A model generated the notes under the pieces. The model did not search any database, was not told where the DNA came from, and was given only the letters and a program-made list of their open reading frames with translations. Positions 1 through 64,000 of a stretch of 64,000 nt of DNA are shown here, piece by piece. Origin of the DNA: Cyanophora paradoxa CCMP329. Lineage: Eukaryota; Plantae; Glaucophyta. The stretch covers positions 496,001 through 560,000 of the forward strand of contig QPMI01000005.1 in NCBI GenBank assembly GCA_004431415.1, given 5' to 3'. The translations under genes were made by a program, and so were the position numbers. Each line of letters starts with the position of its first letter. The stretch's first letter is position 1.

Positions 1-71
1 CCGCCTCCCCCCCCCCCCCCCCCCCACCCCACATCCTTACCTGTACCCACGCGGGCCCCGCCCCGCGGCAG

Positions 72-422
72 CCGTTCGGGCGCACTGCGACGGCGGAGGA
101 GATCGCCGAGGACCCCAACTGCGCCATCTGTCCGCCCCCTCCTCCCCCGCCCCTCGCGCCCGGCCCCTCACGTCCTTCTCCTCCCCCGCAGGCCACGACG
201 CGATGCGCGGCGCCGTCATCCTCGCCTGCGGACACGTGCGCGGGGGCCTCGCCGCCCCCCGCCCGCCCCCGCTCACCCGCCTCGCAGACGTTCTGCCAGG
301 GGTGCGTGGAGGCGTGGTTCGAGCGGGAGCGCTCCTGCCCGCTCTGCCGCGCCTTCGTCCGCGCCGCCGGCCTCGGCCGCCACGCCGACGGCTCCACCCC
401 GCTCCTCCCCGTCGTCTTCTAG
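72..422 (+). CDS. 3' end of RING-HC finger protein, RNFT1/2-like (5' part outside window)
   Basis: Three exons joined over two GT-AG introns give ...[45 protein letters not shown]...[13 protein letters not shown]. This is a C3HC4 RING with the DG(S/A)T tail typical of RNFT proteins. Confidence 0.8.
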   Translation, partial: [116 protein letters not shown]

Positions 423-1347
423 CGCCTCCCCCCCCCCCGCCCGCCCCCCCCCCCCCCCCCCCCCCCCCCCCGCTCCGCGTGCTGTCACCCCGGTAGAGTA
501 GCATAGCTTCGGTCAACATGGGCACCCCCGATGTGCTGCCAACTGGAGGGGGCCTCGGGGCGCGCCGTACCCGCTTGAGCTGGAGGTGGGGCGGGCAGGG
601 CCAACGGAACTTTCATCAGGGGATATCAAAGATATCGGGAATAACTCAAGAGACTCTCAGATTCTGAGAGAATAAAATGCAGAAAGCTCAACGATAGCTC
701 GTAACGCAAGGACTGATCCTGCAGCCTCGGGCCCGTCCGCCCGAGCAAGTTCGACTTGGCGAATCCAGATCCGATTATCAGTTGCTGCAGCTCCAGCCTG
801 CAGTTGACAGCCTTCAGGGCCCGGGGCCCTGCAGCGGAACCCGCCCCGCGGCAATCTTACTAAGTCAAGCCTTGAAGTGTGCAGCCTGAGCATCATCATG
901 GCATCACTTACACAAGTACATCATCATCTCTAGAGCATCATGATCATGATGCTCGCCGAGTCGAGAGAGCTCGAGGCGCTCAGCGGCTTGCTCAGACACT
1001 TGATCAAGCCCTCGTCTTAGAACCTGGAAGTCTTAGCTCAAGTCACTGCATGCGCAGCTGAGTCTTTCGCAAAGCCCAGCAGCTGAGTCACTGCCAGGCG
1101 GATCATCGGATCGCCCCTCTCCGAGGCTGTCAGGCTGCGCGTCGGCCGGGGGCCTTCGGACTCTGAGAGGCTGAATGAGTCATTTATCGGCCCCTTCGTG
1201 TGGGAGCCCTCTAAGAGAATGAGTCATTTATCGGCCCCTTCGTGCCACGGTGTGGAAGCCCTCTAAGAACTTAGACTCTGAGAGCCACTTCGGCGCTAGC
1301 TCTAGTGTACATATCATGATCAGGATTCACATTCTCTATTCCGAACG

Positions 1348-4300
1348 TTAACGTTCATCAGCCACGAGCACGAGCACTCGAGCTCCCATTAACGGCAGGG
1401 CAGCGAGGGCCTGCCGGACGGCCTCCGTCCGCGCGTGCCCCGCCCCGAACGCCGCCTCGTACCCCACCAGCGCCTCCTGCGGAAAACGAGAGTGGGCGTT
1501 TCATCGGCGGGGTACACTGGAACGCTAGCGCTTCGGCCTGACCTGGAAGAGCTTGCGGGCGGCGGCGTGCTCGCCGAGGTGCGCGAGGAGGCCCGCGTAG
1601 TTGCGCGCCGCCATCGCCGTCGTCGCGTGCCGCGCGCCCAGCGCCCGCCGGTACGCCGCAAGCGCACCCTGCCCGAGGAACGCGCGCTCATTTTGGCATT
1701 CGCCGAAATCGTACCCGAAATGATTCTCGCTGTGGGAGCCCGCGCCTCGTAGAGGGCGCGGGCGCGCGCGAGGTCGCCGAGCTGGCCGAGAAGCCCCGCA
1801 AGGTTGTGCGCCGTCCCCGCCGGCGCCGTCGTCGGGTGCCCCGGCCCCAGCGCCACCTCCTGCGCCCCCAGCGCCTCCTGCCCGCCCCCGTCCCCGCTCG
1901 GATCAGACCCGCTCGGATGCGGTTCGGGTCCGAGCGGCGCGCGCGCGGGCCTCGTAGAGGTCGCGGGCGGCGGCGAGCTCTCCCGCGTCCTCGAGGAGGC
2001 CCGCGTAGTTGCGCGCCGCCGTCGCCGTGTCCGGGTGCCCCGCCGGCAGCGACCGCCTGAACGCCCCGAGCGCCCTCTGCGCGCGCGCCCATTAAGTCAA
2101 GCCGCACAGGCCGCGCCGTCGACTCGCGGGCCTCGAAGAGGGGCCGGGCGGCCGCGAGGTTGCCCTCGGCGCGGAGCGCGTTCGCGAGGTTGTGCGCCGC
2201 CATCGCCGTCTCGGGGTGCTCCGGCCCCAGCGCCGCCCCCCGCACCCGCAGCGCCTCCTGCCTGAGATCACATCAGATCAGATCAGATCAGATCTGAGCG
2301 GCGTCGGGCTCGGGCGCGCCTCGTACAGGGCGCGGGCCTCTGCGCGCTGGCCGGTCTCGAAGAGGAGGCCGGCGAGGCCGACGGCGGCGCTGGCGGCGTC
2401 CGGGTGCTCGGGCCCCTGCGCCCGCCGCCGCGCCCGCAGCGCCTCCTCGTACAGCGGCCGCGCCGCCGCGTGCTCGCCCCTCTCCCGCAGGCACAGCGCG
2501 AGGGCCTGCATCGCCCCCGCCGTGTCGGCGTGCTCGGGCCCCAGCGCCGCCCGGTACGCCTCGAGCGCCTCCTGCGTACGTGCATGAACGGACTTCAGAC
2601 TTGGCCACCACGATCACAAGAATTTAAAGGCGCGCCTCGCAGAGGGTCTGCGCCTCCTCAAAGCGGCCGAGCTCCCTGAGGGCGAGCGCGAGGCCCAGCT
2701 TGGCCCCCGCCGCGTCCGGGTGGCCGTCCCCCAGCGCCTCCCGCCGCACCCGCAGCGCCCCCTGCCCCGCGCGCGCTCAGGGCCGGGCGGACGCCGGCCG
2801 CGGGCGCGCCGGGCGCGTCTCCGGACCCTCGAACATCTCGGCGGCCTCCTCGTAGCGGCCCTGCTGGCTGAGCAGCGTCCCCAGGCCCACCACGCTGGCG
2901 GCCGTCCGCAGGTGGCCGGCCCCCAGCACCCCTTCGAACGTCTCCATCGCCTCCTGCGCGCGCGAGCCCTTCAGCTCAGCCTCGGCCGCCGGCAAAGGAG
3001 GAGGCAAGGAGGCGCGGGCCTGGACGAAGGGGACGCCCTCCCCGGCGCGGCCCATGGCGCCTAGGACCTCCGCGGCGCTGCAGAGCTCCGGGGCCCGCGC
3101 GCGGCCGGTTCCGAGGCCCAGCGCCGCGCCGTAGCGCGCGGCCGCCTCCGCCTCGAGCCCCGCGGCGCGCCAGAGCGACGCCGCCTCCAGCCGGTTGAGG
3201 CGATCCAGCACGTCGTAGTCGCACAGGAGCGCGGCGAGCGCCCCCGCGCGCTCGGGCCCCGCGCGGGCGAGGGCCCAGGGCGCCTCCTCCGCGCGCCGCC
3301 GGCCCGGCGGCTGCGCGGCGAAGAAGGCCCCGAGGCGCACGTGGGCGCCGCGCCGCGCCGGGCCCGCCTCGTCCTCAAGCCCGAACTCCGCCTCCGCCGC
3401 CTGCGCCCGCACAGCCCGCGCAGGCGTCAGCGCTTGCCTCGAACTCCGAAGGCGGGCGGGGCGGGGCGCGGCGCGCCTCGGCGGCGCAGCGGTGGAAGAA
3501 GCCGTAGAGCCCCTCTGCCGGCGGCGTCGGTGTCGGCGGCCGCGAAGGCGGGGCGGGGCCGGAGGGCGGGCGCGGCCCCGCGGCGCGCACCGCGGCAGAC
3601 GAGGAGGGCAGCAGCTCGTACCAGAGGGAGGACCACGCGACCTGCGCCCCCGTCAGCTCGCTCCACCTCGCGCGGACGCGGGGCGGCGCGGGCTCGGGCG
3701 CGCCCACGCCGAGGAGGGCCGCCAGCTCCGCCTCGGCGACGCCGTGGCGGGCGCAAGCGACGGCGCCGGCGGCGCCGGCGACGAGGCCGGCGCCGTGGCG
3801 GGCGGCGAGGCGGCGGAGGAGGTGCCGGAAGAGCCCGGGGGGGTCCCCGCAGGCCAGGAGCGCCCCGATGTCCTCGTCGAGGCGCGCGTGCACCGAGGTC
3901 GACGAGAGCTCCTCCAGCAGCGTCGTCAGGAAGAGGGGGTTCGCGCAGGGCGCCGCCCCCGCCACCCGCTCCGCCTGCGCCTCCGAGAGCGCCCGACCCT
4001 GCCCCCCCCCGGCGGTCACGGCGCGCCCGAGCAGGGCGGGGCGGGCGGCACGCCTGCTCTGCGAGGGTCGCCTCGAGGACGCGGCGGCGGCGGGGGGCGT
4101 CGAGGGGCCGCAGCTCGCGGGGCGCGAGGGGCCGGCCCGGGGCGGCGAGGGCGGCGAGGGCGGGCCCCGGGAGGCAGGAGACGAGGAGGCGGAGGGAAGG
4201 TCCGGCGGCGTCCGGGAGCCAGGCGAGCCGCCGGGCCGCGGCCGCCGCGTCGCCCTGCAGCTGGTCGAGCCCGTCCACCACCAGCACGAGGCGGGAGGGC

Positions 4301-6487
4301 CAGCGCCCCGCCCCCGACGCCAGCGCCGCCCTGCGCCCTCTGAGGACGCCCCAGGGGCGGTCGCACTCGGGATCGGGGATCGGGGGCGGACCGGAGGCGG
4401 GGCGCGACCTCGGCGTCGGGGCCGGAGGCGTCGAGGGGCGGCTCGCGGGGCCAGCGGGCGCGCAGCTCCTCGGAGACGCGGCGGGCGAGGGTGGCGAGCG
4501 CCGCGCTGCCCCGCGAGGCCCCACGAAGTGCGCGACGGTCAGGTCCCCAGGGCGCCCCGCCGCCCACCGCCGGCTCCAGTTCGCCAGCAGCGCTGCCGGC
4601 CCCGCCTGAGCTCGCCCGGGCCGCCGCTGCGCGTGCCGGACGGGCCGCACCGGTCTTGCCGGAGCCGCCGGGGCCCGTCAGGACGAGCAGCTCGGGCCCG
4701 TCCCCGGCGGCGTAGTCGTCCAGGGCCGCCGCGTCCGCCTCGTCGCCCGCGAAGACCCGCACCCGCGACGCCGCGAACGCTTCCTGTCATCGGCGGTGTG
4801 CACGTGCTGGTACCGGTGCTAGGAGCTTTCGAAGGGCGAGGCGGACCTGCCCGGCCCGCTCCGCCTCCAGCCACGAGCGCTCCCCCTCCGCCGGGTACTC
4901 GCTCTCGACCATCTGCCCCGGCCCGGCCCGCGCCGGCCCCCAATCAGCTTTCGAAAGACTCGCCGCCGCTGGATTCGGCCCCGCGCACCGACGTGAGCTC
5001 GTCGCGCAGGGCGAGGGCGAGCTGCGCGGGGTCGCTGTACCCCCGGACGGGCAGCCCGCTCGCGGCGATCCGCGCCTTTAGAGCCCGCAGGCGCCGCGCG
5101 GCATGCGGGCCCTCGCCGACCCCGCCGGCCCCGCCGGCCTTCGCCCCCGCCTCCCGCGCCAGCGCCTCGTCCGCCACGTAGAAGAGGCTCCGGCCCCGCG
5201 CACCCTGGCCACGCACGGCCCCGTCTCGCTCCCCCGGGGAGGGGAAGGGAGGGGGGGAGAGGTCAGGGGGTACCTGCACGTCGAGGAGGGCCCCGGCCAG
5301 GATTTCTGCACCCCGCCCGCGCCAGTCAGGGGCCCGGGGCCGGGGCCGGTGATCCCGCGAGGGCGGCGGGCCGCACCGATCTCCGTCACGGAGCGGTCGC
5401 TCCACTCGGCGACCCACGGGAACTCCTCCGCCGCCCGCTGCAGGTTCCTGCGCACGCACCGCCCTCGACCCGGCCCCGCCCTCGGAGTCGGCGGGGCCGG
5501 CGCGCGTGCGCACAGCGTGAAGAGGGCGTTCCCTGCGGCGTCAGGGGGCTCGGCCGGGTCCAGGTGCCTGTGTGCGCAACGGCGATATCGATCGATCAGA
5601 CAAGGCGCGCGGGGCGACGGGCGAGCGCGGCCGGCGGCTGGGCCGGAGGCGGACCATCCGTAGCGGCCTGCGGGCGCGAGCGCGCGGGCCGACAGGGCGT
5701 CAGGGCGCGCGCGTGCCGGGGCGGGGCGGGCGGGGCGGGCGGGGCGGGGCGGGGCGGGGCGGGCGGGGCGGGGGCGCGCGCCCTTGAGAAAGGCGACGAA
5801 GTGGGTGCAGCGGGCGACCTCGCGGAGGCAGAGGCGCGTGACGAGGCCCCGCGCGCACGCCTCGTCCGTGATGCCCCACCTGCACGCGCGCGCTCTTTAG
5901 TTTCGCGCCGGCGCGGGCCCGGCGGGGCGGGCGGGCGCGCCTGAGGTCGACGGAGTGGTAGAAGAGGCCGCGGGAGGCGCAGAGGGCCCTCAGGGGGGGG
6001 TCCACCAGCTCCCGCACGCGGTCCCGCTCCGCCTGCATGTCCTGGAACGTCGAGCTGCCGGCCGCGCCCGCGGGCCGGGGCGCAGGTCGGCCGGCAGCGG
6101 CGGGGAACGAGGCGGGGCGCGCGCGCATCTCAGGAAGACCCGCACGACGCGCCGCTGCGCGCCCTCGAGCTCGCGCCGTGCCGGCCCGGCCGCGGCAGCA
6201 TGCGCAGGGGGCGCTGCGAGCTTGACGCCCGCACTCCGATACTCGACGGGAATCATTTGCGTGCCATCAGAGCCTGAGAGGGGCGAAGCGTGTGCCGGGG
6301 GCCTGCAGCTGGCCGGCGCCCCATGCCCAGATTTCGGCCGCGGAGCGCTAGCGCGCAGCTGCTCCTCCGAGTCAGGCGGGAAAACGACGTCCACGCTAAC
6401 TTCTTTTGGTGGCAGCTTTGAGGTCTCCTTGAAAGACTGAGGCGACACGCCGCTCAGCGGACGCGACTTGCATGCGCAGCAGCCCAT
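1348..6487 (-). CDS. DUF4062-NACHT(STAND)-TPR protein, nephrocystin-3-like, ~23 introns
   Basis: Spliced motifs: RVFLSSTFQDMQAER, VDLRWGIT, LKGRYGW, SVTEIEI (DUF4062); Walker A GPGGSGKT; Walker B LVLVVDGLDQL; ANPLFL; GLYGFFH; kinesin-light-chain-type TPRs (LGPEHPETAMAAHNLA). N-terminus is MGCCAC. Three 1-nt frame breaks fall in G/C homopolymers (~4521, ~3607, ~2760). Confidence 0.85.
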
Positions 6488-7020
6488 GACGCCGCAGCTG
6501 CACGCGAGCGTACGTGCCCTATAACTGCTATTACAATGGTGCCATGACTATATGTGGCCGTCCGGGCCTGGGATCGGACGGCTTGTGCCTGTCAACGGCG
6601 AGTGACGCCGTGTCACAGGCAGCTCGAGCTTGGTTGGAGAGCTACTAGGTCCTAGCTAGAGCACGGATCCGACGCTGTTACCTGCGCGTCCGAGGCGAAG
6701 AGCGCAAGCTGGGCCACCCCAGTTGTCGTATCGCGTACCCGTATCACAGCCTTCCTTGGTCTTCGCGGTGGTTGCCGTAAGCCTGCAGCGATGTCGGAGG
6801 CTGCTAATACATGGTGCGCACGCGTTGTTGTCCCCTTCCGAAAACCAGACCCGCCGGCTGACTGCGGTCCTCTAGGGGCCTCTGGTGCGCTCGCCACTGC
6901 TCGATCTGCACTCATGCGCAGGAAGCCCGTCTTGACTCGTCTAACGCGATGCGCCCGCTATCGCTCTTCATTGTATCAGGCAAAAGGTCCGTGGGTCGGG
7001 CTGCCGTCGGTGCGCCGGAC

Positions 7021-8273
7021 ATGACCGAGTTCCTTTTGCAGCTCAACATGTTCTGCGCCGGACGCTCTTGCTCTAAGAGCGCGTTCGAGGTCCGCCGTTC
7101 GCCCTCCTACTACAGTACTTTGAACTTCCATCGCCGTGCTCACGCCTCCCGTCGTCGATGCAGGGTTATATTCCGTGCGACTTGCCTTTTCCATCTCTCC
7201 GCATCGCCACCCCGCGTCTAACGCTATTGCGAACCGCCGGCTCGGCCTATCCGCAGGATGGTGCGCGGCGCTTGTTTTCCCTTGAATGCCCTTCGCAGAG
7301 AGACGCGCTGACATCCTGTTCCTCTTTGCAGATTCCGGATACTCCTTCTCTTCCTTTCGGACAAAGCATTGACGACCTCCCCACCGTGCGCGTCGCGTTG
7401 CCTCCGAAACCACCGCCAGCAAGCGCAGGCGCGCTGACCGGCGCCGCGGCCGTCGCTGCAGTGCCCTCCCTGTCTTATCTATGAGAGCTACTACACAAAG
7501 GAGCGAGCGCTGGGATATTGCAAGTCCTGCGGTCCGCACCCCGCCGTCCCCGCAGTCGATCGCTCGAGTAACATGCAGCTCAGGTGGCGACGTGCGGGAT
7601 CAATCGTGCACGTACTGCGCAAGCTGCGCGCGTAGCTTACGGGTCTGCTACTTCTGCGGGCTATCCGCCTTCCAGGTTCGGCCCGGCCGCAGGCGCCTGG
7701 CGGCATCGCCGCTCAGAGCGGCCGCAGAGCGCAGAGGAGTGGATGCAGACGATCGAGGAGGTGGCGGCGAAGGAGATCGCTCGGCTTAGCACGGGCCCCT
7801 TCGCGCCGAGCTCGCCGCGGAAACAGGGGCCGGACGGCGAGGGCGGGGCGGACGGGCAGGCACCGGCGGACGCGCCGGCGCAGTCGCCGGAGGAGGCGGC
7901 GGCAGCGGCGGCGGCGGCGGCGATGGCGGCTGTGCAGGCGGCGGCGAGCGGGGCGCCGCCGCCGCCGGCGAGCGCCTCGATGGTGGACGTCGACCTCGTC
8001 GACGAGACGGAGGCCAACTTCGCGGCCATGCTCCGGGACGAGTGGCTCATCTTTGTCCGCGTCTGGCGCCTCCTCCTCAACCGGCGCGCCCCCGCCCGCC
8101 GCTCCGCCCCGCCGCTCGCGATCGCTCGCCCCGGCGCGTCGCGCTGACGGACGCCCCGCAGGACGCCGACGCCCGTCGCGACTAGGATCTTCTACATGCG
8201 TGCGGAGTACGTCGCCTTAGCCGAGGAGATGCGAATACAGATGAGCGCCGGTGTGCGCGGCAAGCTCGTGTAG
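7021..8273 (+). CDS. Cys-rich protein with CRIPT-like zinc-binding domain and C-terminal extension
   Basis: Spliced product contains CPPC...CKSCGGDVRDQSCTYCASCARSLRVCYFCG, with the CxxC-x10-YCxxCA-x5-CxxCG spacing of CRIPT. The frame is kept through 11-nt and 4-nt micro-exons. Stop TAG at 8271-8273. Confidence 0.65.
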
Positions 8274-8532
8274 CGCAAGCGGTTAGGTCCCGTAGGTTTA
8301 GCTGTTAGCTGGGCAGGGGTCTAGGTATGCAGTGCGTACAGCAGGACTCTTTGTATTTAGGTATCGCAAGGCCTTTACGAAAAACAACAGATATTGCTGC
8401 AGCACATCGACTGCGAGCCTAGGAGCCGAGAAATGCACTCCTGGCTGGTATGTTCGGATGCAAACTAGGAAATTAAAGTTCAAGTTAAACCCTAAACTAG
8501 GACCTAGGCCGCGGCTTCCGCCCGCACGGCTA

Positions 8533-11092
8533 CTACGACGAGGTGCTGGCGACGGCGTCGCCGCCCGAGGGCCCCTCGCCGCCGTCCCCGTCGCCCGGCG
8601 AGTCGCCGGCCACGAAGCCCGCCGAGACGAGGAAGTCGTAGATGCGCCCCGTCTTGTTCACGTCTGCCGGCGCCGCAGTGAGCCCGGGCGCCATGGGCGG
8701 GGCGGGGCGGGGCGCACCCATCTTGACGAGGGTGCGGGCGACGGCCTTGCGGAGGTGGCCGCGCTTGACGCCCTCCATCACGAGCGTGTCCTTGACGCGC
8801 AGGTACGTCTCCGGCTCGAGCCGCAGCGTGCTGCAGAGCTCCTGCTCGCGCTGCGAGAGCAGCTCGCCGCCCCGCATCCCCTGCACGTCCAGCGGCGGCG
8901 GCCGCGCGTTGTTCGGCCGCAGCCGCCGCGGGTCGCCGGCCGCCAGGGCGCTCATGGCGGCCACGCGCTCCGCGTCCCGCTGCTTGGCGATACCCGGCAG
9001 GGGCGACGGGAGCGCCTCGTCGCGCTTCAGGCGGCGCAGCGCGGAGACGTGCGCCTGCGCGGCGGCGCCGAAGAGGTTCTTGCCGCCGAAGTAGCCGCCC
9101 CGCGCGCGCCGGTTCAGCATGTCCTTCTCCCGCCGGTCCCGCTCCTGGTCGTACTGGAGGCCCTCGGCGACCGTGCGGATGCCGACCTCGCGGTACTGCT
9201 TCAGCTGCTCGATCGTGCGCCGCAGCTGCCGCTCCCGCGCCAGCCCCGCCACCAGCTCGTCGTACTCCTGCTGCGGCATGAAGCGCGAGAAGAGCTGCAG
9301 CCGCTTGTGCAGGTTGTCCCGGTCCGCCTCCTGCCGGGCGCGGCGCGGCGCGGCGCGCGTCAACCGGCGAGCGTCCCAAGGGCGCGACAGCCGGCCGGCG
9401 CCCCCGGCGCGGCGCACCTTCATGCGCTCCTTCTCCTTCTTCTGTGTCTTCTTGACGTCGAGGAGGCCGCGCTCGAGCACGAACTGCTTCCGCAGCGCGC
9501 GCTCGTCCAGCCGCGAGTTGTACACGTTCAGCGCCTTGATCTTCATCTCTGCCGCGCGCCTCGCTCAGCACGAGGGCGGGGCGGGGCGGGGCGGGGCGGG
9601 GCGGGGCGGGGCGGGGCGGGGAAGGGAGGGGGCGCACTCCGCTCGATCTCGGTGTCGTCGTCCGAGAAGATCATATCCGCGATGAAGATCTCGGCGTCCT
9701 GCGGGCGACGGGGTCCGGGCGGGGGCCGGGGTGAGAAGCGGGGCGGAAGGCGGCAAGGCGGCCCGTGGATGGGATGCGGCGCGGCCGACCTGGTCCCACT
9801 CGGTCTCGAAGTCGCCTCTCCTCGGGATGAAGCCCGCGGCGTCCGGCAGGTTCTGGGAGCCCCCCTGCGAGCCCAAGGGTGAGGGGAGGGCGCCGGGTCG
9901 GCACCAGGCGGGGGGGGGCGCCTTGGGCTTCCCCTTTTGCGCGTTCGTCGCGCGGCTCGCGGCGCCGGCCGCGGTCTTGAGCTTCGTCTGCATTATGTAG
10001 TCCTTGACTTCTGCGGGGCAAGCTAAGAAACGGCGCGGGCGAAGGGTCGGGGGCAGGGCGCGGCGGACCGGGGATGACGCCCTGGGCGACGACCTCCAGG
10101 ATGTTCGCGGGGCCGCCCTCGATCTTCTTCCCGTTATCGTACTTGGGTCGCGACAGGACGCGAGCCACGTCCTGCGGCGAGGGCGGGTCGGCCTCCACCG
10201 CGCCGGGGCGCAGGGACGTCCAGCGGGCGCGCACGGGCTCCGGTGCGGTTGGCCCCGTGATATAAACCTCGTAGTAGTGCCTTTGGCAGTCATCCGCCGG
10301 CTTACCCACGTGCTCCGCCACGTCTGTCCAGTTGCCAAGGCCGAAGTTCTCGATGCCCTCCTGCGCGGGCAGAGAGCGCCTTAGAAACTGCGAGAATGAC
10401 CTTATGCAAAGCTCTCCGCGGCCTAGGCGAACCAGCAGGAGCAGCTCGTCGCTAGCTGCAGGGCCGAATAAGCGAACGCGCGGGGAGCACAAGGAAAGGG
10501 CGGCGCACCACCCCAGTCCTCCGTAAAGAAAGGGAATTGAGCATTCTCCTGCACCGCGGCGTAAATGTGAGCGATCGCAGGCGCGCGGAGGCACTAGAGC
10601 GCGCAAGTGAAAGGTCCACGAACCATGCCGTTGTACGGGTGATCCCGCTTGTGTGTGCCAACCTCGGCGCCTACAGAGAAGCACGTAATGCACATCTCGA
10701 AGTCCCGGCAAACTGCCGCTAGGCGTCAACGCGAGGAAGCTGCAGAGCGGGCCGCGGCGGTGCTATCCGAACCAGCGCATTTGACTTTGATCTCTTTCGT
10801 GATGTCGACACCGCAAATCTGGCACTTTCCAGGCCCTGGGGGCTCACGGGGCGGCGGTGCTGCCGCTGCGCAAGTCCGCAGGTGAACGCGTCAGAAGGAA
10901 ACGAGAAGGGCAAGGGCGGCTTACGTTCTGCTACTTCCTCCTGCTTCACGGCGGAGGCGGTATCCGAGTCGGTGCGCTTCCGTTTGCCGCTGCGTCGGGC
11001 ATCAGGGCGCCGTCGGCCAACGCACTAGCAAACGGCGATCTAACAGCACATCGTTATCGTGCAAGTGCGGGATCGCACCGGGCTCCCTCCAT
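8533..11092 (-). CDS. ADA2: Transcriptional adaptor ADA2 (ZZ finger, SANT, ADA boxes, SWIRM)
   Basis: CQICGVDI...VKCAVCRDFEMCITCFSVGAE...HKRDHPY (ZZ); DELLLLEGIENFGLGNWTDVAEHVG (SANT); GFIPRRGDFETEWDQDAE; YNSRLDER; LLSQREQELCSTLRLEP...DVNKTGRIYDFL (SWIRM). Start codon inferred. Confidence 0.93.
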
Positions 11093-11650
11093 TGTGAGCA
11101 GAAGACAAGCGCGGCTGCAGCCCTGTCCAGCGGGGGGAGTACGCTTGCCGAGTCCGTTGCAACTAGCCCACAATTTGATCGCGCGCGCGCGTGCGCACAG
11201 CTGCAGGCCCGGGCGCCCTGGCCCGGCCCGGAGATCTAGATCTACATCTAGAGCTAGGAGCCTATAGCTAGGCGCGGCCCCTCTATAGCTATAGCTAGCT
11301 ATCATAGTACGTATAGATCTTTTCAAATGCGCAGCCTGACAGGCAGCGCTAGCCGCTGAGCTGCAGCTGCATGCATATGCGCATGCCGCAGTGCGCGCTC
11401 AGGATCGCACCTGTGCATGCGCGCGGGCGGCCTCTCGAGCTCAGAGTCTCATTCGCACTGCGGCATCATTTCAAGTTTGAATATAAGACATGTACAGGAC
11501 AGTTGCAACAATAAAATCGAAAATCGTAACGACAGTGAGATTTAGATGGATATATATCTATAGCTCGACGGACGCCTTAGAACATTGCAGTGCCACGCAA
11601 CACACTATAACCAGGTTAAAAAGCTGACTCTGTAAACGGGACAGACGTCG

Positions 11651-14600
11651 TCAATATAAACTTCGTATGCCGCCTGGGGCAGCGGGGCGGCCGAAAAGGA
11701 TGGTCTCGAGGCCCGTGACGCGCTGTTCCAGCGCTTGCAGCCCGGCCAGCGGCGCGTAGGTGAACCCCGGAGGCGGCACGCGGGGCGACGGGGCGCCGAA
11801 GGGCGGCGAGGCGTGGGGCGGGCCGTAGGGCGAGGGGTGGAGCGGGAGGGGGTAGGGCAGCGCGTGCTGACTGTCGCCACCGGCGGAGTGGGCGGGGGCA
11901 ATCTGGGAGAGCGCCGGGGGCGCGGTGCCCGCGGCCGGGAGCCGCCGCTCCTGCGGATGCGGAAGAGCCTCAGAGAGGAGCGCGGCGGCGGGGCCGGGGG
12001 CGCTCTCGATCGCTCGGGATCGGCGGCGCGCGCACGGCGTCGGCGGCGATCGCGAGGGCGGCGAGGCGCTCCTCGAGGGCGGGGAGGCGGCGCTGGAGGG
12101 CCCCCTCGACCGCCTCCACACGCCGCGCCAGCGCCTCCAGATCCTGCGCCCCGCGCGCCGCCTCCACCTCCCGCGCCAGCGCCCCCGAGCCGGCGGCCAC
12201 GGCGGCGGCGGCGGGGCCGCGGGCGGGGCCGCGTGCGCGTGCGGGACCACCTTGCGCTCCGGCTCCGGGTCGAACTCTGCGGGGCGTCCGACGGCGGAAG
12301 AGCGCGGAGGAAACGATAGAGCGCATGCGCACCGGCGGCGCCCTCGTACTCGTCGAGGTCGAGGAGGTGCGGGGCGAGGCGGGCGGCGGCCGCGGGCGCG
12401 GGCGGCGCGGAGCACTCCCCGTCCTCGAGATCGCCCCACGCCGCCTCGCGCCCGCGCGCCGGCCGATCGCGAGCGGCCGCCGCCGCCGCCGCGGCGGCGG
12501 CGCCAAGCAGGGCGGCGGAGGAGGCGGGGGAGATGGAGGCGCGGCGCTCGCGCTCGCGCCGGATGGAGGCCGCCGGCCGCAGCGGCACGGGGGCGCCCGG
12601 GTGCGCCGGCTTGCCGCCCTTCGTCGCCGGCGCCGGTGTCGGGGGCGCGGCGAGGGCGTAGGCGTAGGCGGGCGTGGGCGGCGGGGCGGGGAAGGGGAAG
12701 GGCGGCTCGTCGGCGTCGGCGCGGCCGATGTGGAAGGCCGCCTCCAGCGGGCGCTCCCCCTCGAGCTCCACGTCCCGCTCGCCCCAGATCTGAGCCCGAG
12801 TCCAAGTCTCAGTCAGATCTGAGAGGGAGCGTCCAAGGCCTAGGGGGGGGGGGAGTACGCACGACGAGGGTGAAGCGGGACTCCTGGCCGGGGGACATCG
12901 CCATGGGGACCACCTTGTAGTGCCCGGGCTCCAGCGTGCACTCCACCGACACTGCGCGGGAGCTCGTGGTCGGCGGCTGGACGAGAGGTGCTGCACCCCG
13001 GCCCCCGATGGCGGTGCACCCTCGCGACCCGGAAAGAAGAAAGGGGAGGTTTTGGCGACCATGTTGGAGAGGGTGGGGGCCTGGACCTGCGCGGGGGGAG
13101 TCGCAGAGGCGTCGCCTGCAGAGGCGGGCGGGCGACGCGCGCGCACGGCGGGGGCGTTGCGGGAGGCGACGCGGACGACGACGAAGCCGATCTTGGTGTC
13201 GCACTTGCGGCGCCCGAGGAGGAGCCGCGCGTCCGGCTGGCTCAGCGTGATCACCATCGTCGTCGGCGCCTCGGGCACCTGCCGCGCGCGATATTGATGC
13301 CGGGGCCCAGCTCCTGATCTCAGAGAGGGGCATATGCAGCCCAGCTCGCAAGAAAGAGCTCGCCTCAATGTGGTACTGGCGATTGTGCGCCCAGAAAGGG
13401 TTGACCTGCGCGTACAGTTCGAACATGCGCATCAGAGCCCCCCAGAGCCCGTGCTCAACATGCAGTGAACTTCGGACCTCGTCGGTGGGGCGCCCCGAGG
13501 CGTCGTACTTCACCGGGCCGCCCCCCGCAGTCCTGCCCCTCCACTCGCCCTGCCCCGGCGTTTGGTACGGCGCGGTTCCAGGGTGGGGGGTACATGCGCG
13601 AGCACGCACGTGGACGTACTGCCCCAGCCAGTCGTGCGGGAAGATGCGGCAGATGTACACCTGGCGGAGGGGAGGGGTCAGCACCCGCAGCAGCATGTAC
13701 ATGCCCCGCGCCACCGGGCCATCCCGCCCGGACCGACCTTGTAGAAGTGATCGACGAAGTCGTCCCACGCGATCCAGAAGAGCCTGCGGCGTGCCATGCT
13801 GATCAGAGGCTGCACAGAAGATCGAACCGCAGCGGAGAGGGGCGGGCCCGTCGTCGCCGGTGTAGACGGAGTAGCCGAGCTCCCGCTGCAGCTCTTCGCT
13901 CCAGTTGACGTCGTCCTTGTCGCTCCAGTTCCCCTCCCACTCCCCCCACCCGCTGCCCAGCTGTCGGCATGCCGCAGCGGGCGGGAGCCGGAAGGGAAGG
14001 GGAGAGGAGTTGGGGGAGATCTAGAGGGCGGGAGGTAGAGGGCAGGGGAGCTGGAAGCTGGAAGGGCGGGAGCTGGAAGGGAAGGGGAGGGAGACGAGGG
14101 AGGGGGGTGGAGGGGGGCGGGGGGGGGAGGGGTCGGAGGACGTAGGTAGGGGAGAGAGGAGGTGGAGGACGGGCGGAGGTGGGAGGGCGGGCGGAGATGC
14201 GGGGGAAAGAGAGAAGAGGTAGGGGGTGGGCGGGGAGCGGGGGGGATGTAGGGGGGGGGCGAGGCGGGGATGGGGGGTGAAAGGGGGCGGGTGCTCACAG
14301 GGGGGGGCAGGGGGGGGGGGCGGCAGGCGGGCAGGCGAGGGGGAAGGGAGGCGGGGAGGAGGGGAGAGGGGGTGTGGGGGGGGAGGGGTGGAGGAGATGT
14401 TGGGGGGGGGGGGGGGGGGTGCGGGGAAGGCGGAGGGGGGAGGGGGAAGGGGGCGGGGTGAGGGAGGGCGGGGAGGGGTGCTCACAGGGGGTTGCGGAGG
14501 GAGACGAGGCGCGCGCGCTGGCCGGTGACCGTCGTGACCTCACGCATGTCCAGTATCGAGTACGCGTGCCCCTGCGCGGGCCACCCCACCGCCCCCCAGT

Positions 14601-16070
14601 CAGCGGCCAGGCGACTCTATATTCGGCCGACCGGCCGCCCCGGGGGCGCACGTTCACTATGCCGTTCTCGTTGGAGCAGCTGGCGGCGCCCATGAGGCAG
14701 CCGCCGCGGTGGAGCTCGAGGAGGCGGGGCCACGTCAGGTCCGCCTCCAGGTCCCTCTGCCCCGCTGGCGTCCGGAAATTCCTGCGCGAGAATCGATGTC
14801 ACCACAGACGAAGGGGGTACGGTGCATGGGGCGCGCACACGACCTCGGGGACGCCTCCGGTGAGGTCCTTCAGGCCGTAGTCGACGAAGCCCGACACGAG
14901 CACCTCGTACCCCCCGTGCACCTTCGCGTACGCCTTCTCCAGCAGCGACACCCACAGCTCGTTCGCTGCGAGAGGGTACGGGTGAGGGGCCGGGGCGGGG
15001 GAGCAGGCCAGAGGGGTGGAGGGGGGGGCGGGGGGCGGGGGGCGGGGGGCGGGGCGGACGGTCGTGGCAGCGGGCGTAGACGGGCTTCGTGTTGTACCGG
15101 TAGCAGAGTACGCGGTCATCGATGACGACCCGGTGCCAGTACTCGTCCTGGAGACGCGTCAGCGCGAGGCCTTGCCCGGCCTAGTAGCTGCCCGGCGAGG
15201 GCGAGGGCGCGCCTTGTAGATGGCCACCGCGTACAGGCCGCGCAGCGCGAACTCGACCTCCTTGCGCCCCGGCAGCACGAAGAGGCGCTTCAGGTACTCC
15301 TTCCGGGTCGCGAGCACGGCCATCGAGCTGATGAACCAGCAGTTGCCGAGCTGCGCGCGCGCGCAGTGCAGGGCTCAGCTGCAGTTCGGTGGCCGCGGGC
15401 ACCGCGAGGGCGAGCCCGGGCGGCGCGGCCGCGCACCTCGCCCTGAATGACGTCCGAAGGCTCCGCGCCGCGGACGAAGAGCATCGGGGTCCCGGGGCAG
15501 AACCTGCCGCCCGGCCCGCCCGCGCGGCGCGCGCCCGCAATCAGATTCGAACGCGAGCCGATTCACGGGTCGAAAGAGGGCGCGCGGGCTGCCGCGGGCG
15601 GGCGCACTCGGCGGGTCGCAGCCAGGACGTGAAGTCCGCCTCGCTCGGCAGCCGCGGGCCCGGGAACTCGCGGTCCTCGAACAGCTGCCGGCGTGTGAGC
15701 GCGCCCGGATTTGGTCCGCGCCGAAGCTAATGATCAACAGCCCGTGGCCGCGGCAGCGCATATGCAAATGCATGCGGAAATACGTATACATTAACATGTG
15801 GTCGCACCTCTCCCGGACCGAGCTGCTTGATCAGAGAGGCCGGCTGCCGATTCGAATCGTGGTTCACGCATGCCTATGCGAAACCGTAAGTCCGCTGGAG
15901 CTGTCGGCGGCGCGGGCGCCCGGCTGCGCATGCACGACCTTCACACGGCAAGTCTCGGTCGTGCACAGAGGCCGGGGCGTCGGCAATGGCTTCTTCACCT
16001 TTTTAGCTGCTCCGTGCGTGCTGGGCGCTGGCACCAGCAACGGCGCTGGCGCCTGGCGAGAGATCGGCAT
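11651..16070 (-). CDS. Calpain-family cysteine protease (CysPc plus calpain domain III, low-complexity/coiled-coil tail)
   Basis: [23 protein letters not shown] (catalytic Cys), [26 protein letters not shown] (His), LRNP (Asn), [16 protein letters not shown]; domain [22 protein letters not shown]. Start inferred; one phase inconsistency near 13955. Confidence 0.9.
13990..14486. repeat. ~500-bp purine (G/A)-rich low-complexity tract inside a calpain intron
   Basis: Almost only G and A on the + strand, with many G runs; lies between the LRNP and EWEG exons. Confidence 0.85.
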
Positions 16071-16237
16071 GTTGTGGTCGATTGGGCGCCGGCTGCGCAT
16101 GCGTCGACGTCAGTTGCAAAGGGCGGTGAAGTTTCAAACGAAATATCGATGCGGTCGCCGCAGGGCAGAGTCGGTCCGACTCGGTCGAGCGCACCGCTAT
16201 AGCTACCTATGCTTGCTGCTTCGTCCCCTAGGCCTCT

Positions 16238-17045
16238 GCTTCACCTTCACCTTCCACCGCTTCCGGGCTTCCCGCTCCGTGTACCCCCGGCCCCCTCCGG
16301 TCTTGCCACCTGTACCCCGTGCGCAGGGGCCCTACAGGAGACGTTTATGCCGAGAGGCGTGCAGCGAAGAGCCCATCCCGCTGATCTGCAGCTGCGCGGC
16401 TGCCAACATGCAGGCGCGGCCCCCCTAGGCCTCCAGAGCGCGCCCTGCCCTTCCCTTGCGCCCGTACCCCCCACGACGCGTCGACGTCCGACCGACCCGG
16501 ACGCCGGTGCAGAGCCCGTCAAAGACCCGCAGGAGCAATTCGAGCATAGCCACATGCCCCGCGGCCTTGCCGCCTTCGAATTCGTTCCCTCTGCTAGCGC
16601 TTCACCTTCACCATCCACCCCTTCCGGGCTTCCCGCTCCGTGTACCCCCCTCCGGTCTTGCCATGGCCACCTGTACCCCGTGCGCAGGGGCCCTACAGGA
16701 GACGTTTATGCCGAGAGGCGTGCAGCGAAGAGCCCATCCCGCTGATCTGCGCGGCTGCCAACATGCAGGCGCGGCCCCCCTAGGCCTCCAGAGCGCGCCC
16801 TGCCCTTCCCTTACGCTGGTACCCCCCACGACGCGTCGACGTCCGACCGACCCGGACGCCGGTGCAGAGCCCGTCAAAGACCCGCAGGAGCAATTCGAGC
16901 ATAGCCGCATGCCCCGCGGCCTTGCCGCCTTCGTTCCCTCTGCAGCTGCTAGCGCACGTGAGCGCTTCACCTTCACCATCCACCGCTTCCAGCTGCAGGT
17001 CCCGCTCCGTGAATCCGGATCCCCCCCTCCGGTCTTGCCACCTGC
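16238..17045. repeat. Tandem repeat, ~365-bp unit, ~2.2 copies
   Basis: CTTCACCTTCACC..CCACC recurs at ~16240, ~16600 and ~16965, with collinear downstream sequence (GGGGCCCTACAGGAGACGTTTATGCCGAGAGG). Confidence 0.9.
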
Positions 17046-18705
17046 TGAGATGGCGTCCTCCCTGCACCCCTGACCTCGTAGTGGGCTCCTCGGCGGGGCC
17101 CTTGCGCCCGATTTCATGAAGCCGCCGCGTCCCGGGGGGTACACGGCGTTCAAACGGCAAGGAGCGGCGGCCGCCGGGCAGCAAGGGGGAATGAGGGGGA
17201 AGAGGAGGGCGTTGGAGGGCGTTTTAGGGTGCGCTGGGACTCGCATCGCCCTGCGCATGCGCCTCACGCAAGATCTAGAGGTCAGAGGACGCTCCCGCAC
17301 CGGTCGGACGGGTCGTCCGGGGTACAGGCGCGAGGGGAGGATGGGGCGCGTTTGGCTGCAGGCCTGCACTTCGGCAGCCCCGTGAAGTGCTGGGATGGCG
17401 TCCTCCCTGCACCCCTGACCTCGGAATCGGCTCCTCGGGGGGCCCTGCGCCCGATTTCATGAAGCCGCCGCGTCCCGGGGGGTACACGGCGTTCAAACGG
17501 CAAGGAGCGGCGGCCGCCGGGCAGCAAGGGGGAATGAGGGGGAAGAGGAGGGCGTTGGAGGGCGTTTTAGGGTGCGCTGGGACTCGCATCGCCCTGCGCC
17601 TCACGCAAGATCTAGAGGTCAGAGGACGCTCCCGCACCGGTCGGACGGGTCGTCCGGGGTACAGGCGCGAGGGGAGGATGGGGCGCGTTTGGCTGCAGGC
17701 CTGCACTTCGGCAGCCCCGTGAAGTGCTGGGATGGCGTCCTCCCTGCACCCCTGACCTCGGAATCGGCTCCTCGGGGGGCCCTGCGCCCGATTTCATGAA
17801 GCCGCCGCGTCCCGGGGGGTACACGGCGTTCAAACGGCAAGGAGCGGCGGCAGCAAGGGGGAATGAGGGGGAAGAGGAGGGCGTTGGAGGGTGTTTTAAT
17901 AATTTAGGGTGCGCTGGGACTCGCATCGCCCTGCGCATGCGCCTCACGCAAGATCTAGAGGTCAGAGGACGCTCCCGCACCGGTCGGACGGGTCGTCCGG
18001 GGTACAGGCGCGAGGGGAGGATGGGGCGCGTTTGGCTGCAGGCCTGCACTTCGGCAGCCCCGTGAAGTGCTGGGATGGCGTCCTCCCTGCACCCCTGACC
18101 TCGGAATCGGCTCCTCGGGGGGCCCTGCGCCCGATTTCATGAAGCCGCCGCGTCCCGGGGGGGTACACGGCGTTCAAACGGCAAGGAGCGGCGGCCGCCG
18201 GGCAGCAAGGGGGAATGAGGGGGAAGAGGAGGGCGTTGGAGGGCGTTTTAGGGTGCGCTGGGACTCGCATCGCCCTGCGCCTCACGCAAGAGGTCAGAGG
18301 ACGCTCCCGCACCGGTCGGACGGGTCGTCCGGGGTACAGGCGCGAGGGGAGGATGGGGCGCGTTTGGCTGCAGGCCTGCACTTCGGCAGCCCCGTGAAGT
18401 GCTGGGATGGCGTCCTCCCTGCACCCCTGACCTCGGAATCGGCTCCTCGGGGGGCCCTGCGCCCGATTTCATGAAGCCGCCGCGTCCCGGGGGGTACACG
18501 GCGTTCAAACGGCAAGGAGCGGCGGCAGCAAGGGGGAATGAGGGGGAAGAGGAGGGCGTTGGAGGGTGTTTTAATAATTTAGGGTGCGCTGGGACTCGCA
18601 TCGCCCTGCGCATGCGCCTCACGCAAGATCTAGAGGTCAGAGGACGCTCCCGCACCGGTCGGACGCGTACGGGTCGTCCGGGGTACAGGCGCGACGGGAG
18701 GATGA
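17046..18705. repeat. Tandem repeat, 332-345-bp unit, ~5 copies
   Basis: GATGGCGTCCTCCCTGCACCCCTGACCTCG at 17049, 17394, 17731, 18074 and 18406. Copies are near-identical apart from small indels. Confidence 0.95.
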
Positions 18706-18731
18706 GGCTCGTCACGGCGTTCGGCGGCAGG

Positions 18732-19260
18732 TAGGGTTGCCGTTTAAGCTTAAGTTTAAGCCTCCCCCACTTAAACTAAAAGTGCGCTAAACTTAAGCGT
18801 TTAAGCGCTTAAACTTAAGTGCGTACAAGAGCACCCAGTATGATGAGGAAACAGACACCGATTCAATCTCAAACGCGCCACAGACATGCTAGAATGCCTT
18901 CCTGACGGATTTTAATCACTAAACACACGATTTCCCAGAAGTTTCAGTCAGTGAAGCTTCTGAAGGGGGGTACACGTAATCCTTTCTGAGGGAGACCCAG
19001 CCTCGAAACTGGCACTGCGCAGTGTTGCGACCTTTATGAATGCAGAGAAGTTTTTATAGCCGATGGCGATGACATACAGCATGTTTTCTGCACATCTGAC
19101 ATCGTTTTGAGGGGGTTTCCGGGGGTTCTGCCCCCGGGATTCGAACCGGGGGTGTCCCCGTTTAAGCTTAAGTTTAAGCAGGCCGCTTTAACTAAAACTT
19201 AAACTTAACTTAAACGCTTAACTAGTTCAAGTGCACTTGAACTTAAGCGCGGCAACCCTA
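18732..19260. mobile_element. Non-autonomous hAT-superfamily DNA transposon (MITE), 529 bp
   Basis: TIRs TAGGGTTGCCG / CGGCAACCCTA. Perfect 8-bp TSD GCGGCAGG at 18724-18731 and 19261-19268. Subterminal TTAAG/TTAAAC motif clusters, AT-rich, no transposase ORF. Confidence 0.93.
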
Positions 19261-19768
19261 GCGGCAGGCCGGCGCCGGCCCCGGCGGCCCGGCGGCGCCG
19301 GCGCCGGGCCGGGCGCTGCCGGCCAGTGCCGGCCCACTGCCGGGGCGCATGATCCGCCGCGCATGCGCAACTTCATGATCACAAGATTCACAATTGCAAC
19401 TTGAACCGTCAAACGTTCAACGGTTGAACTTGCCACCGATCGCGATCAGTAGCACCGACTGGCAGTGTGGCTGCACTGTGGCACCGAGTTGCCCGCGGGC
19501 CGGCGGCGGCGCGCGCGCGGCCGCGGCGGCCCCGCCGGCCGGCGAGTCGGCGACTCGGCGGCGTCGGCGCCTTGCGGGCCGAAGTTGCGGCCACCGAGGC
19601 CCACCGTGGCACTTGCCGCAAGTTGCCGGCGCAAGTTGCCGCCCAACTTAACGTTGCGGCCCAACTTGCCGGCCTTACCGAAGTTCCGAATGAAGCCTTT
19701 TTTAAACCAAGTTCCCTATTAACCGCTAAAAATTCTGAACACTGCAGAGATTCATCAGAACAGTGGGA

Positions 19769-19816
19769 TCAGGCGAAGCCTCTTTCAGGCGAAGCCTCTT
19801 TCAGGCGAAGCCTCTT
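19769..19816 (+). repeat. 3 x 16-bp TCAGGCGAAGCCTCTT at the left end of the array
   Basis: Exact tandem copies, each containing the mini-hairpin AGGC-GAA-GCCT. Confidence 0.95.
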
Positions 19817-22800
19817 TCTCAAACCCAAAAACCGACGATCTAAATTCCTTTTTTAACCTTTTTTTCCACTCGAGATCCCCCCTGCTAAATAATTTCCGTG
19901 TCGCACTCCCTCGAGGCAGAATTATTAATTTTGCCTCGACACAGACGCGATTGCTGCTAGTCACACAGCCACCCGAACCCCCACAGACCTCTCTAGAGCC
20001 AATTTTAGCGTCCTGGCTCCCCTAAGACGACCGCTCTCCCGTGGGCGTCGCGCGAATATCGAATATTCCTCTGGATCAATTCCGGTTCTTAACCTCCGAC
20101 AAATCCAGTCCGAGTCAGAAGGTGGGACCCGGTCCCGCCCGGTCCCGCGACAAAATCGCGCCAGGAACGCCCCAGAACGATACAGAATGACGCGCGAGGG
20201 CGAGCGCATCGCCGCAAACCCGATTTCGCGCGCCGTCGACGCTCCAGTGCGAAGAGTCGGCCGAAAATTTGATCCGGCCGGTTCCGGCCGGTCCCGCGAC
20301 GCGCGCAATCGATGCGTACGGGCGCGCATAGACATAGCAGCGCCTGCGCACCCCGAAATCCGCTTTTCGGAGCCGGAAGAGCGCAGGAAGGTACCCGACG
20401 GCAAAAATTCGATCCTAGACAGGCCCGGAGATCTTTCCGCGCGCCCGCGCCGCGGCGCATGCGCGGAACGATAGCATAAGCATTTGAGATGTAGAAGAAG
20501 CCTTCCGCACGGTCTCTAAATGCGCCGGGCCGCGAGGACCCAGCCGACCCCGGAAATTCGATCCTGGACGGACCTGCACAACTTTCCGCGCGCCCTCGCA
20601 TCCTCACGCGAGCGCATCGCTACAATTTTCAGTTGACTCCTTTTTAAAGCTTTTCGCAAGCTCTGCAGGCGCGACAGGGCACGAGAACCCAGCCGACGCA
20701 AAAATTCGATCCTGGACATACCCGACGGCAAGAATTCGATCCTAGACAGGCCCGGAGATCTTTCCGCGCGCCCACGCCGCGGCGCATGCGCGGAACGATA
20801 GCATATGCATTTTAGATGTAGAAGAAGACTTCCGCACGGTCTCTAAATGCACCAGGCCGCGAGGACCCAGCCGACCCCGAAAATTCGATCCTGTACGGAC
20901 CTGAACATCTTTCCGCACGCCCTCGCATTCTCGCGCATGCGCATCGCTACAATATTCATTTGAGATTTTATCAAAGCCTTCCACAAGCTTCGAAGACGCG
21001 AAAGAGCACGAGAACCCAGCCGACGGCAAAAATTCGATCCTGCACGGACCCGGACATCTTTCCGCGCGCCCACGCCGCGGCGCATGCGCGGAACAATAGC
21101 ATAAGCATTTGAGATGTAGGCAAAGACTTCCGCACGCTTTGCGTATGCGCCGAGCCGCGAGGACCCAGCCGACCCGAAAATTCGATCCTGTACGTATACG
21201 GACCTGCACAGCTTTCCGCGCGCCTCGCATCCTCGCGCGTGCGCATCGCTACAATAGTAATTTGAGATCTTTGTTAAGCTTTTCGCGAGCTCCGAGGACG
21301 CGACAGGGCGCGAGAATCCAGCCGACCCCGAAAATTCGATCCTGCATGGACCTGCACGTCTTTCCGCGCGCCCTCGCCTCCGCAGCCCCGCACATCGATG
21401 CTATATACATTCGATCGCGAGATTCTGTTTAAGCGATTCGCAAGCTCTGTGCATGCGCCTGGCCGCGAGAACCTCGCCCCTCCCGGGCCTCCTTCCCAAC
21501 AATATTATAATTAATCTCTTCTCAATCTGCTCCACCCTTTAGTTCCTCAGTAAATTAATATTCCTCTAGCCGGCCAGCGCTAGCTGGACTGGCCGTCAGC
21601 CAGCCAGCTTCCAGCCAGCTGCAGAAAGCTGTTCGCGATCGGCCAGGCCGCTGGCCAGTCGCTGAGTGCCCTATATATATAGGCCTACTGTAACAGCGGC
21701 GAGGGCGTCCGCGAGGCTTCGCCGTACTTAGTGCTCCGCAGGAGCACGGATCTTGTCTCAAACCCAAAAACCGCCGATATAAATTCCTTTTTTAACCTTT
21801 TTTTCCACTCAAGATCCCCCCTGCTAAATAATTTCCGCGTCGCACTCCCTCGAGGACGAATTATTAATTCTGCCTCGACACGGACGCGATTGCCGCTAAT
21901 GACTCAGCTACCCTAACCCCCACAGACCTCTCTAGATCCATTTTTAGCGTCGTGGCTCCCCTAAGACGACCGCTCGCCCGTGGGCGTCGCGCGAAAATCG
22001 AATTTCCCTCTGGATCAATTCCGGTACTTAACCTCCGACAAATGCAGTCCGAGTCAGAAGGTGGGACCCGGTCCCGCCCGGTCCCGCGACGAAATCGCGC
22101 CAGGGACGCCCCAGAACGATACAGAATGCCGCGCGAGGGCGAGCGCATCGCCGCAAGCTCGATTTCAAGCGCCGTCGACGCTCCAGTGCGAAGAGTCGGC
22201 CGAAAATTTGATCCAGCGCTAGCCGGTCCCGCCCGGTCCGCGACGCGCGCAATCGATGCGTACTGGCGCGCATGGACATAGCAGGGCCTGCGCACCCCCG
22301 AAATCCGCTTTTCGGAGCCGGAACAGCGCAGGAAGGTACCCGACGGCCAAAATTCGATCCTGCACGCGCCCTGACATCTTTCCGCGCGCCCACGCCGCGG
22401 CGCATGCGCGGAACGATAGCATAAGCATTTAAGATGTAGGCAAAGTCTTCCGCACGCTTTGCGTATGCGACGGGCCGCGAGGACCCAGCCGACCCCGAAA
22501 ATTCGATCCTGCATGGACCTGCACATCTTTCCGCGCGCCCTCGCCTCGAGCTCCGCAGCCCCGCACATCGATGCTATAGCTATATGCATTCAAGATTCTG
22601 TTTAAGCGATTCGCAAGCTCTGTGCATGCGCCTGGCCGCGAGAACCTTGCCCCTCCCGGGCCTCCCTCTCAACAATATTATATATAATTCATCTCCTCTA
22701 ATCTCAACCTGCTCCGGCCTCCCTTTATTTCCTCAGTACATTAATATTCCTCTAGTTATATTCCTCTAGCCGGCCAGCGGTAGCTGGACTGGCCGTCAGC

Positions 22801-23380
22801 CGGCCAGCTTCCAACCAGAAAGCTGTTCGCGATCGGCCAGGCCGCTGGCCAGTGCCCTATAGGCCTACTGTGACAGCCGCGAGGGCGTCCGCGAGGCTTC
22901 GCCGTACTTAGTGCTCCGCAGGAGCACGGATCTTGTCTCAAACCCAAAAACCGACGATCTAAATTCCTTTTTTAACCTTTTTTTCCACTCGAGATCCCCC
23001 CTGCTAAATAATTTCCGTGTCGCACTCCCTCGAGGCAGAATTATTAATTTTGCCTCGACACAGACGCGATTGCTGCTAGTCACACAGCCACCCGAACCCC
23101 CACAGACCTCTCTAGAGCCAATTTTAGCGTCCTGGCTCCCCTAAGACGACCGCTCTCCCGTGGGCGTCGCGCGAATATCGAATATTCCTCTGGATCAATT
23201 CCGGTTCTTAACCTCCGACAAATCCAGTCCGAGTCAGAAGGTGGGACCCGGTCCCGCCCGGTCCCGCGACAAAATCGCGCCAGGAACGCCCCAGAACGAT
23301 ACAGAATGACGCGCGAGGGCGAGCGCATCGCCGCAAACCCGATTTCGCGCGCCGTCGACGCTCCAGTGCGAAGAGTCGGC

Positions 23381-23455
23381 CGAAGCCTCTTTCAGGCGAA
23401 GCCTCTTTCAGGCGAAGCCTCTTTCAGGCGAAGCCTCTTTCAGGCGAAGCCTCTT
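23381..23455 (+). repeat. 4+ x 16-bp TCAGGCGAAGCCTCTT (internal restart of the element 5' end)
   Basis: A truncated unit switches at CGAA into the 16-mer array, then continues with TCTCAAACCC at 23456. Confidence 0.95.
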
Positions 23456-26400
23456 TCTCAAACCCAAAAACCGCCGAGCGAAATTCCTTTTTTAACCTTT
23501 TTTTCCACTCGAGATCTCCCCTGCCAGATAATTTCCGTGTCGCAGCTCCTCGACACAGAATTATTAATTCTGCCTCGACACGGACGCGATTGATGGACAT
23601 TACACAGCTGCCCGAACCCCCACAGACCTCTCTAGATCCATTTTTAGCGTCCTGGCTCCCCTAAGACGACCGCTCCCCCGTGGGCGTCGCGCGGAATCGA
23701 ATTTCCCTCTGGATCAATTCCGGTACTTGAGATCCGACAACTGCAGTCCGAGTCAGAAGGTGGGACCCGGTCCGCCCGGTCCCGCGACGAAATCGCGCCA
23801 GGGACGCCCCAGAACGCTAAAGAGTGACGCGCGAGGGCGAGCACATCGCCGCAAGCTCGATTTCGAGCGCCCTCGACGCTGCAGTGCCAAGAGTCGGCCG
23901 AAAATTTGATCCGGCCGGTCCCGCCCGGTCCCGCGACGCGCGCAATCGATGCGTACTGGCGCGCATAGACATAGCACGACCTGCGCACTCCAGATATCCG
24001 CTTTCCGGAGCCGGAACAGCGCAAGAAGGTGCCCGATAGCGAAAATTCGATCCTGGACAGCCCGGACATCTTTCCGCGCGCCCAGGCCGCGGCGCATGCG
24101 CGGAACAATAGCATATGCATTTCAGATGTAGAAGAAGCCTTCCACACGGTTTGCACATGCGCCCGGCCGCGAGGACCCAGCCGACCCCGAAAATTCGATC
24201 CTCTTCAGACCTGAACAACTTTCCGCGCGCCCTCGCGTCCTCACGCAGGCCGCATCGCTGGTATATTCATTTGAGATTTTATCAAAGCCTTCCACAAACT
24301 TCGAAGACGCGAAAGACCACGAGAACCCAACCGACGGCAAAAATTCGATCCTGCACGGACCCGGAGATCTTTCCGCGCGCCCACGCTGCGGCGCATGCGC
24401 GGAACAATAGCATAAGCATCTGAGATGTAGATGAAGCGTTCCGCACGCTTTACAGATGTGCCAGGCCGCGAGGACCCAGCCGACCCCGAACATTCGATCC
24501 TCGCTACTATATTCATTTGGGATTTTATCTAAGCCTTCCACAAGCTTCGAAGACGCGAAAGAACACGAGAACCGTGAACCCAGCCGGCGGCAAAAATTCG
24601 ATCCTGCGCGGCCCCATCCCTACAATAGTAATTTGAAATCTTCGTTAAGCTTTTCGAGACCTCCGACGACGCGACAGGGCGCGACAATCCAGCTGGCCCC
24701 GAAAATTCGATCCTTCACGGACACGCACGTCTTTCCGCGCGCCCTCGAGATCTGCACTGCCAGATAATTATTAATTAGATCTGCCCCAGATCGATCTTCG
24801 AGTATATAATTATAGTTATATCCCGTCTCAGCAGCCCGGCGCCCTTCCTCAGATTTGCCAAGATCCTGAATACAAAAAGATTTCGCGAACACATTGGCAA
24901 GATCTGTCAAGATCTTGAATTAAAAAAAGATCTCACCGATCTCGCGCCATTGACGATTCGATGACGGATTTAGTTGTGACTGACGAACTTCTGAGTCCAA
25001 CTTATGACAGTCTTCACGGCTAGCAGCAGCCCGGCGCCCTTCCTCAGATCTCGATCGAGACCTCCGAGGACGCGACAGGGCGCAAGAATCCAGGTGACCC
25101 GAAAATTCGATCCTTCACGGACCTGCACATCTTTCCGCGCGCCCTCGCATCCTCGCGCATGCGCATCGCTACAATATTCAGTTGAGATCTTTTTAAAGCT
25201 TTTCGCAAGCTTTGAAGACATGAAAGAGCACGAGAACCCAGCCGACGGCAAAAATTCGATCCTGCACAGGCCCGGACATCTTTCCGCGCGCCCACGCCGG
25301 GGCGCATGCGCGGAACAATAGCATAAGCATTTGAGATGTAGGTAAAGTCTTCCGCACGCTTTGCGTATGCGCCGGGCCGCGAGGACCCAGCCGACGCAAA
25401 AATTCGATCCTGAACGGGCCTGCACAGCTTTCCGCGCGCCCTCGCCTCCGGATCCGCAGCCCTGCACATTGATACTATATGCATTCGAGATTCTGTTTAA
25501 GTGATGCGCAAGCTCTGTGCATGCGCCTGGCCGCGAGAACCTCGCCCCTCCGGCCGCGGGCCTCCTTCCCAACAATATTATATAATTAATCTCCTCTCAA
25601 TCTGCTCCACCCTTTATTTCCTCAGCACATTAATATTCCTCTAGCCGGCCAGGGCTAGCTGGACTGGCCGTCAGCTAGCCAGCTTCCAGCCAGAAAGCTG
25701 TTCGCTGGCCAGTCGATGAGTGCCCTATAGGCCTACTGTGACAGCCGCGAGGGCGTCCGCGAGGCTTCGCCGTACTTAGTGCTCCGCAGGAGCACGGATC
25801 TTGTCTCAAACCCAAAAACCGCCGACCGAAATTCCTTTTTTAACCTTTTTTTCCACTCAAGATCCCCGTGCCAAATAATTTCCGTGTCACATTCCCTCGA
25901 GACAGAATTATTAATTCTGCCTCGACACAGACGCGATTGATGGACATTACACAGCTGCCCGAACCCCCACAGACCCCTCTAGATCCATTTTTAGCGTCCT
26001 GGCTCCCTAAGACGACCGCTCTCCGTGCACGTCGCGCGAATTTCGAATTTCCCTCTGGATCAATTCCGTTACTTAACCTCCGACAAATGCAGTCCGAGCC
26101 AGAAGGTGGGACCCGGTCCCGCCCGGTCCCGCGACGAAATCGCGCCAGGGACGCCCCAGAACGATACAGAATAACGCGCGAGGGCGAGCGCATCGCCGCA
26201 AGCTCGATTTCGGGCGCCCTCGACGCTGCAGTCCGAACAGTACGCCGAAATTTGATCCTCCCGGTTCCGGCCGGTCCCGCGACGCGCGCAATCGATGCGT
26301 ACTGGCGCGTATAGACATAGCACGGCCTGCGCACCCCGAAATCCGCTTTTCGGAGCCGGAACAGCGCAGGAAGGTACCGACGGCAAAAATTCGATCCACA

Positions 26401-29400
26401 CGGCCCCGGACATCTTTCCGCGCGCCCACGCCGCGGCGCACGCGCGGAACGATAGCATAAGCATTTAAGATGTAGAAGAAGACTTCCGCACAGTTTACGG
26501 ATGTGCCGGGCCGCGAGGACCCAGCCGACCCCGAAAATTCGATCCTGGACGGACCTGCACGTCTTTCCGCGCGCCCTCGCAGAAGCGCGGCCCCGCAGGC
26601 ATGTACCAGCACTTGAGAATCTCCGGCACGTCTTGACCGCCCTCCGCATCGCGCCTGTATCGCATAGCTCTTGGTCGCACTCCCTCGAGCCAGAATTATT
26701 AATTCTGCCTCGACACGGACGCGATTGCTGCTGGTAACACACCCACCCGAACCCCCACAAACCTCTCTACATCCATTTTTAGCGTCGTGGCACCCTAAGA
26801 CGACCGCTCTCCCGTAGGCGTCCCGCGAAAATCGAATTTCCCTCTGAATCAATTCCGGTACTTAACCTCCGACAAATGCAGTCCAAGTCAGAACGTGGAA
26901 CCCGGTCCCGCCCGGTCCCGCGACGAAATCGCGCCAGGGACGCCCCAGAACGATACAGAATGCCGCGCGAGGGCGAGCGCATCGCCGCAAGCTCGATTTC
27001 GGGCGCCCTCGACACTCCAGTGCGAAGACTCCGCCGAAATTTTGATCCAGCCGGTCCGGCCCGGTCCGCGACGCGCGCAATCGATGCGCACTGGCGCGCA
27101 TAGACATAGCAGGGCCTGCGCACCCCGAAATCCGCTTTTCGGATGCCGAACAGCGCAGGAAGGTACCGACGGCAAAAATTCGATCCTGCACAGCCCCGGA
27201 CATCTTTCCGCGCGCCCACGCGCGGCGCATGCGCGGAACAATAGCATACGCATTTGAGATGTAGACAAAGCATTCCGCACGCTTTGCCGATGCGCCGGGC
27301 CGCGGGGACCCAGCCGACCCCGAAAATTCGATCCTTCACGGACCTGCACAGCTTTCCGCGCGCCCTCGCATCCTCATGCATGGGCATCGCTACAATATTC
27401 ATTTGAGAGCTTTTCAAAGCGTAGCGCAAGCTCCAAGGGCGCGACAGGGCGCGAGAACCCAGCCGACCCCGAAAATTCGATCCTGCATGGACCTGCAGGT
27501 TTTTCCTCGCGCCCTCGCCTCCGCAACCCTGCACATTGATACTATATGCATTCGAGTTTCTTTTTAAGCGATTCGCAAGCTCTGTGCATGCGCCTGGCTG
27601 CGATCGCGAGAACCTCGCCCCTCCCGGGCCTCACTAAATTCCTTTTTTAACCTTTTTTTCCACTCGAGATCCCCCCCGCTAAATAATTTCCGCGTCGCAC
27701 TCCCTCGAGGACGAATTATTAATTCTGCCTCGACACGGACGCGATTGCCGCTAATGACTCAGCTACCCTAACCCCCACAGACCTCTCTAGATCCATTTTT
27801 AGCGTCGTGGCTCCCCTAAGACGACCGCTCGCCCGTGGGCGTCGCGCGAAAATCGAATTTCCCTCTGGATCAATTCCGGTACTTAACCTCCGACAAATGC
27901 AGTCCGAGTCAGAAGGTGGGACCCGGTCCCGCCCGGTCCCGCGACGAAATCGCGCCAGGGACGCCCCAGAACGATACAGAATGCCGCGCGAGGGCGAGCG
28001 CATCGCCGCAAGCTCGATTTCAAGCGCCGTCGACGCTCCAGTGCGAAGAGTCGGCCGAAAATTTGATCCAGCGCTAGCCGGTCCCGCCCGGTCCCGCGAC
28101 GCGCGCAATCGATGCGTACTGGCGCGCATGGACATAGCAGGGCCTGCGCACCCCCGAAATCCGCTTTTCGGAGCCGGAACAGCGCAGGAAGGTACCCGAC
28201 GGCCAAAATTCGATCCTGCACGCGCCCTGACATCTTTCCGCGCGCCCACGCCGCGGCGCATGCGCGGAACGATAGCATAAGCATTTAAGATGTAGGCAAA
28301 GTCTTCCGCACGCTTTGCGTATGCGACGGGCCGCGAGGACCCAGCCGACCCCGAAAATTCGATCCTGCATGGACCTGCACATCTTTCCGCGCGCCCTCGC
28401 CTCGAGCTCCGCAGCCCGCACATCGATGCTATAGCTATATGCATTCAAGATTCTGTTTAAGCGATTCGCAAGCTCTGTGCATGCGCCTGGCCGCGAGAAC
28501 CTTGCCCCTCCCGGCCTCCCTCTCAACAATATTATATATAATTCATCTCCTCTAATCTCAACCTGCTCCGGCCTCCCTTTATTTCCTCAGTACATTAATA
28601 TTCCTCTAGTTATATTCCTCTAGCCGGCCAGCGGTAGCTGGACTGGCCGTCAGCCGGCCAGCTTCCAACCAGAAAGCTGTTCGCGATCGGCCAGGCCGCT
28701 GGCCAGTGCCCTATAGGCCTACTGTGACAGCCGCGAGGGCGTCCGCGAGGCTTCGCCGTACTTAGTGCTCCGCAGGAGCACGGATCTTGTCTCAAACCCA
28801 AAAACCGCCGACCGAAATTCCTTTTTTAACCTTTTTTCCACTCGAGATCCCCCCTGCTAAATAATTTCCGTGTCACACTCCCTCGAAGCAGAATTATTAA
28901 TTCTGCCTCGACACGGACGCGATTGATGGACATTACACAGCTGCCCGAACCCCCACAGACCCCTCTAGATCCATTTTTAGCGTCCTAGCTCCCCTAAGAC
29001 GACCGCTCGCCCGTGGGCATCGCACGACATCGAATTTCCCTCTGGATCAATTCCGGTACTTAACCGCCGACAAATGCAGTCCGAGTCAGAAGGTGGGACC
29101 CGGTCCCGCCCGGTCCCGCGACGAAATCGCGCCAGGGACGCCCCAGAACGATACAGAATGACGCGCGAGGGCGAGCGCATCGCCGCAAACTCGGTTTCGG
29201 GCGCCCTCGACGCTCCAGTGCAAACAGTCGGCCGAAATTTTGATCCGGCCGGTTCCGTCCGGTCCCGCGACGCGCGCAATCGATGCGTACTGGCGCGCAT
29301 AGACATAGCAGGGCCTGCGCACGCCCGAAATCCGCTTTTCGGAGCCGGAACAGCGCAGGAAGGTACCCGACGGCAAAAATTCGATCCTGCACAGACCCGG

Positions 29401-32400
29401 GCAACTTTCCGCGCGCCCGCTCCGCGGCGCATGCGCGGAACAATAGCATAAGCATCTGAGATGTAGACAAAGCGTTCCCCACGCTTTGCAGATGCGCCGG
29501 GCCGCGAGGACCCAGCCGACCCCGAAAATTCGATCCTTCACGGACCTGCACGTCTTTCCGCGCGCCCTCGCATCCTCACGCGAGCCCATCGCTACTATAT
29601 TCATTTGGGATTTTATCTAAGCCTTCCACAAGCTTCGAAGACGCGAAAGAGCACGAGAACCCAGCCGGCGGCAAAAATTCGATCCTGCACGGGCCCGGAC
29701 ATCTTTCCGCGCGCCCACGCCGCGGTGCATGCGCGGAACAATAGCATAAGCATTTGAGATGTAGAAGAAGCTTTCCAAGCCGGGCCACCTGGGCGGGGCT
29801 GGAGCTGGCCGCCTACTCTCCGGGCGCTCAACAGTGCCGGCCCCTCTGCTGTGACAGACGTGAGGGCGTCCGCGAGGCTTCGCCGTACTTAGTGCTCCGC
29901 AGGAGCACGGATCTTGTCTCAAACCCAAAAACCGACGATCTAAATTCCTTTTTTAACCTTTTTTTCCACTCGAGATCCCCCCTGCTAAATAATTTCCGTG
30001 TCGCACTCCCTCGAGGCAGAATTATTAATTTTGCCTCGACACAGACGCGATTGCTGCTAGTCACACAGCCACCCGAACCCCCACAGACCTCTCTAGAGCC
30101 AATTTTAGCGTCCTGGCTCCCTAAGACGACCGCTCTCCCGTGGGCGTCGCGCGAATATCGAATATTCCTCTGGATCAATTCCGGTTCTTAACCTCCGACA
30201 AATCCAGTCCGAGTCAGAAGGTGGGACCCGGTCCCGCCCGGTCCCGCGACAAAATCGCGCCAGGAACGCCCCAGAACGATACAGAATGACGCGCGAGGGC
30301 GAGCGCATCGCCGCAAACCCGATTTCGCGCGCCGTCGACGCTCCAGTGCGAAGAGTCGGCCGAAAATTTGATCCGGCCGGTTCCGGCCGGTCCCGCGACG
30401 CGCGCAATCGATGCGTACGGGCGCGCATAGACATAGCAGCGCCTGCGCACCCCGAAATCCGCTTTTCGGAGCCGGAAGAGCGCAGGAAGGTACCCGACGG
30501 CAAAAATTCGATCCTAGACAGGCCCGGAGATCTTTCCGCGCGCCCGCGCCGCGGCGCATGCGCGGAACGATAGCATAAGCATTTGAGATGTAGAAGAAGC
30601 CTTCCGCACGGTCTCTAAATGCGCCGGGCCGCGAGGACCCAGCCGACCCCGGAAATTCGATCCTGGACGGACCTGCACAACTTTCCGCGCGCCCTCGCAT
30701 CCTCACGCGAGCGCATCGCTACAATTTTCAGTTGACTCCTTTTTAAAGCTTTTCGCAAGCTCTGCAGGCGCGACAGGGCACGAGAACCCAGCCGACGCAA
30801 AAATTCGATCCTGGACATACCCGACGGCAAGAATTCGATCCTAGACAGGCCCGGAGATCTTTCCGCGCGCCCACGCCGCGGCGCATGCGCGGAACGATAG
30901 CATATGCATTTTAGATGTAGAAGAAGACTTCCGCACGGTCTCTAAATGCACCAGGCCGCGAGGACCCAGCCGACCCCGAAAATTCGATCCTGTACGGACC
31001 TGAACATCTTTCCGCACGCCCTCGCATTCTCGCGCATGCGCATCGCTACAATATTCATTTGAGATTTTATCAAAGCCTTCCACAAGCTTCGAAGACGCGA
31101 AAGAGCACGAGAACCAGCCGACGGCAAAAATTCGATCCTGCACGGACCCGGACATCTTTCCGCGCGCCCACGCCGCGGCGCATGCGCGGAACAATAGCAT
31201 AAGCATTTGAGATGTAGGCAAAGACTTCCGCACGCTTTGCGTATGCGCCGAGCCGCGAGGACCCAGCCGACCCCGAAAATTCGATCCTGTACGTATACGG
31301 ACCTGCACAGCTTTCCGCGCGCCCTCGCATCCTCGCGCGTGCGCATCGCTACAATAGTAATTTGAGATCTTTGTTAAGCTTTTCGCGAGCTCCGAGGACG
31401 CGACAGGGCGCGAGAATCCAGCCGACCCCGAAAATTCGATCCTGCATGGACCTGCACGTCTTTCCGCGCGCCCTCGCCTCCGCAGCCCCGCACATCGATG
31501 CTATATACATTCGATCGCGAGATTCTGTTTAAGCGATTCGCAAGCTCTGTGCATGCGCCTGGCCGCGAGAACCTCGCCCTCCCGGGCCTCCTTCCCAACA
31601 ATATTATAATTAATCTCTTCTCAATCTGCTCCACCCTTTAGTTCCTCAGTAAATTAATATTCCTCTAGCCGGCCAGCGCTAGCTGGACTGGCCGTCAGCC
31701 AGCCAGCTTCCAGCCAGCTGCAGAAAGCTGTTCGCGATCGGCCAGGCCGCTGGCCAGTCGCTGAGTGCCCTATATATATAGGCCTACTGTAACAGCGGCG
31801 AGGGCGTCCGCGAGGCTTCGCCGTACTTAGTGCTCCGCAGGAGCACGGATCTTGTCTCAAACCCAAAAACCGACGATCTAAATTCCTTTTTTAACCTTTT
31901 TTTCCACTCGAGATCCCCCCTGCTAAATAATTTCCGTGTCGCACTCCCTCGAGGCAGAATTATTAATTTTGCCTCGACACAGACGCGATTGCTGCTAGTC
32001 ACACAGCCACCCGAACCCCCACAGACCTCTCTAGAGCCAATTTTAGCGTCCTGGCTCCCCTAAGACGACCGCTCTCCCGTGGGCGTCGCGCGAATATCGA
32101 ATATTCCTCTGGATCAATTCCGGTTCTTAACCTCCGACAAATCCAGTCCGAGTCAGAAGGTGGGACCCGGTCCCGCCCGGTCCCGCGACAAAATCGCGCC
32201 AGGAACGCCCCAGAACGATACAGAATGACGCGCGAGGGCGAGCGCATCGCCGCAAACCCGATTTCGCGCGCCGTCGACGCTCCAGTGCGAAGAGTCGGCC
32301 GAAAATTTGATCCGGCCGGTTCCGGCCGGTCCCGCGACGCGCGCAATCGATGCGTACGGGCGCGCATAGACATAGCAGCGCCTGCGCACCCCCGAAATCC

Positions 32401-34827
32401 GCTTTTCGGAGCCGGAAGAGCGCAGGAAGGTACCCGACGGCAAAAATTCGATCCTAGACAGGCCCGGAGATCTTTCCGCGCGCCCGCGCCGCGGCGCATG
32501 CGCGGAACGATAGCATAAGCATTTGAGATGTAGAAGAAGCCTTCCGCACGGTCTCTAAATGCGCCGGGCCGCGAGGACCCAGCCGACCCCGGAAATTCGA
32601 TCCTGGACGGACCTGCACAACTTTCCGCGCGCCCTCGCATCCTCACGCGAGCGCATCGCTACAATTTTCAGTTGACTCCTTTTTAAAGCTTTTCGCAAGC
32701 TCTGCAGGCGCGACAGGGCACGAGAACCCAGCCGACGCAAAAATTCGATCCTGGACATACCCGACGGCAAGAATTCGATCCTAGACAGGCCCGGAGATCT
32801 TTCCGCGCGCCCACGCCGCGGCGCATGCGCGGAACGATAGCATATGCATTTTAGATGTAGAAGAAGACTTCCGCACGGTCTCTAAATGCACCAGGCCGCG
32901 AGGACCCAGCCGACCCCGAAAATTCGATCCTGTACGGACCTGAACATCTTTCCGCACGCCCTCGCATTCTCGCGCATGCGCATCGCTACAATATTCATTT
33001 GAGATTTTATCAAAGCCTTCCACAAGCTTCGAAGACGCGAAAGAGCACGAGAACCCAGCCGACGGCAAAAATTCGATCCTGCACGGACCCGGACATCTTT
33101 CCGCGCGCCCACGCCGCGGCGCATGCGCGGAACAATAGCATAAGCATTTGAGATGTAGGCAAAGACTTCCGCACGCTTTGCGTATGCGCCGAGCCGCGAG
33201 GACCCAGCCGACCCCGAAAATTCGATCCTGTACGTATACGGACCTGCACAGCTTTCCGCGCGCCCTCGCATCCTCGCGCGTGCGCATCGCTACAATAGTA
33301 ATTTGAGATCTTTGTTAAGCTTTTCGCGAGCTCCGAGGACGCGACAGGGCGCGAGAATCCAGCCGACCCCGAAAATTCGATCCTGCATGGACCTGCACGT
33401 CTTTCCGCGCGCCCTCGCCTCCGCAGCCCCGCACATCGATGCTATATACATTCGATCGCGAGATTCTGTTTAAGCGATTCGCAAGCTCTGTGCATGCGCC
33501 TGGCCGCGAGAACCTCGCCCCTCCCGGGCCTCCTTCCCAACAATATTATAATTAATCTCTTCTCAATCTGCTCCACCCTTTAGTTCCTCAGTAAATTAAT
33601 ATTCCTCTAGCCGGCCAGCGCTAGCTGGACTGGCCGTCAGCCAGCCAGCTTCCAGCCAGCTGCAGAAAGCTGTTCGCGATCGGCCAGGCCGCTGGCCAGT
33701 CGCTGAGTGCCCTATATATATAGGCCTACTGTAACAGCGGCGAGGGCGTCCGCGAGGCTTCGCCGTACTTAGTGCTCCGCAGGAGCACGGATCTTGTAAA
33801 AGTTCTCAATTAAACACTGGGATTAATGGAAAACCGCGACTGTTCGTTCGAACTCCGCATCGTAAGCGTGTCTTTTTGTGACTCTGTTCTAGCTAGCGCA
33901 CCTGTACCCGAACTGAGTTATTCATTATCGATTTTAGCAAAGACAAGTTTTGAAAAAAAGTAAAATTGTTCGCTGATCTGCTCGAAATATATATGAAAAT
34001 TCGTTGGCAGTTATTGAAATGTTAATAGCGGTTATTCTCGCTTTAAATCGCAGTTAAAGTATGTTAAAATGTACTGCCCCTGTACCCGCACGCAGTGCTG
34101 GGATCCGCGGCCGGAGGCCCGGAGCCGGCGGAGCAGCGGAGCTCTCATGACTCATGAGTCATGAGTCATGATCACTGAGTCAGCGTGGCGCGCGCAACCC
34201 GGGTACCGTAGTACGGTAGCGCTCACCGCCGCGCGTTCAGCCTGGCAGCGGCTACCAGCCTGGGCCAGCCGCCTGCCGCAGGCCCGCAGTCACAGACTCA
34301 CGGCGCAGCGCAGGCCCGGCCGCGCCCTGGGCCCTGGCCCCTGAGGCTAGTACGACTCTGTGCGAGTACGCATACGTACGGACGAGGCCGCTGGCCGGAT
34401 ATCGATCGATCGGATTCTGAACCCGCCGGGCCGGGATCTCGGAGGGCTGGAGGCCGGAGGCTCTGGACCCCGGGAGCAGCAGCTGTACATGTTATCCGGA
34501 TTCCCGCCGCAGCCGCGGATTCCGGGAAGTACTCTCTGATCGCCGAGTCGCTTGCAATTGCGTCCAACGGCTGCCACAGCCTACGCCCACGGTGCGCGAC
34601 GGCTAGCGCGACGGAAGTTTTCCGAGTCAACTTACGTATTCGTATATATGTAGGCACGCACGTACACGAGCGTCGCCTCACAGGGGACGCGAGCGCGAGT
34701 CTCGGAGGTGCGCTTTTCCCGCGCGTTCCTTCTCTCTTCAAGGCTTCCCTGGCCCGGACTATAGCTAGCCGCCGCCTCCGGGCCGCCTCATATGCATGCT
34801 CGCAGGCCTAGGCGACAGGTACAGCAC

Positions 34828-37800
34828 ATGGCTCGAACTTGCGGTACGAATTCGACGTCGACGGCGGGGTCCTTCTCGCGATTATGGCCATCATCCGCCC
34901 CCACGGTTAGGCCGCAGCTGCAGCCGCGCTCAATCTTAAGCTTGCCGTCATCGGTCTCCGTGATCGCTCGCGGTCGCGGTCGGGGGCGCCGTGCGCGGAT
35001 CGGCGAAGCCGGCGCCGCCCCGGCCGCCTTAGGCCTGCTGCTGGCCGCCGTGGCCATCCTCTCCATACTCTTCGCTGCGACATGTACAGCCGCCCCCAGT
35101 GCGTGCCCGCGCCCGCCCTAGCTGATCTAGGCCTCCTGACTTAAACCAAATCCCCCGACTCGGCGAGCCCGGCCCGAGTTTGCCGTCGGCCAGCTGCGGA
35201 CGCCCCAGCATATATGCATGCATTCGCGTCTAGATTTGGCGCCGGACCGCGCTGCGACCGCCCAGCCTTAGGGCCTGGTGTGCCGCGCGCCCTTCTAGAT
35301 CTAGCCCCGACGACCGTACCGCGCTCACGGAGCGCGCGCGCCCTGTTGTTATGTTAGACGGAATGTTAACGGACGCGCGCGCAGCCTTCACGAGCAGCGA
35401 GACGGCCGCCGGCTTCTTCGGGGCGACCTCCGCCTTCGACGTGCAGCAGACGGGGAGCGCTAGCCCCCTGGACCTGCAGCTCCTGGCGCTCAGCAACGAC
35501 GGGCAGCAGCCGGCGTTCGCGTACGTGGCAAGCATGCAGGCGGGGCCGGCCACGGGCGACGCCGTCGGCAACAAGCTGCGCGTGTACCAGCTCAACGTCT
35601 CGACGGGGGCGGCCACGGGCCAGACGGGGCGCTCTTCGGACATCCCCAGCATGGTCGTCACGCGCATGTGCGTCGTCTCTCACTCGGCGGCGCCCGCGTC
35701 GGACCTCGTGTTCCTCTTCGGCCGGACGGTCTCGACCCCGGCCTACACGGCCTCGGTCGAGCGGTTCAAGCGGGACGGCACGGGCCGCGACACGAGCTTC
35801 GCCATGAGCGCGCTGCCCAACAGCGGCGGGCCCGGGGCCGACGAGGTGCCCATGCTTGACGCGTCTCTACGTTTCATCTTCAGCTGATTCCATCGGGCCC
35901 GGCCGCCGGGCCCGCGCAGTACGTGACGGACTGCGCTGTGGTGGGCCAGCTCGGCAGCGGGACCGCCTTCGCCGTCTTCATCACGACCATGCGGCTCGTG
36001 ACGGGGGCCGACCCCTACGGCGGCGGTCTCTACCGCCTCGCGGTGCGCTCTAACCTCAAGTATATATTTTTTAAAAACAGGATTCGAGCCTTGTCGCCTT
36101 AGCTAGCTAAAGGCTACTCTAATCTGACGTCGACGCGCCTGCAGTTCTTCGACGTCGCCCAGCCCACCTCCGTCTCGATCACCAAGGTTTTCGACGCGGC
36201 CACCATCCTGCCACAGGGCGGGAAGCCCCTGCTCCAGGCCCGCCCGCCCTCCTCTCCCTTTGCTCCTTATATACTTTTCTTCTAAGAAAACTTTACGCCC
36301 GCGTAGGTGTCCCGGTTCCCGAACGCTGCGGGCACCGCGAACAGCCTCTTCATCCTGCAGGGCCGCTTCACCCGGCAGGGCTCCCAGGGCGGCGAGAACC
36401 AGTGAGCCGTGCCCTCGCGCGCCTTCGCGACAAAGTCCGACAGGGCCGACAGGGCCGACAACACGATCATCCGCTGCACGGGCGCGCAGGGCGTCCCCTC
36501 CTGCAGCGCCTACCGGGGGTCCGACCCTGCCCCGCCCCTATCTTGAATTGGTTTAAAACAGCTGAGGCTCACGCGTGCCCCGGGCCGGGGATCCGCAGCT
36601 GGACGGTTCCGGGCACGGGCGGCTTGAGCTCCGGCTCCGTCGGCCGTTTCGCCCTAACTCCGGACCGAGACGGCTCCACTCCGGTCCGCCCCGCAGCTTC
36701 CCGTTCCGATCCCGAGTCCCTCGCCTGACGTCGACGGGCCGCCCTTGAATCGAACCCAGACCATGTATCTGGGCATCCAAGGCTTGGCCCCGTACGTGCC
36801 GGCCGCGGCGCGCAGCCTCCGCTACATCCAGACGAGCGGCATCTTCGGCGGGACCGTTTCTCTCACGCCCGCGCCCGCCTCCGGCGGGACCCTCGCCGAC
36901 GGCGAGTGGATCCCCTTCGTCGAGTTCACGAGGTGCCCTCTCCAGTTATCCGCGATCGTATTTCTTCTTGTTCGGCGCTGACGGCCTTGGTCCGCATGCG
37001 CAGCAACCCGTCGTTCGCCGTGACTGTCGTGTCGAAGACGGTCGCGTGCACCTACGCGGACGCGATGTGCAGCCCGGGCTGCACGGGCTCCTGCGCCCAG
37101 AAATGGTACCGCGCCCTCTCAGAGAATGAAAGCCCCAGATTTCCGCGAAATTGACGCGAGCGCGCACCTGCAGGCAGGGCGGCCAGTCCCGCGTCGAGAT
37201 CTACGATCTGGGCAACAAGCAGCGGGTCGCGGACCTACAGATCACCGACCTGGCCGGGCACGGCCCCACCGACCCCAGCAACACCGTCCAGGCCACCGCG
37301 TCCGCGAGCCGCTCGGCCTCGGGGTACAGCCACGTCGTCTATCTCCTGTACCCCGGCAAGCTCGTCTCGGTTACCATCCTGCCGCGTCCGCCCCCTTCCG
37401 CCCTTGTCTGATTCGCGATCGCGGCTGCCCGCACTCACCGTCATGATCATCCGATTCGCAGCGACGGCCGCTGTTACCGCCCCCGCCGTACAGAGTCGCA
37501 GCGCTCTGACTCCCGGATCCAAGTGCGCGTCTTGCTGGACTATCGATTCCGCACTGCGGCAGCAAATCTGAAATTTAAACCTACCCGCAGGTACACCTTT
37601 TCCTGGACCTTTACAGGCTTCGCCTCGAGCTACAAGGTCGCGATCAAGTCCCTGGCCTACTCCGTGTGGGGCAACCAGGAGAGCACCAGCACCGTGGGCT
37701 CCGGAGTCGCCTAGTGCGCCCCGCCCCGCCCCGCCCGGCTGCGCCCTAGACCTAGATCTCCGGCTCCGCGCGCCCCGGGCCCTGCTCTCGTTTCCTGGGC

Positions 37801-40800
37801 TCAACCGCGCGCGCCGCAGCTGGGGATTTAACCGGGCCTTTACGCTCGAGAACGTCAACCTCCAGCCCTGCGCCATTGTCGCCCCGAGTGCGTACCCCCG
37901 CTGTAGACTTTGAACCCGAGTTGTGTGATTATCATACTGCCACTCTGCAGACGGCCAGCTTGCGCTCTCGATCAACGTTCCCGACTACGGCGATTCATTC
38001 TCGGCAGTGACCGTTGCCTTGAACACATCCGCTACGGGTCTGAATCGTTTTTGTACCCGTGCATCCGCTACGGGCCTGAATCTGATCGCGAATTCGCCGG
38101 CAGCGCTCAACCTGTACCAGTACCCGGCCCAAATGTACTACCCCCAGTACGGGGAATTCGTGTACTGGACGTACCGCGGCCCGACGGTCACTGTCAAGGC
38201 TGTCCTGTACCTCGAGAGCCCCGCTACGGTGCGCCGCTTCCGAAATCCTTGCAATGTTTGTATATATTGGCCCGGCGGTCTCTGATTTTGCGATTGCGCC
38301 TCAGGCTATCGACCTGTCGGTGCCGTTTGCGCTCTCCGCGGCCACGACCTGCGCCATTCCGTCTGCGCGCTTCCCCGTCCCGAACGCCGCGGCCGGCGGG
38401 GGCTACCAGATCCAGTTCGTCGACGTCAGCACGGGCTTCTCGGTGGGCCAGACGGGCACGATCACGCTCAGCAACGTGAACGTGCAGACGAGCGGCCTCA
38501 GCCTCCGCGGCACCCTCCGTGCGCCTCTCGTTTCTGCTTTGCATTCTTCTATTCTTCAACCCGGCCCGCGTCTAACGCTGAGCGCAGCCGTCACTGTGAC
38601 GGAGCCGAACGCGAACAGCGTCGCCCTCATTCCTTCGACGAACGGCAATGTCACCGTGACCTTCTCGTCGGGCCTTACGTACGGCGTCTTCGCCAGAGTC
38701 TCACTCTACTCCGCCTCGACCAACGCCGCCGTCCAGCGCCTCATCGCTAACATCACCGGTGACTTGCCTCACTTTCTTGATTAAATTATATTTAAGCTGC
38801 AGGATTCTAATATACCCGCTATGTCAGTGCCCGGCAACGGCCAGTCCTCCACGGTGGTCGCGCCCATCTCGTTCGACGGCCTCGCGACGGGCCTGTACTT
38901 CATCGGGATCGTGGACGTCCCCAGCGGGACGACGTTCTACGGCGCTTCGTCCTCCTTCACGCTCGTCGCCGGCTCGACCGGCATCGAGATCACCGCGCCC
39001 GCCGCCGGCGCCACGGTCAACGTCAATGCGCCCTTCGCGGTCTCGTTCCGCTCGCCGCTCACGGTGTCGCTCAACGCCCGCCTCGAGCTCGTCCCGGCGT
39101 CGGCGCCCGCCGGCCCGGCCGCCCGCATGCTCTCGTCCTTCCTCAGCGTCGGCCCCGGCGAGTCCTCCACGCAGTCCTTCACGATTCTCACCGAGCAGCT
39201 CGCGGCGGGCCAGTACGTCGCGCGCCTCGTCTCTCCGTACACGTCCGACGTCTACGCCACCGGACCGTCCTTCAACTACGTGGACCCGGGGCGCCAGTAC
39301 CTGTCGAGCGTCATCTACGACCCGCTCGTGCTGCTCACGCCCAACGACGTGCTGCTGCTCGCCCAGCGCGCCACGGGCCACACGCTCCGCGGTGTCGAGC
39401 TCATCACGGAGGACCCGACGCCGGCCACGACCACCAACGTCCGCCGCAACACCGTCCGCCTGGACTGGGGCTTCGGAGCGACCGCTCTCGCGGTTAGCGG
39501 CTCTCTGCAAACTATTTACGATCCGCGCTTGCTCGTCTGGGTTCACGAGCTCGAGTCGTGCAGGCCTACCAGCGCTGGGTCACCTTCATCCAGACAGGCG
39601 ACGCGACGTACGGCAGGGGCGTCTACCAGGTCTTTCAGTTTCACCATCCGTCTTTCGAAAACGATGTATTCCATGCTGATGACATTCGACGTCGACGCCT
39701 CAGATTAACATCAATGACGGAGGCTACGTCTACAATCCTGGATTCACCTTTACCGGCTCGCAGCTGCCGAACCCCGTGCTCGCCACGTTCCGCTTCGATC
39801 CCGCCGTCATCACGTGCGCGGCTTTTCTTCAGATTAAACAATAGCGAGACATCTCCGCTGATAGCCTTTAATATTTGCAGCACGAGCGGCATTGTTAGCT
39901 TCGTTGCAACCAAGTCCGGCGTCTATCCATCCGTCCTCTCCACAGTGACGCAGGTCGAGCGGCGCCGCTCGCTCCTCCAGTTCGGCATCGACGAGGCGCG
40001 CTTCAGCTTCGGCCAGCTCGAGAGCTCCCAGACCGTGCGCGGAATCATTCAAAACCTTTGCGCTGAAGCTTTTGTTAATATCACTGGTGTTCAGGCCTCC
40101 ACGCGAATTGGAGAACTTATTTCGGCCGGCGACTCCTCCGCGAACGGTATCTACAGCATGCAGGTGCGCCATAGCTACAAGCTCACGGAGCCGAGCCCAG
40201 CCCGAGCCATCGTCTTGCGATTCGACCGTTTCCCTCGCAGGTCGACCAGACGACTTACACGAACCCCAACTTCAAGTTCCAGAACTCCGTCGCCTTCGGC
40301 GGCCTCTCCCGCAACTGGACCGCGTCGCTCGACCTCGCGCCCTCCGCCACGGACAACACGCTCGCAGCCAACCCGTTCGGCCTCGCCGCCGCCAGCGCCT
40401 CCTACCTAATCGCCGCCTCCACGTCGGGCCCGACCACCATCAGCGTCGTCCGCACGGACGGAGAGGCGGACGTCCGCCTGGGCACGGCGAGCGTTGGGGA
40501 CTCGACGGGGCGCGCCGTGTGTCTCGCGACGCTCCCCACTCTGCGCTCGGCGAAGTCCGGGCCCGAAGTCTTCGTGGGCTACAACCCGGCTGTCTCCGAG
40601 GGCGGCACCGTCTTCGCCAAGTACCAGTTCGCCTCGGCGGGCGGCTGGACTTCGCCGTCGGCCACGTCGATCCTGAGCTCCCAGAGCGTCGCGGGCGGCG
40701 TGACGGCCTGCGCGGCCACTGGCACCGGCGAGTCGGCCGTCGTCGTCGTCGGCACCGCCAGCGGCGCCGCGTACGTCGTCACCGGCGGCAGCGATCAGCT

Positions 40801-43800
40801 CGCCGTCCGGCAGGTCATCACGCCGGGCCAGGGCGCCAAGGCCATCGCACTCGCCGCGGTCTCCCCCGCCACCTCGTCCTCCTCGACGGTCTACCTCCTC
40901 CAGAGCGACGTCGGCGGCGAGACGTGCAACGCCGCCAGCGGCGACGTCACCCTGTGGCACGTCCAGCGCACCGGCGACCCGCGCAGCTTCCAGGGCTCCC
41001 TCCCCAACGAGTGCCCCAAGCAGCTGGCCGTGCGCTCTCTTCTCTCATGTTAAATAGAAAGCGCCTGAGGCTCACATTCTTATCAGGTCCCTGTGGACGA
41101 GGCGATCGCGTACCTCCTGACGTCAAGCGGGAACCTGTACCGGGTCAGCCTTGCACGTTCTATCGCATCGTTTTATTCAGCCTAATTCTAATTATAACTT
41201 TATGCTGCGATCTATCTATCTCACCAATGCACTCTCGCGATCAGGTCACGCTCTCCTCGGCCCTGTTCAGCCTCGTGCTCTCGGGCATGCCGACGCAGGG
41301 CGAGAAGGCCGTCTCGGCGGCCTACTTTTTCAGCCGCTCGTACGTCCTGCTCGCCGTCCAGAGCCCCGGCGACCGCACCGCCCGCCGCGTCGTCCTCTTC
41401 GACGCGAAGAACGCCACTCTCATCGCCGACGGCTCTGCCTCCGTCGGCGGCCCGCTCGCCGCCGAGTCGGGCACGCCCTTCACGGACCCCGTCGCGCTCG
41501 CCGCGGCGCTGCCCTCCGCCGGCGACCTCGGCAAGTGGCCCGTCCGCGCCTTCCACGTCGTGACCGGCCGCCACGCGCTCCGCTACGCCGTCGGGTCGGG
41601 ATCGGTCGTCATCCGTGCGCGCCTTGCTTCTTGAATATTAAGATCTGGATGAATACATTTCGAGATACGAATCCGAACGCGTCGAACGTTTACAGGCCAG
41701 GTGGATATCGCGGGCCGCGGGAGCGTCTCCCCCAACACGGTCACCTCTGTCTCCCTCTACTCCCAGATGCGGGTGCGGTCTATTAAGAACGCTTCTGCTG
41801 TACCCCAAGGCGCGCTCAATCGCATTGTTTCTAGGTTTCCTACATCATCGGAGGCTTTGTGAACGCGCTTCAGCTCAACGTGATCAACGTCGCCAACGGC
41901 CGCCCCATTTACTCCCAGCAGGTGTGGAGCCCCGTATTCTCTTATAATTATCCTCCGCGGCGCTTAAAATGCAACTTTGCAGGTCACTGTGAACGCGAAC
42001 CCGAACAAGCCCCGTGGCAAGGCGTCGGTCACGCTCGACGCCCCTCCGCTCGCCGCTGGCGGTCAGCCTTCAAATTCCGCAAGATTGCGAATGCAACATG
42101 ATTGCTGAAAGCTTTCTCGCAGCGCGCGTGAAGCTGCAGGTCTGCGTGGTCGACGAGGATCCGTCCACGGGCTGCTCGACCCACAGCAGCACGCTCGTCC
42201 TCTACGACAACAACGGCCGTCCGTCCCATTCATGATTTAATAAGATAAGATCGCCGCTTTTGAAGCTGACGTTTTCTTTAAATGGTAGGCTCCTACTCGC
42301 CCGCGACGCCCTTCTCGCTGCGGGCCACGGGCCAGCGCTCCTCGGTAACGGGCGCGCTCTCTGGCATAATCGACGGCATCCCGATTGAGGTCGGGCTTCT
42401 CTTATGAACATCCAGTATTAGGTTTTTGTTCGCCTAAATATTTCGTGCAGGTCAATGCGCTCGCAAACGTCTTTGAGGCCAACGACACTGTCTCCGGGTG
42501 CGCTGCTTATCATGAAGACACAAGCGCTAGCGGCTCTTAAGTATATAAGCTTCCTGCAATTTATTCCGACCCATATGCGCAGCCAAGTCATCGACGGATT
42601 CAGCCAGTCGACGGTCCTGCGCGCCAAGTGGAACGCGGGGAAAGAGCCCACGATCCCGGCGCGCACGCTTGCGATCACTTTCGTCGGCTCTGCACAGGAG
42701 TGGTTCATCCGCAGCATTTCCAGTGCGCAAGCTTACGAGCTACCTGTAGCCTCTTGTTCTTCTTATAATTGGTTTCAACGTACTTTTAGTTACGGACTCG
42801 ACGGGCGAGGAGGTCTCCGTCCTGGCCGGCTACTTCTCGCAGAGCCCCGCGCAGAATGGCGCCGGCTCCGCAGTCGGCGCTTCGCTCGGCTCGTCGGTCG
42901 ACTGCCGGTGCGTCGATGAATGTCAGCGAATGTTACGAATTCATCAAATCGCTGACATGATATCGCGCAGGCTTATGAACCTCACTCTCCCCAGCAGCCG
43001 CGGCTGGGTCGCGCTGCACGGCTTCTCGACGTGGGCCTTCGCGCAGCCGACGGGCATCCGCCAGCTCGGCTGCTCCTCCACGCAGGAGTGCGTCGTCGTC
43101 CGCGCCTCGACCCCGGGCTACTTCCAGGTCTCCTGCCCAGCGGCCCAGGCTTGTGCGCATTCGCATTCAAAATCCACGCAAAGCTCTTTAATAAAAAGCG
43201 CCTCACTACCTGCCGTGCAGCGACTGTCACCGTGCGGTACGATCCGGGGCAAACGAGCCAGGCGGACGTCGTCAGCTCGGCCGGCCGCGCTACCGGCTCC
43301 TCGCCGTCGGCGCTGCGGCGCCGGAGCGTCCTCGCGGACGCGCTGCTCGAGGTGGACGGCGCGGACACCGACGATGCGCGTGCAGAGCCCGTCGTGGTCG
43401 GCCGGCGCCAGCTCCTGCAGTCCACCGCGACCACCGGCTCGACAGTCACGCTTAACTTCGGCGCCGGCCCCGCCGCCGTCTCTGTGAGCCTCGTCGCACT
43501 TGTTCTGCGCATGCACTGCTTCGCTCACGAAAGCTTTGCAGGCCTCGCAGAACTACGCGCTACAGGTCACGCAGGGCACGCAGACGGGCGTGCAGGGCGC
43601 CTCGGTCGCTGGAGCCGCCGAGCTCGTCAACCCGCTCAACCCGCCCTGTGCGCCCGTCAATTTCGAGGACTTTCTATTCTGCGCCTGCGCTCATTATGGC
43701 TTTGCAGCCGGCATCTGGACGCAGATCGCGGCGACCAACGAGCACTTCACACACGCCTGCACGATCGGCAGCACGCTCTACGCCCTCTCGACCTCGCTGA

Positions 43801-46800
43801 GCGCCACATCCGTGCCGCTCCGCCAGCGGCCGTACACGACGTACCCGTCGACGTGGTCGTACCTCACGCCAGGGGCATTCTCCGCTATTCAGGGATCCGT
43901 CGTCTGCGTCGACTCTAACATTTACGGTCCGCCCACGCGATTCAGCGTCGCTGCTGAATTTACTCGCCGAATGACGCGACTTCGTCAGTGTTTGGCGGCG
44001 TACGCTCCAACGCGCTAAACGTGTACGATACTGTGAACAGCGCCTGGAGCGCCGTTCCCGTCGTCGGCTCGTCCCCGTCCGCGCGCTCCGGCGCCACCGC
44101 CGTCCCAGCAACCAACTCGTTCGTTGTCGTGTTCGGGGCCAACGTCGACGGCGCGGGCATCAACGAAGTCTGGAAGTGCGGCATCAAGATTTCTTTCAGA
44201 ATGAAGGCTTTATAATTTACTAATATGTGATCCGACGTCTACATTGCTCATGATCAGGTTCGATATCTCGTCGTCGACGTGGAGCCAGCTGGCCGCTACG
44301 GGAGAGCGCCCCGCGGGACGACTCGGGGCGACCGCCATCTCGATCGGTCGCACGAGCGCGTACGTCTTCGGCGGCCAGTCGGCTCTCGCCGGGGGGACGT
44401 ACTACAACGACCTCTGGCTCCTGAACACGAGTGCGCAATGCCATTCTTTTTGCCAAGTTGTTTCGCGTCTTTTTGTTAATGTAATTAATACGGTTTTCAG
44501 ACACCGGCGCCTTCTCCAAGCCGCGCGTCGCCGAGTCGCCCGCCCCGCCGGGGGCGCGCTCCTTCGCCGCCGGCACGCTCTCCTCGGACGGCGGCCAGCT
44601 GTACGTCAGCGGCGGCTACAACGCCGCTGGCGTCGCGGACGTGGACAAGGTCTTCGTGTACAGTATCACGCAGGGCAACTGGGCGACCGTGCGCGATCTT
44701 CATATAGCTTTCCTTTCTTGGTATTCACAGCGGAATTGAAGCGTATTTTTCTGCTTTCAGGTGACGCCGTTCGGGACCCGGGCGTCGTGGCCTGCCCCTG
44801 CGACCTCCTCGCCCAGCGTCTTCGGGATCGGAGCGGCGACCTACCAGGTGACAAACTTAAGAACTTAAAGCTCTTGCTAGTTTCTATTGTTTTATCTCTA
44901 AATGTGCTTCAGGGAGTGACCTACCTCACGGGCACCTCCTCCATCGTCTCGTACTCGCTCTCGACGCTGCCGAACGTCTCGCCGTACGTTCCGCCTGGCA
45001 CCATCATGTCCAACCCGGGTGAGCTTGCTTCTTTCTTGATTTATTCATCTCGCTCTTCTCTTTCTAAGCTTCGAGCTCGAGCAGCCGTGACCTTCCCCAC
45101 CTCGAGCTCGGTCCTCCTTGCTGGGGCCTCCTACACGTTCTCGGTGCGGTGTTGCAAGCGCATTCTAGGATCTATAGTTTCAGCTATCTTGCGTATAAAC
45201 CTGACGCTGTCTCTAGTGGACTAGCGGCTCGGCGACCTACACGACCGCATCTGTCAACCTGTACCAGTCGAATCGCAATTACTCTGTGGTGCGCACGCAG
45301 CAGACTCAAGCCACTGATCAAGAGCGCAAGCGCATAGACTGTCTTTTATTAAATTTTGCCGAAATCAAGCATCCGAGCGCAGAACATCTATTCCGGCTCG
45401 AACCTGGGCTTCACGCGCGCCACGATCCCGTCTAACCTCATCAGCAGCACCTACCTGGTCCGGATCCAGCTCAGATTCTAATAACTATCATACATTCTGC
45501 AGTGCGGCGGCGCTGAATTCGGACCGCGCAGCTTGAAATCATCTTGACAGGGTCCTCCAGCCCGAGCCTCGTCCTCACTAGCCCGCTCTTTACCATCACG
45601 ACGAGTGCGCCGACGTTGTTTGAAGATCGAAGCTCGTCGAACATTTATATTAATCACCATGCGCTTCAGACGCCGCGTCCATCGTCTCCCTGGTGGTCAC
45701 GTCCCCGTCCTCGACTGCCCTCCGGCCCGTGCTCGGGCAGACGCTCTCGATCACCTGGTACACCGTCGGTATCGTGCGTGTTCTGGTTTCGAGTCGACGT
45801 TTCCTTCGAATTTATCAAAGCGCGCGCGACTTAACTTCTATGTCTTTTAGGTCGGCGGGCACACGGCCAAGGTCTCGCTGCTTCCGATAACGACCGGCAC
45901 GACTTCCACCGTGCGCGCAATCCGCTCCTGTCGCTATGCTGTTTAATTTGAGACGTCGATCCGCTTAATAAGCGTGCGACAGATCGCCGAGTCCGTCGTG
46001 TCGTCCTCTTCGTACAGCTCGTACAGCTGGAGGATCGCAGGGGTCTCGCCAGGCTCCTATCGGTGCGCGTCCTCGGCTCTTAAGGTTCCGGCTCGGTTCT
46101 GAACTCGGCGATATGCGTCGCGCAGAATCGTCGTCGAAACAAACGGCACCATCGGCCAGAGCTCTGCGTTTACAATCCTCCGTGCGTGGCGGCCTCGAAG
46201 GCGGGCGGCTCGCTCGTGTCTCTTTGGCTGAGACGCGCCGTTCGCGCCACTTTGCGCAGCCTACCTTCTCACCGTCTCTCTGTCGACTTCTTCAGTGCTG
46301 AACTACGGGACGGCGTACACTGTCACTGTCAGCGCGAGCAACGCGAACGGAGTTGTCGCGCAGGTCCGCAAGGGTCCTCGAACGACATGTCTGCTGTTCG
46401 ATTTATGATGCTTTCCGTTCGCAGAGGCCGGCGCAGCTCTCTCTTCTGGCGTACCCCTCGGGAGCCATCGCGCAAGTTCTCAACGCCTCGTTGGCGCTGG
46501 CGAGCTCTAGCGACAACACGACTGCCACCGGTGATCATGAGATGCGATAGATATCGCGAAGAAGAATTGTTTGCGTTGCACCACACTGATTTCCGAATTT
46601 CAATCGTAGGGACATTCTCGTGGACGCCCGGGCAGGACACGCAGGGCGGCACGTACGTATTGCAGGCGGACGTCGCGGCCGACCAGGCAAGCGGCCAGTC
46701 GGTCGCGTTCTGCGTCGGCTCTGCTTCCCAGTGCCCCGGTGAGCAATGGAGTTTCTCAGCGCTTTTTAGGTCTTATTCGAATTCTGGATCTGATTTGCTT

Positions 46801-49800
46801 TAATTTCGCAGCCTCGTACACGTTCACGAACCCGATCGCGACGTCCGTCGTCACCACCGGGAGCTACTTCACCGTCGCGTGGTCCTCGGTCTTCGTCCCG
46901 TCCTCCACGCCACTCGCGATCTCGCTCGTCAGCCAGTCCGACTCCGGCAGCCGCACTCTGGTGAGCTCAACCTGTAATTCGGCAGCGCTGCGCTTAGTTA
47001 ATTTGTTGCTTGCTTACTTTATTGCAGCTGGTTACCACCACGGCGGGGGCCGGAAGCTTCCTGTGGGTCGTCAGCCCCTCCATTGCCTCGGGCTCGTACC
47101 AGATCCAGCTGTCTTCGACGGTCAATGGGGCCGAGGTCATTGCCAACAGCGCAACCGTGATCGTTGACCGCCCAGGTACGAAACGCGCCCCGATTACAAT
47201 CTTCGAGATTCTGCGCGCCGCGCTCACTTCGCCGGCAGTGGCGTATGTGTACGTCACCTCGCCGCTGGCGGGCGCAACCTACCGCAGCGGGGCGACGATT
47301 CCGATCCGTTGGGACGCCACGACCCTGGGCGACTACAGCACGGTCGTCCTCCGCCTCTTCCGGAGCACATCCCTCACTACTGCTGCCTACGTGAGCTTTA
47401 ATTTGTATTTAGCTCCAATCGAGTCCTGCCAGTCTCCCGTGCCGGCAGCTGATGGCGATTCCGTTGCAATAATTGTGATCAGGTGATCGCACTTGCGGCG
47501 CCGAACATCGGCTACTACAACTGGATCGTCGGCACAAACGTCCCGAGCGGCAGGTGTGTTAAGGTTTGTGTATTATTTTCTTTTCTTCTTCTGATCCTGT
47601 TCAATTCCAGTTATTATGTTGAGATCGCTGTGAACAATTACCAGTACACAAGCCGCAGCCTCGTCTACAACATCATCGGTACTTGAGCTTTCTGCGGTTT
47701 CGATCGTTTGCTTTTGAACCCGCTGCAGGAACGGCCTCCTCGTTCGCGCTTCAGAGCATCCCGACGCTCATTGTCGGCCAGCGGTATACCTTCCGCTGGA
47801 GCGCGACGGGCGTCCTGCCGGGCGACAACGCGCAGCTTTACTACAGCTTGACCAGCTCCGGCCGCAACGCCACTGTGCGCCCGCATCTACCTAAGCTCGG
47901 CGTCAACGTTCGCGGCCAGCTCAGCGGCTCTAATCACGCCGCATGCGCAGTTCGGCACGGTCGTCGCCGGGGACGAGTACTTCTCGGCTCTCATTGATTT
48001 GAGCCCGGGGAGCTACACCGCTATTCTCGTATCGGACACTACGAGAGGCACCATGCCCTTCCAGGTCGTCGCCGGTGCGAATACAGAGCTCATCTTCGCA
48101 TTCTCTCGCAATTGCCGAACGCTGCACAACAGCGCCCACTACGCCGGACGTATGCCTTGGCGTGGCCCCGACTGTTCGTGCTCAAGTTTCCTTTGCTGGC
48201 GTTGGTACGTTAAGTCTGGGGAGCTGAAGGTTTCTCTGTCTTACAACTGTGTGTCCGCAGCCACCGGGACCGACATCGTTCTTGAAATGCCCCGCTCGCG
48301 TGTGACGCTGGAGGCGTCGACGAGCACGACGTGCGACGGGCGACCCGTGACCAGCTACCTGTGGCGCGAGATCAATCCGATGGACACGAACCGGCCCACG
48401 CGCATCGCCAGCCCGAACTCGGCGTCCACCACCGCCTCCCGGTCCGGCACTGCGGCAGCGCCGTTCTTCTTCTTACTTTCAGTTCTCTGCGCCGCTGCAT
48501 GCTGATGCTTGCGATCGGTCCTTCAGGCTCCGCGTCGGCGTCACGACGTACCAGCTGTTCGTGGCGGACCGGCTCGGCCAGTCCAGCGTGGCGCAGGTCA
48601 CGGTCACGATGACACACCGCACGCGCATCACCACGACCGTCTGCACGACGTCGCTGTCGCTGGCGGACTTGACCGCCCAGGCCGCCAACCGCTCGACGGA
48701 GATCGCCGCGTCGCTGGCGTCCACCTTCTCGGCGTACCTGAAGCAGACCGTCCAGCCCGTCGCGATCTCCAACCTGCGGGTCATCAACTGCGTCGGCAGC
48801 CGGCGCCACCTCTCGCAGGCCGCGCCCGTCGGCGTCAATTTCCAGTTCCCAGCCATCCTCGGCGTGACGGGGACGGACGTGAGCGCGCTCCTGCAGGCGA
48901 TGCCCGCGACTGCCCTCTCGGGGGCCCTCGGGACCATCGGCATCACCAACGGCGCGCCTGTCTCGGTCGCCACCCCCGGCACATGTGCGCCACCGCCGGC
49001 TACTCTGCTCTTCTGCGGCTGTCTGCGCATGCGTTGACCCGATCCTCGCGCAGTTAACGCGCCGCCGACCACGCCCCTCATCTCCTTCGACCCGCCAACT
49101 CGCTCCTTTTACGCGCAAGTCGACAAGTCGACGGGTCGCGCCAGCGTCGCAGTCACAGGCGCCGCCAACGACGTTGCTCCAGGCATCATAGCCTCGTACG
49201 AGTGGTACCTGAACGGCGTCTTCGTCGCCGAGACCACGACGCCCTCCTACACCTTCTCTCTCCCGGTGGGCACCCAAGTGATCCGCCTGACGGCCGTCGA
49301 TGACCAGAACGAATACGCCGACTCGGCCGGGTGCGCTTCACGTCTCTCTTCTCTTATATTAAATACTAAACAGCTCCTACTTGCAACGCCAGCCTCGTGG
49401 TCTACGTCGTGAATGAGTACAACTGCAACGTCGGCAAGGACATCGTTTTCGTCCTCGACTCGGCGACCTCCGCGGCGTGCGTATCTCTATCTAATTATAA
49501 GCCCGGCTTCTCTCCCTGCTTAAATTCGAGCAGGAACTACGCCATCATGCAGTCCTTCATGCAGCGCGTCCTCCGGCCTTTCTGGCTGGTGCGCTATCGG
49601 ACCCTTCGCAATCATTCCAACTTCGCCTGACCTTCGGTGCGCGCAGGCGTCGACAACGTCGTCAACGTCGGCGGCCTCGCCCTCGTTCGCCGCCGTCGTC
49701 CGCTACGGCTCCCCCGCAGGCGACGCCAGGTCCACGCCTACTTTCAGCAAACTGAAAAGAATGTCGATCTGAAAGAGGCTGACGCGCGCTTTCGAATTCA

Positions 49801-52800
49801 GCGTCGCCCTGGCGCGCACAGGCGTCCAGTCGGCCGCGACCGCCATTACCTCGAACACGTTCCCCACGGTCAGGCCTAGGCTCCTGTTTCAGATTCCTTT
49901 CTCTCTATCGCTCACGCCGCAGCACTCAATTTCAGACTGTGTTCCCCGTGACGGGCGTGCGCAACCTCTTGCCGGGCATCACGCTCGGGCGGGCACAGGC
50001 CTCGACGACGCAGGGCCGCGCCCTCATCTACATCGGATTCGACACGCCTGCTGACGCCTCGCCTGCCGGCAACGCGACCTTTGCCGCCGTGAGCTCTGGA
50101 TTCCAGGTACGTTTCAAAAACCGTTTCAATTGCGAGATCGTGATTAACGCTGATGTGTGCCCCCTCAAAATCTAGGTCTACGGTGTGCCGGTCTCCAGCA
50201 CGGGGAACGAGTTCGGCAGCGGGACCCTCATCTCCTCCTTCCCGGCCTTCAACAGCTCGTACCTCTATCCGATCAACGCCGGCAACGCGCTCGAGGTGGA
50301 CCTCGCCGCGGCGTCCCTCGCCCAGGCGATCTGCGAGGGCCGCCCGCCCGTCATCGTCCAGCCCGACACCACCGCCGAGAACATCGGCACGGTCCGTCTC
50401 GTTTTCATGAATATTCAATACGAACGATACTCATGAAGGTTTCTTTCAGGCAATCACCGTCGCCAGCGCTGTGGCGGTCGCGGTCTCCGTCTCGGCCTCG
50501 GTCGGCGCTTCGGTCGCCGCGTCCGTCGCCGCGGCTACGGCGGGCGGCGTCGCGGGCGCGGCCGGCGCGGCGATGGCCGGCGGCATGGCCGGCGCGGTCG
50601 GCGGCGGCGTCGGCGGCGCCATGGGAGGCATCGGCGCGATGGGCGGGATGGGCGCGCTCGGCGGGATGGGCGGCCTCGGCGGCCTCGGCGGCCTTGGCGG
50701 CCTCGGCGGCCTTGGCGGCATGGGCGCGGCCGGCGCGGCCGGCGGCGCGATGGGCGGCTTCGGAGGCTTTGGCGGCAGCGCCCTGGGGCTCTTCTACGCC
50801 TCTGCGTCGGCCCCCGCCAAGGGAAACCTTCTGGGCGTGATTAACCAGGTGCGACATCCTTTCGCTTTCCTCTTGTTAACCTTCGCCTCGTCTAAGTGAT
50901 TTCGCAGGCCCAATTCGTCGCCATCACCGGATTCCTCAACTTCGACACGTGCGTACACCTCGCAATTCTGACCATAATCACATTATTAAACTCGTTCACG
51001 CGCGCTTCCTTTCAGGCCGCCGGCGTACAACGGGAGCGCTACCGGCCTCAAGTGGGCCCTGCTCTACTTCCGGCAGCCGTGGCCGGCCGGCTCCGGCCGC
51101 CAGGCGACCGTCCGCAACACCGGCGCCGGCGCCGGCTCGTCGCGGCGCCAGCTCCTCGGCATCAACGCCTTCTCCCGCGAGGCGCGCCCGCCTGCCCCGC
51201 CTTGAATGTTCTTTATTCCCAGTCAAGATCTAGCAATAGTTTATTATCAGCAACGGAAGCCAGTTAGAGTCCAAACCAATTTCGAAGTCTTTTGGTCTGA
51301 CAAAGGATTTCGCAGATCGGGGGCGAGGTGGCGTCGCCGTTCCTGGAGCAGAACCTCTTCTACGCCGCCGTCATCATGATCGGAGTGCGTTCGAAGCGGA
51401 CCTGTCTTATAATTTTCGAACGCTTTATCCACTTTAATTTTCTATGGAAAATATCCTACGGGATATCCACTTCTTCGAGTATCTGAAGCGATTTTTTCGC
51501 TTGTAGCTCGTCTCATCTTCTTGTCTGTCTTTCTTGACGCGCCCCGTGTGTCTCCTCGCAGGTCACCGTCGCCCAGGCGGTCCTCTGGCTCGTCCTCCGC
51601 GCCTTCTTCAAGATCCGCAACATGCCCTACGTGCGTTTGACTTTATGATCTCTTAATTTACAGTATTTACCCTGAGGCGCCGCGCTGATCATCACCGCTT
51701 GATTTCGCTCTCAGACCTTGCGCATCCCCAAGCCTCAGATGTGCGCTGTTTCTGTTGAATTTCGTTTCGATTCCGACCAGAGCGATTCGAAATCGTAATG
51801 CCTTCTTTCGCCGCAGTTCCGTCGTCATCCTCGCCTGTGCGAGCTCTACAATCAATATTCAGCTTAAGCGTGCCCCCGCAATAGTAATTCGACACCCTTT
51901 CCGCAGATGAGGGCTTCATTCTCGCCGCGGCAGCCACAGCCCGACTGAGTGCGCCCCGCTCCAAATGCAACTACGCGTCACCGTCTTCCGGTTTTAATGG
52001 GCTGCGCAGATGACGACTTCTGGAGGCCCACGGGCGCCATTTTGTTGGTTCGAATTGAAATGCGCACGCGATTCCTGTGGCCGCGTGCGCCTGATCGACG
52101 TCGCCCCGCTCCGCAGTCGGTCATCGGCGGCCTCTTCTTCCTGCTCGTCATCGGCATGGTGCGCTAGTATGGAAGCAGGAAGGGCGAATGCTTACTAGGC
52201 ATTCGCGCTCGCATATTAGGCGGCTTAGTAGGCGCTCGCTCGCTAATATAAGCCGCCTCGGCCCGGCGGCCGGTCCCGAATGCCTAATATAAGCCGCTTC
52301 GCCCGGGCCGGGGGCCCGGCTCGCAAATGATGATCGTGCGCCCTCGTCGACTCGGCGACCAGGTGGCGTGGCGCATCGCCTGGCGCAGGCACATCATCTA
52401 CATCGCGCGGCACGAGCCGCGCTGGACGACCTACTGGCAGCTCCGCAAGACTGGCGACGAGGTGCCCATTATATGTCTACCTCATTTCAATGTATGGAAC
52501 TTCTTAATAATTCACGTTGCTTTTCTATAGCTGGACGACGAGGAGTTCGGGTACGAGCCGCCCGAGCTGGACGGGAAGCGGCAGGCGATCATGCCGGCGC
52601 CGGGCGCGCTGGTGGCGCTGGAGGCAGAGAAGCCCCAGGACGAGTGGTCCCGCATGGCCCGGTCCGCATTACGTATTCCCTTCGAGGCCCTCACATCATG
52701 GATTTATCTGGAGCTCGACGTTTGCGCAATAGTCGATCACGTCGAAACAATACGTTAAACGCGTTGTCGGCGATCTTTGTATGACGGCGCTCTGACCGTA

Positions 52801-54796
52801 TGCACCGGGCAGGGCGCTGCGTAAGATGCGGCGGAACGCGAAGGACGGCGCCCGGGAGAACGGGCAGCGCTGGCGCCAGTCCAAGCTGCGCTACCGCCTC
52901 AACCTCTTCGCCGAATGGATCCAGTGGGACCACGGGATCTGGGCCCTGAGCCCCAAGGTCCGAAATGACTTATTTCGAGCTCTCTTAAGCTCATCTTATT
53001 TGCATGTGTTTCATTTCAGATCCGTGTGGACGCGGACGAGCACAAGAGCGGGCTCTGGCCGCTCCTCAACTTCCGCTGGACATTCACGCCCTTCTTCGAG
53101 AACTACCGCGGCGACAACTTCGGCCGCTGGTTCGGCGTCTGGGTGCGCGCCGCGCGGGTTTCGCTCTCCCATCTATAAGATTTGCGAGCTAGGAATAGAA
53201 TATTCGTAGTTTTTTATGTAGAGAGTTTGATAATAAGAACTAGAATTCTAGCTGGGCGCGGGTTTCGCCCTCGCGGACTCTGCATCTTCTGACGTCCAAC
53301 TCGCCCTTCCCTCGCTTGCAGGACCTGCTGCGCAAGCTCGTCACCGGCCTCGCGATCGGTGCGGCTACTCGATATTAATTTCAATTCCATCCCTGACTCG
53401 CGGGCGGCAGGCCTCATCATCGATGACCAGGACCCGACGCGCGACTGGTGCGCGCTCGGCGCAATTTGACAATTGCAATATTATAACCAATCAGCCGCAC
53501 GATAATGAAGCAATAGCTCCCAGCGGGAGCTTGAAAATGAAGCTCTAGCTTGCGTCAGAACATTAACGCTGACGCTGATGATCGAGAGTTTCATTACAAG
53601 CACGCAAGCTAAGAATATTGCCCTGATGATCTAGATCTAGATCTAGGGTTTCATTAAGAGCACGCAAGCTAAGAGTAATGCGCAGGTACATCAAGCTGCA
53701 GATGGGCATCCTTATCTTCATGTGCGGCTTCGAGACCCTCTTCGTCGCCGTCTTCATGCCCTTCCGGTGAGCGCCGTCCTGCAGCGCTGTTTAAGTTAAA
53801 AAAGAGCTCTTCATAGTTAAATAAGAGCTCTTCTCCTTCGAGTTCGCTTGGCCGGAGTGATTTGATTTCTGATTGCGAGTGGCACTGCGGCAGGGAGCGC
53901 ATCGAGAACTACGTGCAGATCCTCATCAACTCGTGCCAGGTGCTCCGATCTGAGGCTTCAAATTCCCGGCGCCCGTGCACTATATAGCAGAATTTTCATT
54001 TCGGCCCGGCGGCCTGTTGTCTCATTTTCATTCGTGCTAAACGACCCTCCGCAGGTCACGGTCCTGGGCCTGCTCCTCGCGATCGGCATCGGGATGATCG
54101 ACGGCAGCACCGACTACATGGCCCGTGCGCACTGGAAATCCGCTTTGCCTTCCTCTTTTCTATGCTATGCTCTCTTCCTATGCATTATATTTAAGCACGC
54201 CCCTGCAGGCGCCGCGTCCATCATCCAGATCATCGCGACGCTCATTCTGCTGCTGAACACCATCCGCGCCGAGCGCGCCATGTTCGCCGCCGGCTTCCGC
54301 AAGGTACTGCAAACCAAATATTCTATATAGAATACTTAGAAGTTGTTGAAAAATCTAGATCTACAACTAACTAACTACAAATAGTCTGCATTCGTTGTTG
54401 AAGAATCGCCAAAGGATGTTAACGTTCGACTCGCAGCTGGTGATGGTCTTCCGCTACTGCTGCGGGCGGCGCGGGCCTTCGAAGCGCCGCCCCGCCCCGA
54501 GCTCCCTGGAGGCCGACGGCCAGCGCCAGCGGCAGGGCGGCGACGCCGGTACCGGCGGCCGATCGTTCGCCGAGCGCATCTTCGGTGCATCGGAGGAGGA
54601 GGAGCTGACGCGGCGGGAGCGCGAGGAGCTGGAGACCGAGGCCCGCCGCCGCAACAAGCTCGCCGAGGCGTACCTCCAGCACGCCCACGGGGGCGCCGGC
54701 GCCGGCGGCCCCTACCTGGCGCCCCCGCCGCCGCCGGCTTCGGCGCCGGGTCGTATGGCCGGAGCCAACTCGGAGAGGCCCACCGTCTACCTCTGA
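34828..54796 (+). CDS. Giant multi-exon cell-surface protein: signal/anchor, beta-rich ectodomain (Ser/Thr-rich Ig-like repeats, Kelch, PKD-like, VWA), C-terminal TRP_C/FLC-like multi-pass membrane domain
   Basis: Exon phases were consistent wherever checked. Hydrophobic leader LGLLLAAVAILSILFAA; Kelch (PSARSGATAV, YVFGGQ..YYNDLWLLN, ~44000-44830); VTSP...W repeats; PKD-like SYLWRE and SYEWYLNG; VWA DIVFVLDS (49440); TM region GVINQAQFVAITGFL...PFFENYRG...DLLRKLVTG...MPFRERIENY. Stop TGA at 54794-54796. Start approximate; roughly 4000+ aa by estimate. Confidence 0.8.
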
Positions 54797-55667
54797 TCAT
54801 GATCATGAGTTAAAAGACTGTGAACGGACACGAGACAATAAATAAAACCGAGCTCCCGCTTTTCCGCCAGGCTACAGCTTGTGCATTTGTAGGCTTTTCG
54901 CTTTCAGTTTTCGCGAAGATATAGAGCAGGCAGCCATTATGCATGTGCCGCGGTGCCGCATCTGATCTAAAATTCGCGCGCTCTCTGGCCTCGCTTTCAA
55001 TCTCTATTGCTTCGCGCTTTTGTATGTAACTCATATATATAAGCCACTTCCTCATTCAAAGCGAAGATGTAGAAACGATTGACGTTGTCGCGTTTTTCGC
55101 TTTAGTTAGATAGCAAATCCGATGATCCGCGGTTCCCGGCGTTCTGTAAAGTTCGCCGAAGCTCCAGAGCAGAGTTATTGCAGCCCAGACCCAGAATATG
55201 TCCGACGGTCGAAGTCCCCACTGGGCCACTAGTTCGCCGGGCAGTCGTAGACTCGTAGTCAGCTGCAGCGGCTTCAACGCCGGACATACATATACATCGC
55301 CAATTGTGCGATCTTCAGTGCACTGCACTCTCTTCGCATCAGTTTTATTCAACTCACTGCCCTCTCTTCGCAGAGTTTTATTCACAACGTACCGCGCACT
55401 CTTATTTTCGCACTTATTTTCTGATATTGTGCCTGTAGGGCTTAAATCTATGCCGCAGTGCGCAGCGAGCGTGCTAGCGCTGAGCTGAGTTGTGCACTGC
55501 GGAAACACCCTAGTCGTGCTTTCGAAAGAATTCGAATTCGAGTCGAATAAAGTCGCCCCCGGAGGCGTACGGGGCCCCGGGGGTGGAAAGGGGGAGGGGG
55601 GTGGGGCCGCCGGGCACTCGCGGGGACACCAACATCCGCAGGCCGTCCGCCTCTGCTGCGTGCTTCT

Positions 55668-55676
55668 AGAGAGAGA

Positions 55677-55754
<78 letters not shown>
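55668..55754. repeat. (GA)n microsatellite
   Basis: About 40 GA units with two TA interruptions. Confidence 0.98.
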
Positions 55755-55757
<3 letters not shown>

Positions 55758-56389
55758 TCCGCACGCGCCTCCGCCCACTCACGGCAGGCTTCGGCCGCGT
55801 GGCCGTCGGAAGCGCATAGTGATGCGCGAATATTAATGGAGGCCCGGCCGCCGCAGAACAGTCTCGCCGCAGTCACTGCCGATGAGCCTCGGAGGTCCCT
55901 CTTTGTTTTTTTGGGGGCCCCCCGGCACGGGGCAGGGTACCAGCGCCCGCGCGCGCCGGCCCCGGCCATTCTATGATATCACCCCTTAAGGTTTACATTC
56001 ATGCCTTATATAATTAATTCAAAGATTCAGGCTTCTTGAATTTGAAGCGCTTCAAACGATTCAAACGATTCAAACGAAGGGCCGGGCTAAGATCTAGACT
56101 GCTTTATCACTACGATTCTACTGCTGCATCACTGTGACAGGCTAAGAGGAAGGGCCTGGAGGGCCCCACAGCCTGAGGGCCCCTGGAAGTCGAACGGCGG
56201 CGGCGGCGGCGTGCCAGCCGCGGCTCGCGAGCAGGAGGAGGGGGCGGGGCCCGGGGGAGGAGGTGCCCCGAACGGTCCCGGAGAAAGAAGAGGACCCCTA
56301 GCCCTGGAAGCTTAGGGCTTAGGTGAAAGGCGGCGGCGCCGCCGCGGGCTCGATGGGGGTCCGGGAGTACTAGTCGAGGCCCGGGCGAG

Positions 56390-57668
56390 CTAGCGCGAGT
56401 CGGCGGCGCCGAGGAGCTGCACGATCTCCGCGAGCGGCGGGGGCAGCTGCACGGCGGCGTTGAGACTCGCCATGCGGCGGGCGAACTGCATGGAGGTCTT
56501 GAGGAGGCTCTCGGGCAGGCCGTCTCCGTCCTCGCCGTCCGACTCATCGCCGGGGCCCGGCGCTGCGCGGCGTCTCAGATCAAATCATGCGGAGGCGGCG
56601 GGGCTCGGGCCCGCGCACGGCGGGGGGGTAGAGGGGGCACGGATGCGAGCGCCCCGGACTCGATCGCCTCGCGCACGCGCCGCAGGGCCTCGTCGTCGCC
56701 TGCCGCGGGGGTCGGGCCGGGGCGCAGGCCTAGGCCGCCATGCAGCCGGCTAGCGCTGGGGTCACGCACCGAACTCGCCCCCGCGGACGGCGTCGGCGAT
56801 CTGAAGGCAGCGCTCCTTCACGAGCCAGTACTCGAAGACGCAGAAGCAGAGGGGCTGGAGCATTGCTCTCTTCCTGCGCGCGGCCGCGGGGCGAAGTGTG
56901 GAAGGGGCCAGATAGAGGCCGCGCGGGCGTGAGAGGGGCACCGGTAGAAGAAGTGGACGGCGCTGCAGAGCTCGTCGCGGGCGATGCGGCCCGGCGTCTC
57001 CACCTCCGGGCGCTGAGGGCCTCCGACGCAGTCGCGAAGCATGCAGGTTGCAGCGATCACCTGCCGTGCTCCGCGCGCCCAAGCAGGTCATGATCAGCTG
57101 GGCTGCTTCGAAAATTCTAGATCCAGGGACATTCCGGGATCGCTCACCGACCGCAGGACCGTGGGAATCTGCATCACGCCCAGCTGCCGTCCCGCATGCG
57201 CATCCCCCAGGTGTTTTAGCATCGCGTCGCAAACGATGCTGGCCCCGGCGACGCGCGCGCGGGCTCGGGCTGCGGGGCCGCCCGCGTCGTCCTCGCAGTA
57301 GCGCTCGAAGCTCGGCACGCCGAAGAGTGGCAGGATCTTGTCCCGAACGGCGTCCAGGAGGTCGGACGGCGACGGGCCGCATTCCAGCAGCAGGCGCGGC
57401 GGGCCTGCCGGCACGAGATGCCGGACACGGCTCTGGAATGCGGGTGCGAGGCGCTCGGCGTCGACAGCGATGATGAATCGGCCCTCCGAACTCAGTCTCT
57501 CTGCCTCCTCGCGGGAGAGCCCCGCGAGCGGGTCCGCTACACGCGCGCATGTCACATGGGGAATCTAAGCGGGAGAAGAGCGGGCGGGGCCGGCGCACGG
57601 CGAGCCTCGTACGCTTCACGCCACCCGCGCGGCGGACAGCCCGCGCAGCTCCCGCCGGCTGGTCGCAT
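56390..57668 (-). CDS. Hypothetical spliced protein
   Basis: Coding-like segments (DPLAGLSREEAERLSSEGRFIIAVD..., GRIARDELCSAVHFFY, LPESLLKTSMQFARRMASLN) with plausible GT-AG borders; TAG at 56390. No family recognised and the start is uncertain. Confidence 0.5.
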
Positions 57669-57805
57669 GTCCTCGACGCCGCTCTGCCTCGATTTTGGCG
57701 CTGCGCTGCCGCGGCGGCGAGCTCGACGCAAACTTTGTTCAAGTTCGCTGACCTAGACGGGTACCGTGCTTTTGAAGCTTCCCGCCTGGCGCACGAAGAA
57801 GCGCA

Positions 57806-59683
57806 ATGGCCCGGGAGCGAGCGGCGAAGCGCAGCCGCAAGGAGGAGCCGCCCAGTAGTGCGGCCGGTCCGTCGGAGGCTGCCAGCGGGCAGCAGGATCT
57901 GAATCCCTTCGCGCGCCTGCCGGATGCGCTGGTGCAGAACATCTTCAGCAAGCTCGATGCATTGAAAGCGTACGAAGAATCGAAGCTATGGGCAGTAGAT
58001 CGGCGGTTCCGGCAGTTGCTGCCTGGCGTGCTGTGGACGAGCCTGACGGTGGACGCTGACGGTCGAGCCCACGATGACAGTGAGGACATTGTCATCAGCA
58101 AGCAGAGCCTTGCACAGGCCGTGCGGCGGTCGGCAAGCTTTCAGAAGCAGCTGCAGCGTTTCACAGACCGCCTCGGGACCCGCCAAATGCTTGGCGTGGA
58201 GTTCTTGTCCATCGGATCCGTGCTGCCGAATGGGTTGCGTTTTTCATTCGAAGACGAAGAAGACGACCGGAAGGAGATGATGATGCACGGGCAGCGCATT
58301 ACGGACCGCATCATTAGTGAGGGCCACTTTGAGCTCGTCCTGTCCTGCCCCATTCTGATTCGTGCGCGCAGGCTTGCTTGCTGCTGCCGCGACGGCTGCG
58401 GTTCCACCCGAATCGATCGACTTCGGAGTTAACTGGTACTATTCGCGATGCTCGTCCGACAGGCAGCGCGAGCTGGGCCTCGATCCCGTGTCGCTGAAGC
58501 ACGTGGCGGCCTCGTTCCTCGCCGCGCTGTTGCCAGCACGCCTGAGGTGTATCAAGACCTTCTGCTTCAAGTTTGGAGAGGCTCTCGCATCTGTTGTGAC
58601 CCGCGGTTCGCCCGTCTTCGCTGTGCGTCGTCGACCCTTTCGATGACCTTGCGCTCAGAGTGCGCCCCATCACTTCAGAAGCTCCATTTATATACTTCGT
58701 CATTGTTGAGGCAAAACGTCGTAAGTGGTCAGCTTCTCACGCTTCATTGCGTTCTCACTTCCTGACACCCTGCAGGCCCGCGTGGTCGCGGCGTTCTCGG
58801 AGCTGCGCTCGTTGGAAATCACGATCGAGGGCGGCGAAGCGCTGCAGGAGATCGCGGGCTGCGCGCACCTAGAGGAGCTTGAAGTGTTTATCAGATCGGT
58901 CGACGAGCACGTCGCGGAGGCGCTCGCCGCAATCGCGGCCGGCCCGTCTGGCGCGAGACTGCGCAAGCTCGTCCTCAGCGCTTATCAGCAGCGCTTCATG
59001 GACTCCCAGTGCCTCGCACCCGTGCTACGCCTCGACTCTCTCGAAAAGCTCTCCATCGCGGTCCGTACCCCCCTTTTGCGGCCATACTTAGGCCATACTT
59101 CCGGCTCACCTGATTGCCCGCGCAGGTCGGGCCGGACTGCGCCGCCCTCCTGCCCGCCCTGGGCCGCCTGGAGCGGCTGAAGGCGCTCGACCTCACTTTG
59201 AATCTCTCTGGATCGACGGACGGCGGCGCGGGGCTCCTGCGCGCCGGCGCGGAGCTGCTCCGCAGCAAGGCCGGGCAGGGGCTCGAGAAGTGCACGCTCC
59301 GCGTCCGCACCGCGGAGCAGAGCGGCCCAGTCGACGCCGCAGCCCTTAGCGACCTAGTCGAAGCTGTCCTCGCATCATCCTCTGTCGTAGATTTGGAGCT
59401 AGACTGCGCGTTTCCTGCGAACTCTCTTGCGACGCTGCCCTGCTGCGGCCCGCGGCTCCGCAGGCTTTCCCTTTCCTGTTGGCTGCCTTCCGGCGACGAT
59501 GCCATTCTCGAACTTGCCCCTTTTCGCGGGCTGCTCGCTCTTTCCCCAGAGAGCCACCCGAGGCTTTCTGTTTATGTTGGGGTGAAGGCCCGCCATCTCA
59601 CCGCGAAGAGTTCGAGCTTGATACTTTCGAGTTGGTTCAGGGATTCCAAAGTAGTTCGGCTTGGCCCCTTCATACACTGCTAA
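57806..59683 (+). CDS. F-box / LRR (RNI-like) protein, copy 1
   Basis: NPFARLPDALVQNIFSKL...AVDRRFRQL (F-box) followed by LxxLxL repeats (FSELRSLEI, CAHLEELEV, RLRKLVL, RLKALDL); spliced. Confidence 0.85.
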
Positions 59684-59794
59684 CTATAGCTAGCGCTTTA
59701 GCTGGGTCTCTAGATCTTCAGCTCTTCTTCAGCTGTAGGCTTTTGTAGTAAGTCAAGTTCAAGAGTTCATCGCGGTTGCAGGCTACTCCGAGGC

Positions 59795-61392
59795 TCATGG
59801 GGCTCTAGATCTCGAGAGGGGGAGAGAGGGGGGGGGAGCGGGGATGGGAGAGGAGCGGGCGCGCATCATGGCGGCGGGCGGGGACGGATTGGACGAGGGG
59901 CGCCCCGAGGGGGCGGGGGAGCCTGAGGGCGGGAGGCTCGCGCCGGGCGGCGGCTGCGGCCCGCGGCCCGCCCCCCGGAGCCGGAAGAAGAGGCCGTGCC
60001 TTCAGGCGACGTTCCCGAGCTGCCACTGCTTCCGATAGTAGTCCACCACGATCCGCTCCGCCCGAAAGCCGAACCGCTGCGGCCGAAGGGTCAGGTGCTC
60101 AGACAGTCGGGGCGGACAGGGGGAGGGGGCGGGAGAGAGAGAGGGGGGGGAGGCAAGGGGGTGGTACTTGGAAAAAGGCCGCGCCGGCGCCGTTGTGCGC
60201 CCCGGCGTGGGCCGTGGCGTCCCGCGCCGGGCACAGCTGCCGAGGCCGTGTCAGAAACAGGGCGAAGCGAGGGGAAAGGAGGGTACGGCTTGGAAAGCAG
60301 AGGGACGGGGGGAGGAGGGGGCGTGGGAGGGGTACCGGGAGGAAGGCCGCACCAGAGTTGTTGTCCGCTCCCGGGTGCGCGGCTGCATCCCGCGCGGGTT
60401 ACAGCTGCAAGCTCAGCTGCCGAGGCCCGCGTCAGGGACTGGGAGAGGGGGCCACCGGGGGTACGGCCTGCCTGCAGGCTGGAGTACAGGAGGAAGGAGG
60501 CCACGCCGGCGCGGCGCCAGTGCGGGTCCACCCCGGGGTACAGCACGTACCTGAAGCCTCGTCAGGCCGGGGTACGGTGAATACGAAGCAACAGGCGTAC
60601 CCCCGGTTGGTCATGACGGCGCAGCCGATGACGCGCTTGCAGTACAGGGCGACGGCGGTGAGCTCCGGGAACGCCGCGGCCGCCTCAGACGCTGCGGCGG
60701 AGCGTGGGCGGGGCACAGCGAAGGAGGCGGGGTACGGCTCACTGTCGATGTTGGGCCTCAGGACCTCCGAAAGGAGGCGGTTCGCCTGCGCGCGGGGCGG
60801 GTCGGCGGGCTGCGGGCGGGGTGCAGCGACGGGGCGGACCTGCGAGACCAGGCGCGGCTGCAGGTGGCAGTAGTCGATGGGCCCCCGCTGGTACGGCCCC
60901 GCCACGTCGCGCGCGGTGCCGAGCCTGCGGCGGGCGGGCGTCGCGGGGCGGGAGAGGGCTCGGCGCGCGGCTGCGGCGGCCGCGCGTCGGAGGCGCGCGG
61001 GCATAAGAGAGGTACACGGACCTCAAGGTGGGCCAGGGCAGCAACGAGATCGGTGTGTCGCGGAACGAGGACGAGATGCACGCGTCGGTGCGTCGGTGCG
61101 TCGGTGAGGGCGAGGGGAGAGGCCACGGGGAGGGCCGCTATTGGCAGCGAGCTGGACGAAGGACGCTCCAGCCTTCTCCTTCGGAGACTGCCGTGCTGCG
61201 CCGAAAGCGTCGCCACTCCGCGAGGAGCCGCCTGCCACCAGGACAGCTGCGTGCGGGGCGGAACGCGAGCACGGGCGGAAAGACGGGCGGCGCGCGGAAC
61301 GTCTCGCGGGAGATCTCGCGGGAGGTGGGAACTTGCGCGGAGAGCGGGAGAGCGCGTGCGGGGCAGATCTCGCGGGAGGTGGGAACTTGCAT
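59795..61392 (-). pseudogene. KAT14/CSRP2BP (ATAC2)-like GNAT acetyltransferase, probably degenerate, in-frame TGA at 60002-60004
   Basis: Spliced: GPIDYCHLQP...RPNIDTSE...FPELTAVALYCKRVIG...GVDPHWRRAGVASFLLY...RDATAH...FFQRFGFRAERIVVDYY...*RHGLFFRLR. This parallels the recalled KAT14 motifs PIDYCY, WPGID, VHPEWRRAGIATF, QKFGF and CKHAFFLRLRR. 5' end uncertain. Confidence 0.75.
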
Positions 61393-61988
61393 GACCACGG
61401 GAACGTCGCAACGCAGCCTCAGCCCTTCGCAGCCGCGCCACCTCGAGCCTCTGCACCACGAGGACGGCTGCATCGGCCGGCTACACGCGGGGCGGAAAGC
61501 GCGGGCGAAACGAAGGCGAGGCGTGGCAGGCGGCAGCGGCCTGCGCAAGGAACCGCTCCGGCCGCTCCATACACCCCAAGTGCCACGCCGAGCCGCAAGG
61601 CCTGCTGCGCAAGGAGCGGGCGTGAGCGCGGCCGCGGCCCGTAAGAGCGACGGCGAGGCGCGGCGGAGGGCGTTGCGCACACCTGGCTCCGCGTCTGCAG
61701 GCGCACCGACGCCGACGCAGCGCGGCAGGGGAGCGCGGAATTCCAGGGGCCCCCGTTCTAGCACGTTCACAAGCCCCGAGCTGCATGTGCACATCGCCGG
61801 AAAAAAACAACGGGGGGCGACAGCTTCGACGGGTAGGAGTGACCGGGAGTCTTGGCGTGGCGTAGCCATAGCCCTTCGATCCAGATCATCCGGCTCTGCC
61901 GCGTACGCTAGCAGCGCTGCGCGACCTGCAGCTGGCCGCTCTCTGCTGGCTCGCTCCGCCGCGAGAACGAACAGCTGAGAAGGTAGCG

Positions 61989-63871
61989 ATGGCCCAGGAG
62001 CGACCAGCGAAGCGCAGCCGCAAGGAGGAACCCTCCAGCAGCGCGGTTCCCTCGGAGGCGGTCAGCGGGCAGCAGGATTCGAATCCGTTCGCGCGCCTGC
62101 CGGACGCGCTGGTGCAGCAGATCTTCAGCAACCTCGATGCCGGGAAGGCGTACGAGGAATCGAAGCTCTGGGCGGTAGATCGGCGGTTCCGGCAGCTGCT
62201 GCCTGGCGTGCTCTGGAAGAGCCTGACTCTGGATGTTGATCGTAAAACCCGCGCCGGCAGCTTAGACCCGGTACAGCGATCGGAAAGCTTTCAGAAGCAG
62301 CTGCAGCGCTTCACGAACCGCCTACAGCGCCGTCAATTGCTCGGCGTGCAGTTCCTGGCCTTCCAATCCGTGCTGCCAACAGAGCTCTTGCACGGCCTCC
62401 TGTCCAACGACACTGAAGAAGATTGCGATAGGAGAAGGATGGAGCACGGTCGCCGTGTTACGAAGTGCATGACCGGTGCGCACGCGCGCCGCTTGAATTC
62501 GATCCGTCGGCCTGAAACCACTCAATTCGCCCGCGCAGGATTGTTCGCCGCTGCCGCAACTGCGGCGGCTCCTGTCAAATCCGTCCGTTTCGGATCTGAC
62601 TGGCATTGGTGGCTCTCGGCCGGCCGGCAGCGCGAGCTGAGTCCCCTGCCTGTGCTCTCCCTGAAGCACGTGGCGTCCTCGTTCCTGGTGGCCCTCTCGC
62701 CAGCATCTCTGAATTCAATAAATCTTCCTTGCTCGAACTTCTCAGAGGTGGTTGCCTCCGTCGCGAAACCCGGTCCGCACCTGTCTGTGCATGCGGCGCT
62801 TTGTCATTCCGCTTGTTCACATCGCGTCCAGGATGTGTGCCAGCGCTCAGGGAGCTCAGAGCTTATCATCAGAGCGACTCCAGCTGCGACGATTCGGAGC
62901 AATTGTCGAGGCAGAGCGTTGTGCGTTTCTTCAGCTTCTCACGCAATCGCGCTCTGATGTTCTGACCGCCACGCAGGCCAGCGTGATTGCGGCGTTCTCG
63001 GAGCTGCGCTCGTTGCGAGTCAAGGTCCAGGACGGCGCAGCCCTGCAGGAGCTCGCCGGCTGCGCGCACCTGGAGGAGCTCGAAGTGTCCATCAAATCGG
63101 GCGACGAGCACGCCGCGGACGCGCTCGCCGCCATCGCGGCGGGCCCCTCCGCCGCGAAGCTGCGCAAGCTCCACCTGAGCGCTGTCGATACTCTTGCTCC
63201 TTTCCGCCCTGAGTGCCTCGCGTCCGTGCTGCGCTTCACCTCTCTCGAAGCGCTTTTCATCCCGGTCCGTGCCCCATGGCTGTTCCTTTGCCTTCTTTCG
63301 GCTCACCGGATTTCCCGCGCAGGTCAGGCCGGACTGGGCCAACGTCCTGCCGGCCCTGGGCTGCCTGGCGCAGCTTAAGAACCTGAAGCTGCTGTTGGAT
63401 GTCTCTGGGGCAGCCGACGGCGGCGCGGGCCTTCTGCGCGCCGGCGCGGCACTGCTTGGCAGCCGGGCAGGGCAGGGGCTCGAGGAGTGCAGGATGCGCA
63501 TCCGCGCCAACAAGCGAACCCTCTGCTATGACGTCGCGGCTCTGGGCGAGCTTTTCGGGGCAGTCCTCCGCTCTGCTTCCACTGTCGATTTTCAGCTAGA
63601 CCGCGCTTTCCCTGCTGAAGTTCTTGCATCGGTAGCCTCCTGTGGCCCACGGCTCCGCAGGCTTTCTATTTCGAGTAAGCTGCCTCCGGGCAATGATGCC
63701 ATGTGCAAGCTCGCCCCTTTTCGCGAGCTGCTAGCCCTTTCTCCAGAGAACCACCCGGGGCTCTCCGTTTTCTGCAAGGTAACATTGCCGGCGGAGCTGC
63801 TAGATTATGCTGAGCAGATTCTTAAAAGCTGGTTTAGCAACTCTGAGGTAGTGAAGTTCACAGTTCTTTGA
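61989..63871 (+). CDS. F-box / LRR protein, copy 2 (paralog of 57806-59683)
   Basis: Same N-terminus (MAQERPAKRSRKEEP...NPFARLPDALVQQIF), LRRs and intron positions as copy 1. Confidence 0.85.
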
Positions 63872-63972
63872 AACCTTGTGTGAAGTGAAGCGGTGTCACT
63901 TCGAATCTTTGAAATCAAACAACGAACCGCTCCGCCCGGAATCGCTTGCGGAATACTCCTAATTGCGCGGCT

Positions 63973-64000
63973 GGGATGGGAGAGGAGCGGGCGCGCATCA
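63973..64000 (-). other. Sequence matching the 3' tail of the KAT14-like copy; probably another copy, truncated by the window edge
   Basis: GGGATGGGAGAGGAGCGGGCGCGCATCA is identical to 59841-59868 and follows the F-box gene in the same relative position. Confidence 0.7.

Follow-up and report, generated by a model that had tools for sequence, protein, structure and literature searches.

What process makes the stereotyped indels that separate repeat copies in this DNA, in which a triplet XYZ becomes XYZ, its reverse complement (rc) and XYZ again? The sequence comes from the glaucophyte Cyanophora paradoxa and was analysed as one stretch of 64,000 nt (the window). Its repeats, with the positions of the long (XYZ-rc-XYZ) alleles, are as follows:

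16238..16963, 355-bp tandem repeat, two copies and, to 17042, part of a third; long alleles CTG 16386, TTC 16575, CCA 16661 and CTG 16940
17043..18712, 343-bp tandem repeat, five copies; 6-bp long alleles TGC 17252, AGA 17271 and ACG 18663
18732..19260, hAT-like MITE; TIR TAGGGTTGCCG, 8-bp TSD GCGGCAGG
19813..33797, forward strand, Helitron-like element (high-copy, non-coding) arrayed head to tail, with 5' TC and a 3' hairpin followed by CTTGT; long alleles TAC 21191, CGA 21412, CAG 21616, TAT 21672, AGC 22215, CTC 22545, CTA 22574, TCC 25447, CGG 25551 and CGA 27601

All 17 long 9-mers reported in the earlier note lie at the coordinates it gave, with the short triplet at their partner sites. 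Caveats apply to four: the size of CGG 25551 (+5 or +6) varies with the C-run length in the comparison copy, CGA 27601 adjoins a C>T change, a 6-bp tandem duplication is an alternative reading of CTA 22574, and TAT 21672 lies inside a TA run. An unbiased tabulation of clean indels, with every repeat copy compared, gave 6 bp as the most frequent multi-base length (17 distinct events), other lengths from 2 to 8 bp occurring 1–4 times each. The rule was met strictly by 14 of these 17 events, the remainder being two rule events seen misaligned and one near-fit (16285). The 355-bp repeat has four strict cases (16386, 16575, 16661 and 16940) against seven substitutions, and Helitron-like copies differ by ten, from 21191 to 27601. 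Scars accumulate in some repeats at 0.25–0.6 per substitution, in places about half the point-mutation rate, and both scarred and empty alleles are numerous among the copies.

The triplets themselves reveal which allele is older. Within the Helitron-like array, the TAC long allele occupies 3 of 25 homologous sites, where the triplet varies (GAC, CAC, TAC or CAT); the AGC long allele (AGC>AGCGCTAGC, 22215) lies where most copies carry GGC; and two distinct long alleles, CTC and TCC, stand upon one short allele. The long alleles copy a locally mutated (i.e., derived) triplet, so in this array they are derived insertions. Polarity is ambiguous within the 343-bp array, where 3–4 of five copies carry long alleles. 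The majority allele being long at two sites there is what favours the opposite reading, namely that long alleles are ancestral palindromes and short ones slippage deletions. Slippage deletion revealed by polarisation would have refuted the earlier note, and it did not occur: long alleles copy derived triplets, and deletion would lower the motif count, yet the motifs are enriched 4–20-fold.

That enrichment was measured by counting 9-mers. The 6-bp class (XYZ>XYZ-rc-XYZ) numbers 274 in the whole window against 49 expected, and 223 in 50 kb of non-redundant DNA against 42±10 (Markov-2) or 52±8 (Markov-4), so another refuting outcome, a lack of excess (223 vs 42–52), also failed to appear. The length is specific to three bases: in non-redundant DNA there is no excess of the k=4 analogue (7 vs 4–5), the k=5 analogue is at 1 vs 0.6–0.8, and the k=2 analogue is only weakly enriched (619 vs 570 under Markov-4). 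Triplet identity is arbitrary (53/64 present) and flank preference slight. The earlier note overlooked a second, 8-bp class, XYZ-C-rc-G-XYZ, with 49 motifs in non-redundant DNA against 3.6–4.8 expected; none of the other 15 of the 16 spacer pairs comes close to C/G in enrichment. Examples include GGC-C-GCC-G-GGC in the 343-bp repeat (17169, 17512 and 18193) and a decayed copy in the Helitron-like array at 21657, and the 343-bp repeat also contains a single 8-bp event with A/T spacers (17895, 18570). One-mismatch motifs are in excess in both classes (277 vs 100–131 for 6 bp, 37 vs ~10 for 8 bp), and aged scars therefore exist.

These counts bear on replication template switching or a polymerase-theta-like fold-back, whereby three bases are copied inverted and re-priming yields a micro inverted triplication. 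The X-rc-X form does match, and short template switches are known, sharing with our scars the short inverted copies as mutation clusters (PMC9435742). However, such events have neither a fixed 3-bp length nor fixed non-templated bases: the process predicts no 3-bp ruler (k=4 is not enriched), does not self-prime from arbitrary triplets and cannot supply the C and G. We rejected template-switch mutation, being variable in length and fully templated, on the fixed length and non-templated C/G, and give this origin very little credence. The earlier note's second option, in which fold-back synthesis repairs a 3-nt staggered cut without any element, falls short in the same place, leaving the fixed C and G unexplained.

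The motifs are not confined to repeats. The following features show their distribution:

860..1290, intergenic hotspot with 4 six-bp and 7 eight-bp motifs
11160..11470, hotspot with nested footprints lying upstream of ADA2; it has 16 six-bp and 3 eight-bp motifs
34130..34560, intergenic hotspot with 4 six-bp and 5 eight-bp motifs
35351..54796, forward strand, 94-exon gene (approximate model), the control for compartments through its exon and intron motif counts
55100..55620, intergenic hotspot with 4 six-bp and 6 eight-bp motifs

They are not limited to 16238–33796, the extent given in the earlier note, but occur window-wide. Densities per kb (6-bp/8-bp) are 11.4/4.0 in intergenic DNA, 4.3/1.5 in introns and 2.0/0.2 in CDS; within the 94-exon gene, footprints are enriched in introns and mostly missing from exons. 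Note that the intergenic intervals were picked by eye in a single window, and that the exon/intron counts rest on an approximate spliced model. When perfect footprints are collapsed, intergenic DNA in this window loses 8.6% of its length and intron DNA 3.2%, and iterative collapse of 11160–11420 shortens it from 261 to 185 bp. The process is long-running and forms a measurable part of the non-coding DNA. Separately, a gene pair (57803/61986, 70% identical) is too divergent for indel scoring.

An assembly or polishing artefact is also excluded. A motif is included in 17% of the 31-mers of 33380–39380, and 97–98% of sampled words are present in 14 short-read runs (13 labelled DNA, which are possible sources of the window DNA, and one 2012 run of unknown kind). 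The AGC>AGCGCTAGC allele was recovered in contigs from all four short-read runs assembled, and contigs from runs of 2012, 2019 and 2024 carry motifs. The raw-read check proposed in the earlier note was therefore passed: independent runs keep the motif words. Motifs also follow exon–intron structure, which counts against an artefact. We consider ancestral palindromes and artefact alike to be essentially refuted, with almost no chance remaining for either. As for other genomes, ADA2 control loci from other eukaryotes (L002, L003 and L005) had neither class in excess; the Paspalum ADA2 locus (L001) had 16 six-bp motifs vs 5.5, half of which fall in a single GC-rich stretch of 1.5 kb, and its 8-bp count was 1 vs 0.2.

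The products, the 3-bp ruler, the insertion polarity in the Helitron-like array, the genomic distribution and the decay are all observed directly. What made them is inferred: we are fairly confident that a transposon of CACTA/EnSpm type, with a 3-bp TSD, left these indels behind on excision, even though neither a filled site nor a transposase has been shown. The source is most likely one or more cut-and-paste CACTA/EnSpm transposons that start with C and end with G. Insertion would give XYZ[C...G]XYZ. By analogy with hAT and RAG, transposase would then nick a single strand at both ends, and the 3'-OH released by each nick would attack the opposite strand, so that the flanks close into hairpins. 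A hairpin would be blunt if the nick falls precisely on the junction, but would keep the element's C in its loop if the nick lies 1 nt into the terminal repeat. Host nucleases are presumed to open these hairpins at distances of a and b nt beyond the tip, after which both ends would expose parts of one shared reverse-complement triplet; by enumeration, every case with a+b≥3 would join bluntly or via microhomology into XYZ-rc-XYZ (+6) or XYZ-C-rc-G-XYZ (+8). Because the exposed triplet is the same at both ends, most opening positions would lead to one product (10/16 combinations in the enumeration).

Several results agree with excision through flank hairpins, the earlier note's first option. It is supported by the 3-bp ruler, insertion polarity and exon depletion, and further by minor P-nucleotide products and above all by the C/G-spaced 8-bp class. 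With perfect motifs masked, the minor products +4 Z', +4 X', +5 Z'X' and +6 C-n-G are enriched (z 3.4–5.2), while the +4 Y' control, which the hairpin model cannot make, is not (z 1.1–1.7). The P-nucleotide criterion (an inverted copy of break-adjacent bases plus shorter minor products) is thus fulfilled. A 3-bp duplication at variable targets is likewise fulfilled (k=3 alone; 53/64 triplets), albeit deduced from scars without a filled element. The 8-bp class needs an element beginning with C and ending with G, although the C/G spacers (49 vs ~4) imply no more than the first base of the 5'-CACTA/G ends.

Some results weigh against this model. Mixed 7-bp products are not enriched (5 vs 2.6–3.5, perfect motifs masked). 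The two classes therefore do not stem from ends processed independently in a single reaction, and the model has to assume either two transposase families or coupled cutting. One polymorphic mixed product was found, GCA-C-TGC-GCA at 19012 in the hAT-like MITE, missing from a second genomic copy of that element; the MITE is a bystander, not the footprint source. Plain TSD footprints (XYZXYZ) are hardly enriched and reported plant footprints are heterogeneous, so repair here would have to be unusually uniform. It is an even question whether multi-base indels arise mainly through insertion–excision cycles (or a transposase whose insertions do not last) and whether this process is a builder of promoter and intron DNA genome-wide, with the two scar classes reflecting two CACTA-type cleavage registers (one at the junction, the other 1 nt into the terminal repeat). 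We know of no biochemical description of two-register cleavage by CACTA-type transposases.

Other element types fit less well. We rejected hAT-type footprints (the ruler is 3 bp, not an 8-bp TSD), hAT-type chemistry on a 5-bp C-NNN-G duplication (8-bp-class flanks are not fixed C/G, enrichment 1.3), a Transib/RAG 5-bp TSD (k=5, 1 vs 0.6–0.8), PIF/Harbinger (TAA/TTA targets in 4/223 six-bp motifs) and a nick 2 nt inside the element (CA-rc-TG, 0 cases). RAG/Transib nicks exactly at the junction, which would yield the +6 class. RAG coding ends also share flank hairpins (V(D)J P-nucleotides; PMC2803484), but have a 5-bp TSD and diversified V(D)J joints, whereas Cyanophora scars are stereotyped. 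The hAT elements Ac/Ds and Hermes share flank hairpins, P-nucleotides, microhomology joining (Ac/Ds, PMC5873905) and a biased product spectrum (PMC5873905, PMC2803484); however, their TSD is 8 bp and their palindrome centre is the complement of the flank base adjoining the element, whereas ours, at +6, is even and, at +8, has as its centre a fixed C/G independent of the flank.

CACTA elements have a variable 3-bp TSD and CACT(A/G) ends (PMC4423477). The carnation element dTac1, with TSD TGG, leaves TGCATGG and TGGCCGG (PMC3859356), which we read as inverted copies of the TSD. Plant CACTA/EnSpm footprints (dTac1, PMC3859356; Pack-CACTA, PMC6379663) thus share 3-bp TSDs on variable targets, C...G ends and short inverted TSD copies. 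The plant footprints examined are heterogeneous and partial (+4), while two complete products (+6 and +8) dominate in Cyanophora, where intergenic DNA carries ~15 scars per kb. One of the two classes, unlike plant CACTA, keeps the terminal C/G outside the inverted triplet. The chemistry is already known (hAT, RAG, plant CACTA), but we found no paper with such scale or uniformity and no description of the signature in Cyanophora, pre-2000 plant work being incompletely covered.

The element itself was not located. Among the matches listed, 3-bp-TSD TIR or CACTA candidates in the window were chance pairs only; reads over 18400–20700 (2301 bases) gave no filled site among the loose ends listed; no TnpD/Transposase_21 gene was present among the window ORFs scanned; and the Helitron-like element's end had no match in metagenome contigs. 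Little repeat expansion in the Cyanophora paradoxa genome paper (PMC6704402) and methylated DNA transposons (PMC12344493) count against a transposon. The earlier note's "very active" transposon holds for accumulated scars, but present-day movement is not shown. Very high scar density with no filled site seen, and extreme uniformity, would suit a process lacking the full insertion–excision cycle. In such a process, open chromatin is cut with a 3-nt stagger, either by a nuclease (of the host, or derived from a transposase) or by an integration that is immediately undone, and hairpin sealing and repair give the same scars, with the C coming from a bound element end or untemplated. We think this improbable, since a break without earlier duplication gives no ground for XYZ on both sides, and the fixed C/G is explained most simply as the element's end bases.

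Transposon footprints have long been proposed in the plant literature as a source of sequence diversity. They are usually too variable for counting, but those of Cyanophora form two exact, countable patterns, so the idea can be tested across the whole genome. A scar shows where an element was once inserted, its decay gives a date and scar density maps the element's destinations, and the C/G class predicts how CACTA-type transposases cut. A +6 scar preserves the reading frame and could add two residues to a protein; the exon excess here is small.

When clean indels between repeat copies were tabulated without preselection, 6 bp was the commonest multi-base length (17 distinct events). The earlier note had proposed that a triplet XYZ becomes XYZ, its reverse complement (rc), then XYZ again, and 14 of these 17 events conform strictly; all 17 long alleles (motif-bearing copies) on which it relied are present where it placed them. 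The repeats concerned are passive substrates of footprinting:

16238-16963: 355-bp doublet, two copies, substrate repeat
17043-18712: 343-bp array, five copies, substrate repeat
18732-19260: hAT-like MITE, 529 bp, between the 343-bp and Helitron-like arrays, with TIR TAGGGTTGCCG, an 8-bp TSD and TTAAG-rich subterminal repeats
19813-33797 (+): Helitron-like array, 14 kb, head-to-tail; the repeated element is high-copy and its ends are Helitron-like

The motif had been located in the repeats of 16238-33796, and it does occur there, but it is not confined to them and extends across the window: 274 instances were observed against 49 expected, or 223 against 42-52 in non-redundant DNA. The 3-bp ruler is observed directly, and 4-bp and 5-bp analogues stay at background level.

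A second class, XYZ-C-rc-G-XYZ, adds 8 bp. One 8-bp indel between repeat copies is GGC-C-GCC-G-GGC, and 49 instances of the class were observed against 3.6-4.8 expected, with no other spacer pair near this count. Both strands show the same pattern, and flanking sequence does not determine the C and G, which are most simply explained as the outermost bases of an element bounded by 5'-C...G-3'. Mixed 7-bp products show no overall enrichment, although one (GCA-C-TGC-GCA) distinguishes the hAT-like MITE from a second, diverged genomic copy seen in reads. Since mixed products are scarce, the two registers of nicking act separately, and perhaps represent two transposon families. Separately, an 8-bp indel at 17893-17908 and 18568-18583 (TTA-A-TAA-T-TTA) has the form of the C/G class with A/T spacers, a class not enriched in non-coding DNA (one case).

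The motif is real DNA, because 17% of the 31-mers of 33380-39380 contain it, yet 97-98% of sampled words are present in 14 runs dated 2012-2024 (13 flagged as possible sources of window DNA), and all four runs examined contain the AGC long allele in their contigs, where summed depth greatly exceeds that of single-copy DNA. Reads from independent runs thus speak against an artefact.

Long alleles of the Helitron-like family are derived, which upholds the earlier note against slippage deletion from older palindromes. For example, the TAC site is long in 3 of 25 homologous positions, the three being near-identical, and the triplet varies among the remainder; what the insertion copied was therefore a triplet already mutated locally. 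The AGC site behaves likewise (GGC in most copies, the long allele built on AGC), and two different long alleles arose on one short allele in different copies (CTC 22545, TCC 25447). Polarity in the 343-bp array is ambiguous. Footprint rates differ: the 355-bp pair shows four strict events against 7 substitutions; the Helitron-like unit shows 5-6 against 17-20 over its 3' part and 1 against 35 over its 5' part. Within this unit footprints concentrate in the 3'-most 420 bp, and the 5'-most 550 bp hold few.

Motif densities per kb were obtained with an approximate exon model and intergenic intervals chosen by eye. Intergenic DNA carries 11.4 six-bp motifs (80 observed, 4.1 expected) and 4.0 eight-bp motifs (28 against 0.4); introns carry 4.3 (31 against 3.9) and 1.5 (11 against 0.1); coding sequence carries 2.0 (24 against 12), many of them in Gly/Ala-rich runs, and 0.2 (3 against 0.9). 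When perfect motifs are collapsed iteratively, intergenic DNA loses 8.6% and intron DNA 3.2% of its length, compared with ~0.3-0.4% in simulations. Decay is also seen: one-mismatch versions likewise exceed expectation, and the process is therefore old as well as recent. At ADA2 loci of four other eukaryotes the 8-bp class shows no excess, nor does the 6-bp class save at one grass locus, where the excess is composition-driven. The pattern is real, and slippage deletion or artefact, contradicted by motif enrichment, polarity, exon avoidance and reads, can be almost wholly discounted.

We read the scars as excision footprints of an inferred CACTA/EnSpm-type transposon with a 3-bp TSD. Its insertion would place XYZ at each flank; excision would close each flank into a hairpin, as happens with hAT and RAG (PMC2803484; PMC5873905), and opening of these inferred intermediates would expose portions of rc(XYZ) at both ends. 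The nick positions are also inferred: at the junction, giving the +6 product, or 1 nt inside the element, giving the +8 product with C and G. When openings of 0-3 nt on each side are enumerated, 10 of 16 combinations join to the same product, so uniform scars need no special repair enzyme. Other combinations would yield short products, and once perfect motifs were masked, enrichment was seen for +4 Z', +4 X', +5 Z'X' and +6 C-n-G (z 3.4-5.2) but not for +4 Y', which is impossible under the hairpin model. CACTA is the superfamily with variable 3-bp TSDs and CACT(A/G) ends (PMC4423477). The CACTA element dTac1 of carnation (TSD TGG) leaves footprints TGCATGG and TGGCCGG (PMC3859356), which we take for incomplete versions of such products.

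Staggered breaks without an element, hairpin-sealed and then repaired, would fit the high scar density but leave the flanking duplication and the C/G unaccounted for, and we consider them unlikely. Template switching, which offers neither a ruler nor a source of fixed bases, is more doubtful still. For the transposon reading, no CACTA element or transposase was seen among the matches listed for the window, and no filled site among those listed from reads mapped to 18400-20700; the scars are an accumulated record, and present-day activity is not shown. Hairpin excision footprints as such are already known. We found no description of two exact forms at such density, with implied cleavage registers, in a literature search that covered older papers incompletely.

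The repeats have further features. The Helitron-like family is very abundant, its summed read depth reaching at least hundreds of times that of a single-copy sequence. One unit carries a ~305-bp insert (24745-25054) with 10-bp inverted ends TCGAGATCTG...CAGATCTCGA and an internal 26-bp direct repeat, without a clean TSD and with part of the host unit gone. A 16-bp minisatellite (3-5 copies) lies immediately 5' of two unit starts (19769-19818, 23381-23457), and short foreign fillers occupy deletion junctions in the array (26582-26673, 29777-29845). At 16951-16964, a single 10-bp indel, AGCG-CACGTG-AGCG, is a 4-bp duplication around CAC|GTG; this one case resembles the residue of the ends of a CAC...GTG element that makes a 4-bp TSD.

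The window is eukaryotic and intron-dense; its GC content (64%) and mean intron length (78 bp in the present gene model) are in line with the C. paradoxa genome paper (PMC6704402), where mean intron length is 86 bp. The ADA2 gene (~8.5-11 kb) matches eukprot protein tig00000042_g15509.t1, an identifier in the format of that paper's supplement. A very large gene model (35351-54796; ~94 exons, ~4,000 aa) is rich in Ser/Thr and has hydrophobic stretches towards its C-terminus; one ORF piece of it has no Pfam match. Tandem paralogous genes at 57803-59573 and 61986-63770 (~70% identical) look F-box/LRR-like by eye only, with no Pfam match for their first ORFs. At 12800-15700 (- strand) lies a calpain-like gene with a weak Calpain_III match and a G-rich low-complexity intron at ~14000-14500.
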